Positions 1 through 64,000 of a stretch of DNA of 64,000 bases are shown piece after piece. Position 1 is the first letter of the stretch. Every line of letters starts with the position of its first letter. Source of the stretch: Spirochaetota bacterium. GTDB lineage: Bacteria > Spirochaetota > UBA4802 > UBA5550. The position numbers and the translations under genes were made by a program. The stretch is from contig CAXXHB010000002.1 in assembly GCA_963664815.2 (NCBI GenBank), forward strand, positions 448,001 through 512,000, in the 5' to 3' direction. Under the pieces are notes generated by a model. It saw nothing but the letters and a program-made list of their open reading frames with translations. It was not told the origin of the DNA and searched no databases.

Positions 1-375
1 CATTTTTGCAATGTTTGCCAGAGTTTTTATATGTTGTGTAAGTTTATCTTTCGGGACAATAAGGAGGATTACAATCTTTACAGGTTCGTTGTCAATGGAA
101 TCAAAATTTAATCCCCGGGGAGTAATAGCCATTACGGCTATTATGTTGTTGACCTTTGTTGTTGAACAGTGCGGTATAGCAACTCCGTTACCGATACCTG
201 TACTCATCGATTTTTCTCTTTCAATAAGGGAGCTTTTTATAGCTTCAGAGTCTTCATGAGAAATTTCTTTATTCTTTACCGTGAGATCAATCATCTCTTC
301 AATGATTTCCCACCTGTTTTTTGCATTGGATTTAACCAATATATTATTCTTTTTTAGATTTTCAAGCAGGCTCAT
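1..375 (-). CDS. PTS EIIA (fructose/nitrogen-type) domain protein, 3' end outside window
   Basis: Not in the ORF track. Manual minus-strand translation from ATG at 375 gives MSLLENLKKNNILVK...LIEREKSMSTGIGNGVAIPHC...GLNFDSIDNEPVKIVILL..QHIKTLANIA, with the EIIA motif RE..STG.G.GVAIPH. Confidence 0.9.
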   Translation of the reverse strand, partial: MSLLENLKKNNILVKSNAKNRWEIIEEMIDLTVKNKEISHEDSEAIKSSLIEREKSMSTGIGNGVAIPHCSTTKVNNIIAVMAITPRGLNFDSIDNEPVKIVILLIVPKDKLTQHIKTLANIAKM

Positions 376-722
376 TTTAAATTATTCGTCATCTTTTAAT
401 TTAAGTTAATTATATGTAAAGTTGTTTATTCGTCAAGTCTATAATGTAAATGAAGAAGGTAATTCTTCCGGGTAATACAGAATAAATATTTTTTCAAATC
501 TTCATTTTAACTGTTTTTATAATTATTGCTGTTGATCAAAATCTTGATTCCCTCGCATTTATTAACTATTTTGTCAATAAAATTGCAGTATTATCGATGT
601 TACCATAGGAGAGCGGCTTTTTTAAATGCCGCTTTAAATTTACATTTTAAAATTTTGTTGACTCTTTTAAAAAGGATATTTGTAATAATTGAGGATTTAA
701 TATAAATAGAGAGGGATTCAAT

Positions 723-1052
723 ATGATACATCTTGAGGAAAAAGAAAATGGGCTGTGCATCATTAAAGTAGTTATGCGTGAGGTTCATACCCTTGATGTT
801 CCTGACCTTAAAGAAAAAATTCAGCAGGCAATAGTTGAGAAGGGAATTAAAAAGATGGTTCTGGACCTTTCAAATGTTAAACTTATTACAAGTACCGGTA
901 TCGGGATTTTTTTAAATATTAACCAGATTCTGAAGTCACAATTGAGGCTTGCATGCCCTAATGAAGACGTCAAAAAAGTACTGGAACTGACGAAAGTGAC
1001 ATCTGTTATTAAATTGTATAATTCTGTTGATGATGCTCTGGCAGGTTTTTAA
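723..1052 (+). CDS. STAS-domain anti-sigma factor antagonist
   Basis: 109 aa; VLDLSNVKLITSTGIG phospho-Ser loop and VKKVLELTKV..IKLYNSVDDAL C-terminus. Confidence 0.85.
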   Translation: MIHLEEKENGLCIIKVVMREVHTLDVPDLKEKIQQAIVEKGIKKMVLDLSNVKLITSTGIGIFLNINQILKSQLRLACPNEDVKKVLELTKVTSVIKLYNSVDDALAGF

Positions 1053-1092
1053 AATATTTTTACTGTAAGGTATGCATATCCCTTAATTTATA

Positions 1093-1707
1093 TTATGTAA
1101 GGAAGGGATTCATTTTCTTCTCTGTACCCACTGTTGTTTCCGGCCCGTGACCAGAAAGAACTCTTGTATTATCCGGCAGAGTAAGTATTTTATCCTGAAT
1201 AGACGTTATCAACTCTTCATAATTTCCGCCGGGAAGATCGGTTCTCCCGATTGAAAAATTAAAGAGAGTATCCCCTGAAAATAAAATGTCATCAATTTTT
1301 ATTGAGATTGATCCCTTCGAATGCCCTGGCGTATGAAACAGTTCGAGAGTCATGTCTGCAACCTGTATTGTTCCTGCTGAAGGGAGGTTACTGTCAGGGG
1401 ATACTTTTCCCGGATCAGGTACTCCGAACATTCTGGCCTGCATTTGTACAGTTTCTATCAATTCTCTGTCCAGTTCGTTTGCATAGAATGGAACTTTAAA
1501 TTTTTCTTTTACCCTGTTTACTCCGTCAATATGGTCAATGTGACCATGGGTTGCGATTATTGCCTCTATTTCGAGCTGATCAGATACTGCTTTGACGATA
1601 AGAGGTTTAATTCCTGAGCCCGGATCGAGTATAAAGCCTTTACGGCCGTTTACAACAAGGTATGAGTTAACCATAAAGGGACCATTTGGAAGTGTATATA
1701 TATCCAT
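1093..1707 (-). CDS. MBL-fold metallohydrolase (glyoxalase II/YcbL-like)
   Basis: THGHIDH, TPGHSKG, SGDTLF and GHG motifs. Confidence 0.92.
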   Translation of the reverse strand: MDIYTLPNGPFMVNSYLVVNGRKGFILDPGSGIKPLIVKAVSDQLEIEAIIATHGHIDHIDGVNRVKEKFKVPFYANELDRELIETVQMQARMFGVPDPGKVSPDSNLPSAGTIQVADMTLELFHTPGHSKGSISIKIDDILFSGDTLFNFSIGRTDLPGGNYEELITSIQDKILTLPDNTRVLSGHGPETTVGTEKKMNPFLT

Positions 1708-1948
1708 TTTATTCTCTCTGTAAATTTAATGATTTGCGGCATAATAATTATATAGATTATACACAGAAACAGCACCGATGTGTCAATAGTTTAATATTCC
1801 GTTTAACTCAGCCTGACTGTTTTACCGCGGGTGAGCTAAACTACAAAAAAGTGCTTGTAAAATATATTTATATTCATAATAGCATACATGGAAATTTTTG
1901 ATTAAACTGAAGTTTTTTAAATAAATTCCTGCAGGGGGATTAAATATT

Positions 1949-4900
1949 ATGACAAAAATAAACTGGAAACAGTTTCTGAAAAAACCTGTTATTTATTCTC
2001 TGATAACGGTATTATTTTTAATATTAATTATTTTTACAACTGTTTTTACACAGACTTCAAAGAGCGAAAAGAATAAATCTTTTGATGAAGGAAAATACAG
2101 TGAACCGGCAGTTGTGGATGATTCTTTTCTGCAGGTCGTTCAGGCTACTCCGCAGGGAGATATTCCCTTTTCAGAAACACGGAGAGAGATATATGTTATG
2201 TTCAATCATCCTCTTGTTCCACTTGCAATGCTGGAAAATGAAACAAAGGGCGTTTTTTCCATTTCACCTGCTTTAAATGGAAAATTCAGGTGGTATGGCA
2301 GCCGGATATGTTCATTCAGGCCGGATGATACATGGCAGACTGGAAGTGAATATACAATAACTGTTCCACGCGGGCTTAAATCTTTAAATGGGAAAGAGTT
2401 GAAAAAAGAGTACACATTTACATTTAAATTACCGGCACCTGAACTGACAGTATATATCAGCCGAAGCGGTGGAGGATCAGATACAATTGACTATGACCAG
2501 AAATTCCAGTTGAGTTTTAATTTTCCCGTTTCGGTTGAGGATTTAAGGAAGCATCTCTCTATAAACTCGGGTTTAATAAGAAGATACCAGTATACAATTA
2601 CTCCGTTGAAAAAGAACCAGTATTATGATTATGAATATCAGGGAGAAAGCAGCAATGAGGATAATACTATTGATTATAAAAGATTTTTTATCAAGTCAAC
2701 AAAACCATTTGAACGTGATTCGGAGGTTACTGTTACAGTAAGTGACGGTCTGAAATCTCAAAATAAAATTTCAATGCTTCAGGAAGATAAAACCTCAACA
2801 TTTAATACACACGGTCCTCTGGAAGTATCGTTTGATCATAATGCCACACACTTCCAGCAGATCTGGTCTTCTCACATTTCATTCAACAACAAGGTTGATG
2901 TGAAAAAAGCACTTCAGGCAATAAAGTTTTCGCCGGATGTCAAATTTACAGGGGATGTATACGGAGAAAACCTGACCAGTTTTTACTTTAGAATGTGGGA
3001 TATTAAACCGGGCGTTGATTATAAAATAACAGTCAACAAATTCAGCGATATTTACGGGAATATGCTTAAAGAGAAGGGTGAGTTTTCATTCAAAGCTCCG
3101 GATTATGCTCCGGAGTATTCAATAGAAAATGACATGAATCTTATTGAGGCGGAATCCGGGCACAAGCTTCCGCTGGATGTCATCAATATTCAGAAATTTA
3201 AAGTTCTGTACGGGAAATATACAATAGATGACCTGCAGGAGGAGATATCATCCGGGCGCAATGATTTCAGACTTGCAGACAAGATAAATCTTAAAGATTC
3301 CGAATGGAACACAGGACTGACGAATAATACAGGTGGGAAAATAGGTTTTGATATCTCAAATTATCTTTCAGGGGGAAAATACGGCTGGTTTGCTTTCAGG
3401 TTTAAGGCTAACATCTATGATTCGTGGGAGAAGAAGTACAAGGAGCAGGTTACAGACCAGATTATTCAGTCTACGGATTTTGCGGTTATCGTGAAGGAAG
3501 ACTTCGGGAAATTTTATTTCTGGGTGAATTCTCTTTCAGGCGGCGGCCCCTGTAAAGCTGTTAAAATTGAAGTATATAATAAAAAAGATAAAACGGGGAG
3601 CGCTGTTACCGACACCGGCGGATTCTGTGAAATATCCAAAAAGAATGGTGTAATAGATAATGATGTAATATTTTTTGTATCTGATGCTAAAGGTGATATG
3701 GCATACCTTACAGGGAGAGAGAATGCTGTGTCAATGTACGGACTTGGTGATTTCAGCGCCGGAGCCCATGCGAAGACAATAAGGGGTCAGGTAATATTCG
3801 ACAGGAAGCTGTACAGGCCGGGTGACCAGGTTTTCTTCAAGGGGATATTTGCTGAAAAAACCGGCGGAAAGCTTACTCCTCTTGCCGGTGAAAAAGTGAA
3901 GGTCTCTATTGCGGATTCTTCCGGCGAAGATATTTATTCCGAAGAGATAAAAAGCAGTGAAAATGGCGGAGTCTGGGGGAATTATATTATCCCTGCAGAT
4001 GCCAAACTCGGTCATTACAACGTATTTTTTAAAACAAATGGCAGCAATATAAGTGATACCTTCCAGGTGGAGGAGTTCAGGCCTGTTTCATTCTCGGTTG
4101 ATATAGACGGGATGAATAATGCCAGGAGCGGAGAAAAAGTTTATCTGACAGTGGAAGGAAAATACCTGTTCGGTGCCCCTATGAGCCAGGCACCTGTTTC
4201 ATACAGTATTTCAAGGACAAAGAAAAGCATTTCGTTTGAAAACTTTTCCGGATTTACTTTCGGAGACAACCTGTACTGGTATAATGAAGAGACAAGCCAG
4301 TCAGGAACAGGATACTATTCGGGGGCTGAAGGTAAACTTAACGCGGCGGGGAAACTGGGGATAAATGTTGAATTGAAACCGATGGAACTGGTTGAAAAAA
4401 TAAACAGCCCTGAATCAAAATTTACCATGAGCGATCCCTATGACCTGAATATAGAAGCAACAGTTCGTGATATTGACGAAAAATCTGTTGCGGGTAGAGG
4501 GAGTTTTTCCGTTTTTCCCGGAAGTTTTCTCATAGGGTTAAAAATTCATAACAGTTATCAGAGTTATAAAGACGAGTTCAGCTTTGATATTGTTGCGGCA
4601 TCAAACAGTGGAGGACCAGTATCGGGAAAGAATGCCGAGATAAGAATTGTAAAGAATGAATGGAAAACAATACACACTAAAGGTCCGCAGGGGAGCCTCC
4701 AGGTAAAAAACACACTGGAGAAAAAGATAGTACATCGTCAGGATATTACCCTCTCCAGCAAACCTGAAACAGTTGCATATAGGCCGGTATCTCCCGGAAC
4801 CTATACTGTTACGGTGCAGGAAAAGGGTGGTATGGCTTATTCTCGAACAGGGTTTTATGCATATGGCGGGGAATCCGGCGCATGGGGATACAATGATGAT

Positions 4901-7855
4901 GATTCAATAACCATGATTCCTGATAAAACCAGTTATATTCCCGGTGAAACTGCGAGGGTGCTCATTCAATCACCATTTAAAAACTGCAAAGCGATTATAA
5001 CGCTTGAAAGAGAAACGATATACTGGCAGAAAACAATAATCCTTGACGGTAAGGGTACGCCGGTAGAAGTCCCGATAATGGAGGAGTATACTCCCAATGT
5101 CTATCTCAGTGTTATGATTGTACGGCCGAGAGTTAAACTCGACGCGGGGGTATCTGAGGATGCGAAGAAAAACTTTGATGATAATGACCTTGGTGTTCCG
5201 CGGTTTAAGGCCGGGATGACACAGCTTAATATAAGCACAAAATCCAAAAATGCGAAACTGAATATAGAAACGGAGAAAGAACACTATACACCAGGTGAAA
5301 AAATAAAGCTTAAAATATACTCTGAACCTGGTGCGGAAATTGCAGTTTCTGTAGCAGACAGGGGTGTCCTTGATCTTATAAACTATATGTTTGAAAACCC
5401 AATTAAGAATTTCTATAGTCTCTATCCTCTTGGAGTAAGGATATTTCATAATATGAACCTTATAATAAAACAGTATAAATATGCCTTAAAGGGGGGAAAG
5501 CCGGGCGGCGGTGATGATGGTTACAGCGGTGAGGGTAGTGGTGGATTTAATCTTAAAAACGAGGACGGGACAAGAAGCGATATAAGGTACACCGCATACT
5601 GGAACCCGAAAATTATCGCTGACAGCAAAGGTTACGCCGAAGTTGAATTTAAACTCCCTGATAATCTGACAACGTTCAGAGTAATGGCACTTGCGGCATC
5701 GGGGGCAAAATATAAAGAGTTTAAAAAGGAATTCAAGGTCAGGAAGGCTATGGTTATCCAGAAGAGCGTGCCGAGGTTTATAAGGTGCGGGGATAAAATC
5801 ATGATCGGTGCTGTTATAATTAACCAGACAGGTATAAGTGGAAAATTCAAAATATCTATAGAAGGTGATATGCTGAAAATAGATTCCGCCATGAAGAGTA
5901 TAATGGTTAAACCAGGAGAGGCGAAAGAAGTTCTCTTCACTGTATCTGCAGATATAAAAAAATACTCGGTTCTCAACAGAGCTATAGTTAACGATATAAG
6001 AAGCGGAAAGCAGAATATTGATAAAATTATCAAAAACAGGGGATACCTTACAGTGGAGCCGGAAAACATGGAACAGTTTTCAAAGGCTGGATTTGAAAAG
6101 AGTGATGTCAGAGACAGGCTGTTCTATGAATTCCCTGTGAAAGAGGAAAAGCCTGAAGAGGCATTTACCATAACGGGATTCACCGATGGAAACTACTCGG
6201 AGATGATAAAGATTCCTTCTGAAACAGAAATATTTCCGGAGTTTGGAGGACTCAATCTTAAGCTTTCAGCTACTGCTCTTATCGGACTTGAAAAGGGTTT
6301 CACTTTTTATGAAAGCAACCCGTACTTCTGTCTGGAACAGAGGGCATCTGCATTTTTACTTACGATATCTGCAGGGAAACTTCTAAAGGAATTTTCATTC
6401 AGGCCTCCAGACAAGAGCAGTTACGATTTTGATAATATAGAACAGCTTTTTCTTGGAGAACTGAAAGATTTCAGAAATGCCGATGGCGGGTTCAGGCTAT
6501 GGAAGGATTCAAAAGGGTATGCAGGTGAACACAGCAACCCGTATCTTACAGCATATGTTAATTTTGTACTGATTACTGCAAAGAATAAGGGATACAAGAT
6601 TGATAATGAAATTCTTGCAGGTGCAATAAACTACCTGAAAGAGTATATGAAAAATCCTGAGCGTGAAGGATACAGTTATATACTTGAGACATTTGCCTTT
6701 GTCAATTATACTTTTTCGATAGGGGGATTAAAAGATCAGTTTCTGACGAAAGTTCTTCTTGAAAAGAAAAATCTTCTATCTGCCAGATCAAAGGGATACC
6801 TGGCTCTGACACTTGCACTGCAGCGGGGAATAAAAAACTGCAATGAAGATGCGGACATCAAGTCAATAATGGATTCTTTCAAAAACAGCATGGAGATAAC
6901 TACAAGGAAAGTGTCATTTAAGGAAAGTGGCAGCGGGGCATATATGAGGGCGTTTTATTCTGACGGCTCGGCATTAGGAGTGATTCTTCTTTCTATGATA
7001 AAACTTGATAAGGATAATCCTCTTATCCCGAATATTGTGAATTACATTATCAGTTCCAGGGAGCATGATTATTGGGGGAATACACAAAGTATAGCAGCTA
7101 TTGCGCTTGCCCTTGATGAGTACCGTAATACGTATGAACTTACAGGTGACAAGTCGAAGGAGTTTAATGCAATGGTTCTTGTAAATTCAAAAGAGATTTT
7201 AAAGAATACTTTAAAGGTGGATAATCTGAATGCGTTAAGCAGCAATATTTCTTACGATTCACTTTACTCCAAAGGGAAGAGCGGCGTTAACCTTCCGCTT
7301 GAATTCAGGAAAGATGGAACCGGCGGCAGGCTCTACTATTTTGCAACATTGCAGTATCAGCCGGTGCTTACAAAGGTATTGCCACGGGATGAAGGAATTG
7401 AGGTAAGGAGAACGCTTTATGATCTCTCGACTGCAACCGAGAAAAATATTTACGGCAACGAGATAAAGAACAACCTGAAAAGGGGTGAAGTATATTTGTG
7501 CAGAATTACCATTGTAAATCCGAAGCCTTATTATAATGCAGTTATTATTGATCCTCTTCCCTCGAATGTCGAAATACTGAACAGCAGTTTTGCAACTGAA
7601 AAGAAAAATATAATGCCTGGATCAAAAAGCAGGGATTATGATTACTGGTACAGTTCGTCAAACCAGGTTACTGAATACAGAGACGACAAAGTTGTTATAA
7701 CCGAAGAGTACCTTTATCCGGGGATGCATGAATACAGCTATCTTATCAGGCCGACAAATAAAGGGGAGGCGAGAATGCCTGCTGCCGGAGCGAAGCTGAT
7801 GTATGAACCGGAGATTTTTGGAAGGACAGGAAGTTCAAGTTTAACAGTAGACTGA
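1949..7855 (+). CDS. Bacterial alpha-2-macroglobulin family protein
   Basis: 1968 aa with N-terminal TM, Ig-like domains, DRKLYRPGD, F.VEEFRP, LPDNLTTFRV, thioester motif CLEQ and C-terminal MYEPEIFGR; adjacent to pbpC. Confidence 0.95.
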   Translation: MTKINWKQFLKKPVIYSLITVLFLILIIFTTVFTQTSKSEKNKSFDEGKYSEPAVVDDSFLQVVQATPQGDIPFSETRREIYVMFNHPLVPLAMLENETKGVFSISPALNGKFRWYGSRICSFRPDDTWQTGSEYTITVPRGLKSLNGKELKKEYTFTFKLPAPELTVYISRSGGGSDTIDYDQKFQLSFNFPVSVEDLRKHLSINSGLIRRYQYTITPLKKNQYYDYEYQGESSNEDNTIDYKRFFIKSTKPFERDSEVTVTVSDGLKSQNKISMLQEDKTSTFNTHGPLEVSFDHNATHFQQIWSSHISFNNKVDVKKALQAIKFSPDVKFTGDVYGENLTSFYFRMWDIKPGVDYKITVNKFSDIYGNMLKEKGEFSFKAPDYAPEYSIENDMNLIEAESGHKLPLDVINIQKFKVLYGKYTIDDLQEEISSGRNDFRLADKINLKDSEWNTGLTNNTGGKIGFDISNYLSGGKYGWFAFRFKANIYDSWEKKYKEQVTDQIIQSTDFAVIVKEDFGKFYFWVNSLSGGGPCKAVKIEVYNKKDKTGSAVTDTGGFCEISKKNGVIDNDVIFFVSDAKGDMAYLTGRENAVSMYGLGDFSAGAHAKTIRGQVIFDRKLYRPGDQVFFKGIFAEKTGGKLTPLAGEKVKVSIADSSGEDIYSEEIKSSENGGVWGNYIIPADAKLGHYNVFFKTNGSNISDTFQVEEFRPVSFSVDIDGMNNARSGEKVYLTVEGKYLFGAPMSQAPVSYSISRTKKSISFENFSGFTFGDNLYWYNEETSQSGTGYYSGAEGKLNAAGKLGINVELKPMELVEKINSPESKFTMSDPYDLNIEATVRDIDEKSVAGRGSFSVFPGSFLIGLKIHNSYQSYKDEFSFDIVAASNSGGPVSGKNAEIRIVKNEWKTIHTKGPQGSLQVKNTLEKKIVHRQDITLSSKPETVAYRPVSPGTYTVTVQEKGGMAYSRTGFYAYGGESGAWGYNDDDSITMIPDKTSYIPGETARVLIQSPFKNCKAIITLERETIYWQKTIILDGKGTPVEVPIMEEYTPNVYLSVMIVRPRVKLDAGVSEDAKKNFDDNDLGVPRFKAGMTQLNISTKSKNAKLNIETEKEHYTPGEKIKLKIYSEPGAEIAVSVADRGVLDLINYMFENPIKNFYSLYPLGVRIFHNMNLIIKQYKYALKGGKPGGGDDGYSGEGSGGFNLKNEDGTRSDIRYTAYWNPKIIADSKGYAEVEFKLPDNLTTFRVMALAASGAKYKEFKKEFKVRKAMVIQKSVPRFIRCGDKIMIGAVIINQTGISGKFKISIEGDMLKIDSAMKSIMVKPGEAKEVLFTVSADIKKYSVLNRAIVNDIRSGKQNIDKIIKNRGYLTVEPENMEQFSKAGFEKSDVRDRLFYEFPVKEEKPEEAFTITGFTDGNYSEMIKIPSETEIFPEFGGLNLKLSATALIGLEKGFTFYESNPYFCLEQRASAFLLTISAGKLLKEFSFRPPDKSSYDFDNIEQLFLGELKDFRNADGGFRLWKDSKGYAGEHSNPYLTAYVNFVLITAKNKGYKIDNEILAGAINYLKEYMKNPEREGYSYILETFAFVNYTFSIGGLKDQFLTKVLLEKKNLLSARSKGYLALTLALQRGIKNCNEDADIKSIMDSFKNSMEITTRKVSFKESGSGAYMRAFYSDGSALGVILLSMIKLDKDNPLIPNIVNYIISSREHDYWGNTQSIAAIALALDEYRNTYELTGDKSKEFNAMVLVNSKEILKNTLKVDNLNALSSNISYDSLYSKGKSGVNLPLEFRKDGTGGRLYYFATLQYQPVLTKVLPRDEGIEVRRTLYDLSTATEKNIYGNEIKNNLKRGEVYLCRITIVNPKPYYNAVIIDPLPSNVEILNSSFATEKKNIMPGSKSRDYDYWYSSSNQVTEYRDDKVVITEEYLYPGMHEYSYLIRPTNKGEARMPAAGAKLMYEPEIFGRTGSSSLTVD

Positions 7856-7874
7856 GATACGCTCCCGGCAGTTA

Positions 7875-10139
7875 ATGCAAAACTACCGGGTAAAAATATC
7901 CCAAGCAGGAAAAATGAGAAATTATTTAAAGTTTTTTTTAAGGCGGTTAGCTGACCAGAAGTACCATATATTGTTTTTTTTTATTTTCTCTGTTTTTATT
8001 TTTTTTGCTCTACCTGTTCCAGGAGAAAGGCTGAAAGGGGAGGGTTCTTTCCGGATATTTTCACAGGAGGGTAATCTTCTGAGGGAGTTCTGTTCTCCTG
8101 AAGGGAACCATTCAATCTGGATAGAGATTGATGATTTTCCCGAAGAACTTGTGAAAGAGGTAATCAGGGCCGAGGATAAAAGGTTTTTTATTCATTGCGG
8201 GTTTGATCCTTTGGCAGTTTTGCGTGCTGCAATGCAGGATATAAGACACAGGAAAATTGTTTCCGGCGGATCGACAATTACCCAGCAGTTTGTAAGAGTT
8301 GCTTACAGGGATATTCTGCCTTCAGACATCTTATTGAAAAAAATCTGTGAAATTATACTTGCCGTAAAAGTGGAATTTCACTATCCAAAAAAGAGGATAC
8401 TGGAATGCTACCTGAATCGCATACCCTTGCGATTCAACCAGAAAGGAATACCATCGGCAGCACAGCGGATATTCGGTCGTGACGTAAGGTTTCTGTCGAG
8501 GGAGGAGCAGGCGGCTATTATTGTCCTTATAAGGGAAAACCAGCCGTCCCGTGAAAGTTTCAGAAAGAGGATGAGCAATATCCTGAGTGAAACGGGAAAT
8601 AAATCATTCAGCACCGGAGAAATAGAAAAGAAAGTATTCAGCCTTTCGGGATATTCATACAATAACGAGAACTCTTATACCCCCCACTTCGAAACTTTTT
8701 TAAAATCGGTTGTCAGGAGTGGAAGCGGGGACATTGCCTCGTCAATATCCAATAACCTGAACCGGCATATCAGCGCGATAATAAATTCCGAACTGAAATT
8801 TATTACTCCATACAATGTTGAGAACTGTTCGGTTGTGGTTCTCAAACTGCCGGAAAAAGGGGGGACGAAGACAGATCTTGTTGCAATGGTTGGTTCGCAG
8901 AATTTTCATGGAAAGATATCAGGACAGGTAAATGGCTGTATTACAATACGTTCCGCAGGGAGTACATTAAAACCGTTTCTTTACGGTTATTCAATGGATA
9001 AACTTGGATACAGGCCTTATACAATATTAAATGATACGCCTCTTTCCATCAGCGCAGGCGACAATGTGACATACACACCAAAGAACAATGATATGACATA
9101 CTGGGGGCCGATCCCTCTCAGGGAGGCCCTTGCATGTTCCAGAAATATTCCTGCAATTGATATTGTGAATAAGGCGGGAGTTGAGAATTTTTATCTGTTT
9201 CTCGGTGAGTGTGGTTTCAGCCATATGAAGAGAGAACCGTCATATTACGGTCCGGGACTTGCACTTGGGACAGGCGGAGCTTCACTGCTTCAGCTGGCAA
9301 GGGCATATGCCGGTATTGCAAATGGCGGTGTTCTTCTTCCTGTTTATATAGGAAGAGATGATAATGGAGATGATATTCTGTTCGGGAGAGGGGGAAAAAT
9401 TCTGACAGAGGCTTCGGCATACAGACTGATACACATTCTGTCTGACAGGGAGGCCAGAAGGCGGGCTTTTGGAAGGAGAAATTTTCTCGACTTTCCATTT
9501 GATGTTGCTGCAAAGACCGGTACTTCAAAAGACTGCCGGGATGCATGGACTGTTGGTTTTACTGATAAATATGTTGTCGGAGTGTGGGTAGGAAATTTTT
9601 CAGGGGAGCAGATGAATGGAGTTTCAGGGGGATGGGGTGCCGGAAGAATTTTTCATCAGGTAATAAGGCTTTTAACCATGAAGGAGAATCCTGTTTTCTC
9701 TTTCCCGGACAGTTTCAATAAAGTACGATTCTGCCGAAGGACAGGAAAGATAGCCGGGGAGAACTGTCCATTCAATATGGAACTTGCAGATTCTTCAGAC
9801 AGTTTTCCCGGAGTCTGTAACAGCTGCAAACCGGGAGATGCATATGGTATTGCATTTTATGCAGCATCGGGTAAAGCGGAAATACTCTCTCCGGTTCAGG
9901 GTGAATCTTTCATTATTGATCCAATGGTGTCTTTAAAAAATCAGCTTGTGCCGTTAAAAATTTCCACAGGTGATAAAAAGGGTGATGCCAACAGTTATTT
10001 TTATCGTATTGATAACGGCGGGATAGTCAGTCTGAAGGGAAATGTGGAGAAAAACCTTGACCTTAAAAAAGGAAGGCACAGAATAGAAATATTTAGAAAT
10101 ACTGAAACCATTCAGGCTGTTGAATTTTCAGTTGAATAA
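7875..10139 (+). CDS. pbpC: Penicillin-binding protein 1C
   Basis: Transglycosylase EDKRFFIHCGFD and GGSTITQQ; transpeptidase STLK, SRN and KTG; canonical position downstream of A2M. Confidence 0.9.
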   Translation: MQNYRVKISQAGKMRNYLKFFLRRLADQKYHILFFFIFSVFIFFALPVPGERLKGEGSFRIFSQEGNLLREFCSPEGNHSIWIEIDDFPEELVKEVIRAEDKRFFIHCGFDPLAVLRAAMQDIRHRKIVSGGSTITQQFVRVAYRDILPSDILLKKICEIILAVKVEFHYPKKRILECYLNRIPLRFNQKGIPSAAQRIFGRDVRFLSREEQAAIIVLIRENQPSRESFRKRMSNILSETGNKSFSTGEIEKKVFSLSGYSYNNENSYTPHFETFLKSVVRSGSGDIASSISNNLNRHISAIINSELKFITPYNVENCSVVVLKLPEKGGTKTDLVAMVGSQNFHGKISGQVNGCITIRSAGSTLKPFLYGYSMDKLGYRPYTILNDTPLSISAGDNVTYTPKNNDMTYWGPIPLREALACSRNIPAIDIVNKAGVENFYLFLGECGFSHMKREPSYYGPGLALGTGGASLLQLARAYAGIANGGVLLPVYIGRDDNGDDILFGRGGKILTEASAYRLIHILSDREARRRAFGRRNFLDFPFDVAAKTGTSKDCRDAWTVGFTDKYVVGVWVGNFSGEQMNGVSGGWGAGRIFHQVIRLLTMKENPVFSFPDSFNKVRFCRRTGKIAGENCPFNMELADSSDSFPGVCNSCKPGDAYGIAFYAASGKAEILSPVQGESFIIDPMVSLKNQLVPLKISTGDKKGDANSYFYRIDNGGIVSLKGNVEKNLDLKKGRHRIEIFRNTETIQAVEFSVE

Positions 10140-11865
10140 TATCATGTGCAGGAATCGCGAGACAAATAAATTTTCAGGTATGCTTATATCATTAATTATT
10201 ATAATGATGTATGGTCTCTCTGTTACTGTTTATTCCGGCTATCCAGGACCGGGAATTATACTGAATTCATTTTTATCTTTATCCGCTATTGTATCAGTTC
10301 CATTGTATATTATTTTTTATAACAGGAAGAAACAGAAAGCAGCAGAGACTACTGTAATTTTTTTTACTGTTGTAAACAGTCTTTACATTTTCATTGCGGG
10401 AGAAGTCTGGATAATTTTTAAAACAGATATCACTTTTTCCGTTACGTTTTTTATCCTTGAAAATGCAGGAATACTCATTTCAGATATAAAATCTGTTATA
10501 TTTCTTATTTCCCCTTTTCATCTTGGGTTCTTTCTGTTAATATCCGCAGCTGTGATTGTGTTTATTTTTTATACTGAAAAGAATGGATCATGGATAGATT
10601 TTATTCCTGATAAGGTTGTATACGTTTTTTTTATCATTCCTGCACTTGTGCTGATAATCAATTCAGCTGCTGGCACTTTTGTGGATATCAGCGGGAAAGA
10701 AAATGAATTCCATGGCATAAATTTTTCAAAGTACGCGAAAAAAAAATATGCCGGGGAGGGCCATTTCAGAAAAAGATTCGGGTTCAATATTTCGGGAAAT
10801 CCGGATATTGTGGTATTCATTCTTGAAAGTGTTGGAGCTGATTATGCTGATTTAAAAAGTACAGATGTTTTCGGACGGAGTGAGCATACGCTTAATATAG
10901 ATAATTTCTTCGTACCTGTACCACATACCTCAAATTCTATATATTCCCTGATAACAGGAAATTATAGCGACTATCGTGTAAGGCAGAGGCTTTCACGGGA
11001 TGATATAATGAATTCTCTTCCGGCGGTATTGAAAAAAACAGGCTATAAATCATACTTTTTATACTCTGGTCCGGTTTATTTTGAAGATATTAATTACATA
11101 CTTGATGGTGCTGGATTTGAAGTATTTGATATGGAATACTTTAAAACAAAAACAGATCCGGCAACGGGTCTGCCATACAACTCTTTTTCATGGGGAGTTG
11201 AAGATATGGCAATTCTGAATGAAATACCATCAATATTGGCAGGGAAATCATATCCTGTTTTTTTATGTATTGGTTTCTCTTCAACTCATTCCCCTTATTT
11301 TAATCCTGTTCCAGGAAAATTCAACAGGTATGATAACAGTACTGCTGAAGGGCGTTACAGAAACTGTATAGAATATGAACTGGATGTTGCAGCACAGATT
11401 GTTAAACTGATGAAAGGGAGAAACCGGAACACAATTTTTATCATTACAGGTGACCATGGTGAATCCTTTGGGGAGTATGGGTATCTGCGGCACGGTTTTT
11501 CTCTCTACAACACGGAGATAAAAGTTCCATTTAGTATGAACCATCCGCTGCTTTCAAATGTAAAAACACCTGATGCCGGGTCTATACTCGACATATATCC
11601 GACGCTGCTTGATCTGCTTGGTATTGAACAGCCTGTGGAAGTAAACGGTAAATCGCTTTTCAGCTACGGCTACAGTCTTAACCTTTTTTTGAGGTCATGG
11701 AAAACCGGTGAAAGCAGGGGGATGATTCATGGCAACACAAAGTTTTTATATAATAAAAACTCAGACATTCTTTATGAAATGGATATAATGGATAATATAA
11801 AAAGCAGCATTTCAGTTTCAGCAGAGAAAAATTCTTTTATACGCTTTCTGGATAAACAATATTGA
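10120..11865 (+). CDS. Membrane-anchored sulfatase/LTA-synthase-like (alkaline phosphatase superfamily) protein
   Basis: About 5 N-terminal TM helices, then ILES, HTSNS (Thr nucleophile), H.PY, TGDHGE and D..PT.LD. True start uncertain (TTG 10120 or ATG 10144). Confidence 0.8.
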   Translation: MNFQLNNIMCRNRETNKFSGMLISLIIIMMYGLSVTVYSGYPGPGIILNSFLSLSAIVSVPLYIIFYNRKKQKAAETTVIFFTVVNSLYIFIAGEVWIIFKTDITFSVTFFILENAGILISDIKSVIFLISPFHLGFFLLISAAVIVFIFYTEKNGSWIDFIPDKVVYVFFIIPALVLIINSAAGTFVDISGKENEFHGINFSKYAKKKYAGEGHFRKRFGFNISGNPDIVVFILESVGADYADLKSTDVFGRSEHTLNIDNFFVPVPHTSNSIYSLITGNYSDYRVRQRLSRDDIMNSLPAVLKKTGYKSYFLYSGPVYFEDINYILDGAGFEVFDMEYFKTKTDPATGLPYNSFSWGVEDMAILNEIPSILAGKSYPVFLCIGFSSTHSPYFNPVPGKFNRYDNSTAEGRYRNCIEYELDVAAQIVKLMKGRNRNTIFIITGDHGESFGEYGYLRHGFSLYNTEIKVPFSMNHPLLSNVKTPDAGSILDIYPTLLDLLGIEQPVEVNGKSLFSYGYSLNLFLRSWKTGESRGMIHGNTKFLYNKNSDILYEMDIMDNIKSSISVSAEKNSFIRFLDKQY

Positions 11866-11890
11866 TGATTTTAATCAAAGTTATATTAAT

Positions 11891-11921
11891 AAAAAAGACC
11901 AGCCTTTTTATGAGGCTGGTC
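11891..11921 (-). terminator. Intrinsic terminator (minus strand, possibly bidirectional)
   Basis: GACCAGCCT-loop-AGGCTGGTC hairpin with an A6 tract on its left, between convergent genes. Confidence 0.65.
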
Positions 11922-11967
11922 ACAGACTTTCAATTAAGGAGGTTTTATGAGTAAGACTTATGATACC

Positions 11968-12111
11968 TTAAGATCTTCCATCATCACAGGGCTCATCATT
12001 ATTGCTGTTTCTTGCCATTTCGGGATTATCGGCTGTTACACACTTATCCAGTTCAATAATCTCTTTTTTTAATTTATCAGATTTTATTGATTTTTCAAAT
12101 TTTTCTTCCAT
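11968..12111 (-). CDS. Small 47-aa hypothetical protein
   Basis: Manual translation MEEKFEKSIKSDKLKKEIIELDKCVTADNPEMARNSNNDEPCDDGRS*; AGAGGT RBS upstream and terminator downstream. Confidence 0.65.
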   Translation of the reverse strand: MEEKFEKSIKSDKLKKEIIELDKCVTADNPEMARNSNNDEPCDDGRS

Positions 12112-12379
12112 AAAAATACCTCTTTTATAATTGTTTCATATAATTACAGGTGTTCTTTCGAGCATCTGAAAATTGTATTTTTATTTTATACAATCATAGA
12201 TATAATATATAAGATTTTAATAAAATAGTCAAATGCTGAAGTAACAAAAGTCATTTTTTTATACTTTTTATGAAATAAAAAATTTTATTAATAGAAATTA
12301 AATGTTATTGCTCGGATTAATCTGCTTTTTAAACTGATGGAAAACTGAATAATTGTAATAAACTGAATTATTGTAATAA

Positions 12380-12655
12380 ATGGAAAAGAAAGCGGTATTT
12401 GATATCATTGCATCCCCCAAATCTTCACGAAGCGAAGTGAAGGTTGACTTATCAGGGAATATCAGGATTTACCTGAACTCCCCCCCAGTCGATGGAAAGG
12501 CAAACGCTGAATGTATTAATCTGCTCTCAAAAAAACTGAAAACATCTAAATCTAACATTGTAATAGAAAAAGGGGATCATGGAAAAAACAAGAGAATCTC
12601 AGTGTCAGGAATATCTTTAGAAGAAGTGATTATGAGAATTAAAGGTGAGAATTAG
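12380..12655 (+). CDS. DUF167 (YggU-like) protein
   Basis: P.SSR...PPVDGKAN.E....L.K.L......I.I.KG..G.NK motif. Confidence 0.9.
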   Translation: MEKKAVFDIIASPKSSRSEVKVDLSGNIRIYLNSPPVDGKANAECINLLSKKLKTSKSNIVIEKGDHGKNKRISVSGISLEEVIMRIKGEN

Positions 12656-12657
12656 TA

Positions 12658-13524
12658 ATGAGTAAAATTAATAGAAAGATCGGATTTCACCTGTCGGCAG
12701 CCGGCGGAGTACACATGGCTGTTGAGAGAGCTGGAGAACTGGGAATAAATGCCCTGCAGGTATTTTTAAAGAATTCCAACAGATGGACATCTCCCCCTTT
12801 TTCTGAGAAAGACATACTCCTGTTCAGGGAGAAGTGGAAACTTTTTCCTGAACTGTCAGTTACAGCTCATACAGGGTATCTTATTAATCCTGCAGGAGAC
12901 GGGGAGAATCTTGAAAAATCAATGATACTCCTGAAAGACGAGTTAAATCGGGCAGATAAACTGGGTATCCGATACCTTGTTCTTCATCCCGGTAATCATA
13001 AAGACAAAGGTATAGATGAAGGGATTAAGTGTATTTCCAGAAATCTTGATGAAGTTTTTTCCGGAGATGAATCTTCTGTAGAGATACTTCTTGAAACTAC
13101 AGCGGGACAGGGATCTTCAGTCGGGCACAGGTTTGAACATATCAGGGATATAATGGCGGCCAGTAAATTTCAGCACAGGCTTGGTGTTTGTCTTGATACA
13201 TGTCATATATTCGCGGCAGGGTATGATATATCCACAAAAGAGGTTTATAGTAAAACAACAGATGAATTTGACAGAGTAATCGGTTTAAATAAATTGAAGC
13301 TGTTTCATCTCAATGATTCAAAAAAGGGGTGTGGTTCGCATGTTGACCGGCATGAACATATTGGTCTTGGTCTTATAGGCAGCGAGGGAATATCCTGTTT
13401 CATTAATGATGAAAGATTTGCCGGAATTGATTTTATAATGGAAACTCCGGATGATGAGGTAAGATCTGACAGTGATAATTTGAAGGTAATATTCTCCCTG
13501 CTCAAATCAGGAACAAAAAGATGA
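12658..13524 (+). CDS. nfo: Endonuclease IV
   Basis: GFHLS, H..YLIN, HPG, LETTAGQG, DTCH, HLNDSK, DRHEHIG and ETP motifs. Confidence 0.95.
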   Translation: MSKINRKIGFHLSAAGGVHMAVERAGELGINALQVFLKNSNRWTSPPFSEKDILLFREKWKLFPELSVTAHTGYLINPAGDGENLEKSMILLKDELNRADKLGIRYLVLHPGNHKDKGIDEGIKCISRNLDEVFSGDESSVEILLETTAGQGSSVGHRFEHIRDIMAASKFQHRLGVCLDTCHIFAAGYDISTKEVYSKTTDEFDRVIGLNKLKLFHLNDSKKGCGSHVDRHEHIGLGLIGSEGISCFINDERFAGIDFIMETPDDEVRSDSDNLKVIFSLLKSGTKR

Positions 13525-14393
13525 GGAAACAGCTTTTAGCCGATCTTTCACTTCTTGTTGTTGTAACAGTATGGGGTTATACATTTGTTGCAATTAAAAA
13601 TGCACTTTCAGGAATAACTCCGTTTAATTTTATCGCGATAAGATTTATCATTGCTTTGATTATTCTTCTTGTTATTTTCCGGAAAAGGCTTTCAGGGCTT
13701 AACAGAGCAGTTGTCTTTCGCGGAGCTGTTGTTGGTGTTTTTCTTTTTTTTGCATATGCATTTCAGACGGTGGGATTAAAATACACCTCGGCTTCAAATG
13801 CAGGTTTTATAACTGGTTTCAGCGTTGTTCTTGTTCCTGTTTTTTCCGGGGTAATATTAAAAGCAAGACCTTCAATGGAAAGCGTTGCAGGGGTTACCTG
13901 CGCGGTTGTGGGACTGTTTTTTCTGTCTTATAACGGCGGTTACTCTTTAAACAAAGGGGATATTCTTGTTCTTTTTTGCGCTGTTGCGGTAGCCTTTCAT
14001 ATCCTGAGCGTCGGATATTACACAAAGAGAACGGATTCCATTCTTCTTACTATTGTACAGGTTGGAACAGTAACCATTCTTTCGGTAATTTTTGCACTTA
14101 TATTTGAGAAACCGGTTATGCCTCGCGGATCAGTTGTATGGCAGGCAATTTTAATTACCTCTGTTTTCGCAACCGTGGTGGCATACCTTGTGCAAAATAT
14201 AATGCAGCGCTTTACAAGTTCAACTCATACGGCTCTTATTTTTTCAGGAGAACCGGTTTTTGCAGGAATTTTCGGTTATTTTTTACTTGGAGAAAGATTA
14301 GGCGGATGGTCTGTTCTTGGATGTATTCTTATACTTGCCGGAATGGTAGTAAGTGAGCTGAGGATAACCGTCAAAGACGAAACTGATTCCTGA
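13521..14393 (+). CDS. DMT/EamA family transporter
   Basis: About 10 TM helices in two EamA repeats (WGYTF, SASNAGFI, EPVFA). Confidence 0.9.
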   Translation: MRKQLLADLSLLVVVTVWGYTFVAIKNALSGITPFNFIAIRFIIALIILLVIFRKRLSGLNRAVVFRGAVVGVFLFFAYAFQTVGLKYTSASNAGFITGFSVVLVPVFSGVILKARPSMESVAGVTCAVVGLFFLSYNGGYSLNKGDILVLFCAVAVAFHILSVGYYTKRTDSILLTIVQVGTVTILSVIFALIFEKPVMPRGSVVWQAILITSVFATVVAYLVQNIMQRFTSSTHTALIFSGEPVFAGIFGYFLLGERLGGWSVLGCILILAGMVVSELRITVKDETDS

Positions 14394-14396
14394 GAA

Positions 14397-15725
14397 TTAT
14401 CTCTCTTTGAAATAATCTGAAATGAATCTTCCGGCTTCATCTGCGGGTAGAGGTTTGGCAAAGTAATATCCCTGGGCATAATCACATCCTAAGGATTTAA
14501 GAAGATCAATCTGGGAAATCTCCTCTGTACCCTCCGCTACCACTTTTAACCCGAGATTGTGGGCAAGCCCGATAATTGATTTTACAATTGTTTCACTCTG
14601 ATCGTCAATATGCATCCATTTTACAAAAGACTGGTCTATTTTAATAACATTTACCGGGAAATGCATGAGGTAGCTCAGTGAAGAGTAGCCTGTTCCGAAG
14701 TCGTCCATATACAGCGTGAATTTTTTAGCCCGCAACTCCAGAAGGGCAATGTTTGCCAGTTCAACATCTTCCATGAATGCACTTTCAGTTAATTCAAAGG
14801 CGAGATCCTGTTCATCTACACCAAGTTTATCTGTAATCTCAAAGATATGGCTTGTAAGATTGGGGTGAATGAACTGCTTTGCGGAAAGATTCACATTTAT
14901 TTTTAATGGAGAATCAAAAATAAATTCATCTTTCCATAACTGAATCTGCCTTCCAGCCTCTTCTATTATCCAGAGCCCCAGCGGAAAGATTATTGCTGAT
15001 TTTTCAGCAACGTGAATAAATGAATCGGGCGGAATCAAACCTTCTTCAGGATGAAGAAGTCTTATGAGCGCTTCGAATCCAGACAGCTTACCTGAATTAA
15101 GATCAATTACAGGCTGGTAGAATAATCTGAAATATCCGTTATCGTAAGCGTTCCATAATTTTTTTTCTATCAGCCTGTGGCTGTTTATTGTTTCTGAATG
15201 TATTATTTTATTTTTTTTGGTTTCCAGGTTGATCCTGTTTCTCAGATTATTTTTAACTATCCTGTTCTGAATTACAAGATTTGATATAAGTGAATTATCT
15301 TTTTCACTGAAGGATTTTTGCGGCGATATGAAGTCTGTTTCTTCGGCTGAATCTTCTGTAGAAAGGAATTTATCGATAAGGCTGATGAAACTTTTTTTGC
15401 TCATAGGGAATGTAATAATTTTTGCAATTTCATTTTTCAAAAGGAAATAATACAAATCCTCTTCACTGCGGTTTACAATGACAGATAATTGTTTTTGAAA
15501 GGATTTTGAAATTTCTTTTAGTTCAGTAATCTGATTTTCGTAATCCTTCATAGCAGCGGAGACAGCAGCGAACAGCATGTCGGGTTGAAAACTTTCAATA
15601 AAAGCTTCAGTATCATTTAAATCGCAGAATTCGGAAATCAGCTGAGTGTTGTCGAGATGTTTTTTTATCTCTGCTTCAATCTTTTCACTTATTCCGCAGA
15701 AAAGCAGTTTTTTGTCTTTATACAT
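14397..15725 (-). CDS. EAL-domain c-di-GMP phosphodiesterase with degenerate receiver-like N-terminus
   Basis: YQP, EALIR, NVNLS, ELTE, DDFGTGYSSL, KID, AEG and QGY motifs. Confidence 0.9.
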   Translation of the reverse strand: MYKDKKLLFCGISEKIEAEIKKHLDNTQLISEFCDLNDTEAFIESFQPDMLFAAVSAAMKDYENQITELKEISKSFQKQLSVIVNRSEEDLYYFLLKNEIAKIITFPMSKKSFISLIDKFLSTEDSAEETDFISPQKSFSEKDNSLISNLVIQNRIVKNNLRNRINLETKKNKIIHSETINSHRLIEKKLWNAYDNGYFRLFYQPVIDLNSGKLSGFEALIRLLHPEEGLIPPDSFIHVAEKSAIIFPLGLWIIEEAGRQIQLWKDEFIFDSPLKINVNLSAKQFIHPNLTSHIFEITDKLGVDEQDLAFELTESAFMEDVELANIALLELRAKKFTLYMDDFGTGYSSLSYLMHFPVNVIKIDQSFVKWMHIDDQSETIVKSIIGLAHNLGLKVVAEGTEEISQIDLLKSLGCDYAQGYYFAKPLPADEAGRFISDYFKER

Positions 15726-15985
15726 ATCTACATTATAATTAAATATCTTTCTGATTTATACTACTTTTTGATTATAAATTTAATTTTTTATCAGTATAAA
15801 TTTTAAAAAAAGAGTTATGAAAAAGATTTTGTAAATTTTAAAACAGGAATTCCTGAAGTGGAATGTTCATTATTTTGACTTTGTCCGTCAATAATCTGGT
15901 GCTGATTATAATATATTAAAAAGAGCATGGGTGTGCTAAATAGAATACATTCATAAATAATAAGGATAAAAAAGAGTAATTCTTA

Positions 15986-16015
15986 TTGACATTTTAAGAA
16001 TAAAAATATTAATAT
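15986..16015 (+). promoter_or_regulatory. Putative sigma70 promoter for the toxin locus
   Basis: TTGACA-18nt-TAATAT upstream of ORF 16047; the AT-rich context lowers specificity. Confidence 0.35.
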
Positions 16016-16046
16016 TTTTTAAATATATAAAGGAAACCATGCTTTT

Positions 16047-16412
16047 ATGAATAATTTTTTTAAAACATCAATCTGTGCAGTGTTAATAATGGGTATAATG
16101 ACAGCGGCAGTTGCAATGGACCCGAAGGTAAGTATAAAATTCACCTCTGAAGAGCTTGCCCTTTGTATAAATATTCTTAACACTATTGACCTCAGAGGCG
16201 ATGAGGTAATGCCGTTCATAGATATCAAGAATCTTCTTGTAGATGAATACAAGAGTGTAAGTTCAGATAAAAAAAAGTCGGTTGAAATTGATTTCCCCCT
16301 TCCAATGGCGAAAAATTTTCTTTTCTTTATGCAGAGGGCCAAGCTTAAAGGGGCTGAAGCGGAGATCTTTAACGACATATGCAATAAAATGATCAAGGCC
16401 ATAAAAAAGTAA
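16047..16412 (+). CDS. Exported hypothetical protein with an internal duplication
   Basis: Signal peptide (..TAAVA-M) and two similar ~37-aa units; lies directly upstream of the FHA-like gene. Confidence 0.75.
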   Translation: MNNFFKTSICAVLIMGIMTAAVAMDPKVSIKFTSEELALCINILNTIDLRGDEVMPFIDIKNLLVDEYKSVSSDKKKSVEIDFPLPMAKNFLFFMQRAKLKGAEAEIFNDICNKMIKAIKK

Positions 16413-16492
16413 CCAGGGAGTTATCTGATTTAAAAAAAATATAAAACCGGACATACATAAACAAACCGGTAAAGGGCACCTGTTGAAAAAAC

Positions 16493-19400
16493 ATGTTACC
16501 CGGGAAGATAAGTGTTATGAAAAGGTTAAAAGAGATCTTAAAGCAATTACTTGTACTTCTGCTGGCAGGTGAGATGTGTACCTTTGCACTGCCTCCATTA
16601 TACGCTGCGGATATAACTGTCGATACCTCGGCGGCGAACAAGCCCACTCTGGATACCGCACAGAACGGCGTAACAGTAGTAAACCTCGCAACAGCAAACT
16701 CAAACGGCGTTTCGCACAACATGTTTCAGAACTATAATGTAGGTACCGGCGGCGTAATACTCAACAACTCCGTAAATATGGGTGTGTCTGTTCTGGGGGG
16801 CGCCATGTATGGGAATCCCAATTACCAGAGCAGCGGCGTCGCCGCCTCTCTTGTAATAAACGAAGTGACGGGCACCGGAAGAAGCAGCCTGCTGGGAGCC
16901 ACGGAGATGTTTGGTAAATCTGCGGAATTTGTCCTTGTAAACCCCAACGGTATAATGTGCAACGGTGCCTCATTTATCAATATGCCCAGGGTAACCCTGG
17001 CCACAGGGAGGGCTGTCTTCGATTCCGATGTCTTTAAAGGCATAGATATAAGCGGCGGTTCACTGATAGTTGAGGGGAAGGGGATAGATGCCGGGCAGGT
17101 GAACTATTTTGAAATAGTATCAAGGGTAGCCTCCCTTAACGGCGGCATATGGGGAAAGGATGTAAGCATAAATACGGGAACCGGGTTTTATAACTATAAT
17201 GACAAAACATTTACACAGAAGGATACAGGCGAACCGAAACCTGAGATAGGGATTGACGCCTCCGCCCTTGGAAGCATATATGCAGGGCGAATTACAGTGG
17301 TAAGCAATGAGAAGGGCGTTGGCGTAAAATCGGACGGTGATATGGTTGCCGATGTATCGGATATAAAAATATCGGCTGACGGCAATATTGAACTGAAAAA
17401 TGCACAGTCTGCGAAAAATGTAACAGTAACCTCCATTTCAGGTGATATAAAACAGAACGGCAATACCTTTGCCATGGAGAATGCAGGCTATTCCGCTAAA
17501 AATATAACCAACAGGGGGAGCATAAAGGCCCTTAAGGATATATCGCTGGCAGGGTTAATTGACAATAACGGGGGGAAAATAGCCTCCTCGGGGAATATAG
17601 ATATAGCCGCAACAGGAACTCTCGACAATAACGGCGGGAGTATTACAACAGCTGGTGAAAACGGCACAATAAGCATACATGGTAACGGCAGCCTTGACAT
17701 ACTTGGCGGAGAGATAAAGTCTGCCGGTAATATCGGGATAGATATGACCGGAAACGTTACCCTGAACAGCGGAATATCTTCCATATATGCAGAGAAGCAC
17801 CTCGGCATATCCTCTGCTGACTTTACAAACAACATTAACCTCTCAATGAACGGAGCAATAGGGATAAACGCCTCCGGTAATATAGTCAACAGCAGCGGAA
17901 GCAGCATTGTTTCAAAACAGGGGGTGTCAATATCATCCGGCGGTAATATTGTCAACAGCGGCATTATAAGCAGCGCATCAGATATGGCTATAAATGGGAA
18001 AAATATAAGTAATTATAAAGAAATATCATCGGGAAATGATCTTGCTATACACGCAGATACAATTCTTAACAGCGGAGCCCTGATATTTTCAGGCAACAAG
18101 ATGACTATTGAGACAGGTTCCCTTAAAAATACCAGGAACGGCCTTAATGAGAGCTATATATATTCTATGGGAGATATGACAATTACAGGTACCGCTCCAA
18201 CAGGGAACAGTATATATAATTATTCCTCAAATATTGAATCTGAAAAAAACATGTCAATAAACCTTGGAGCAGACGGCAGGCTTGAAAATACGGGGGAGGA
18301 TACCTACGGGTATACCACAACACTTGTTCATGTAGGGGACTATGGGGATGAATGCTGGGCTGTAATGGATCAATATGTGCTCTCCCAGTCTCTGATGCAT
18401 ACTGATTACTCCACTATTAAGGCGGGTGGAAATCTGGACATTACATCCGGAGAGGTTAAAAACCATGGAAGCGTAATATCCGCAGGAGCTGATATTACAA
18501 TAAATGCAGCCACTCTTATAAATGAAACAAACAACAGGAATGAATATGTAGCGCAGCTTAATTATATGGGGCATAAACATCACTGGACAGAAACAATTTG
18601 CGGCTGGGGCTGGACAGAATATGATGAAGGGGATGATTATTCGGAAGTGTGGGAAGCCGGATACATTAATGTAGTATCCAATGATAAAGCCATTATAAGC
18701 GCCGGCGGAAAAGTTACTTTAACAGGCGGTGCGGTTAACAATGGATTTGTAGAGGAGAATAAGCCGGGAGTTGTACTATCCGGAAATACTGTTGATAAGG
18801 CATATGAAGCAATTGCAAATAATGGAGCCATTGATCTTTCTCAAAATATAAATATAAACAATGACGGAAACGCTCTTTTTACAGTAAACAGCGCTCCAGG
18901 TTCGACCTACCTTATAGAAACAAGAAATGAATTCATAGATGTAGAAAAGCTTAAGGGTTCACAGTATCTGCTGACCAGGATAGGATTTAACCCTGAAAAG
19001 GATGTGAAATTTCTTGGTGATGCGTTTTATGAGCAGAAGCTTGTTACGGAATCCATCCTTAAAGCCACTTCAAACAGGTACCTTGACGAGAGTATAAAGA
19101 GCGACCAGGAGCAGATGACATGGCTTCTTGACAACGCAGCCAGCGCCTACAGGGATCTTGAACTTGCAGTGGGAGTTGAACTGAGCAAAGACCAGATAAA
19201 CAGGCTGCAGCAGCCAATTATATGGTATGTGGAAGATGAGGTAATGGGCCAGAAAGTTCTTGTACCGAAGATATATATACCTGAACATATAATAGAGGGA
19301 TTTTCAAAGAACAGCAGTTCAACAATAGCGGGTAATTCGGTTAATATCAATGCTGATGGCAATGTAGGCAATGCCGGCAGGATTGAAGGGAAAAGCTCTG

Positions 19401-22400
19401 TGGAAATAACCGCGAATGGCAATATAACAAATAGCGGGGGAACAATAAAAAGCGGCGGTTCCCTTACCCTTACAGCAGTAAATGGAAATATTATAAATGA
19501 AACAGAAGTAAGCACTGCAGTATATAATCCGGACTATGTAAATACAACCGTTGGTGCAGCAGCATCCATAGAAGCAGGGGGAAAACTGACTGTAAACGCC
19601 GGGGGTAATTTTACAAACAGGGGGGCAGAAGTAAAATCGGGGGGTGACGCGGTAATTGAAGCCGGCGGGAATATAAATTTTGAGACGATTAAGATCAATA
19701 ATACTGTTTATAAGGAAGCTGACGATACAAGCGGAATATCAACTACCTCCGAATCTGCCGGTTCCACGCTTGCATCAGGGGGAAACCTTGTACTTACATC
19801 GGGAAGGGATATAAACTTTGTCGGGAGCAAAGCTGACATTACCGGTAATGCTGAAATAACTACAGCGGGTAATTTTAATCTTCTTAACGACTATGATACC
19901 AGTAGTTATCACGGCACAAAGAAAGAGAATAAAACCTTCAGCAGTGAAACCACAACAGTGGATATGAGTACAAAGACCGTTGTAAGCTCCGGTTTCACAA
20001 CAGGGGGAAACCTTAAGGTAAAGAGCGGAAACGACATAAATATAGTTGGAAGCGATATAAAATCGGGTGGAGATGCCGAACTTGACGCTGAAGGTACCGA
20101 AAGGATAATAGCAGTTCATGACGAATCATACTACAGCAGGACAACGGAAAAGACAGGTTTTGCCACAGGTGGGGCATTATACGGCTCCGAGAAGAAAAGC
20201 GACATGGTGTCGGACAAGACAGTCAGCGGCTCTGCCATTGACATAGCAGGGCAGTACGCATCAAAATCGGGGAAAGATACCGATATAACAGGGAGCACAC
20301 TTAATATAGGGGGCGAAGCCGATATAACCACCGGCGGCAGTTTAAATGTAAGGGCCGCATACAACGAACATGCGGAAGAGCATAAAACAGAGAAGAGCGG
20401 AGTATTGACAACAGACGGCGATCTGTACGCCAAATCGATAGACGCAGCCGGAAACGGAGCAACAACAGCCGCGGGATCTGCAATAACTGCCGGAAAACTT
20501 AAAGCATCCACAGGCGGCGATTTTCTGATGGAGGGGAGCGCCATAAACGCCGGCATTGCGGAATTTGACACAACCGGCAGTTTTACAGAAACAAGCGCAA
20601 AAGAGACAAGCTACGAATACAGCATCCATGAAAAGACCACAATGGGGATAAACATGGACCTGTTTACCAACCCCAAAAACGCCTTTGACTATGACCAGGG
20701 GAGAGCTTCTGTAACGCTTGCAGGGGGGAGCTACGACAGCGTAAAGGAGAGGACAGACAGGGAGACACAGAGCTCATCAAAACTTAATGTATCGGAAGAC
20801 CTTACGGTAAACAGCGGAAAGAATATAACAGTAGCGGGATCTGAGATAAATACCGGTGGAGATGTAACCCTTACGGCGGCAGAAAACGTAAGCATAAAGA
20901 CAACAGAAGAGAAGACAAGCCATACAGCAGAAGAGACTCACGGAAGCGTGGAATTTTCGTTTGGGGGCAAGAATGCCGCAACGGATGTGGCATACGCAAC
21001 AAAGGCTCTGGTAGAGGCAAAGGAAGCAGTTGTAAAGGCAAAGAATGATTATGAGAAATACAGGGAGAGCCTGAAGAAAGCGGAAGATGACCATAAAAAC
21101 AACCTTATAGACCAGGATGATCTGGATTCAATAAGAGAGCAGGAGGCCTTTTACATTGCGAATATAGCGCTCTGCGGGGAGAACGTGGTTGCAAAGACAG
21201 CGGCGCTGCTGCAAAGCGCAGCGGGGGCGGCGGGATCTGCAGAGGCATTCGGCTTCAGCGGAGATGCCCAGTTTGAAATAGACGCCACAAAAACAAAATC
21301 GACATCGGAAAGCACAACTGCAAAGGCATCGACAATAAAAACCGGAGGGAGCTTTACCGTAACAGCGGGGAGCAAAGCGGAGGTAAAGGGGAGCAGCGTG
21401 GCAGCCGGCGAGGATATAACCCTTGACGCAGAGAATGTGGAGATAAGCGCGGCGGAGAACAGAGAGAGCAGCAGCGAAGATAAGAAACATGCCAACATGA
21501 AGGTAAGTTTCGGAACATCGGGAGCAATTGGAGTTAATGCATCAGCAGACAGCACGGAGACAGATAGCGAAAGCAAAACATATACCAACGCACATTTAAG
21601 CGGAAACAACATAAAAATAAAGAGCAGCGAAGACACAACCGTAATCGGCGGAGTGGTAAAGGCGAAAAACGAGCTTGACCTTGATGTAAACGGCTCCCTT
21701 GTGGTACAATCACTGCAGGATAAGAGTAAAAACAGCTCGCAGACCATAGGCGCAAGCGGTGGAGTAAGTGTAACAGGCGAAAACGTATCGGGAAATGCCG
21801 GAGTAAACGCAAACTTCTCCACGGGGAAGAAAAGCTGGGTAACAGAACAGACATCCCTAACCGGCGGGACAGTAAACGTAGACGTTGAAGACAAGACAAC
21901 CCTAAGAGGGGCAGTAATAGCATCAACAACGAACAACCTGACACTTACAACCGGAAGCCTCGAGTTCAGCAACATAAAGGACAAGGACGTATCTTTCAAT
22001 GCAGGTGGAAGCGCAGGCGGCAGCTTCAAACCAACAGAAAATACGTACAGTTCAAGTTTAAACTACGGCTACACAGACAACAGACAGACAAACCTGGCCA
22101 CAATAGGAGCAGGAACAATAACAATAACCAAACCGGAAACATCGGCAGAGGGACTTAACAGAGATGTAACAATATCACAATACAATACATACAGCGGAGG
22201 ACTGAAAGGCGGAGTTACGGTAGATACCGCAACAGTAGAACTGATAAAAGACAGGGAAAAGACCTTATATAATACAGTAGATGCATTGGAAAGTGGATTA
22301 ACTGAAGCAGAGAAAACAGCGAAAAAGGTAGATAAGGAAATTGAAACAACAATTGAGAAGACTGAGAACCTGATTGATGTCGGGGAGTTTGGGCTTAATA

Positions 22401-23014
22401 AAGATTCAGATGTAATAAAAGCAAAACTTGAAGAATATAATGTGGATTTAGAAAAGAATGGAATTGAAGATGTAAGATCATTGAAGGGATTCAGCATTAT
22501 AAGTGAAGATGGAAATTTAATCAATGTTTTATCTTCGGGAGAATTGATTATTAAACCATTACAGGCTTTTGAAAATAGACCGGAATTGGCTTATCCTCTT
22601 GAAATGGGAGGTGATACAGAAAATACAACTTATAGTAAGAAAATAATATCATCTTCTAAAAATGGATATATAGATTTAAATATTTCTGGTGGATATATCG
22701 GAGGTATAACTGGTGGTTTAATTTTAAGTAATAATGGTAATCTATATCCATATTTAGGCGTAGGTTTGGTAACACCCGGTATTAGTGGTGCTTTAACTAT
22801 TTCAACCTCAGAAGCAAGTAGCGGATTTAATGTTGGTTTGCAAGCACAGAATGTTGTAGCTGGTCAAATCGGTTATAGTTTCCAAAATAATGGAAGTTCA
22901 TTTGGAGAACTTGGATTTGGAGCACCTGCTGGGGTTTCTGTAACTGGATATTATATATTTAATCCTATTACTAACATTTTAAATAAACCATCTGTTAATT
23001 ATGGTAAAAAATAA
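16493..23014 (+). CDS. Filamentous haemagglutinin/CdiA-like two-partner-secretion exoprotein with C-terminal toxin tip
   Basis: Signal peptide (likely start 16517), TPS domain (GVSHN.F..YNV...G.ILNN, INEV, NPNGI.CNG..FIN), FHA repeats, LGDAFYEQKLV/PIIWYV..VLVPKIY region, AT-rich divergent C-terminus. Confidence 0.9.
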   Translation: MLPGKISVMKRLKEILKQLLVLLLAGEMCTFALPPLYAADITVDTSAANKPTLDTAQNGVTVVNLATANSNGVSHNMFQNYNVGTGGVILNNSVNMGVSVLGGAMYGNPNYQSSGVAASLVINEVTGTGRSSLLGATEMFGKSAEFVLVNPNGIMCNGASFINMPRVTLATGRAVFDSDVFKGIDISGGSLIVEGKGIDAGQVNYFEIVSRVASLNGGIWGKDVSINTGTGFYNYNDKTFTQKDTGEPKPEIGIDASALGSIYAGRITVVSNEKGVGVKSDGDMVADVSDIKISADGNIELKNAQSAKNVTVTSISGDIKQNGNTFAMENAGYSAKNITNRGSIKALKDISLAGLIDNNGGKIASSGNIDIAATGTLDNNGGSITTAGENGTISIHGNGSLDILGGEIKSAGNIGIDMTGNVTLNSGISSIYAEKHLGISSADFTNNINLSMNGAIGINASGNIVNSSGSSIVSKQGVSISSGGNIVNSGIISSASDMAINGKNISNYKEISSGNDLAIHADTILNSGALIFSGNKMTIETGSLKNTRNGLNESYIYSMGDMTITGTAPTGNSIYNYSSNIESEKNMSINLGADGRLENTGEDTYGYTTTLVHVGDYGDECWAVMDQYVLSQSLMHTDYSTIKAGGNLDITSGEVKNHGSVISAGADITINAATLINETNNRNEYVAQLNYMGHKHHWTETICGWGWTEYDEGDDYSEVWEAGYINVVSNDKAIISAGGKVTLTGGAVNNGFVEENKPGVVLSGNTVDKAYEAIANNGAIDLSQNININNDGNALFTVNSAPGSTYLIETRNEFIDVEKLKGSQYLLTRIGFNPEKDVKFLGDAFYEQKLVTESILKATSNRYLDESIKSDQEQMTWLLDNAASAYRDLELAVGVELSKDQINRLQQPIIWYVEDEVMGQKVLVPKIYIPEHIIEGFSKNSSSTIAGNSVNINADGNVGNAGRIEGKSSVEITANGNITNSGGTIKSGGSLTLTAVNGNIINETEVSTAVYNPDYVNTTVGAAASIEAGGKLTVNAGGNFTNRGAEVKSGGDAVIEAGGNINFETIKINNTVYKEADDTSGISTTSESAGSTLASGGNLVLTSGRDINFVGSKADITGNAEITTAGNFNLLNDYDTSSYHGTKKENKTFSSETTTVDMSTKTVVSSGFTTGGNLKVKSGNDINIVGSDIKSGGDAELDAEGTERIIAVHDESYYSRTTEKTGFATGGALYGSEKKSDMVSDKTVSGSAIDIAGQYASKSGKDTDITGSTLNIGGEADITTGGSLNVRAAYNEHAEEHKTEKSGVLTTDGDLYAKSIDAAGNGATTAAGSAITAGKLKASTGGDFLMEGSAINAGIAEFDTTGSFTETSAKETSYEYSIHEKTTMGINMDLFTNPKNAFDYDQGRASVTLAGGSYDSVKERTDRETQSSSKLNVSEDLTVNSGKNITVAGSEINTGGDVTLTAAENVSIKTTEEKTSHTAEETHGSVEFSFGGKNAATDVAYATKALVEAKEAVVKAKNDYEKYRESLKKAEDDHKNNLIDQDDLDSIREQEAFYIANIALCGENVVAKTAALLQSAAGAAGSAEAFGFSGDAQFEIDATKTKSTSESTTAKASTIKTGGSFTVTAGSKAEVKGSSVAAGEDITLDAENVEISAAENRESSSEDKKHANMKVSFGTSGAIGVNASADSTETDSESKTYTNAHLSGNNIKIKSSEDTTVIGGVVKAKNELDLDVNGSLVVQSLQDKSKNSSQTIGASGGVSVTGENVSGNAGVNANFSTGKKSWVTEQTSLTGGTVNVDVEDKTTLRGAVIASTTNNLTLTTGSLEFSNIKDKDVSFNAGGSAGGSFKPTENTYSSSLNYGYTDNRQTNLATIGAGTITITKPETSAEGLNRDVTISQYNTYSGGLKGGVTVDTATVELIKDREKTLYNTVDALESGLTEAEKTAKKVDKEIETTIEKTENLIDVGEFGLNKDSDVIKAKLEEYNVDLEKNGIEDVRSLKGFSIISEDGNLINVLSSGELIIKPLQAFENRPELAYPLEMGGDTENTTYSKKIISSSKNGYIDLNISGGYIGGITGGLILSNNGNLYPYLGVGLVTPGISGALTISTSEASSGFNVGLQAQNVVAGQIGYSFQNNGSSFGELGFGAPAGVSVTGYYIFNPITNILNKPSVNYGKK

Positions 23015-23236
23015 ATGGTTACGAATAATCTATCCTTTATATTAGCATTAATATTTTTTATAATTGTACTTATCTTTAATAAAAAAATAGCAAAAAAAAT
23101 AATATTAGATCAGAATAAAAAAATGGGTTTTAACTTTAGTGAAAGAGAAATAAAAATTACTGAAAAACTTTTAGTAATTATTAGTTTTCTATTTTTAATT
23201 TTTACACTGACAATAAAATTAGGTTTTATTAGATGA
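23015..23236 (+). CDS. Putative cognate immunity protein (two TM helices)
   Basis: Abuts the toxin stop codon; very AT-rich; 73 aa with two hydrophobic segments. Confidence 0.7.
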   Translation: MVTNNLSFILALIFFIIVLIFNKKIAKKIILDQNKKMGFNFSEREIKITEKLLVIISFLFLIFTLTIKLGFIR

Positions 23237-23270
23237 ATTAATAAAATTAAATGTATCATCATACCAGACA

Positions 23271-24383
23271 ATGGATGAGTACGCGAAGAAGGTAGAAAAC
23301 GGGGAACCGGTAAGTGCACAGGAGAAGCTTGATTATTATGAGTTAAAAAAAGCTGTCGGAGAAAAACTGAGTCCTGAAGAGCAGCAGGATGAGAATAAAG
23401 CGATTCAGACAAGAACCAAAGAAGTAGCAAATGATCTGAAGCAGGATATTCTTGATACATATACAAAAGATACTGCGGTTGTAATAAATGCCAAGATAGC
23501 GTTGCTTAAAGAAATTGATCCTGAAGCGGCACATGCAATTGAGGTTAAGTTTGCTAAGGAGAGGGCGGCGAATGAGAAAACAAAAGAGGCTAAGTATCTT
23601 GCCGACTTTAAAGAACTGGACAGATCGAAGACTAATGAATATTTAGAAGGACAAAAAGGTAAGGATTTATCGTATTACGCAGGTGAATTTGGTGAAGGAC
23701 TTTTATCTTCATTACCGACTAAGGATGAAATAAAAGAATCATTAAAAACAGGTGGATTATACCTGATAAATCCTGCACTGGGAAGTGCTTATGAATTTAA
23801 TAAAAGAGTTGAGACTGTAACAGGTTTAGCAGATAATATAAGTGAACAGGGTGCAGGAAACTATTTAGGCAATGTAGCAGAAAATGTAAAAGAGAAGGTA
23901 ACCGAACACCCTGCTGAGGTGGCTGGTTTCATTGCAGGTGAATTGATTGAGAATGCTTTAATAAATAAAGGATTATCAGTTTCCGGTATTACAAGTGCTG
24001 AGAATGTTTTGGGTGTAACAGGGAAAGCGGATGATGTTTCAAAAAAATATTATAGATATATTGACGAAGGTGAAGCTAACGTTATTAGAAATACTGGTGA
24101 AATCCCGAATACTAATAAATATGGTGATCCCAAAGATATATTTATAACTGATCGTCGTTATGAAACTGCTGGTGGTGCAAAAACTTATAATCAATTACCC
24201 TTAAAACCTGAATACAGAATAGAAATAGACCCTGAAAATGTACCTAATAGAACACCTTTTACAAAGATAGAGCCAAATCATCATCCTGAATGGGGAAAAG
24301 GTAGGGGTGTTGAAGCAATAACAAAAGATCCGATACCAGTCAACCCTGATGATTTGGTTAAATTGAAAGGGACAGGAAAATGA
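23271..24383 (+). CDS. Orphan toxin tip 1 (C-terminal domain possibly Ntox10-like)
   Basis: N-terminus shared with orphan 2 (MDEYAKKVENGEPVSA; DILDTYTKDTAVVINAK). Distinct C-terminus YRYI.E.E...I..TG...Y.TA..A....LP..PEYR.EI...G.G.E. Confidence 0.7.
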   Translation: MDEYAKKVENGEPVSAQEKLDYYELKKAVGEKLSPEEQQDENKAIQTRTKEVANDLKQDILDTYTKDTAVVINAKIALLKEIDPEAAHAIEVKFAKERAANEKTKEAKYLADFKELDRSKTNEYLEGQKGKDLSYYAGEFGEGLLSSLPTKDEIKESLKTGGLYLINPALGSAYEFNKRVETVTGLADNISEQGAGNYLGNVAENVKEKVTEHPAEVAGFIAGELIENALINKGLSVSGITSAENVLGVTGKADDVSKKYYRYIDEGEANVIRNTGEIPNTNKYGDPKDIFITDRRYETAGGAKTYNQLPLKPEYRIEIDPENVPNRTPFTKIEPNHHPEWGKGRGVEAITKDPIPVNPDDLVKLKGTGK

Positions 24384-24808
24384 ATAAAAGTTGGCCTGAA
24401 GAAATGCTTTTCGAATATTATAAAAATAAAGAAACGATAAATAATCTATTAGTTCATGTTATTTTATTATCAGAATTAAAAAATGATTTTTCTCTTGGTC
24501 ATTTTTTGACTGATAAAAATGGAAGAATCAAAATAACAAAAGATTTTATGATGAATGAAATAAAAAGAAATGAGTTAGAATTCCCAATGGACTATAAAGG
24601 AACTTTAGAAAATTGCTATGGAATTAAAATAATTATAGAAAATATTGATGATTTGAATGATAGGAAAATTAGAATAGAAAAATATTATCCTAATGATGCA
24701 AAAAAATTTGAAGAATTAATTCTGAAATGTTCAAATGCTAATTATTTAACAAAAGAATTTATTTATAAGTTCCCTTTAGAAAAAAATGAGTTTAAAATAG
24801 AAATGTAA
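24380..24808 (+). CDS. Putative immunity protein for orphan tip 1
   Basis: ATGA overlap with the upstream toxin; AT-rich; soluble. Confidence 0.65.
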   Translation: MNKSWPEEMLFEYYKNKETINNLLVHVILLSELKNDFSLGHFLTDKNGRIKITKDFMMNEIKRNELEFPMDYKGTLENCYGIKIIIENIDDLNDRKIRIEKYYPNDAKKFEELILKCSNANYLTKEFIYKFPLEKNEFKIEM

Positions 24809-24893
24809 TCTATCTTTAGCACGGCGATTATTGCTGAAGCTCTGGGATTCGAAGGTGAGAGTTTAAAAAACGTCACCAACAGTTCAACATGTC

Positions 24894-24994
24894 GCAATAA
24901 TTGAGTAGCTTGACGTCGTCGCCAATGACTGTGTAAAGTTTATTTTAAAACAAGGCGACGATGTGCTAAAGCGAACATCTAGTGAAAATTTCGT
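24894..24994. repeat. attC-like bulged palindrome, copy A (diverged)
   Basis: AATAATTGAGTAGCTTGAC-GTCGTCGCC...GGCGACGATGT-GCTAAAGCGAAC-ATCTAGTG-AAAATT; homologous to copies at 30061, 32219 and 34508. Confidence 0.6.
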
Positions 24995-24996
24995 GT

Positions 24997-25100
24997 TCTA
25001 TAATTCTGAACCAGCTAATTATTGATCTTTGAAAGTAATTTTTTTCTGTTATATACCGGAAAAAAAAGTTTTCGCAGGATTGTGCGCAGGCAGATGTTGA
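24997..25100 (+). repeat. Conserved cassette leader, copy 1
   Basis: TCTATAATTCTGAA...TTATTGATCTTTGAAAGTAATTTTTTTCTGTTATATAC...CAGGATTGT...GCAGATGTTGA; also at about 30192-30295 and 32350-32453. Confidence 0.75.
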
Positions 25101-25287
25101 TACATACAGCGGAGGACTTAAAGGCGGAGTTACGGTAGATACGGCAACAGTAGCACTGATAAAAGACAGGGAAAAGACTATATATGATACAGTGGGTGCA
25201 TTGGAAAGTGGATTAACTGAAGCAGAGAAAACAGCGAAGAAGGTAGATAAGGAAATTGAAACAACAATTGAGAAGACTGAGAACCTG
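25100..25287 (+). repeat. Direct repeat of the cdiA-like internal segment at about 22185-22372 (recombination homology)
   Basis: Near-identical DNA encoding TYSGGLKGGVTVDTATV.LIKDREKT...IETTIEKTENL. Confidence 0.9.
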
Positions 25288-26328
25288 TTAAAATTTGACC
25301 ACTATACAGAAAATAAAAATGTATCATCATACCAGACAATGGATGAGTACGCGAAGAAGGTAGAAAACGGGGAACCGGTAAGTGCATCAGAGACACTTGC
25401 ATATTACGGATCAAAAAACCTTGTCGGAGAAGCACTGAGCCCCGATGAGCAGATGGATATGCTGAATGCTTACAAAACTGTAAAGCAGGAGCTGTCAAAT
25501 AGTCTGTCAAAGGATATTCTTGATACATATACAAAAGATACTGCGGTTGTAATCAATGCCAAGATAGCGCTGCTTAAAGAGATTGACCCTGATGCGGCAC
25601 ATGCAATTAAAGTTAGGTTTGCGGAGGAAAGGGCGGCGATAGCTTATGCTAAGCAGCTGGCGGTAAATTCAGGTTTAAGAGATGCGGAGATACAGCAGGG
25701 AAATGAGATAGCAAATAATGTTGTCAATCTTTCGGGAACAGTTAATACAATGGGGATTGATAATACTGATTCCAATTCTCCTGATGCAAAACTATTACGT
25801 ATAGTTAAAGACAAATTAACTGAAAATTCGATTGAATCGATTGCAAATGCCGGAAATTCTGATAGTACGTTGAAGCAGGCATTCAATTTAGCTTTAGGTG
25901 TAGTGTTTAAGGAAGCAGCAGACAATATACCTGAACATATAAGTGTTGCTGACGTAGGGCTTTCTGAAGCTGCAGGAAATGTTTTTGGAAAGGTAGAAAA
26001 ACAAATTGTTAATGAAACGGAAGATGCTGCTAACCTTGTGGAAAGAAATCTTCCATTTAAAGATTCAGATCGCTTGACTGAAATTAATAAAACTCTTGAT
26101 AGAATTGAGCAAGGAGATAACTTTTGTTATAAAAAAGATGGAACTCTTTTTAGAAATGACAAAAAAAAATTACCAGCTGATGGTGATTATAGAGAATATA
26201 CAGTTAATACACCAGGCGCATCTAATAGAGGAACTCGTAGAATTTTAGTAGATCAAAATAGTGGTAATACATATTATACTGATGACCACTATGAAAATTT
26301 TATACAAATAAATCCAAAGAAAAAATAA
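25192..26328 (+). CDS. Orphan toxin tip 2 with barnase/RNase Sa-family ribonuclease domain
   Basis: DGTLFRN..KKLP...YREYTV.TPG...RG.RRI.......YYT.DHY..F; the frame stays open upstream to 25039 without an ATG. Confidence 0.85.
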   Translation: MGALESGLTEAEKTAKKVDKEIETTIEKTENLLKFDHYTENKNVSSYQTMDEYAKKVENGEPVSASETLAYYGSKNLVGEALSPDEQMDMLNAYKTVKQELSNSLSKDILDTYTKDTAVVINAKIALLKEIDPDAAHAIKVRFAEERAAIAYAKQLAVNSGLRDAEIQQGNEIANNVVNLSGTVNTMGIDNTDSNSPDAKLLRIVKDKLTENSIESIANAGNSDSTLKQAFNLALGVVFKEAADNIPEHISVADVGLSEAAGNVFGKVEKQIVNETEDAANLVERNLPFKDSDRLTEINKTLDRIEQGDNFCYKKDGTLFRNDKKKLPADGDYREYTVNTPGASNRGTRRILVDQNSGNTYYTDDHYENFIQINPKKK

Positions 26329-26330
26329 AA

Positions 26331-26738
26331 ATGATAAATAAATTAGAAAAATATTTGTATGACTGTATTCATTTTACAACTGATAATATAAATAATTATT
26401 TAAAAGAGAATTATAATAATTTTAATATTTTAATAATTGATAATAATTCTATAGAAAATGATAAAGATCTATTTAATTCAATTGCAAATGTAATGAAATT
26501 TCCTGATTATTTTGGGAAAAATTGGGATGCATTGGATGAATGCCTACGAGATCTTGACTGGCTTGAATTAAAAGAGGGATTGATATTAGTTATACTTAAT
26601 TCAAAAAAAATATGGCAAAGATGTCCGATGACAGCTGGTAAATTAATAGAAAGTTGGTTAACTGTTGTAGATTATTGGTCTAAAGAAAAAGTTCCATTTC
26701 ATTTATTTTTTTCTGAAATGGAAATTGATAAATTATAA
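26331..26738 (+). CDS. Barstar-family immunity protein
   Basis: FPDYFGKNWDALDECLRDLDW motif, directly downstream of the RNase tip. Confidence 0.92.
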   Translation: MINKLEKYLYDCIHFTTDNINNYLKENYNNFNILIIDNNSIENDKDLFNSIANVMKFPDYFGKNWDALDECLRDLDWLELKEGLILVILNSKKIWQRCPMTAGKLIESWLTVVDYWSKEKVPFHLFFSEMEIDKL

Positions 26739-26855
26739 TTCAACTAACGAATAACGAAACCATGGAATGTAAATCGATTTTATTTTAAGAATTATAAATT
26801 TCTGATAATGTAGACTTGTAGTTCCTTTCTACGTCACATATCGTGTAAATGAAAA

Positions 26856-26929
26856 AGTTCCTTGAAAACCAACAATATAAAAGCACACCGCGTGAGAGAT
26901 TGCAGCGATATAAAACGGCAATCAATAAA
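26856..26929 (+). repeat. 74-bp direct repeat, copy 1 (copy 2 at 34716-34789)
   Basis: AGTTCCTTGAAAACCAACAATATAA.AGCACACCGCGTGAG.GATTGCAGCGATATAAAACGGCAATCAATAAA, 2 mismatches between copies. Confidence 0.85.
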
Positions 26930-27020
26930 TAGTTAAATGAAAACCCTATGTGCGTAAGCGTCAAATTAACCCCATCTTGAAAAAAGATCAATGATATATT
27001 ACAATACCCTTCATTAAAAA

Positions 27021-27347
27021 ATGGAGGAAGAGATGAGTAAAAGAATTGAATATCAGAAACGCGATATGTCAAGCATGGAGAAACATATAGCCGCCTGGGA
27101 ACAAAGCGGGATATCACAAGTTGAGTATTGCAGAGAGAATAAAATACCTCTGTCAACCTTCGGCAACTGGAAATCAAAAGTAAGTAAAAAATCTCAGAAA
27201 GAAATACCATTTATTGAACTGCAGGGGAATTTTTCATATCAGGATGAATATTTTGAATTACTGCTCGATGATGGCATGACTTTGAGAATCCGTGAAACCA
27301 TCCCTGTATCGCAATTACGAAATATCATTCTTGCCATACGGAGGTAG
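27021..27347 (+). CDS. tnpA: IS66 accessory protein TnpA
   Basis: W.QSG.SQ.EYC....I..STF..W HTH motif. Confidence 0.85.
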   Translation: MEEEMSKRIEYQKRDMSSMEKHIAAWEQSGISQVEYCRENKIPLSTFGNWKSKVSKKSQKEIPFIELQGNFSYQDEYFELLLDDGMTLRIRETIPVSQLRNIILAIRR

Positions 27348-27697
27348 TGATGCTCAGTTTGCAGAGAGAAACGAGAATATTTCTTCATCCCGGCAAAACA
27401 GATTTTCGGAAGTCAATCAATGGTTTATCCGTCTTTGTTCAGGAGCATATGAAGGAAGACCCTTTCAGCGGGAATTACTATGTGTTCTGCAACCGGACAA
27501 AAAATATGCTGAAGATATTATACTGGGACAGGAATGGTTTCTGCCTGTGGCATAAAAGGCTGGAGGAGGATAAATTCCGCTGGCCCCGGATAGCCGAAGA
27601 TGTCCATGAGATTACCCGCGAGGAATTCCGGTGGCTGTTACAGGGGCTTGACTTCTATAATGCTCATAAAATCCGCCGTTATGCAAGCGTGATATAA
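27347..27697 (+). CDS. tnpB: IS66 accessory protein TnpB
   Basis: DFRKSINGL...DPFSG..YVFCNR....KILYWD.NGF.LW.KRLE...F.WP. Confidence 0.95.
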   Translation: MMLSLQRETRIFLHPGKTDFRKSINGLSVFVQEHMKEDPFSGNYYVFCNRTKNMLKILYWDRNGFCLWHKRLEEDKFRWPRIAEDVHEITREEFRWLLQGLDFYNAHKIRRYASVI

Positions 27698-27720
27698 AAA
27701 TTAATTGCAATCATGAGGGC

Positions 27721-29316
27721 ATGTTATATGATGTACTCATGATTGCAATGCCCGACAACCTTCCTGATGATGTAAACGAGCTCAAGAAAATTATTTCAAA
27801 CCTGGCAAATGAATACGAAAAAGAAATTCAATATCTTAAAGAGAAAAATAAATTTTTACTTCAAAAGTTATTCGGCCGTAAAAGCGAGAAGCTGACTCCC
27901 GATGATATTCTACAGGGCCGGTTGTTTGATGAATCAGAATTCAGCTCTGATGAGAATGAAAACGCAGAAGATGATTCACCTGAAAAGCTAACCGTTGTTT
28001 CATCTCATACACGCCGGAAGACAGGAAAGAAACCTCTTCCGGAATCACTCCCTCGTGTTGATGTTGTACATGATATCTCCGAAGAAGAAAAACAGTGTGC
28101 CTGCGGGTGCGAGATGAAACGCATTGGGGAAGAAGTTTCTGAAAAGCTTGATATGATTCCTGCGAAAATCCAGGTGCTTCGTCATATCCGATATAAATAT
28201 GCCTGTAAAAACTGTGAAGGGAGCGAAAGTGATGAAGCTCCGGTAAAGATTGCGCCATTGCCTCCGCAGATTATACCGCAGGGGATTGCAACACCAGGAC
28301 TTGCGGCATGGGTGCTGGTGAGTAAATTCTGCGATGCGCTTCCTTTTTACCGGCAGGAAAAGCTTTTTTCCCGGATTGGTGTTGATATTTCACGAGCGAC
28401 TTTTTGTAACTGGTCCATTATTACACATAGAGGCAGTGAACGGCTGCTCGAACTGATGTGGAGAGATATTCTTGCGTCTCGGCTTGTTGGCATGGATGAG
28501 ACGCCGGTGCAGGTTATGAAAGAGCCAGGCCGCAAAAATACAACAAAGTCATACATGTGGCTGTTCCGGGGTGGAGAAGAAACCCGACCAATTGTGATAT
28601 TCCGGTATGCTCCGACCCGGGGATCGGAATTCATAAACAGTGAATTTGCGGATTACGAAGGTGTCATCCAGACCGACGGCTATCAGGGATACAAAACTCT
28701 GGGTAAAAAAGAAAAAGTAACACATGCTGTATGCTGGGCACATGTCCGGAGAAAATTCATGGAAGCGATGAATGGCACCAGTCAGTCTTTTTCACATTCT
28801 ATAGTATCGATGATAAAAACGCTTTATGATGTAGAAAAAGAAATACGTGAGAATAAATATAACCATGAAGAGATCAGACAGGTGCGCAATGATAAATCAC
28901 GTCCAGTAGTGGAAAAGATAGAACAGCAATTGAAAAAGCATGTTCACAGTATTGCACCGGGAAGTCTTGCCGGTAAGGCAATCTCATACTCATTAAAGCT
29001 GTGGCCCCAGTTGTGTGTATATCTTGACAACCCTATTATTCCCATCGACAATAATCATGTTGAAAATGCAATCCGCCCTTTTGTGGTGGGACGAAAAAAC
29101 TGGCTTTTTTCCGGTAGCCCGCGCGGTGCCCATGCCAGTGCCGGATTATATAGCATAATAGAAACGGCAAAGGCAAATGGTCTTGAGCCATACTGGTATC
29201 TTAGATACCTGTTTGAAAAATTACCTGCCTGTACAAGTGATAATGAAATCCGGTCAATTATGCCGAATAGAATTGATCCTGAAGTTATCAGTAAACTCAG
29301 AGGTGGGGTTAATTAA
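27721..29316 (+). CDS. tnpC: IS66 DDE transposase TnpC
   Basis: LFGRKSEK, zinc finger, DETP, TDGY, CWAHVRRKF, IDNN..EN.IRP..VGRKNWLF. Confidence 0.95.
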   Translation: MLYDVLMIAMPDNLPDDVNELKKIISNLANEYEKEIQYLKEKNKFLLQKLFGRKSEKLTPDDILQGRLFDESEFSSDENENAEDDSPEKLTVVSSHTRRKTGKKPLPESLPRVDVVHDISEEEKQCACGCEMKRIGEEVSEKLDMIPAKIQVLRHIRYKYACKNCEGSESDEAPVKIAPLPPQIIPQGIATPGLAAWVLVSKFCDALPFYRQEKLFSRIGVDISRATFCNWSIITHRGSERLLELMWRDILASRLVGMDETPVQVMKEPGRKNTTKSYMWLFRGGEETRPIVIFRYAPTRGSEFINSEFADYEGVIQTDGYQGYKTLGKKEKVTHAVCWAHVRRKFMEAMNGTSQSFSHSIVSMIKTLYDVEKEIRENKYNHEEIRQVRNDKSRPVVEKIEQQLKKHVHSIAPGSLAGKAISYSLKLWPQLCVYLDNPIIPIDNNHVENAIRPFVVGRKNWLFSGSPRGAHASAGLYSIIETAKANGLEPYWYLRYLFEKLPACTSDNEIRSIMPNRIDPEVISKLRGGVN

Positions 29317-29399
29317 GCACATACCTATGTGCCAAGATAGTTGTCGCATGGAACATTGATTGGTAGTAAGAAAGAAGCTGCAAAAGTGGAGAACAAATT

Positions 29400-29996
29400 A
29401 TGAAATGGATTAAATTATTATATGCTATGTCGTTATCTCTTCTTTTGTTTTCAGGTTGTACATGTATTTACCCAGTTTTAGATTATGTTGACGAGAATAA
29501 TAAAAGTTATATTGAATTGTTTAATGAAGATGGTTGTAAAATTGAAATGAAATATTTGGGAACATATCCCACTTATCCTGATATTCACGGGAATCCTGTC
29601 ACTGAAGAAATAATTTCGCATGAACAAACATACATTTTTATTGATAGTTCCAATCGAAATGTAGATGGATATACAAGCAGCATTGAAAAATGTCATATTG
29701 AATTGAAAGATGAAGATAATAAAATTATATCTTTTAAAAGCATTGAATTAAAATCCTACTTAAAGAACTTTAATCATTATGATAAAGAAGAAAGTATATC
29801 AAAATTTAAACTAGATAGGGGTCTTTATGAAATTATATATTTATATAATGATACAAGTAATATAGAAAGTGCCAAATTTTATATCAAACTTCGTTTAATA
29901 ATTAAAGGCAAGATACATATAATAGAAAAATCAGCATTTTTGAAAAGAAAAGAGGGGAAAGTCTTTTTTACACCGTTTTGTAAAATAAAGTTTTGA
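29400..29996 (+). CDS. Orphan immunity-like lipoprotein
   Basis: Lipobox LLFSGC; paralogous to 31491-32168; followed by attC-like copy B. Confidence 0.7.
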   Translation: MKWIKLLYAMSLSLLLFSGCTCIYPVLDYVDENNKSYIELFNEDGCKIEMKYLGTYPTYPDIHGNPVTEEIISHEQTYIFIDSSNRNVDGYTSSIEKCHIELKDEDNKIISFKSIELKSYLKNFNHYDKEESISKFKLDRGLYEIIYLYNDTSNIESAKFYIKLRLIIKGKIHIIEKSAFLKRKEGKVFFTPFCKIKF

Positions 29997-30060
29997 TTGA
30001 GGTGTCGTGTCTTCTCCATAGGTAGAAGTAAAAACACCACACAACCAAGTTCCGCATATA

Positions 30061-30159
30061 GCATAATTGAGTAGCTAGACCGACATCGCCGGGGCTGGAT
30101 TAAGTTTCTGATACATGAGTCCGGCGATGTGCGTAGCGAACGTCTAGCGACAATTATGT
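30061..30159. repeat. attC-like bulged palindrome, copy B
   Basis: CATAATTG/CAATTATG, GCTAGAC/GTCTAGC and ACATCGCCGG/CCGGCGATGT complementary arms with internal bulges. Confidence 0.75.
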
Positions 30160-30929
30160 TGAGTTGACATATTGATATTTTATTGATCTGTTCTATAACT
30201 CTGAATTAGTTAATTATTGATCTTTGAAAGTAATTTTTTTCTGTTATATACAGTGAAAAACCGTTTTCTCAGGATTGTATACGGGCAGATGTTGAAGAGG
30301 CAACAGAAACTACCAAAGCTAAAGAAGGTCTTGGATTCGCGGGTACACTCGAGGCTGTAATTAATGCCCGTAAGGATGTATTAACAATAGCATCCCTGGC
30401 AGAGAACAAGGCTTTAGCTGAAAAACTCGATAATGCACTTGATAAAGATGCGGCATCATTGGGAGAAGCGGTTAATAAGGTTTCTGAAACTGTTCAGAGC
30501 AGCGATGGAGTTAAGGATGATAAAATATCTCATGTAAATCTGTATCAGGGTGATAAAACAGATAACGCGATGAATGGATATGCAGCAGCATATGACCAGA
30601 ATAGTAATGAAACATATCTGAATACCGAAGGAACAGATATATCAAAGGGTGGTGATATTATTACATCACTCTTCTGGGAAGCCCAGAGGAAGGATAACAC
30701 TACTAATGGGCTGGACCTTGATGCAGGACAGCAGCTAATACTTGCATCTTCACGTGGAGAACAGGCGGGAAATTTATGGAACAGGTTTTCAGAAACAGCT
30801 TCAACAACTACAAATCATGATGCTGTAATTAACTGGAATACAGTCAATGCGGGTTCAGATACACTGATTAAGGGGAGTGCTAAAGCGAATGAACTTAATA
30901 CAGACGATGGGCATGGGGTTGTACCGAGA
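30061..30929 (+). repeat. ~870-bp direct repeat (partner 32219-33087): palindrome, leader and shared toxin N-terminal region
   Basis: Near identity at offset 2158 up to about 30838, then protein-level similarity up to GVV(P/A)R. Confidence 0.92.
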
Positions 30930-31484
30930 CCAATAACACCAGTTGATGTAAATAATGCAAGAGATATAGCGATAATGGAATCACCTAAAAAGGCATTAAC
31001 TCTTTTAACCGCAATAAAATTGGAAGGAAAAGAAGGAACCACAGAAGAGAAAGAGAATATGATGAATAAGATTGTAACTCATCCAAAAGCTGAAGAATTG
31101 TTAATGGAATTATTAAATAATGGTGAAACAAAAGGAGTTGATACAATTTATGAAACGATAAGTAGTACATTTGATAAAGGTAAACCGGATTTTGGTTCAT
31201 TTACAATTCAAAATGTGGATACATATGATTATCTTGTAACAAATAGAAATGAAGCACTCGAGGTAGTGAATTCGATTTTTGGACCAGATTATAACACTGC
31301 TGCAAGACTATACCCAAATGAAAAATATGATAGATATGGTGGGATACATATCGAAGCTGTAAAAATTGAAAATAATAGCACACAAGTTCAAATAGATATA
31401 GATCAATACCCACCGCAGGATATAATAAATTTACCAGCGCATTACTGGTATGATGTGTTGCAAAAGGGGAGTAAGGAAAAATAA
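30459..31484 (+). CDS. Orphan toxin tip 3 (unknown toxin domain)
   Basis: Shared N-terminal region (frame open from about 30240). Unique C-terminus ..GGIHIE...QIDIDQYPP...PAHYWYDVL. Confidence 0.7.
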   Translation: MGEAVNKVSETVQSSDGVKDDKISHVNLYQGDKTDNAMNGYAAAYDQNSNETYLNTEGTDISKGGDIITSLFWEAQRKDNTTNGLDLDAGQQLILASSRGEQAGNLWNRFSETASTTTNHDAVINWNTVNAGSDTLIKGSAKANELNTDDGHGVVPRPITPVDVNNARDIAIMESPKKALTLLTAIKLEGKEGTTEEKENMMNKIVTHPKAEELLMELLNNGETKGVDTIYETISSTFDKGKPDFGSFTIQNVDTYDYLVTNRNEALEVVNSIFGPDYNTAARLYPNEKYDRYGGIHIEAVKIENNSTQVQIDIDQYPPQDIINLPAHYWYDVLQKGSKEK

Positions 31485-31490
31485 GATTAA

Positions 31491-32168
31491 ATGAAAAATC
31501 CTGTAAAAAAAATTAAGAAAGTAATAATTACATTTTTGGTTCTTTTTTCAATTATATTTGTGGGGGTATTTGCTTTCTCAATAATAGGTGTATATGTATT
31601 ACAGCCTCATTATGATTATGTTTATTATGTTGATGAAAGAGAAAAGGACTCAATATCTGTTTCTCTAGATGAAATATCTAAAGCAGCAATTTGGTTTGAA
31701 TATTTAGAAGATTTTTCAAGTATCGGGTCAGCGGCTGTTCCAAAAGAAATTGATGGAATGGTATATACGCAGATATTAATAATGGATATAATCCCACAAA
31801 TACATATAAAAGATTGCCGTGTGGAAATAAGAGATATAAAAAATCAAATCATACCGCATAAGTCAGTAGTAATTCGAGATAAAACTTATTATAAGAATAA
31901 ATACAATGAGTATATAAAATATAATAATATAGATGAATATATTAAAACAAAGCCGGTAATAGATACAGAACACACAAATTATGCGATATATTATACATAT
32001 CTTCATAAAAATTTGAAAGATGTAAATGAAGCTATGCTTAACATAAAATTTAAATATGAGATAGATGGTAAAATATACGAGCAGAAAATTAATAAAAAGA
32101 TTTATCGGAGAGTTAAAAATATTCAGCTTGAAAGTGGGGTCGGTATACCTGATAAAGTTGAGGAATGA
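31491..32168 (+). CDS. Putative immunity protein for tip 3 (N-terminal TM anchor)
   Basis: Directly downstream of tip 3; AT-rich; paralog of 29400-29996. Confidence 0.7.
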   Translation: MKNPVKKIKKVIITFLVLFSIIFVGVFAFSIIGVYVLQPHYDYVYYVDEREKDSISVSLDEISKAAIWFEYLEDFSSIGSAAVPKEIDGMVYTQILIMDIIPQIHIKDCRVEIRDIKNQIIPHKSVVIRDKTYYKNKYNEYIKYNNIDEYIKTKPVIDTEHTNYAIYYTYLHKNLKDVNEAMLNIKFKYEIDGKIYEQKINKKIYRRVKNIQLESGVGIPDKVEE

Positions 32169-32218
32169 ATAAGTCCTATACAATAGCTCAGTTCACTTTC
32201 ACAGAAATTCCCCATATT

Positions 32219-32317
32219 GCATAATTGAGTAGCTAGACCGACATCGCCGGGGCTGGATTAAGTTTCTGATACATGAGTCCGGCGATGTGCGTAGCGAACG
32301 TCTAGCGACAATTATGT
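32219..32317. repeat. attC-like bulged palindrome, copy C
   Basis: Identical to copy B. Confidence 0.75.
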
Positions 32318-32616
32318 TGAGTTGACATATTGATATTTTATTGATCTGTTCTATAATTCTGAATCAGTTAATTATTGATCTTTGAAAGTAATTTTTTTAT
32401 ATTATATACAGTGAAAAACCGTTTTCTCAGGATTGTATACGGGCAGATGTTGAAGAGGCAACAGAAACTACCAAAGCTAAAGAAGGTCTTGGATTCGCGG
32501 GTACACTCGAGGCTGTAATTAATGCCCGTAAGGATGTATTAACAATAGCAGCCCTGGCAGAGAACAAGGCTTTAGCTGAAAAACTCGATAATGCACTTGA
32601 TAAAGATGCGGCATCA

Positions 32617-33864
32617 TTGGGAGAAGCGGTTAATAAGGTTTCTGAAACTGTTCAGAGCAGCGATGGAGTTAAGGATGATAAAATATCTCATGTAAATCTG
32701 TATCAGGGTGATAAAACAGATAACGCGATGAATGGATATGCAGCAGCATATGACCAGAATAGTAATGAAACATATCTGAATACCGAAGGAACAGATATAT
32801 CAAAGGGTGGAGATATTATTACATCACTCTTCTGGGAAGCCCAGAGGAAGGATAACACTACTAATGGGCTGGACCTTGATGCAGGACAGCAGCTAATACT
32901 TGCATCTTCACGTGGAGAACAGGCGGGAAATTTATGGAACAGGTTTTCGGATACTGCTTCAATAACTACAAATCATGATGCTGTAATTAACTGGAATAAT
33001 GCGAATGCTGAATCAGATACACTGGTTAAGGGTAGCGAAAAGGCGAAAGAACTTGATACAAGTGAAGATGGTGGAGTAGTAGCGAGATCAAAACCAATGA
33101 TTTATAAAAAGACTTATCAGGAATATGATAAAAAAGTTACTATTGTAGTTACAGCTGAACGTGTAGATAAAGGTGACACGTTAGTTAATGATTTTATTGA
33201 AACTGACATGAAAGCTATATCAAAAGCCGGTGAGAAAACTGATTTTGAAAAAGTAAAGGCAATGTATTTAGAACGTAACCCTGATCTTGCTAATAACCCT
33301 GATAGTCTAAAAGAAGGGCAGATACTTATAACAGATGTTCGGATGTCAAAAGAAACTAATAAAACAATAATACCAATGGGTGATGTACTTATAAATGGAG
33401 GAGTGGATGCGACTCTTTCAATTGTACACACACTCGGTGAAGAAGTTTCATTAAATAAATATACACATTATTCGTTAGAAATAGATAATGAGAATCCGTT
33501 AAATTCATCATTTAATATAGAAACTACTCTCTTTCCAACTGTAACATATAAATCCGAAGTAGTAGGAGGTGGTTATAATTTTTCTAATAATGTTGGCATA
33601 AGTTATGGAAGATTTGAAAAAACTGAAGAAGGGTTAAACACATTTCTTGGTTCTTCAGAACAAGCAACTATTTCAATACCAGGTTTTAGCCTTTCATTAG
33701 GGAAAAGCAATCCAAGCGAAAATGGAAATTATTGGACATCAGGTTCAACAGGTATAAACCTTATTCCGGGTGCTTTAGTGAATTGGGGAGAAACCAATAC
33801 AAAACCATTTAAAATAATTAAACCTGTGACGGAAAAGAAAACATATTCACTTACGGGCGAATAA
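32617..33864 (+). CDS. Orphan toxin tip 4 (LysM-like segment plus glycine-rich C-terminus)
   Basis: Shared N-terminal region with tip 3, then V.KGDTL...NP.L..NPD.L..GQ.L and a Gly-rich beta-type C-terminus. Confidence 0.7.
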   Translation: MGEAVNKVSETVQSSDGVKDDKISHVNLYQGDKTDNAMNGYAAAYDQNSNETYLNTEGTDISKGGDIITSLFWEAQRKDNTTNGLDLDAGQQLILASSRGEQAGNLWNRFSDTASITTNHDAVINWNNANAESDTLVKGSEKAKELDTSEDGGVVARSKPMIYKKTYQEYDKKVTIVVTAERVDKGDTLVNDFIETDMKAISKAGEKTDFEKVKAMYLERNPDLANNPDSLKEGQILITDVRMSKETNKTIIPMGDVLINGGVDATLSIVHTLGEEVSLNKYTHYSLEIDNENPLNSSFNIETTLFPTVTYKSEVVGGGYNFSNNVGISYGRFEKTEEGLNTFLGSSEQATISIPGFSLSLGKSNPSENGNYWTSGSTGINLIPGALVNWGETNTKPFKIIKPVTEKKTYSLTGE

Positions 33865-34460
33865 TGAAAATAAAAATTAGTGATATTCGGCTCCTTTTTG
33901 GATTAGTACTTCTCTTGATTTGTTTTTATTTTTATTTAATATCACCTTCCAAAAAAGAAGTGCAACAAAAGCAGGCTGTAATGTTACAGAATATTGTAAA
34001 CAGAGATGTAGATGAATTATCAATTGTAATAGATGTTCATAGTAAATATTCATATTTAAAGATTAAAGATAAAAAAATAATCAAAGAATTTATGGATGCA
34101 TTAAAAAACGATTCTTGTTTTCAATTCTCAATGACAGGTCAATACAACAGTGAATATGTATTGACATTACATAGCAAAAGTAATAGCGATTTGATTAAAT
34201 TAAGCAGTGACACTTTTAATAATAGTGTAAAAAGTGATTCAGTAAAGGTGACACTCTTTGAAGTTAAAAATATAGATATATTTGACCTTTATTATAAATC
34301 TATAATGGAAGGTGAAAATTTCTTTAGCCTTTTTATGGTGTACTATGGTTACGGTGAATATTATTATGAAAATTACAAATTATATAATATAATCGACAAG
34401 TATATTAAAGATAAAGGAACAGTATATAATCATTCTACGATACTGTGGGTGCGAAAATAA
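33864..34460 (+). CDS. Putative immunity protein for tip 4 (N-terminal TM)
   Basis: TAATG overlap with the toxin; AT-rich. Confidence 0.65.
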   Translation: MKIKISDIRLLFGLVLLLICFYFYLISPSKKEVQQKQAVMLQNIVNRDVDELSIVIDVHSKYSYLKIKDKKIIKEFMDALKNDSCFQFSMTGQYNSEYVLTLHSKSNSDLIKLSSDTFNNSVKSDSVKVTLFEVKNIDIFDLYYKSIMEGENFFSLFMVYYGYGEYYYENYKLYNIIDKYIKDKGTVYNHSTILWVRK

Positions 34461-34507
34461 ATTCGGTATAAAAGCTCAGTTCACTATAATAACAAGTTCC
34501 CCATGTT

Positions 34508-34608
34508 GTAATAATTGCATAGTTTGATGACATCAACAGTGACTGGATAGAGTTTCTGATACATTGAATCGTCGATGTACGAAAGTGAACGATCAGTAAT
34601 AATTATGC
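34508..34608. repeat. attC-like bulged palindrome, copy D (diverged)
   Basis: ATAATTG...GACATCAAC..GACTGGATAGAGTTTCTGATACAT..GTCGATGT..GAAC...AATTATGC; shares its loop sequence with copies B and C. Confidence 0.6.
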
Positions 34609-34950
34609 GATATGAATATATAGAAAAAGATTTTCATTTGTTTTCAGTTAATTGTATTGTTCAAACGACTTAATTTTACTTAAGTTCTCTGTTATGAATT
34701 ATCAGCAGTAATTCCAGTTCCTTGAAAACCAACAATATAACAGCACACCGCGTGAGGGATTGCAGCGATATAAAACGGCAATCAATAAAGAGTAAATAGA
34801 AATCAACAGATTGGCCGTTTTATACAAGCAGAAAGCCCGGCCCTGACGAATGTGAAATAAACATTTCATATATAATAAAAAATATTAACAACATGTAGGG
34901 GCGTAAAACATTACGCCAAATGATATTCAAGATCGTCAGTGTCACGTCCA

Positions 34951-35156
34951 TAAACTACGGCTACACAGACAACAGAGGGCAGACAGACAAGCCTGGCCAC
35001 AATAGGAGCAGGAACAATAACCAAACCGGAAACATCGGCAGAAGGACTTGTCAACAGAGATGTAACAATATCACAATACAAACATACAGCGGAGGACTGA
35101 AAGGCGGAGTTACGGTAGATACGGCAACAGTAGTGTTGGCAACAGACAGGGAAAAG
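34951..35156 (+). pseudogene. Frameshifted relic of the cdiA-like segment at about 22059-22261
   Basis: TAAACTACGGCTACACAGACAACAGA...GACAGGGAAAAG matches the exoprotein gene with several small indels. Confidence 0.85.
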
Positions 35157-35255
35157 TGCTGACCGTGGGAAGCATAATTTTTTAATCAGTTCATTTAAAG
35201 AAAAGTTCCTTCTTTTTGAGGGTGTCTGTTTTTTTTGTAAGCAATTAAAACATTA

Positions 35256-36893
35256 TCATACTTTGAATTTAGAAATAATCAGCTGAAGTTCTTCTCCCGT
35301 TTTTGCCAGCGATGTAGCTGAATTAAAAGTTTTATCCATAAAAGACATCTGGGTATCAGCTACAGACCGGATCTTATTGGTCGCTGCTGTTGCACCATCA
35401 GACATTTTTGTAATCACGGAAAAGGATTTAACAACTCTTTCAGCGCCGTTTGCCATATTGTGAGTTGCAGATGAAACCTCATTAATTTTATTTACTACTC
35501 CATCAACAGAAACCTGGATCTGGCCGAATGAATCTCCGGCAATATTTACCATTTTAATTCCTTCAAGAACTTCTTTCCGGACAGACTCCATTGAATCCAT
35601 AACCTTATCGGTTTCAATCTGAATAGTTTTAATAAGTTTTGATATTTGAGAAGCTGACTGGGCTGACTGTTCTGCCAGTTTACCGACTTCGTCTGCAACA
35701 ACACCGAAACCGCGGCCATGTTCTCCAGCTCTTGCGGATTCAATAGCGGCATTCAGTGCAAGAAGATTGGTCTGTTCGGCAATGCCGGTTATTACCTCAA
35801 TTATCTGTCCAATTTCCCCGGATCTGTCTCCAAGCTCTTTTAGCCCATGTGCCAGTCCGTTGATTGTCTGATTAATAGAATTCATCTGTTGAATAACCTT
35901 CTGAATCGCATCATTTCCCTGAATAGCTTTACGTAAAGTCTCATCGGATGTTGAAGTCATTGCCTGGGCGTGCATATCAACCTGTTGTACATCTGTAAGC
36001 ATCTTGTTTATATCTGCAGAATTGCTTTCTATTATACCAATCTGTTCAGTAATTCCAATTGCAACCTGTTTGAGAATTTCAACAATTTTTCCGCTTGCCT
36101 TACTGGTTTCACCTGCATGACCAATCAACTCTTCTGATGAATTTGCAACCATGGTTGTATTAGATCCTACCTCTCTTATGAGATCACGCAGGTTTTCAGC
36201 CATTTCATTAAATTTTTTACCAAGCTCACCAATTTCATCATCAGTAGTAGCAGAGATCTCACATGTCAAATCGCCTCCTGCCATAATATCCATCTGACTT
36301 TTTATGGCAGCAATAGGGCGCGATAAAATACGTATTATGATAAATCGGCTGCATATGACACTTAAAAGAATCATAGTCATACTGACGATAACAATCTTTA
36401 ATAACAGCTGCCTTATAGGGACTATCTCCTGAGCAAAAGAGAGTTTTAATCCTGCAACATAGACAACTTTATCGTTTATATGCAGTGGAGCTGTAACATC
36501 AATAATACTCTCCTCTTCCTCGATAATTGGAACAATCTTATTTTCCTTGGCAGCCTCAAGATCTTCAGGGTCTGCTTCCTTCCCTATAAGATCGGGAGAG
36601 GTAGAAGCAATACATACGGGATGATCAGTAAGATTATAAATGTTAAATTCTTCTATGTCCGGTATATTTTTTTTCAGACGAACCAGGTCATTCTGAATAT
36701 CTTCGTTGTTTACTGTATCACTGATACTGGCATCAAATGTTGCGATGGTTTTTATAGCCTCATCTCTGACGGTATTAATAACCAGAATTCGGCTGTCATG
36801 ATAGATCATAAATGCACAAACGGTTATGATCATTACCAATATGGAATTGGAAGCAATAATTGTTTTACGAAATAAACTAATCGATTTTTTCAT
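35256..36893 (-). CDS. Methyl-accepting chemotaxis protein
   Basis: TM-sensor-TM-HAMP followed by [26 protein letters not shown]. Confidence 0.95.
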
Positions 36894-37121
36894 AAGCGCC
36901 TCATTGTGGTAAGTATAACAGGAAGGTAATTATAAAAAAAGTAATTGTCAACAGGATTGGTTTATTATGTTAAAAGACGTAGCATCCTGTGCAAGCATTG
37001 GTATTTACCGTTTATACATCAGAGGGAACAATATGATTATTCGAAAAATTAATTTTTCCCATGAAATTCGATAACTGGAATAAAGAATTGCAGAAAGGAA
37101 AAGACGTTTCGGATAAAACCG

Positions 37122-39581
37122 TCAGCTTGTTTTAAAGAATTCCAGCAGGTTCTTCATATTCTCTGCCTGGGCGCTTATCTGTTCTGCCGACGAAGCAATC
37201 TCCTCCGCACCTGCTGCCTGGGCCTGGGTTTGCTCATTTATCTGGTCCATGGTTCTGGATATTTCCGTATGGGTAATCGTCTGTTCATTTGTTGAAGTGG
37301 AAATACTGTCAGACATCTCCATAACCTGCTTTGTGGCGGCTACAACCTGTTTGCTTGATTTTTCCTGAGAATCTGATGAATTGGCGATTTTCTGAACAAG
37401 TTCTTTTGTATGAGTGATATAGTTTATGATCTTTTCAAGAGCTAGTGATGTCTCTCCTATATCGAGTATTCCCTGTTTTGCTGATTTTACCCCGTTGGAA
37501 ACAAGACCTGTAATACTTTTTGCTGATTCTGCAGTCTGCTCGGCGAGTTTTCCTATTTCATCTGCAACAACGGCGAAACCGCGACCATGTTCACCGGCGC
37601 GGGCTGCCTCTATAGCTGCGTTAAGAGCAAGGAGGTTGACTTTATCAGATATATCACTGATAAGAGTTACCATCTCTGCTATTTTAAGAGAATTCTGTTC
37701 AATGCTGTTAATCCCCTTTGTTGTGTTCTGCATAAGAAGATTTCCTTTACGTGCTTCATCAGCTGTTTCATTCGCGACGTTCAGAGCACCTATGGCATCG
37801 TCATTTACAGTTTTTATAATTGAACTAAGCTCTTCCATAGATTTATAGGTATTTTTTGAATGATCAGACTGGGCTTTTGCGCTGTTGGCGATTGATTCAT
37901 TTGATGCTGATATTTCTTCGAGTGATGCAGTGGCCTCTTCAACCGAAGCTGCCTGTGATTGTGCACTGTCGGAAAGAGCCGAACTGGTGGTGGCAAGTTC
38001 TTCAGCTGATGATGCGAGTTGGGTCGAAGCATTAAATGCCGAATCAACAACCTCTTTAATCTTATCCTGAAAATTTTTCATGTTCCTGATCATATCGCCG
38101 AATTCATCAGGGAGGTAATCGGTGGTTCTCGCTGTAAGATCCCCTTTTGAGAGAGCACTAAATACCTTCACTGTATTACGTATTGGAGTGGAAAAACTCT
38201 CACCCGATTTATAAACAATAACAGACACAATGATTGTGAGAAAGATCACTGCCAGAATAATTTTAATTACAACGCTGTTCACCGGTTTCATAAGAAATTC
38301 CTCGTAACTTACTGAAACAAGAAAGTGACCGGTTGATTGAAGTTTTGCTTTCCTGAGAAAAAGAGGTTTATTATTAATTATATATGCATGAAAATCTGTA
38401 TCGTTATTTTTTACAAATAGAGTAATATCTCTTCCTTTTTTATCAAGGAGATCAACTCCTACTACTTTGTTAAGAAGTCTGGCCTCTGGATGATATATTA
38501 TTTCACCAAGTCTGTTCATAATTAAAAATTTAGTCTCATCAGTTGTACTGGCATTTTTCACAATCTCGGTAATCCTGTCAGAATTAATTGTAGCACCTAT
38601 TGCGCCTTCTATTTGACCATTTTTTATATATGGTACAATACATACAATTATTTTGTTACCTGTATCCCTGCTTATAATAAGATCTGACCACTGCTGGGAT
38701 TTTTGTACGAACATTCTTTTAAAATAGTCCCTGTCAGAAATATTTATTGCTTTGCCATTATTTGTGTAACCCTCACCATTGGTCTTTGCCAGAAACAATG
38801 TCTCTATATCTTTATTAATCCTTGTGGCATAAAGTTTTCTCGACGTTGCAAGCGCATCAGATGGTGAAATTCTGCCGGCATCTACAATATTCATATATGA
38901 ATAAAGCTCAGTAGTTATATTGCTGAATGTACGATCAAGAGCAATCGATGCAGCTTCAGTCTGGAGGATTGTGTTTTTCTTATAATTTTCAACGGTCTTG
39001 TCTGCATTCATTGAATATACAGCAAATGCAGTATATAGAAGTATCAAAGTAAGAATGCTGAGAATCGGCGCAAGCAGTTTTTCAAATATTGATAAAGACC
39101 TGATGTTCAGAGCGCTGGTGACGGGGTACAGGATCATCCGGAACCTGTAGTAGTGAAAAAGGGTAAGACTACCTGATACAAGAAGGTCTTTAACATAAAA
39201 AAGGGCAAGCTGTTGATGAGTAACAATCAACCCCTGTAAGTAGGTTAAAGTTGAGAGTATAATGGCTGTAATTGTTATTGGTACAAAGAAAAGGATAGAT
39301 GCTTTAACAGATGCTCTCCTTGCAAATTTTACAGACTCTTCATCACTGGATTCATTGTCAATCATCTCCTGGATTCTGTTTGTCATAAAGTGATAGATGT
39401 AAATTATTACAGTTATAATTATAAGACAGATAAACAGGGTAAAAAAAACAGACTTTAATGCAGCTAATGTCTTCACTCTAAAAACTAATAACATCAAGTT
39501 GAGTACCGGAACCGAAGCAAGAATTAAGCCGAAGTTCCACAGTAACTGTTTTTTTACATTTGATAGATTGCTCGTATTCAT
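37122..39581 (-). CDS. Methyl-accepting chemotaxis protein (multi-TM N-terminus plus Cache-like domain)
   Basis: ISDRDYF Cache signature, [29 protein letters not shown]. Confidence 0.93.
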
Positions 39582-39869
39582 TTTTTCTCCAGATTTGCAG
39601 ATGTTTGTTCTTTTTATTTTATATTAAGGCTTAAATGATAAATAATTTAATTAAATGAAATAGGGATTTATGTTCTGTCAAGAATGATATTCAAAACCGC
39701 TTTTTGAATAACAACAATTATTAGACTATGATGCGGAGATTTTTGTGAATTTGTAATGTTAAAGTGTTTTTAATGAGACTATATTGTATATAATAGAACA
39801 GTTATACTCTTCCGGTTAAAATCAGGAGTAAAATTAAAGCCAAATATTGCATATAATATTCAGGAATAA

Positions 39870-40067
39870 TATACTTTTTCTCCTGATCATTCAGCACTAT
39901 TAAACTCGTCTATAGGAGATATTAAAGGGAGATGGGATATTAATGCAGACAATCTTATCCTCACGGACGACAAGCCTGCGGAAACTCATGTTATAGTCAA
40001 AATTGAGAAAGACAAAATCATAATTAAACGCAATAGACAGAATGAAATTACCCGGATAAGAAAATAA
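39870..40067 (+). pseudogene. Possible gene remnant (beta-rich, lipocalin-like pattern)
   Basis: Start-less frame YTFSPDHSALLNSSIGDIKGRWDINADNLILTD...KIIIKR* preceded by an in-frame TAA. Confidence 0.35.
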
Positions 40068-40184
40068 ATTTTAACATTTTTAAGCTTAATATAATAAAAA
40101 ACTGTTTCAGAATTATAATCTTAACCGAGCTTTTTATGCATTGCTTCTGTTTACGGCTTAGATTCAATTGTTGATAAAAGTATG

Positions 40185-41900
40185 TTATACCTTAAACTGT
40201 AATATCTTTTCACGAAGCTCCTCTGCCATTCCGGACATATCTTCGGAACTTGCGGCAATTTCTCCTGCACCTGATGTTACTGTTTCTGTATAGTCATCAA
40301 TGTTCTTTATTGAAGCTGTGATTGCCTCCAGTTCATCCTTTTGATTTGCGGCAGTGCTTTTAATCTCCTCAGCCCGAACTATAATATCTTTGGCTTTGCT
40401 GCGTAACATATTTGATGTTTCAAGCTGCTCTTTAGCGACTATGCTTATTGTTGTAACTTCTCCTTTCATCTGATCAACACCTTTTATAATAAGATTAAGT
40501 ACGGAGGTTGTTGAATCGAGATTATTCATCTCAAGGGAAATCTCGGAACTGTTTGCCTTTATGAGAGAATCAATATTCTTTGTTGATGATGCAGTCTGGT
40601 CGGCAAGTTTAGAAATTTCCTCAGCAACAACAGCAAATCCCCGTCCGGCATCTCCTGCCCGGGCTGCTTCAATTGCAGCATTAAGTGACAGGAGATTGAT
40701 CCTGTCAGAGATATCATTAATGATTTCTATGATGCCAATCATGTCGTTGGAACTCTTCATAACCCTGTTCATTGAAGAATTCATTGTTGAGATCGAATCT
40801 CCACCCTCTTTGGCGTGTCCTGCAACTGTTGACGAAAGAAATAATGTCTTTTCAGCCTGCAGGCTCATTGTCTGTATTCCGCCATAAAGATTTTCTATAA
40901 GCTGGCTCAGGGACACAAAAAGTTCAAGCTGCTCGTTTGAAAGAGTTGTAATGCGGTGTATAAGAACACTGACGCTGTTTGCTGTAAAACCGGATTCATT
41001 CATAATGTCGGTTTTAGTCTGAGCCAGGTTCATGCTGATAGAGGTGAACTCTTCTGAGGTAGCCGCAAGACGCTGAGATATCTCGGCAATCTGACGGATT
41101 AATGACTGGGTGCTTTCAACAAATCCGTTAAAACTATTTGCAAGAAGGCCGACTTCATCAGAACCGGAAACAGAAGTTCTCTTTGTAAGATCAGAAGAAT
41201 TAGCTACATCGGTAACATCTTTTATAATCTGGGTAATAGGATTAATTATAACAATCCGGAGCCTGTTAACTACTAAAAGTGTGATTAGTACAATAAAGAC
41301 AACTGTACCTGCAAAGATAAGCCATGCTTTTCGGATTGTTGAATTTACTTTATCTATACTATAATCAGCTCCTATGGCATATATGACTCTGCCGGAATTG
41401 TCTTTTACCGGTACAAAAACAGAGCGGACAGATCCCCACTTGTCAGTATATTCCGACATCTTCGACTCGCCAGTGCTCCATACTTCATCAAGTTCCGGTG
41501 GATGGTCGCTGTATATAGTAAGGAACGTATCAGCATAATCCGCTTCAGGTTCATAATTTTCAGAGTCATATACAAATATAAAATTTTCTTTCTCCTTTAT
41601 CATTATATATATGTACTTAAGTCCAAGGCTTCTTTCTGAATTTTTTATAAATTTCAGTATATTAATATATTCTTCTGATGTATTGTATCCAGGATCATGT
41701 ATTTTATCAAATTGTGATGAATCAAATCCTCTCTGTGTAATGGATGCTCCTATAATCAGTTTCTCATTGATACTGTTATTAAGCTCATTGCGGTATCGCA
41801 GAAAAAAGAAACCACTTGAAATAATAGATGTAATAATTATTGATAATCCGATATAAAGATAAAGTTTTTTCATTATAGATGTTTGCATGTTGACCTGCAT
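40185..41900 (-). CDS. Methyl-accepting chemotaxis protein
   Basis: TM, Cache-like YTDKWG..S...[30 protein letters not shown]. Confidence 0.93.
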
Positions 41901-42173
41901 ATCTGTTGAAAATTTAGATAAGTTGACTGCTTTTTTCAGCAGATTTTAATACTTTTTGATAGAAGTTTTTCTGTCTAGTAAAAAACAGGTAATATTGAAT
42001 ATATTATTTTATGTATATATTTTATTATATGACTACATAATAGATTTTGCATCGCCAGCATAATGTCATTAATCAAGTCTTTCAATATCTATCATTATTT
42101 TTTAGATCAGTTGAATTAATATTTCATAATTAGATTCAATAATAGTTGTAACTTAAGGTTGTATTGAGTATCA

Positions 42174-44216
42174 ATGTTAAAAAATATTCATGGAAAGACT
42201 GCAATGAACAAATTTAAGGTTGTATCTCCATATAAATCGTCACCAGATCAGATCAAAGTAATCGATAGCCTTGTTAAAGGAATTAACTCCGGAAATAAGT
42301 TTCAGACACTAATGGGGGTAACCGGTTCCGGAAAAACCTACTCAATGGCCAGAATTATTGAATCTGTTAATAAACCGTCACTTGTTCTGACGCATAATAA
42401 AACACTTGCCGCACAATTATTCCGTGAGTTTAGTGAATTTTTCCCCGATAACGCTGTGGAATATTTCGTTTCCTATTATGATTACTACCAGCCGGAAGCA
42501 TATGTTGTATCTTCAGACCTCTATATAGAAAAAGATGCATCGATAAACGACGAGATAGACAGGCTAAGGCTCAAGGCATCATCATCACTGCTTGAGAGAA
42601 GGGATGTTGTTGTAGTCTCTTCTGTATCATGCATTTACGGCCTTGGTAGACCGGAGAATTTCGAAAAGTCACACATAGTAATCAGGAAGGGGCAGGAGAT
42701 CGTGAGAGATGATCTTCTGAGAAAGCTGATAGCTATTCATTATGACAGAAATGATATAGCTTTTACTCGTGGAATGTTCAAAGTGAAAGGGGATATAATT
42801 GATATATATCCGGCGTACCTTAAGCAGGAGGCTTTCAGAATTGAGCTTTTCGGAGATGAAGTGGAAAAGTTAACGATATTCGATCCGGTCAGTGGTGAGG
42901 TGTTACACGAAACTGATACCTGCATAGTATTTCCTGCAAAACATTTCATAGCTGATCCCGGAGATATGAAACTTTCTATTGAAATGATTGCGGCAGAACT
43001 TGAACAGAGGCTTGAAGTTTTCCGTAAGGAGGGTAAGCTTTTAGAGGCGCAGAGGCTTGAAAGCCGCACAAAATATGATATGGAGATGCTCATTGAAACA
43101 GGTTACTGCAGTGGAATAGAAAACTACTCCAGGATTATGGACAGAAGGGAGGAGGGGGAGAGGCCTGCTTGTCTTCTTGATTATTTTAAAAATGATTACC
43201 TTCTGCTTGTTGATGAGTCTCATGCGACTATACCTCAGGTTAGGGGGATGTATGCAGGGGACAGGGCAAGAAAGGAGAACCTGGTGAATTATGGATTTCG
43301 TCTACCTTCAGCGCTTGATAACAGACCTCTGGTATTTGATGAATTTGAATCTATAATTAAAAATGTGATATTCGTATCGGCCACTCCTGCTGAATATGAA
43401 CTTGAAAAATCTGAAAATATTGTTGAGCAGGTAATACGTCCCACGGGCCTTCTTGATCCTGAAATTGAAATAAGACCGGCAGCATTCCAGGTGGACAATC
43501 TTATAGGAGAGATCAGAAAAAGAGCGGAGGAGAAGGAGCGTGTACTTGTTACAACTCTTACCAAGAAAATGGCGGAGGATCTAGCACAGTATTTTGACGA
43601 AGTGGGAATAAAGTCGAGGTATCTTCATTCAGATATTGATACCATCGAACGGGTGGAGATTATCCGGGATCTCCGGAAAGGAGAGTTTGATTGTCTCATA
43701 GGAATAAACCTGTTACGGGAGGGGCTTGATATCCCGGAGGTTTCGCTTGTGGCGATACTTGATGCTGATAAGGAGGGTTTCCTGCGCTCCAAGCGTTCAC
43801 TTATACAGACTGCCGGGAGGGCGGCAAGAAATCTTAACGGGAAAGTAATAATGTATGCTGATAAAATAACAGGATCGATGCAGGAGGCCATTGATGAAAC
43901 AAACAGAAGAAGAAAAATTCAGAAAGAGCATAACAGGATTAATAATATAAAACCGGAATCGATAAAGAAAGATATTCTTGATATGCTTGAGAGAGAATAC
44001 ATCAAAGAAAACTCGTATATTAATTATGTTGCAGACAACTCAAATGCCTATAGAAGTAATAATATTAAAGACCTTGAGGATCTGAAACTCGAACTTAAAG
44101 AAAAAATGCTGATGTCGGCCGACAGTCTTGAATTTGAAAAGGCTGCAGCAATAAGGGATCAGATGATAGATATAGAAAGGAAAATTGAACTATTGAAAAA
44201 AAAGAAAAAAAATTAA
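42174..44216 (+). CDS. uvrB: Excinuclease ABC subunit B
   Basis: [43 protein letters not shown] and C-terminal UVR domain; start may be 42204. Confidence 0.98.
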
Positions 44217-44280
44217 ATATTTTCCGTTTTTAATATCTACCGGAAAATATTTCAGAAGTGATAAGGCTGGTTCTCCGGCC

Positions 44281-44574
44281 TTATCGCTGTTTTCTGTCTG
44301 TTATATCTCTATGGTGTTCGCAAAGCCTGTAAAGTTTGCCTGTTTTAGTATTTTTGTCGGTAACTTTAACACCGCATCTTACACAGAGCCCCTGTTCTCT
44401 TCTTGATTTATAAAGGCGCATATATCTTTCTGTTCCTGATGATTTGTATTTACTCACCTGGATTCTGAAACCCTTGAATAGATAGTTTCCTATTGAACTT
44501 TCAGATCCTTCTTTAATATCTTCAAGGACTTTTTCAAGAGCTTTTATTGTTACTTTTTTAGGTTCCATAGACAT
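44281..44574 (-). CDS. Small Cys/His zinc-finger protein (recalled as resembling the Leptospira LIC10235 family)
   Basis: G.Y..KG.RIQVSKY..SG.ER....Y..RR.QGLC..CG.KV...N..T..LYRLCEHHR. Confidence 0.7.
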   Translation of the reverse strand: MSMEPKKVTIKALEKVLEDIKEGSESSIGNYLFKGFRIQVSKYKSSGTERYMRLYKSRREQGLCVRCGVKVTDKNTKTGKLYRLCEHHRDITDRKQR

Positions 44575-45173
44575 TTCCTGTGAAATTTTTTTAAATATAT
44601 TTAAAGATTTTTTTATAAAAACTGAATCTTTAACAGGAGTAAGATACCAACCTGTTTTAAATAATGCTGCTGGCGGTTAAAACACATTTACCGAAGACAA
44701 CATTTTATATTCCGGATGATATTCTTTTGTTTTAGAATTTCTCATTCAGGGAGAATCAGAGTTTTTAGTAAATTTCTTTAAAATTTTAATTAATGAACAT
44801 TAAAAAATTATAGTATATCTTTTCAATAAAAAAAAGTAGATGGAAATATTAAATTATTCTATCTGTAAAAATTATATATAAAAACTGGTGATTATTTTCA
44901 GAATTTTCATAAAAATGTATAAAATGTCCTTTTATTGCCTTATTAATTATGTTCTTCCTTGGTGATAGTGTTTTAGTTTATAATGAAATCCATAAAAATT
45001 TATAAAATGATAAAAAACCTGATTTTAATAATTTATATCTTAAATATCTGCCAAGTTTTACCAGCAATAATTTAAATGAAGAAAATTTCATTGCTATACG
45101 ATTTCTTGTGGAGATCATTATTTAACTTGACTGCGAAATTAAAATATTAAGTAAGTTATTTCAAATTTTAAAC

Positions 45174-45258
45174 AGAGCAAAATCGGATGTAGAAACATAT
45201 TTATATTCACATTTTCAAAAGTGAATATAAATCTTCTGCAGAGTTTGTCTTTTTTTTT
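45174..45258 (+). other. Long hairpin with T-tract upstream of ORF 45293
   Basis: ATTTATATTCAC/GTGAATATAAAT 12-bp stem, extended by TGTAGAA/TTCTGCA and followed by T9. Confidence 0.5.
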
Positions 45259-45292
45259 AAAGTAAATTTTATTTTATCGGAGGGGTGATTTA

Positions 45293-45694
45293 GTGGAATG
45301 GTGGATATTGTATATAATACTGGCAATAGTAATCGGGGCGCTGGTTGCGGGATATTTCTTTCTTAAAAAAAAGATGGAAGCTAAAATGTCTGTTCAGAAG
45401 GAGCTTGTTGATCAGCATAAGATAACAACAACAATCCTTATCCTTGAAAAGCGGAAGGATAAATTAAAAAATGCAAATATACCGAAGTCTGTTATTGACC
45501 AGATACCTAAAATTTATAAAATAAGAAAAGTTCCAATTGTTAAAGCAAAGATAGGTCCGCAGGTTATGGATCTTTTGTGTGAAGAGGAAATCTATGATAA
45601 ACTTCCTGAGAAAAAGAGTATAAAAGTTGAGATGGCGGGAATTTTTATTGCAGGTATAAGTAAAGGGACAAATACAAATAAAGGACGCAGATAG
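45293..45694 (+). CDS. Conserved hypothetical membrane-anchored protein
   Basis: GGAGG RBS, GTG start, N-terminal TM, K.PIVKAKIGPQVM.L.C motif. Confidence 0.75.
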   Translation: MEWWILYIILAIVIGALVAGYFFLKKKMEAKMSVQKELVDQHKITTTILILEKRKDKLKNANIPKSVIDQIPKIYKIRKVPIVKAKIGPQVMDLLCEEEIYDKLPEKKSIKVEMAGIFIAGISKGTNTNKGRR

Positions 45695-45751
45695 TTTTTA
45701 ACAGATGCCCCGTTTTATTTTAAAAAAAATTAAGTTAGTAAAAAAATTACG

Positions 45752-45781
45752 TTGACAGAAGTGTGAGTAGAAAACTATGGT
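45752..45781 (+). promoter_or_regulatory. rRNA operon promoter P1
   Basis: A-rich UP region then TTGACA-18-TATGGT. Confidence 0.55.
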
Positions 45782-45887
45782 CATTTTTGTTGGTGAGGGA
45801 GACTTTGCTGATGTGGAGTACCGGTAGGTGAGAAGGTAGAGAAAATTTTTTGTTTTACAAAAAATTTATAAAATACTGACAAAAAGC

Positions 45888-45916
45888 TTGACGGGAAAAG
45901 GGTGGTTGCATAATTT
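45888..45916 (+). promoter_or_regulatory. rRNA operon promoter P2
   Basis: TTGACG-17-TAATTT. Confidence 0.5.
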
Positions 45917-46148
45917 GAAATCACGGTAAGCGAATAGCTTGCCAGAGTAAGAATCTGAAAACTACTAAGAGATTAGTAAAGTGTCGGAATCTCCATGGAG
46001 CCTGAGAGGGTATAGTTGGAGATTTTTTTTGCTCATTTAGAACCATCGGGTTTGCTCTTTGAAAACTGAGTAGTATTAGACAAAAGAAGTAAAGCTTACA
46101 AGAAAGCTAGAAGTTAAGTTTTGAAAATGATTTTCTATGAAAATAAAT

Positions 46149-47698
<1,550 letters not shown>

Positions 47699-47789
47699 AT
47701 AAGGATAGATAATAACAGTCAAAATACTACTCAGTTTTGAAATAGTAAACCCTGAAAAGGCCTTTATCTTAGTATAAATATAAGAAACA

Positions 47790-47863
47790 GGGCCTGTAGC
47801 TCAGATGGTTAGAGCGAACGACTGATAATCGTTAGGTAGGTGGTTCGACTCCACTCAGGCCCA
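47790..47863 (+). tRNA. tRNA-Ile(GAT)
   Basis: GGGCCTG/CAGGCCC acceptor stem, CTGATAA anticodon loop, GTTCGA T-loop; CCA not encoded. Confidence 0.96.
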
Positions 47864-47883
47864 ATTGATATGAAAAATATCTT

Positions 47884-47956
47884 GGGGGTGTAGCTCAGCT
47901 GGGAGAGCATCTGCCTTGCACGCAGAGGGTCATCGGTTCGATCCCGTTCACCTCCA
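47884..47956 (+). tRNA. tRNA-Ala(TGC)
   Basis: GGGGGTG/CACCTCC acceptor stem with G3:U70, TTGCA anticodon, GTTCGA. Confidence 0.96.
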
Positions 47957-48153
47957 AATGCCGGATAAATGTCCTGCTTAAAATCAGAAAAGCTTTCTGA
48001 TCTTAAATAGGGCCTTTAACCGGCCCGGATCTTTTAAAACGGTTAAGTCTAAAATGAAAGTCTCATTTAACTTAACAATACAATAGTAATCGAGTTGAAA
48101 ATTGATCGAGCGATTCTGCTATCGTACGTTTACGATAGCAGAAAAAATAATAT

Positions 48154-51158
<3,005 letters not shown>

Positions 51159-51166
51159 ATATTATT

Positions 51167-51197
51167 AAAAAACCCTCTGCAGCGCAGAGGGTTTTTT
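51167..51197 (+). terminator. Intrinsic terminator directly after 23S
   Basis: AAAAAACCCTCTGC-AGC-GCAGAGGGTTTTTT. Confidence 0.85.
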
Positions 51198-51963
51198 ATT
51201 TGCTTTTTTTTATGAATAAAGAAAACAAATAAAAAATATCCGGTCAGTTATTAAACCAATGCCTCAAGGTAAACAAGAAACAGTACACATAAAATCATAA
51301 GAACAGCAATGATTATCTTTGCATAAAAACAATTAGTCCCTTAAAAAGAAGATCCTGAAATGACGCTGTTCTATTTGATGTGATTTTCATGTACTTTTAA
51401 TAATATAGCCTGTCAATAACCGCCAGGTAATCAAAGTTAGATGAAATAATGCATAATAATTCATAATCATGGTTAATTATTGTTACCTCAATATTACAAC
51501 ACAGAAAAATGTTCACATACTGTTTCGGCGGATCGATATTTCGCGGAATGAGAGAACGTGATGTTTCAGGCGATTCCAGTGCAGCTTTTGTCTCGCCGGT
51601 CAACTGTAGTATCTGCACAGGAAAAGATTTTAAAGCAAGCCCTGTTCAAAACTTCCCATAACAGCAAGGTGATTTTTAAAGATTTCTGCATTTTCAAACA
51701 GAAATGAAAGTGAGAAAAGCATAAAATTCTTCAGCGTTAAGGAGAAAAGTCACTGTGTATTCATTTTTTGCAGAGAGGGAGATGGATAAATTGGTTTAAA
51801 CCCAATGTTTAAGAAGTCGATACTTTTAAACCTTATCGCAGGATTGCAAAGCCGCGATAATTGAAGTTTTTGTAAATATTGCATTAAAATCGCTTGAATT
51901 TTTTTATAAAGGTTTTAGTATTACTGTCATGCGGGTATTATTTTGTAAAATTTTCCCAAGCGC

Positions 51964-52192
51964 AAAGTTTAATTAACTGATAGTGACAGATAACAGATTT
52001 GTCAAGAGGGAATTACTTTTTTGCTTCCGACACTTCGATGTTGCTCAGTGCAAGTGCTTCGACCCGGTCGGTGAGCGTAGTCGAACCACAGCACAAGTAA
52101 GGTCTGGTATGTCCCCTGAATCAGGGGCGGGGCGGGGCGGGGCAGGATATTTTAAGTGTTTTAATTTTAATAAGAGGAGTTTCCTAAATCAA
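51964..52192. repeat. Dispersed repeat, copy 1, with REP-like palindromes and a minus-strand promoter/operator
   Basis: Near-identical to 57821-58088 over about 160 bp, with a patchy 3' match ending AGGAGTTTCCT.AATCAA. Confidence 0.85.
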
Positions 52193-52237
52193 AAATTAAA
52201 GATCTATTAATAGAATATTTCTTATGGAGAATATAAA

Positions 52238-53104
52238 ATGAATAATTTATTTAAATCAGTATCCGTAATCATTTTATTGAATGCAACTCTGTTTTCATGT
52301 GGACGTTTTTCGGTAAAAGACATACCTCCTCAGAACCTTTTATCAGGGACTTATGTTCTCAATGAAAAAGTAACTAATGATTCTAATAATAGTTTATTTC
52401 AAAACAGAAAAGGTGATTTTAAATTTAATTATGTTCAGGATATTAATTTATCATATAATAACACACAGATACAGGAGAGGGTTTCCGGAAAATATAATAA
52501 TTTATCAAATGATCCAAACGGTGGTGATATAGGCGTATCAGATGGAAATGAAAAACGTGAATTTAAAATCGGGAGTATCAATGCTGCTACAGAGATTATT
52601 TATAAAGTCGAATACTATAAGCTTTTAGGAAGTTATGAAAATTCTATCGATTACCGTTTTAATTATAATATTATTCATTTGTTAGATGGGAAAAAAATTC
52701 CCGGCACCCATTTGGTGAATGGTACTGGCTGGTGCGGTAGGGGGGATTGTAAAGTAGGTCTTGATTCAGAAGAAATAAATCTTAATTTGTTCGGTAAAGC
52801 TTTTATTGGAAAGATAACATATCCAGGGCATAAAGGACTTTATTTGCGTAATTATAATTTTAAATATGGTGATACTGTCATTACTGGTGTTATAGAAAGT
52901 CCCATTTATCATCCATATTTTGATTTTGATTTTAAGTTTGGTGAAAAAAAGCTAAGTGGTCGTTGCATCGTTATTGACGAAAAAACACCCGATACACCTA
53001 ATGTTGGTTTTAATGCAGAAAGCTTATCGAAGGAGGAATTAGTAATATTTATGCTATTTTTCTTTAATGCGATACCAAATAATTTTTATAGAATTTGGTA
53101 TTAA
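52238..53104 (+). CDS. Hypothetical lipoprotein
   Basis: GGAG RBS and spirochaetal lipobox TLFSC. Confidence 0.75.
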   Translation: MNNLFKSVSVIILLNATLFSCGRFSVKDIPPQNLLSGTYVLNEKVTNDSNNSLFQNRKGDFKFNYVQDINLSYNNTQIQERVSGKYNNLSNDPNGGDIGVSDGNEKREFKIGSINAATEIIYKVEYYKLLGSYENSIDYRFNYNIIHLLDGKKIPGTHLVNGTGWCGRGDCKVGLDSEEINLNLFGKAFIGKITYPGHKGLYLRNYNFKYGDTVITGVIESPIYHPYFDFDFKFGEKKLSGRCIVIDEKTPDTPNVGFNAESLSKEELVIFMLFFFNAIPNNFYRIWY

Positions 53105-53545
53105 TTATTTTATTCCTGTAATATTTTATAACTTTTGCCGGAAGTACCCCAACTTTTATATCCTCCCGGAGGTTTTTTTACTACTTTGTTTAGTCGAGGC
53201 TTTCCCTTCGAATAAGCTCTCTGAATCTTTCAGCTCCCTCAAGTTCATGCTTATAAAACAACGCTTCAAATCCTTCACATTTTATTATGTTATCTTTTAT
53301 AACTTAATCTGTTTCATAATCTCAGTCTGCCTGAAACTTTACATGGTTGACAAAATTTCTTTTTTTAATCAATTAATCCGGATTATTAAGCAGAGGATTA
53401 CAAGTTTGTAAAACAGGCTTCATCAGGATTGCGTTCTTATTTATACTCTGTTAAATATAAAGTATAAAATTATCTTTCCTGAATATCTGGTTTTCAAAGT
53501 ATCAATTATCTTCTTAAATTATATAATTCAAGTTTAGGGTGATGA

Positions 53546-55321
53546 ATGAAAAAAATTGTTTTAATTACCATAACCATTCTTTCCTTCCTGGAAGCCGCAT
53601 ATGGAGAAAATGCAGTCATAGCTGACAAAAAAAAGGATATTATTTTCTGTAATTCATATGTGGATGTACTTGAAGATCCGGGACGGAACCTGGAATTTAA
53701 AGATGTGTTAGATTCCGGGAATTTTACCCGGAAGAACAGTCTCAATCTGGGCCTGACTGCATCACAGTACTGGATGAAGTTTACCATTGCAGTCCCTGCA
53801 GATAATACAGAAAAGCTGGTCATTGTAATTCCCAATACTAAACTTGATATCTGCGAGATATTTCTGCCGGAAAAGGGAGCATACAGATCCGTAATATTCG
53901 GAGAGGATTTACCTTACAATCACAGTAGTAGGGACTTCCACCTGTTCAGTGTTGATTTCAGCAGCTCCCCTGGCGAACACACCATTTATTTGCGCGCCAA
54001 TAATGAAGACTGGTTTGTTCTTCCTGTATTCCTTTTCACAAAGAGCAATTATGAGCGTTTCAGGAACAAAACGAATCTGCTGGACGGTTTGTTATTCGGT
54101 GTGCTGATAATTATGTTTCTTTATTATTCTTTCCTGGGGATTTCCACAAAAGATAAAACGAGTATTTTTTTCTCGGTATATATATTAATACAGGTATCCT
54201 TTGAATTTTTAACATCGGGGCATTTCCAGGAATATTTTCTTCCAAATGGAATTCTGCCTGATTATGTTCACTACACAATACAATTGTGCGGAGCCGGGTT
54301 TTTCCTGTTTTTTTTCAGGTCCTATGTATTTTCGGATCAGGAGAGGCAGCCTTTGTTTGTCAAGGCAATAATGCCGGCAGGACTCCTTGCGCTTTTTCTT
54401 TCACTTATTTCACCTTTTGTACCCATCACATTTGCGGTACTGTCTAATTCCATCATGGCAATCACACTCGCATTAATTGTTATTTTTATCGGGATATATG
54501 CCTGTGTAAAGAAGAACCGGCAGGCATATTTTTTAATGGCCGCACTTTTAGTCACTGCTATGGGGACTATAATTTATAATTCTTTATGGGCAGGTTGGCT
54601 GCCTTTCAACACCCTGACCCTGAGATCTTATCTTGTTGGTTTTATTTTCATGCTGGCTATTCTGGCCTTTGGTATGGCTGACAAGGTAAATATGATCAGC
54701 AGGGAAAACATAAGGCTTGCCAGGCTGGAAAAGGAATACGAGGGTCTGAAATACAGGGTTTTGCAGGAAAGAATAAATCCCCATTTCCTTTTCAATGCTC
54801 TTGCTACCCTGCACTCTATAATGAAAAAAGATATCGGACTTGCAGAAAAGGCTGTTATTTCCCTTTCTAAAATCTACCGGTTCCTGACAGATTCAGCAAC
54901 AAAGGAACTCATCACCATTGATGAAGAGCTGTTATTTGTCTCAAGTTATCTGGAGTTTGAAAAAATTTCATATATATCCGATCTTTCAGTGGAAATTATC
55001 AGAGAGGGATCATTCAGTGAAATTATGATTCCTCCTCTGATTGTACAATCTTTTGTCCGTAATGCTATCAAACATGGTCTTGAAAAACATGGCGGCAAAG
55101 AGCATGTAACGGTTATTGCAAAAAATAAAAATGACATTATAAGCTTTGAAATTCTTGATAATGGCCCTGGCCTGGAAACTGATGACATATATTCAAGGTC
55201 AATTGGCAATATCACTGATCTGCTTAAATACCATTATAAAACCGCACACATCATTGTCGAAAACCGCAATGAAGGGGGAGTCAGAGCCTATATTGAAATA
55301 TCTTTAAATAATGATAAATAA
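53546..55321 (+). CDS. 7TM-DISM sensor, LytS-type histidine kinase
   Basis: Signal peptide, DISMED2-like YWMKF region, 7 TMs, INPHFLFNAL, NAIKHG, DNGPG. Confidence 0.9.
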   Translation: MKKIVLITITILSFLEAAYGENAVIADKKKDIIFCNSYVDVLEDPGRNLEFKDVLDSGNFTRKNSLNLGLTASQYWMKFTIAVPADNTEKLVIVIPNTKLDICEIFLPEKGAYRSVIFGEDLPYNHSSRDFHLFSVDFSSSPGEHTIYLRANNEDWFVLPVFLFTKSNYERFRNKTNLLDGLLFGVLIIMFLYYSFLGISTKDKTSIFFSVYILIQVSFEFLTSGHFQEYFLPNGILPDYVHYTIQLCGAGFFLFFFRSYVFSDQERQPLFVKAIMPAGLLALFLSLISPFVPITFAVLSNSIMAITLALIVIFIGIYACVKKNRQAYFLMAALLVTAMGTIIYNSLWAGWLPFNTLTLRSYLVGFIFMLAILAFGMADKVNMISRENIRLARLEKEYEGLKYRVLQERINPHFLFNALATLHSIMKKDIGLAEKAVISLSKIYRFLTDSATKELITIDEELLFVSSYLEFEKISYISDLSVEIIREGSFSEIMIPPLIVQSFVRNAIKHGLEKHGGKEHVTVIAKNKNDIISFEILDNGPGLETDDIYSRSIGNITDLLKYHYKTAHIIVENRNEGGVRAYIEISLNNDK

Positions 55322-55463
55322 TATCTTTCATAAGGAATTGCAGGTATGGAAAGAGTTGGTTTCTTTTCATACCTGTATTTGGAGGTCCAGGAACTATACA
55401 GTAATAAAATAGTTCAGGCTGCTGCAGGTTATATATCAGCCAAATGCAACATGCAGGACAGTG

Positions 55464-56192
55464 CTATCCCTTTTGATCCCTTAGAAGCAGATTCTTTACA
55501 TTACTCTGATATGATTTACTAACAGGTATGGGAGTATCATCATCATCCCTTAAAAACAAAAACATAGTGTTATGCTTTGATTTTATATATGACAAATAAG
55601 AAATATTCACAATATATTTCCGGTGGACCCTGAGAAAACGTTCCGGGGGTAGTTTATTTTCAAAAACCTTTAACAGGCATGACGCTTCAAAGTCCATGTC
55701 GGTTGTATGAACTATCGTATTTTTATCACATGCTGTAATGTATGATATTTGGTCATACCCAACATAATAGTTGCTTCTCCTGTTCCTGAAAGAAAGACCG
55801 AGTTCGCTTAAAGACTCCTTAATGCTTTTTTTATCTGTAAGTGAAAGAAATCGATTTATTGAAATATTCAGACGTTCGCTGGTAACAGGCTTGAGTATGT
55901 AATCAATAGCTCCCAGTTCAAATGCCTTGATGGCGTAATCATCATATGAGGTGATGAATACACAATAGGGTGGATTTTCAAGATTTTCAATGAGCTCAAT
56001 TCCGCTGCATCCAGGCAGGTTAATGTCCACAAGCAGCAGGTCTGCCGGGTTTTTACTGATAATATCAACAGCTTCAAGCCCATTCCTTGACCATCCTGAA
56101 AGAACGAGCATGGGATGACTGGCAACATACTCTCTAATCTCAGCAAGCTGATGAATATTGTCTTCGACAATAAAAATTGATTTTTTTTGCAT
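55464..56192 (-). CDS. LytTR-family response regulator
   Basis: REC domain (VED, DINLPG, DYILKP) plus LytTR domain (FLRVHRKYIVN, IPVSK). Confidence 0.95.
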   Translation of the reverse strand: MQKKSIFIVEDNIHQLAEIREYVASHPMLVLSGWSRNGLEAVDIISKNPADLLLVDINLPGCSGIELIENLENPPYCVFITSYDDYAIKAFELGAIDYILKPVTSERLNISINRFLSLTDKKSIKESLSELGLSFRNRRSNYYVGYDQISYITACDKNTIVHTTDMDFEASCLLKVFENKLPPERFLRVHRKYIVNISYLSYIKSKHNTMFLFLRDDDDTPIPVSKSYQSNVKNLLLRDQKG

Positions 56193-56331
56193 ATTAATCC
56201 TGAAACATAAATCAAAAATGATAATTTTATTCGATGCATTAAGACCGGAATTAAAAATTAAAATACTTTCAAAATCGCATGATATGACAATTGTTTTTAG
56301 TTATTCATTCTTCATTTTGTAAAAAGACCGA

Positions 56332-56361
56332 CATTCACTCTGGATATAACACCATTCACTC
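56332..56361. promoter_or_regulatory. Putative LytTR binding site
   Basis: CATTCACTC-N12-CATTCACTC direct repeat between the divergent LytTR and FG-GAP genes, upstream of a TTGTAA -35-like box at 56380. Confidence 0.65.
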
Positions 56362-56636
56362 CAATGTAATAAATAAATCTTGTAAAAGTCTACTATTAAA
56401 ATTTAAATTAACTGGTAAAGGTAAATAGGGGTTTTGAGAATTAGTTTTTTTACTGACCTCTGTTAGGTACGGACTTTGTCCTGCCAATGCAGGCAGGTAA
56501 CGGTTTATCTCCTGAACCGGGCTGTGCAGGAGACTTTGAGTTTTTTAATATGAGATGTTTTCTATTTCGATAAAATATTTAATTAGTGTGGTTTTATAAA
56601 ATCTATTTTTTAACAACATAAATAAAGGAGAGTTTA

Positions 56637-57572
56637 ATGTATAAAGAAACTACAAAAAAAACAGTTTTCGGTATTGCAGCGTTGCTATTTTCAACAATAT
56701 TAATAGCTGCAGATTTTGCACCAAATGAAGTATGGACTGAAATCGGTTATTATGGCGACAAGGGTACATACTTTGCTGACGTAACGGGTGATGGTAAGGC
56801 AGATGCCATTGTTGTTAATAGCGACAAAGTTGTGGTGCGCCGGTCAACTGGTTCAGCCTTTTCCGCAAATGAAGTATGGACAACCAATCCGTTTTTCGGA
56901 GATAAGGGTACATACTTTGCTGACGTAACGGGTGACGGTAAGGCAGATGCCATTGTTGTTAATGGCGACAAAGTTGTTGTTCGCCGGTCAACTGGTTCAG
57001 CTTTTTCCGCAAATGAAGTATGGACAACCAATCCGTATTTCGGAGATAAGGGTACATATTTTGCCGACGTAACAGGTGACGGTAAGGCAGATGCCATTGT
57101 TGTTAATGGCGACAAAGTTGTTGTTCGCCGGTCAACTGGTTCAGCTTTTTCCGCAAATGAAGTATGGACAACCAATCCGTATTTCGGAGATAAGGGTACA
57201 TATTTTGCCGACGTAACAGGTGACGGTAAGGCAGATGCCATTGTTGTTAATGGCGACAAGGTTGTGGTGCGCCGGTCAACTGGTTCAGCTTTTTCCGCAA
57301 ATGAAGTATGGACAACCAATCCATATTTCGGAGATAAGGGTACATATTTTGCCGACGTAACAGGTGACGGTAAGGCAGATGCCATTGTTGTTAATGGCGA
57401 CAAGGTTGTGGTGCGCCGGTCAACTGGTTCAGCTTTTTCCGCAAATGAAGTATGGACAACCAATCCATATTTCGGAGATAAGGGTACATATTTTGCCGAC
57501 GTTACCGGCGATAAAATGGCAGATGCCATTGTTGTCAACACCGGAAGTGTAGTGGTTCGCCGTTCTCGTTGA
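56637..57572 (+). CDS. Secreted FG-GAP/VCBS-repeat beta-propeller protein
   Basis: Signal peptide plus six 48-aa repeats containing ADVTGDGKAD. Confidence 0.9.
   Translation: MYKETTKKTVFGIAALLFSTILIAADFAPNEVWTEIGYYGDKGTYFADVTGDGKADAIVVNSDKVVVRRSTGSAFSANEVWTTNPFFGDKGTYFADVTGDGKADAIVVNGDKVVVRRSTGSAFSANEVWTTNPYFGDKGTYFADVTGDGKADAIVVNGDKVVVRRSTGSAFSANEVWTTNPYFGDKGTYFADVTGDGKADAIVVNGDKVVVRRSTGSAFSANEVWTTNPYFGDKGTYFADVTGDGKADAIVVNGDKVVVRRSTGSAFSANEVWTTNPYFGDKGTYFADVTGDKMADAIVVNTGSVVVRRSR
56723..57562 (+). repeat. Six tandem 144-bp near-identical coding repeats
   Basis: AAATGAAGTATGGAC recurs at 56723, 56867, 57011, 57155, 57299 and 57443. Confidence 0.95.
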
Positions 57573-57820
57573 AAATACAGGGGGCTGTTTCTGCCTGGAT
57601 CAGTCCCCTCAGATTTTTATATATGAACCCTCTCGTATTGATACACTCAAAGTCCCCTGTGATCATTGATTAAATCATGTCTTTGCCGAACGCGAAAGCC
57701 TATATCTGATATCAGATCCGATCTCTCATTTGTCATCGAAGTTTATTTTTTTAATGGCTTTCTGTATCATAACAAATAAATCTAATTCATACATTCTGGT
57801 TCCGGATTATATTCCATGAA

Positions 57821-58088
57821 AAAGCTTAATTAACTGATAGTGACAGATAACAGATTTGTCAAGAGGGAATTACTTTTTTGCTTCCGACACTTCGTTGCTC
57901 AGTGCAAGTGCTTCGACCCGGCCGGTGAGTGTAGTCGAACCACAGCACAAGTAAGGTCTGGTATGTCAGTCGAAGTTTTTCAGCACATCCTGTACTACTT
58001 CGACACTGCGACATCCTGTCGGGAGCCTGAATCATGGGGCGGGACAGGATACGTTGAATGTTTTAATGCGAGGAGTTTCCTATATCAA
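57821..58088. repeat. Dispersed repeat, copy 2
   Basis: Direct-orientation partner of 51964-52192 with an extra internal segment. Confidence 0.85.
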
Positions 58089-58131
58089 TAAGAAATAATT
58101 GAGTATAAATTATATTTATATTTTATTCCGC

Positions 58132-59367
58132 TTAATCAACTGTAAAAAAATCATCCCATCGACGGTCGAGAATACTTATGCCATTCTGAATAGATATTGC
58201 AGTGAATTTTCCATTTACTTCATTTACCAGATTAAGCCTTGCCAGTTTATTCAAAGCGTCATCGATTTCGAAATCAACAGAGCAGTTCCATTTAGTTTCA
58301 AGCCAGTTTTCAACCTTGAGGTCAATTTCCTTCTTTTGCAATGGTGCTTCTGAAGTGAGAAGAAAATAATAAGCAAGAATCGCCTCCTTACATTCCTCTT
58401 CTTCGGCATCATCAATAATGCGGTGAAATACTCCGGAGTTATTGTCCAGGTTTTTGAAGTAGAGGTTTTGAGTAAGAGCCTGCATAAACATTAATTTCCG
58501 GTTTTTGAATGTGCTGATCTGTTTCCAGATGTAACCTCCAAATGCAGCCAGACCGGCAAACAGGACTAATATAACCGTTTTGTTTATTTCAACACTCTGA
58601 TTACTAAATCCCAGCCAGAAACGGATAAGAGATGCAAGCAACACAAGAGAGACACCAACTTTTGTAGTGAGAACTATAAAGCCGCTGACAGCTGCTGGTA
58701 TGCCAATCATCAGTTTGTCAATTGTGCGCATGCGTATGTTGGTATTCGGGAAAAGCATTTCAAGATCTGATTTTGGCACGTTTTGAAATAATTTAAGTAG
58801 TGTGAATCCATATTTCAATGATGGATACTGGACTTTTGATTTCCTGCGTTCTTCTCTGAAACGGATATACATTACCATGCGATCATAATTAATAAATTTG
58901 ATAGTTTTAGGGAAAAGACCCAGAAATCTGGGAATTGTTTCATATTTGATAGATTCACCACGGGAAAAAAGCATAAGTTCATCGAATTCATTGAAATCAA
59001 CATGCAGACGGATTTTAAAAAGAGAGTATTCTTTCATAGCCTGGTCTATATCTTCTTTTGTTATACACTCATAATTGGCTTTTTCAAGAAGGTCTCTAAG
59101 GAGATCTATAAATTTCGCTCCGGACGTTACGGCTGCATTCTCATATCTGCGGGTATCTGAATCGGGATCAAAGGGAGCGTAGGAATCCTTTAAAGATTCA
59201 AGAGTCTGATGAAATTCAAAATGAAAAGTACTGTCGAGTATCCGGTATAACTTCCGGAAGATTTCCTCTTGTCCCGGAAGAAGATTATCCTGCAGACACA
59301 TTTCAACGATATCATGTTTGCGATAAGGAATAAACCGGAACTTCTTATCTGTTTCTTGTTTAATCAT
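58132..59367 (-). CDS. TMEM143/DUF3754-family membrane protein
   Basis: FIP.R..D, LKLFQNVPK.DLEMLFP, two TMs, LYFKNLDNNSGV....D.AEEEE.KE..LAY, DFEIDDAL.KL. Confidence 0.8.
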   Translation of the reverse strand: MIKQETDKKFRFIPYRKHDIVEMCLQDNLLPGQEEIFRKLYRILDSTFHFEFHQTLESLKDSYAPFDPDSDTRRYENAAVTSGAKFIDLLRDLLEKANYECITKEDIDQAMKEYSLFKIRLHVDFNEFDELMLFSRGESIKYETIPRFLGLFPKTIKFINYDRMVMYIRFREERRKSKVQYPSLKYGFTLLKLFQNVPKSDLEMLFPNTNIRMRTIDKLMIGIPAAVSGFIVLTTKVGVSLVLLASLIRFWLGFSNQSVEINKTVILVLFAGLAAFGGYIWKQISTFKNRKLMFMQALTQNLYFKNLDNNSGVFHRIIDDAEEEECKEAILAYYFLLTSEAPLQKKEIDLKVENWLETKWNCSVDFEIDDALNKLARLNLVNEVNGKFTAISIQNGISILDRRWDDFFTVD

Positions 59368-59391
59368 TGGTATAAATCCGTGGTGGTTAAG

Positions 59392-60864
59392 TTATTTTCC
59401 GCATTTTTTGTGTATATTGTTCTGATTTATATAATTATCGATCTTTTTTCTCCGTTCTTCAAGGTTCCTGTCAGGATTCATTTTTTCAGATATGTCTTTT
59501 TCCTTTAGCAGGATATTAAGCGCATCACAGTATTTCTCTTTTTCCAGATAACCGCTTCCGATATTGTTTAAAAGATCAAGATAAAGTTTTGTATATGTCT
59601 GACCTCTTTTCTCCAGCGACTCTGCACCTTTCAGATAAAAAGGAAGTGATTTGTCTGCATTTGCCATCAGGCTCATTCCGTCGTATTCTTCGCCGATCCG
59701 GTTTAGAACTTTCGCATAATTCCATCCTGTATATCCGATATCTTCGAGTATTTTTTTTGCATGGAGAAGGTTTTCCAGTTTTTCCTCAGAGCCGTCAGCC
59801 GCAGTATTGAAAAGGACAAGAGCGTAACCTATGCTATTCTCCCTGCCGAGTTTTTCGAAGAGCGTTTTTGATTTTTTAAAAAATAAATTCTGTTTTGTCC
59901 GGTCCTTCATGTCGCCATATATTACACCAATCTGGTTGAGGAGTACCGCATATTCTGTACTTTCTGTTCTGTTTAAGTTTTCAAAAACAGCAAGTGATTT
60001 TAAGCTTAACTCAAGTGCTTCATACTTTTTATTTAAATATCTGAGTATTTTTGCGGTATTTTGAAGTATTTCGGCATATCGTACACTGGTTGTTTCACCT
60101 GTTTTTTCCAGCATAACGCGTGCGCGTGAAAAATATGCCAGGGAATCATCAAATTTTTCCATGTCAGAATATACCTGACCGGCAGCGGCAGCGGCAGCGA
60201 AATAGTCCGGATTAAGCTCAATCGCTTTCAGGAAAAGTTCAAGCGCTTCGCGTGGATTAGTTCTTTCGGCTGCAAGTCCCATTGCGTATAACCTGTATTC
60301 ATCCATGCTGCTGTGTTTTTGTTTTGAAATATCCTCCCGAAATATACCGTAATCACTAAATGACCCGTTTGATCTCTTTTCAAACTCCGCCAACAGTTTA
60401 TATGCAATAGTCTCCTGTAATTCAAAAATTGAGTCAATGCTTCCATTCATGTCAACGGCTGCTGCAGTTAAACCGCTCTCAACCCTGACAATTCTTGCTG
60501 ATACATGTAGTAATTTGCCGGAAATGCTGCATGATCCGGTTACCAGATAATCGGCGGCTACCATCTTTCCGGCTGTAACTGTTTTTTTTTCGTCAATCAA
60601 TCCGGTCATAGCGAGTTCCATTTCTTCTATCACTTTTATCCGGTCATCACGTGAAACAATCATGAAACGGGGTACCTTGCAGAGATCAGCGGTAATTGCA
60701 TCAGAAAGGCCTGCGGCGGTCCATGCGTATTGGGAATCACCGGTGAATATCAGGGGATATACAAGTATAACTTTCTGCGGTTCAAACGCAGTAAAAGCAG
60801 TTTCTGTAATTATTACTAAAATAATTGAAAATATTAAAACTCTTGCGCTTGATACAATATTCAT
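59392..60864 (-). CDS. Exported TPR protein with N-terminal CsgG/FlgO/TolB-N-like domain
   Basis: GLSDAITADL...VSR.D...V.EE..L..TGL......GK..ADY.V.GS followed by multiple TPRs. Confidence 0.8.
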   Translation of the reverse strand: MNIVSSARVLIFSIILVIITETAFTAFEPQKVILVYPLIFTGDSQYAWTAAGLSDAITADLCKVPRFMIVSRDDRIKVIEEMELAMTGLIDEKKTVTAGKMVAADYLVTGSCSISGKLLHVSARIVRVESGLTAAAVDMNGSIDSIFELQETIAYKLLAEFEKRSNGSFSDYGIFREDISKQKHSSMDEYRLYAMGLAAERTNPREALELFLKAIELNPDYFAAAAAAGQVYSDMEKFDDSLAYFSRARVMLEKTGETTSVRYAEILQNTAKILRYLNKKYEALELSLKSLAVFENLNRTESTEYAVLLNQIGVIYGDMKDRTKQNLFFKKSKTLFEKLGRENSIGYALVLFNTAADGSEEKLENLLHAKKILEDIGYTGWNYAKVLNRIGEEYDGMSLMANADKSLPFYLKGAESLEKRGQTYTKLYLDLLNNIGSGYLEKEKYCDALNILLKEKDISEKMNPDRNLEERRKKIDNYINQNNIHKKCGK

Positions 60865-61036
60865 ATAACAATCCTCTTATTTATGTATTGGAAAATATGA
60901 TTTTTACAAATAATCAAGCATTTTTAATTTTGTTTGAACAGAAAACTGAAAGAAACAAATTCTGCTTGCGTTAATATATCATATAATAAAGATAAATGTC
61001 TTGGAAAAATAAATTGTTATTTATCAAGGAACATCT

Positions 61037-61663
61037 ATGACGTTACATGCGTTCATTGCATACTTTACTATTCTCATTATTGCTACGATAACTCCTGGGC
61101 CAAGTATGATTCTTGCATTGAACCACGGAGTGAATTATGGTTTAAAAAAAACATTATATAGTTGCGCGGGTAATGTTGCAGGGAACATTCTAATGGCTTT
61201 AATTTCTGTTACCGGACTTGGTGTGATTCTTGCAGTATCAGGGTTGATGTTCAACGTTATAAGATGGGCAGGTGCTATATACCTTGTTTACCTTGGTTAC
61301 AGGCTTATTACTGCACCTGTTGATGAAAAAATAGACGTAATGAATGAACATGACAATAAACATACGGGTAAACTTTTTATTGATGGATTCATCATAGCAA
61401 TAGGAAACCCTAAAGGTATTGTTTTTTTTACGGCGCTTTTCCCGCAGTTTATCATTACTGGAGGATCGTCAATGAATAGCTATATTATAATTTTTAGCGC
61501 ATTGGGTGGAGTTGCATTTGCATGTTACATGCTTTATGCCGCAGCTGGATCAAAATTGAAAGTTTTGTCAGGTATACGGAAATTCATGAAAAGATTTAAT
61601 TGCGTAAGCGGCATACTGATGATAGGATCCGGGCTTACTCTTGTTTTTACTGAGAAGGGGTAA
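61037..61663 (+). CDS. LysE/RhtB-family amino-acid exporter
   Basis: TPGP, GAIYL.YLG and NPK.IVFF.ALFPQF motifs. Confidence 0.92.
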   Translation: MTLHAFIAYFTILIIATITPGPSMILALNHGVNYGLKKTLYSCAGNVAGNILMALISVTGLGVILAVSGLMFNVIRWAGAIYLVYLGYRLITAPVDEKIDVMNEHDNKHTGKLFIDGFIIAIGNPKGIVFFTALFPQFIITGGSSMNSYIIIFSALGGVAFACYMLYAAAGSKLKVLSGIRKFMKRFNCVSGILMIGSGLTLVFTEKG

Positions 61664-61761
61664 TACTCAGAAAAAATATGGTCATAACTATGTTAAGAAT
61701 GCAGAGGTCAGTATACATTCTTACCGGAATATCAAAAAAGATATGTTTTAATCAATTTTAA

Positions 61762-63852
61762 TCAGGGAGTGTCGTCCTCCGCTGCTCCATGTTTGTTGTC
61801 AGTTGTAGTTGACAGATCATCTTTCTTTGTGATTATTCTTGTAAGATAGGCTGAAAGCAACCCGGCGATGTTATCTCCCCCCTGAACAAGAAAATCGGGG
61901 GTTACTTTAACATTACCTGCTGCAATCTGCTTGGCAACCTCAATTGCAGTAACACCCTCGCGTCCTACGGCTTTGTTCTGCAGCTCATAGGCTTTTGCAG
62001 TTGATTCACCAATTGCAAGAATTTTTTGTCCTTCTGCCTCTCCAGTCATTGTAATTCCCTGTGCCTCGCCCTGTGCCCGCAGCCTTATACTCTCAGATTC
62101 ACCTTCGGCAAACCTTATTGCTTTCTGTTTGTTCTGTTCTGCAATCTTTACTCCTATCTCTGCTTCAACGAGATTTTTCTGCTGGTCCGCTTCGGCACGA
62201 GTTTTTTCCATGGCTATCCTGGTCTGTTCAGCCTTTTGCTGATCCTGATACATCGCCTGCTGCTGCTGAGCTATTATCTTCATGGTTTGTGTATCCATAA
62301 GATCCTGAGGGAGATTGATCTGACAGATCAGTACTGATACGCACTCAACGTGATACTTTTCGAGTTCAGCTCTTGCCCTGTCTTCAGCTTTACGCTGTTC
62401 TTCCTGCCTGTCCTGCATAAAGTTCATCGCAGATGTAGATGATGCCTGGTTTCTGAAACTTGAATCTATCATGGGGTGTATAACATGAAGTATCAGGTTT
62501 TCAATAGAACCTATTTTAGCAACCATATATGGCGCCTGATCCGGTCTGATTCTTATTACAACCTTGACAGCAACACTTATCTCAAATCCGTCTCTTGATA
62601 TTACTTTTAACGGGTCAAATCTGGTCTCTTTAGTGTTGTCCCAATCTATTGTAATATTTGTGGTATCCACAATATAAACAATAAATGCTCTCCGGTTAAG
62701 GTAATAAAATCCAGGTCCCGCAACTTCCTGCTGTATACCCCTGTAACCTTTAGGAACAACATAGCGTTCTATTCCGGTATCAAAACGACTCTCAATATCT
62801 TTATAGATTTCTGAACCAGGTGAAGCCTGTTCCTTTGCAGCCGTATCAGTTACAAGCTTCCTGATCTGTACCGGTTCTTCTCCAACATTGGAGACAACTA
62901 CTGCCACCTGTCCGCGCTGTACAATGGCCACATCATCAAGCTCAACCTTAAATATCATCGGGTTTATATAATATGTTCCTGGTTTTAAAACATCAAACTG
63001 CGGGCCTCTCTGACCACCGGATTTAAGAAATGCTGATGCGTTTTGATAATCGTTATGTCCTGATATTGATTTAGCCACGTATTCACCTTCGGGTAGTGGT
63101 TCGCCATCAAGAGCAGTTACAAGCCCAATCTTGTTTGCAGGTATTACTGTGGCTTCTGCGTATTCTACATGAAACAGGTCTGTATTAATTCTGTAGGTAC
63201 CGGGGAGTAGTATCTCTATCTGAGGTCCCTTTTGTCCTCTGTTATTTAAAAATGCCTGACCGTTTTCAAAATTGCTATGTCCATCTGTTTTTCCGGCAAG
63301 AAGTCTTCCTGATGGTATAGGTTCTCCATCCATTGCCGTTATGAGACAAATCCTGCCTTTGTCTACGATTATTGACTGGAGCTTTCTCACTCTGAAGAGT
63401 ACTGGATTTATTCTATAAGTACCCGGAGGAAGGATTTCTATCTGGGGTCCCTTTTGCCCGCTGTTTATCAGAAAAACTTCACCATCCTGAAATGAATTAT
63501 GTCCATCTACAACTTTTGCGAAAATTTTTCCAGGAGGTATCGGGTCTCCGTCAATTGATTCAACAAGGCCTATTTCCTCTTCGGCAATTGTTGTAAATGA
63601 AAGTTTACGTGTTGTGTAAAGGAAGGGTATTAAGAAATGAAGGCCGGGTCCCATTGTCCTGGCCTGGATTCCAACTTCATTGTTTTGTGCTATAACTCTT
63701 CCCTGCGGCATTTTTTTGCCGAAGTATCTTCTTTCAATGACAGCTATCTGTGTTCCGCCAACTATTATTACTGATTTCAGAATTACTACAAACAGGATTG
63801 AAGTGATGATAAGCGGATAAAAAGTTGTGAGGATGAAAATCATTGCAGACAT
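61762..63852 (-). CDS. SPFH/band-7 (flotillin-like) protein with N-terminal repeats
   Basis: N-terminal TM, repeated GQ.GPQ...L.PGTY.IN units, SPFH core (S.DGF....V.V), C-terminal AE-rich coiled coil. Confidence 0.85.
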   Translation of the reverse strand: MSAMIFILTTFYPLIITSILFVVILKSVIIVGGTQIAVIERRYFGKKMPQGRVIAQNNEVGIQARTMGPGLHFLIPFLYTTRKLSFTTIAEEEIGLVESIDGDPIPPGKIFAKVVDGHNSFQDGEVFLINSGQKGPQIEILPPGTYRINPVLFRVRKLQSIIVDKGRICLITAMDGEPIPSGRLLAGKTDGHSNFENGQAFLNNRGQKGPQIEILLPGTYRINTDLFHVEYAEATVIPANKIGLVTALDGEPLPEGEYVAKSISGHNDYQNASAFLKSGGQRGPQFDVLKPGTYYINPMIFKVELDDVAIVQRGQVAVVVSNVGEEPVQIRKLVTDTAAKEQASPGSEIYKDIESRFDTGIERYVVPKGYRGIQQEVAGPGFYYLNRRAFIVYIVDTTNITIDWDNTKETRFDPLKVISRDGFEISVAVKVVIRIRPDQAPYMVAKIGSIENLILHVIHPMIDSSFRNQASSTSAMNFMQDRQEEQRKAEDRARAELEKYHVECVSVLICQINLPQDLMDTQTMKIIAQQQQAMYQDQQKAEQTRIAMEKTRAEADQQKNLVEAEIGVKIAEQNKQKAIRFAEGESESIRLRAQGEAQGITMTGEAEGQKILAIGESTAKAYELQNKAVGREGVTAIEVAKQIAAGNVKVTPDFLVQGGDNIAGLLSAYLTRIITKKDDLSTTTDNKHGAAEDDTP

Positions 63853-64000
63853 TTATTCCTCCATAGTGAATATGATATAGGATTAAGTATTGCCTGTATT
63901 GTACAAAGATAACCGGTTTGTAAATCAGTCAAAGCTTAAGCAGAAAAAGTAATATTTAAAAACTGTATAATAGAAACATTGTTATCTTCAGTCAAGTTTT

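Follow-up and report, generated by a model that had tools for sequence, protein, structure and literature searches.

The locus described here raises the question of what a repeated palindrome is doing behind the toxin–immunity cassettes of a Spirochaetota bacterium. The first-pass annotation proposed an integron-like site at which cassettes are captured as single-stranded DNA hairpins, with a structured RNA as a fallback. The window, i.e., the whole stretch of 64,000 nucleotides that was analysed, carries the palindrome within an array of orphan modules downstream of a TpsA-type gene, with the following features.

16,493–23,014, plus strand: full-length TpsA-type exoprotein gene (2173 aa) bearing the expressed C-terminal toxin (PF05860 TPS domain, E 5e-42; PF13332 hemagglutinin repeats, E 2e-45)
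23,271–24,808, plus strand: overlapping same-strand pair of an orphan toxin-like ORF (23,271–24,383) and an immunity-like ORF (24,380–24,808), with no Pfam family for either; 5′ part homologous to other orphans
24,891–24,997, plus strand: hairpin copy A (R1 covariance model, 69.8 bits), outer 3′ arm decayed
25,100–26,738, plus strand: orphan module with a barnase-like RNase tip (PF00545, E 2e-15), then a Barstar immunity gene at 26,331–26,738 (PF01337, E 3e-22); 25,100–25,287 is 95% identical to tpsA 22,185–22,372
26,954–29,324, plus strand: IS66 insertion (PF03050, PF05717), no part of the element
29,400–29,996, plus strand: immunity-like ORF from the ORF list (198 aa) ahead of copy B, with no family in Pfam; 76% DNA identity to C3:2093743–2094434
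30,057–30,162, plus strand: hairpin copy B (R1, 110.2 bits), the best folder
30,163–30,284, plus strand: conserved spacer, from sequence comparison, with a promoter-like TTGATA-16-TATAAC at 30,172–30,199
30,258–32,168, plus strand: orphan toxin module (open frame from 30,258, earliest start codon 30,459, end 31,484) and immunity-like ORF 31,491–32,168, with no Pfam family
32,215–32,320, plus strand: hairpin copy C (R1, 110.1 bits)
32,416–34,460, plus strand: orphan toxin module (listed ORF 32,617–33,864) and immunity-like ORF 33,864–34,460, with no Pfam family above cut-off
34,505–34,611, plus strand: hairpin copy D (R1, 81.7 bits), decayed
34,716–35,162, plus strand: array end, recognised by identity matches, with an 87-nt second-family repeat (34,716–34,802, 93% identical to 26,856–26,942) and a cut pretoxin fragment (34,951–35,156, 88% identical to 22,059–22,261)

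The hairpin and orphan of the module at 30,258 share 95.6% identity with the next module over the first 890 nt. The promoter-like site equivalent to that of the spacer lies after copy C (32,330–32,357), scores 11/12 and is the top scorer within 22,800–35,400. The IS66 transposase is located within the array; the insertion is flanked by duplicated CCTATGTG(C), and two more copies (99–100% identity) lie on another contig, C3.

Structure of the element

All four homologous elements noted in the first-pass annotation are present and recovered by the covariance model. Their distance past the immunity stop, given there as 45–90 bp, was measured at 86, 65, 51 and 48 nt from its element starts and the ORF ends 24,808, 29,996, 32,168 and 34,460. 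Stops in all three frames at the hairpin start mark the element as non-coding. The fold described for copies B and C was reproduced exactly in all three stems: in copy B, stem 1 pairs CATAATTG (30,062–30,069) with CAATTATG (30,151–30,158), stem 2 pairs GCTAGAC (30,074–30,080) with GTCTAGC (30,142–30,148), and stem 3 pairs ACATCGCCGG (30,083–30,092) with CCGGCGATGT (30,121–30,130). What had been taken for a plain second bulge is actually a small hairpin, and since the 3′ internal loop is thus a fourth, expandable mini-hairpin, the fold is a three-way junction.

Folded as single-stranded DNA, copies B and C, which are 98% identical over 300 nt, reach z scores of −4.8 and −4.5, with none of 200 shuffles folding equally well; the DNA fold of copy B amounts to −21.7 kcal/mol, with 25 of its 26 pairs Watson–Crick. 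In copy A the inner pairing, correctly described as built from a different sequence, is the sole stem retained (z −1.6). Copy D is homologous, yet 101 of 200 shuffles match its fold (z +0.1), its 26 pairs comprising 14 Watson–Crick and 6 G.T. The extent of the repeat was underestimated twice over: the stretch of ~100 nt belongs, in the source genome, to a unit of ~290 nt in which a leader precedes the hairpin and a spacer of 140 nt, holding the promoter-like site, follows it, and the whole genome holds ten copies rather than four.

Selection on the fold and the folded strand

The fold is under selection. Of the cells in its 26 pairs, 91.1% are paired over 22 copies and 90.8% over 34, compared with 25–54% in slid-partner controls. 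Both sides have changed at six of the seven pairs of stem 2, of which at least four versions occur, each with complementary arms (e.g., GCTAGAC/GTCTAGC, GCAGCCC/GGGCTGC, GTTAAGC/GCTTAAC and GGTAAGC/GCTTGCC), and in relatives the outer stem is extended by ~11 more pairs, including a CG-to-GC swap (68.8% paired versus 32–56% when shifted). G.T cells number 62 against 11 A.C cells, two positions have G.U as their most frequent pair and 18 of 24 copies have U.G at position 6 of the extension, while the sense RNA is stabler than the antisense in 26/26 copies (mean 9.9 kcal/mol; median z −3.5). The wobble imbalance and this difference in stability identify the sense (top) strand as the folded one. 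Stem 3 and the junction, with its GAAC strand, are conserved in sequence and the outer stem strongly so; the terminal loop is kept inside the main family and differs in the second.

These patterns bear on the possibility, in our estimate a very slight one, that the palindrome works as double-stranded DNA, either as a cruciform at which replication stalls and which promotes recombination of the silent cassettes with the expressed gene, or as an operator for a regulator of the downstream promoter-like site. A cruciform role of this kind is proposed for the Borrelia vls locus and its inverted repeat, and the palindrome studied here sits between an expressed gene and silent cassettes; the strong conservation of the outer stem and, in the source genome, a conserved promoter-like site 14–41 nt past the element would also fit. 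A cruciform, however, requires both strands to pair, and the antisense strand was the worse folder in every one of the 26 copies. An operator would retain its half-site sequences, whereas stem 2 was swapped for new complementary versions, and the promoter-like spacer is restricted to the source genome and absent in relatives.

Distribution and association with cassettes

All ten genome copies lie within three TpsA toxin arrays, and five further weak matches in the genome search (E 0.9–5.9, 14–20 nt) included no true copy; the genome-wide scatter of a REP- or MITE-like repeat, which the first-pass annotation had set against its own proposal, was not observed. Among 122 genomes of the same spirochaete order, 14 contained related copies, and none was found in ~134 sampled genomes from other orders. 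A same-strand ORF ends within 120 nt upstream of 26/34 copies versus 61/400 random positions, although the test is crude and the opposite orientation gave 18/31, which speaks against an RNA function. The proteins encoded just upstream are unrelated and of immunity type (LRR, ankyrin, HEAT, DUF3467). The hairpin is both under selection and linked to the 3′ end of toxin–immunity cassettes.

Its confinement to the arrays argues against the reading that it is a selfish or neutral palindrome similar to MITE, ERIC or Correia repeats, which we consider unlikely. Such a repeat would hitchhike with the cassettes and serve mainly as a downstream homology arm in toxin-tip swaps, and template switching inside the palindrome, not functional selection, would keep restoring the match between its arms. 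Consistent with this are its size (~100–135 nt), the 18-nt terminal inverted repeats in relatives, the decaying copies of the source genome (W_A, W_D, X2), the half-copies G051g and G052b with deletions between short direct repeats, the position of the element inside long homology blocks common to arrays, and its separability from the spacer, which occurs without the hairpin at C3:2093629 and C3:2111782. But correction within a palindrome would erase the asymmetric loops, the GAAC junction strand and the specific G.U pairs that two families retain. The conserved leader runs 20–35 nt past the 5′ arm only, so that the unit is asymmetric, and comparison of flanks revealed no target-site duplication.

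The element as a possible recombination site

A folded single-stranded DNA site, similar to attC or to the CTX phage attachment hairpin, could be acted on in trans by a non-IntI tyrosine recombinase, e.g., host Xer enzymes, which would excise, capture and re-order the cassettes. The attC-like layout holds for the conserved outer stem, the small unpaired spacer and the variable yet complementary stem 2, and does not hold for the inner stem and junction, which are sequence-conserved; the inner part comes in two types of variable length, and the hairpin follows every cassette irrespective of gene family. In five lineages the homology of common flanks ends 0–3 nt from the end of the outer 3′ arm, after AATT (W_A, G051e) or after AATTATG (the spacer class of the source genome, the M190/G055b class and family f3), and in copy X6 a cut pretoxin piece is joined at the 5′ edge of the hairpin. 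Genome G051 has a trio of tyrosine recombinase genes 4–6 kb from hairpin copies, and the element ends CATAA...TTATG may resemble the inner ends of Xer-type dif arms.

This route is nevertheless doubtful. IntI above cut-off was found in just 2 of 64 genomes, one without the element and the other with an in-frame TGA in the gene, whose contig is not the one that bears the single element copy; the intI gene that the integron proposal pointed to was not found above cut-off in the source genome, nor was IntI in 11 of the 12 carrier genomes. The initial observation that the window holds no integrase stands, contig C2 having no PF00589 match at E ≤ 1e-5. No recombinase lies on C2 or within 100 kb of the C3 arrays, and in G026, G030 and G077 the recombinase genes sit on contigs other than the element's. 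The top strand folds, whereas attC uses the bottom one; the AAC/GTT core is absent; and it is the 3′ arm that has the largest unpaired part, the extrahelical bases of attC being on the 5′ (R''-L'') arm. Cassette junctions had been expected at the palindrome end, but the breaks in homology are spread over several places, directly behind AATT or AATTATG in some copies and 10 nt or 58 nt past the hairpin in others, with no single crossover point. The 750–890 nt of flanking homology common to the cassettes suffices for ordinary homologous recombination, and in contigs from four DNA runs every joint is explicable by C3 paralogues. With no IntI above cut-off, no recombinase flanking the three arrays, a folding top strand and scattered breakpoints, neither cassette capture through integron-like hairpins nor membership in the attC family is supported.

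A putative RNA function

The fallback of a structured RNA is now the favoured reading, with a probability of about one half: folded as sense-strand RNA, the element would act in cis on cassette transcripts, to process, stabilise or insulate them. That it acts as RNA, and in what role, we infer from its fold, selection, strand and position. The hairpin would belong to the transcript leaving each toxin–immunity cassette, read from the sense strand, its outer stem leading into the three-way junction of stem 2, stem 3 and the small expandable hairpin. The likeliest role would be that of an intercistronic or 3′-UTR signal for processing and stability. Long double-stranded stems are the typical substrate of RNase III, and a cut by this enzyme, or a mere 3′ block to exonucleases, could protect the upstream toxin–immunity message and uncouple it from the silent orphan module downstream.

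A hairpin with a T-run follows within 170 nt downstream on the same strand in 7/33 copies, versus 1/33 upstream and 1/33 on the other strand, which would place the element within the transcribed 3′ end at those loci. Several observations count against the RNA reading: a T-run is missing after all ten copies of the source genome, where W_A, W_D, X3, X4, X5 and X6 fold weakly (z 0 to −1.6), and the G.T excess is equally compatible with folded top-strand DNA. Rfam holds no matching family, which leaves the proposed function without precedent. In stem 3, the junction and the outer stem, sequence conservation goes far beyond what a simple stabiliser needs, which suggests a specific partner, possibly a DNA-binding one. 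The 5′-arm xATAAT may double as a −10 box, the junction part then being made as a separate small RNA; a −35-like hexamer stands 16–18 nt ahead of it in 15/37 copies. If real, this promoter would yield a transcript without the 5′ arm of the outer stem, to the detriment of the RNA reading.

Comparison with known systems

In the role proposed here the element would resemble the RNase III hairpins of phage T7 early mRNA and the transcribed REP, ERIC and Correia repeats, long and imperfectly paired structures interrupted by internal loops and located between cistrons or in 3′ UTRs, which set mRNA ends and stability in an orientation-specific manner. REP, ERIC and Correia are dispersed over genomes in tens to hundreds of copies, whereas the spirochaete element occurs only after toxin–immunity cassettes and has a conserved three-way junction.

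As described in the cited passages, attC is an imperfect palindrome of 57–141 nt just 3′ of a cassette ORF, in which the outer boxes are conserved, the second box pairs but is conserved less strongly, spacers stay unpaired and the inner part varies, and its arrays may lack a nearby integrase (PMC2727003, PMC4889954); the bottom strand is used and the extrahelical bases lie on the 5′ arm (PMC2727003). The spirochaete arrays share with attC and CALIN (clusters that have no integrase), so far as these descriptions go, the palindrome 3′ of the cassette ORF, the outer boxes, the paired second box, the unpaired spacers, a variable inner part, the array arrangement and the missing nearby integrase. 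They differ in the core, the folding strand and the large unpaired branch of the 3′ arm, in the conserved inner stem and junction and the IntI not found in 11/12 carriers, and in cassettes that come with a promoter-like site each and share homology over hundreds of bases.

In Neisseria, the intergenic mosaic elements (dRS3/RS arrays) have short inverted ends and have been suggested to help adjacent variable genes to be exchanged, through homology or a site-specific recombinase. At the fhaB/mafB loci a TpsA-type gene is followed by silent C-terminal cassettes; these maf and fha loci are, in the part cited, reported without array repeats (PMC1797815). By that account dRS3 is a 20-bp repeat; the covarying 100-nt hairpin shows no sequence likeness to it. 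The rAID-1 arrays of Bacteroidales (recombinase-associated acquired interbacterial defence) are built of immunity genes in one orientation, with recurring motifs between the genes that their authors call integron-reminiscent, and what defines them, in the portion cited, is that their 5′ end bears the gene of a XerD-like recombinase (bioRxiv 10.1101/471110, PMC12247911). The likeness to them lies in the co-oriented immunity genes and the repeated intergenic motifs, the latter compared by description only; no recombinase flanks the arrays described here, which keep their toxin tips and hang on a TpsA gene.

A conserved hairpin at the 3' ends of toxin-immunity cassettes

It is common for TpsA/CdiA, Rhs and Maf genes to be followed by silent toxin-tip arrays, and the transcription, insulation and reshuffling of such arrays are poorly understood. 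In the arrays studied here, one selected structure, a hairpin of ~100 nt, stands at the 3' end of toxin-immunity pairs that are unrelated to one another, in two families of spirochaetes. The window carries a TpsA/CdiA-type locus, with a TPS exoprotein, toxin-immunity pairs and downstream start-less modules that share the pretoxin region. These orphan modules lie behind tpsA, and each has for partner a small ORF that overlaps it on the same strand; one pair consists of a barnase-like RNase and Barstar.

Features of the locus (window positions)
16047-16412, 121-aa ORF just 5' of tpsA
16493-23014, TpsA-type (two-partner secretion, CDI-like) exoprotein ORF with TPS domain and hemagglutinin repeats
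24891-24997, hairpin copy A
26954-29324, IS66 element (transposase, Orf2-like TnpB) lying after the Barstar gene and ahead of the next immunity-like gene
30057-30162, hairpin copy B
30172-30199 and 32330-32357, promoter-like TTGATA-16-TATAAC or TATAAT, conserved after six hairpin copies of the source genome
30258-30459 and 32416-32617, orphan frames without ATG, GTG or TTG for ~65 codons
32215-32320, hairpin copy C
34505-34611, hairpin copy D

The source genome (5.2 Mb, three contigs) has two further TpsA arrays on contig C3, with exoproteins of 2303 and 2306 aa. A TpsB (ShlB) gene adjoins the tpsA locus on C3, and none is adjacent to tpsA in the window. The 121-aa ORF, which belongs to no Pfam family, is conserved just 5' of each of the three tpsA genes (also at L175 11332-11697 and C3:2105849-2106214). 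The orphan at 25100 is 95% identical over 25100-25287 to positions 22185-22372 of tpsA; for the N-terminus class ADVEEATETT..., to which the orphans at 30258 and 32416 belong, BLAST finds no full-length partner gene in the genome. The IS66 insertion is bordered by duplicated CCTATGTG(C), a duplication of 8-9 bp; two more copies on C3 are 99-100% identical, and an IS66 fragment also lies within a C3 array. An 87-nt repeat of a second family (window 26856-26942 and 34716-34802, 93% identical; a further five on C3) opens a linker of 320-470 nt in front of the "long" orphans, whose start in the pretoxin region is further upstream.

The source genome carries the hairpin within a unit of ~290 nt: first a short leader, then the hairpin, then a 140-nt spacer that holds a promoter-like site and reads in frame into the next orphan. 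Within 22800-35400 the TTGATA-16-TATAAT of the spacer is the best such site, with a score of 11/12, in a region whose total count of promoter-like sites is the same as in shuffles. The site is also retained at C3:2093629, where the hairpin is absent. Judged by its sequence, it may drive the orphan immunity genes.

BLAST together with R1, a covariance model of the hairpin, gives ten copies in the source genome: the four in the window, which are homologous to one another, and six on C3, X3 and X6 among them. Five other BLAST matches (E 0.9-5.9, 14-20 nt) are noise. A genome-wide dispersed repeat of the REP, ERIC or MITE type is thereby rejected, since ten copies in 5.2 Mb all fall in three TpsA arrays; the first-pass annotation had named scatter throughout the genome among the findings that would speak against its own proposal of integron attC-like cassette boundaries, and BLAST instead confines the copies to the toxin arrays. 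Beyond this genome, R1 finds the hairpin in 12 of 64 genomes of the family, spread over four genera, and at the level of the order in 14 of 122 genomes, now from two families. Only 3 of 151 genomes in a phylum sample are positive, and because all three belong to the same order, the ~134 genomes of other orders are without it. Collections of plasmids and phages contain no match. A pattern scan of genome contigs returned 85 stretches, with real copies only in 8 spirochaete records, and a scan of metagenomes returned at least 80 loci, 3 of which, among the 80 listed, passed the covariance model.

The window copies, described at first as lying shortly 3' of stop codons, do follow the preceding stop by 48-86 nt. 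A same-strand ORF of at least 70 aa ends no more than 350 nt upstream in 30 of the 34 copies with enough upstream sequence and no more than 120 nt upstream in 26 (median distance ~50 nt), compared with 136 and 61 of 400 random positions, a count that is crude, as the opposite-orientation control reaches 18/31. The genes directly upstream encode unrelated immunity-type proteins (LRR, ankyrin, HEAT, DUF3467), with a toxin-like ORF before each. Genomes G026 and G061 have homologous DUF3467 immunity genes, followed by a hairpin of type 1 and type 2, respectively. When the window's own pretoxin region was used as the query in tblastn and protein searches, TpsA pretoxin homologues were found in 9 of 64 genomes; because only 4 of these 9 carry the hairpin, it goes with the cassettes and not with this exoprotein.

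Fold and selection

The fold proposed at first sight for copies B and C is borne out (DNA z-scores -4.8 and -4.5). Copy A does keep its inner pairing with a changed sequence, as had been noticed, and only that inner stem, the outer fold being lost (z -1.6); copy D is decayed (z +0.1). A MAFFT alignment of 22 copies has 91.1% pairing over the 26 pairs; sliding the partner lowers this to 25.7-48.1%, and none of 500 shuffles attains the observed pairing or covariation score. With 34 copies aligned to the model, in an alignment that leans towards the structure, the figures are 90.8% and 24.8-54.1%. The main signal comes from stem 2, which has changed on both sides at 6 of 7 pairs and exists in at least four complementary versions; the inner stem 3 shows both-side changes at four pairs. 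In relatives the outer stem extends by ~11 pairs, for which the evidence is weaker: they pair at 68.8%, shifted controls at 32.5-55.8%, and a CG-to-GC swap occurs.

The supposed second bulge proves to be a mini-hairpin of the form GC, three letters, GC, which is expanded to 20-45 nt in five copies of one genus; this makes the whole fold a three-way junction, whose junction strand, GAAC, is conserved. Three copies (L152, L153 and L147, in genomes G057, G059 and G061) combine the usual leader and outer stem with a second type of inner part, in which stems 2 and 3 differ and GCGAAC is kept. Two half-copies (L165 1501-1619 and L151 1501-1624) have lost their 3' half between short direct repeats (GATGTGCG-like), a pattern that looks like replication slippage. 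With its strong covariation, the hairpin is a candidate new family of structured elements.

Several known structures were considered and rejected. A K-turn or loop E in loop I is contradicted by loop letters that differ among copies, and pairing of the leader GTATCA with the terminal loop as a pseudoknot by the type 2 copies, which lack that loop and retain the leader. A hammerhead or other known ribozyme has neither its core motifs nor an Rfam match here; cmscan of 15000-40000 on both strands with Rfam 15 gave 0 matches at E <= 1. An inverton was dismissed, since an invertible segment needs no covarying inner stems.

The folded strand and a proposed role as RNA

The element folds on one strand. 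The pairs comprise 62 G.T cells and 11 A.C cells, G.U is the commonest pair at two positions, and U.G stands at extension position 6 in 18 of 24 copies; in RNA folding, the sense strand is the stabler in 26 of 26 copies, by a mean of 9.9 kcal/mol. The excess of G.T, the U.G and G.U pairs and the stability of the sense strand together identify the folded molecule as the sense strand, as RNA or top-strand DNA. A cruciform using both strands equally is unlikely, and a role of the element as double-stranded DNA is very improbable.

From the strand, the conserved wobble pairs and the place between stop codons and terminators, we infer that the hairpin acts as RNA. Downstream of 7 of 33 copies, at no more than 170 nt, there is a terminator-like hairpin on the same strand; upstream, and likewise on the other strand, the count is 1 of 33. 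The copies of the source genome have none downstream. The hairpin itself is not an intrinsic (Rho-independent) terminator, as a T-run follows none of the ten copies of that genome. The reading we favour, to which we give a probability of about one half, is that of a cis-acting sense RNA hairpin that would serve in processing, stability or insulation, possibly as a substrate of RNase III. Given the strong conservation of its sequence, the hairpin would have a specific partner. A small-RNA variant of the RNA reading, with its own promoter in the 5' arm, is possible from sequence motifs: of 37 copies, 15 have a -35-like hexamer 16-18 nt ahead of the xATAAT of the 5' arm, where control windows give 1-7 of 37; in the source genome only 1 of 10 copies has it.

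Cassette breakpoints

The palindrome had been proposed as the cassette boundary, and the comparison of cassettes, with one genome per species, gives a mixed picture. In five lineages the homology to the common 3' flank ends 0-3 nt from the end of the outer 3' arm. In X6, the tenth copy (C3:2082233-2082476, L173), a cut pretoxin fragment directly abuts the hairpin at its 5' edge; the TACATAC position of this joint is also where short orphans start, and a strong hairpin follows X6. Other junctions lie elsewhere. At two places on C3 the spacer occurs without a hairpin and the break is 10 nt past the hairpin position, and at one of the two, C3:2093741-2093629, an unrelated stretch of ~110 nt replaces leader and hairpin. 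Copy X3 shares 58 nt beyond the hairpin, and copies C and D share sequence upstream up to the stop codon. The breaks at the outer arm speak for a recombination site of hairpin DNA and the displaced junctions against it; we regard such a site as unlikely.

The hairpin sits within blocks of 750-890 nt common to the arrays, amply long for the variable toxin-immunity part to be exchanged by homologous recombination. A place inside shared blocks would suit a selfish palindromic repeat serving as a homology arm, a reading that is nonetheless improbable for an element held to cassette ends. Contigs of four DNA runs, all short, were compared with 22900-35300 and gave 12 listed joints, two of which were traced. 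The joint 24941 to 32276 comes from a paralogous C3 copy, with 11 letters matching copy X3, and 26944 to 29324 is the IS66-free form. A joint from 32232 to 34573, found in one run, has just 28 letters on one side and is untrustworthy.

Comparison with integron attC sites

Published accounts define attC sites as imperfect palindromes, with an R box, an unpaired central spacer, an L box and a variable terminal structure, that carry at their two ends R''/R' heptamers with conserved AAC/GTT, have extrahelical bases on the R''-L'' arm and are used as the bottom strand (PMC2727003; also PMC4889954). The AAC/GTT core is absent here, and in each of the 22 aligned copies the ends are ATAAT(T/G)G and CAATTAT. 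The attC layout drawn in the first-pass annotation holds in outline, with stem 1, a 4/2-nt loop and a covarying stem 2, and differs in the inner part: stem 3 is nearly invariant and GAAC conserved. Where attC sites vary in their inner part, stem 3 and the junction scarcely change across two families. The bottom strand of attC, by the same accounts, folds and reacts, whereas here the top strand folds; and the extrahelical bases of attC are placed on the R''-L'' (5') arm, whereas the largest unpaired part of the present hairpin (11 nt, forming the mini-hairpin) is on the 3' arm.

The search for intI, suggested along with the attC layout, found no IntI above the cut-off in the source genome: the best match to TIGR02249 is in two pieces of 126 and 100 bits, against a cut-off of 265 bits, and lacks model positions 180-234, the IntI-specific segment. 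Among the 64 genomes of the family two have IntI above the cut-off, and only one of these carries the hairpin.

True integron integrase genes in the family
L166 (genome G006), 399.5 bits, on a short contig
L167 (genome G030), 387 bits, on a short contig

In G030 the IntI gene contains an in-frame TGA, and the single hairpin copy of that genome is on another contig; the other genome has no hairpin. Near the two intI genes R1 finds nothing, the best match being 14.9 bits (E 0.1). The flanks of all three arrays in the source genome (EAL, MCP, TpsB, TPR, GGDEF, methyltransferase) contain no recombinase genes; PF00589 has no match on contig C2, which holds the window at 448001-512000, and its nearest match on C3 is more than 100 kb from the arrays. 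A short dif motif occurs at 20 places in the genome, none a clear site. In the five carrier genomes examined, tyrosine recombinase genes are near hairpin copies only in G051.

Recombinase genes in G051
L295 12379-14926 and L296 183-1112, a tandem run of three genes for tyrosine recombinases (one shortened) with a HicB antitoxin gene, at a distance of 4-6 kb from copies of the hairpin

This trio looks like a separate mobile element beside the toxin array. What would be left of the integron proposal is an attachment site without an integrase of its own: the folded single strand of a module would be cut at the outer stem CATAAT/ATTATG, which we take to be like an Xer-type arm, by a tyrosine recombinase that has a housekeeping role or is encoded far away, and then fixed into the exoprotein gene by homologous recombination. 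The breaks at the outer arm and the attC-like outline agree with such a site and the strand, core and invariant inner part do not; we consider it quite unlikely.

Significance and relation to known systems

The consequences differ with the reading. As RNA, the hairpin should determine the ends of immunity transcripts and how stable they are, and could explain how orphan immunity genes are expressed while orphan toxins stay silent. As DNA, it would represent a new cassette-exchange system and, if the integron-like reading were true, a second, independent invention of hairpin-cassette genetics, for interbacterial weapons. It is in addition a useful marker for locating toxin cassettes in spirochaete genomes of this order.

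Known elements that invite comparison are the RNase III sites of T7, the REP, ERIC and Correia repeats, the inverted repeat of Borrelia vls and Xer/dif arms. The full-text literature searched on attC, contact-dependent inhibition, polymorphic toxins, orphan cdiA-CT and two-partner secretion cassettes describes no such hairpin, and the one article in which orphan, cdiA-CT and stem-loop all occur speaks of ordinary terminators alone (PMC11278526). Two published ideas come nearest. The recombinase-associated immunity arrays of Bacteroidales (rAID-1) have intergenic motifs called reminiscent of integrons (10.1101/471110, PMC12247911), and bear a XerD-like tyrosine recombinase at the 5' end of the array, whereas the arrays of the source genome are without one. 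Neisserial repeat arrays have been proposed to promote the exchange of neighbouring genes (PMC1797815).
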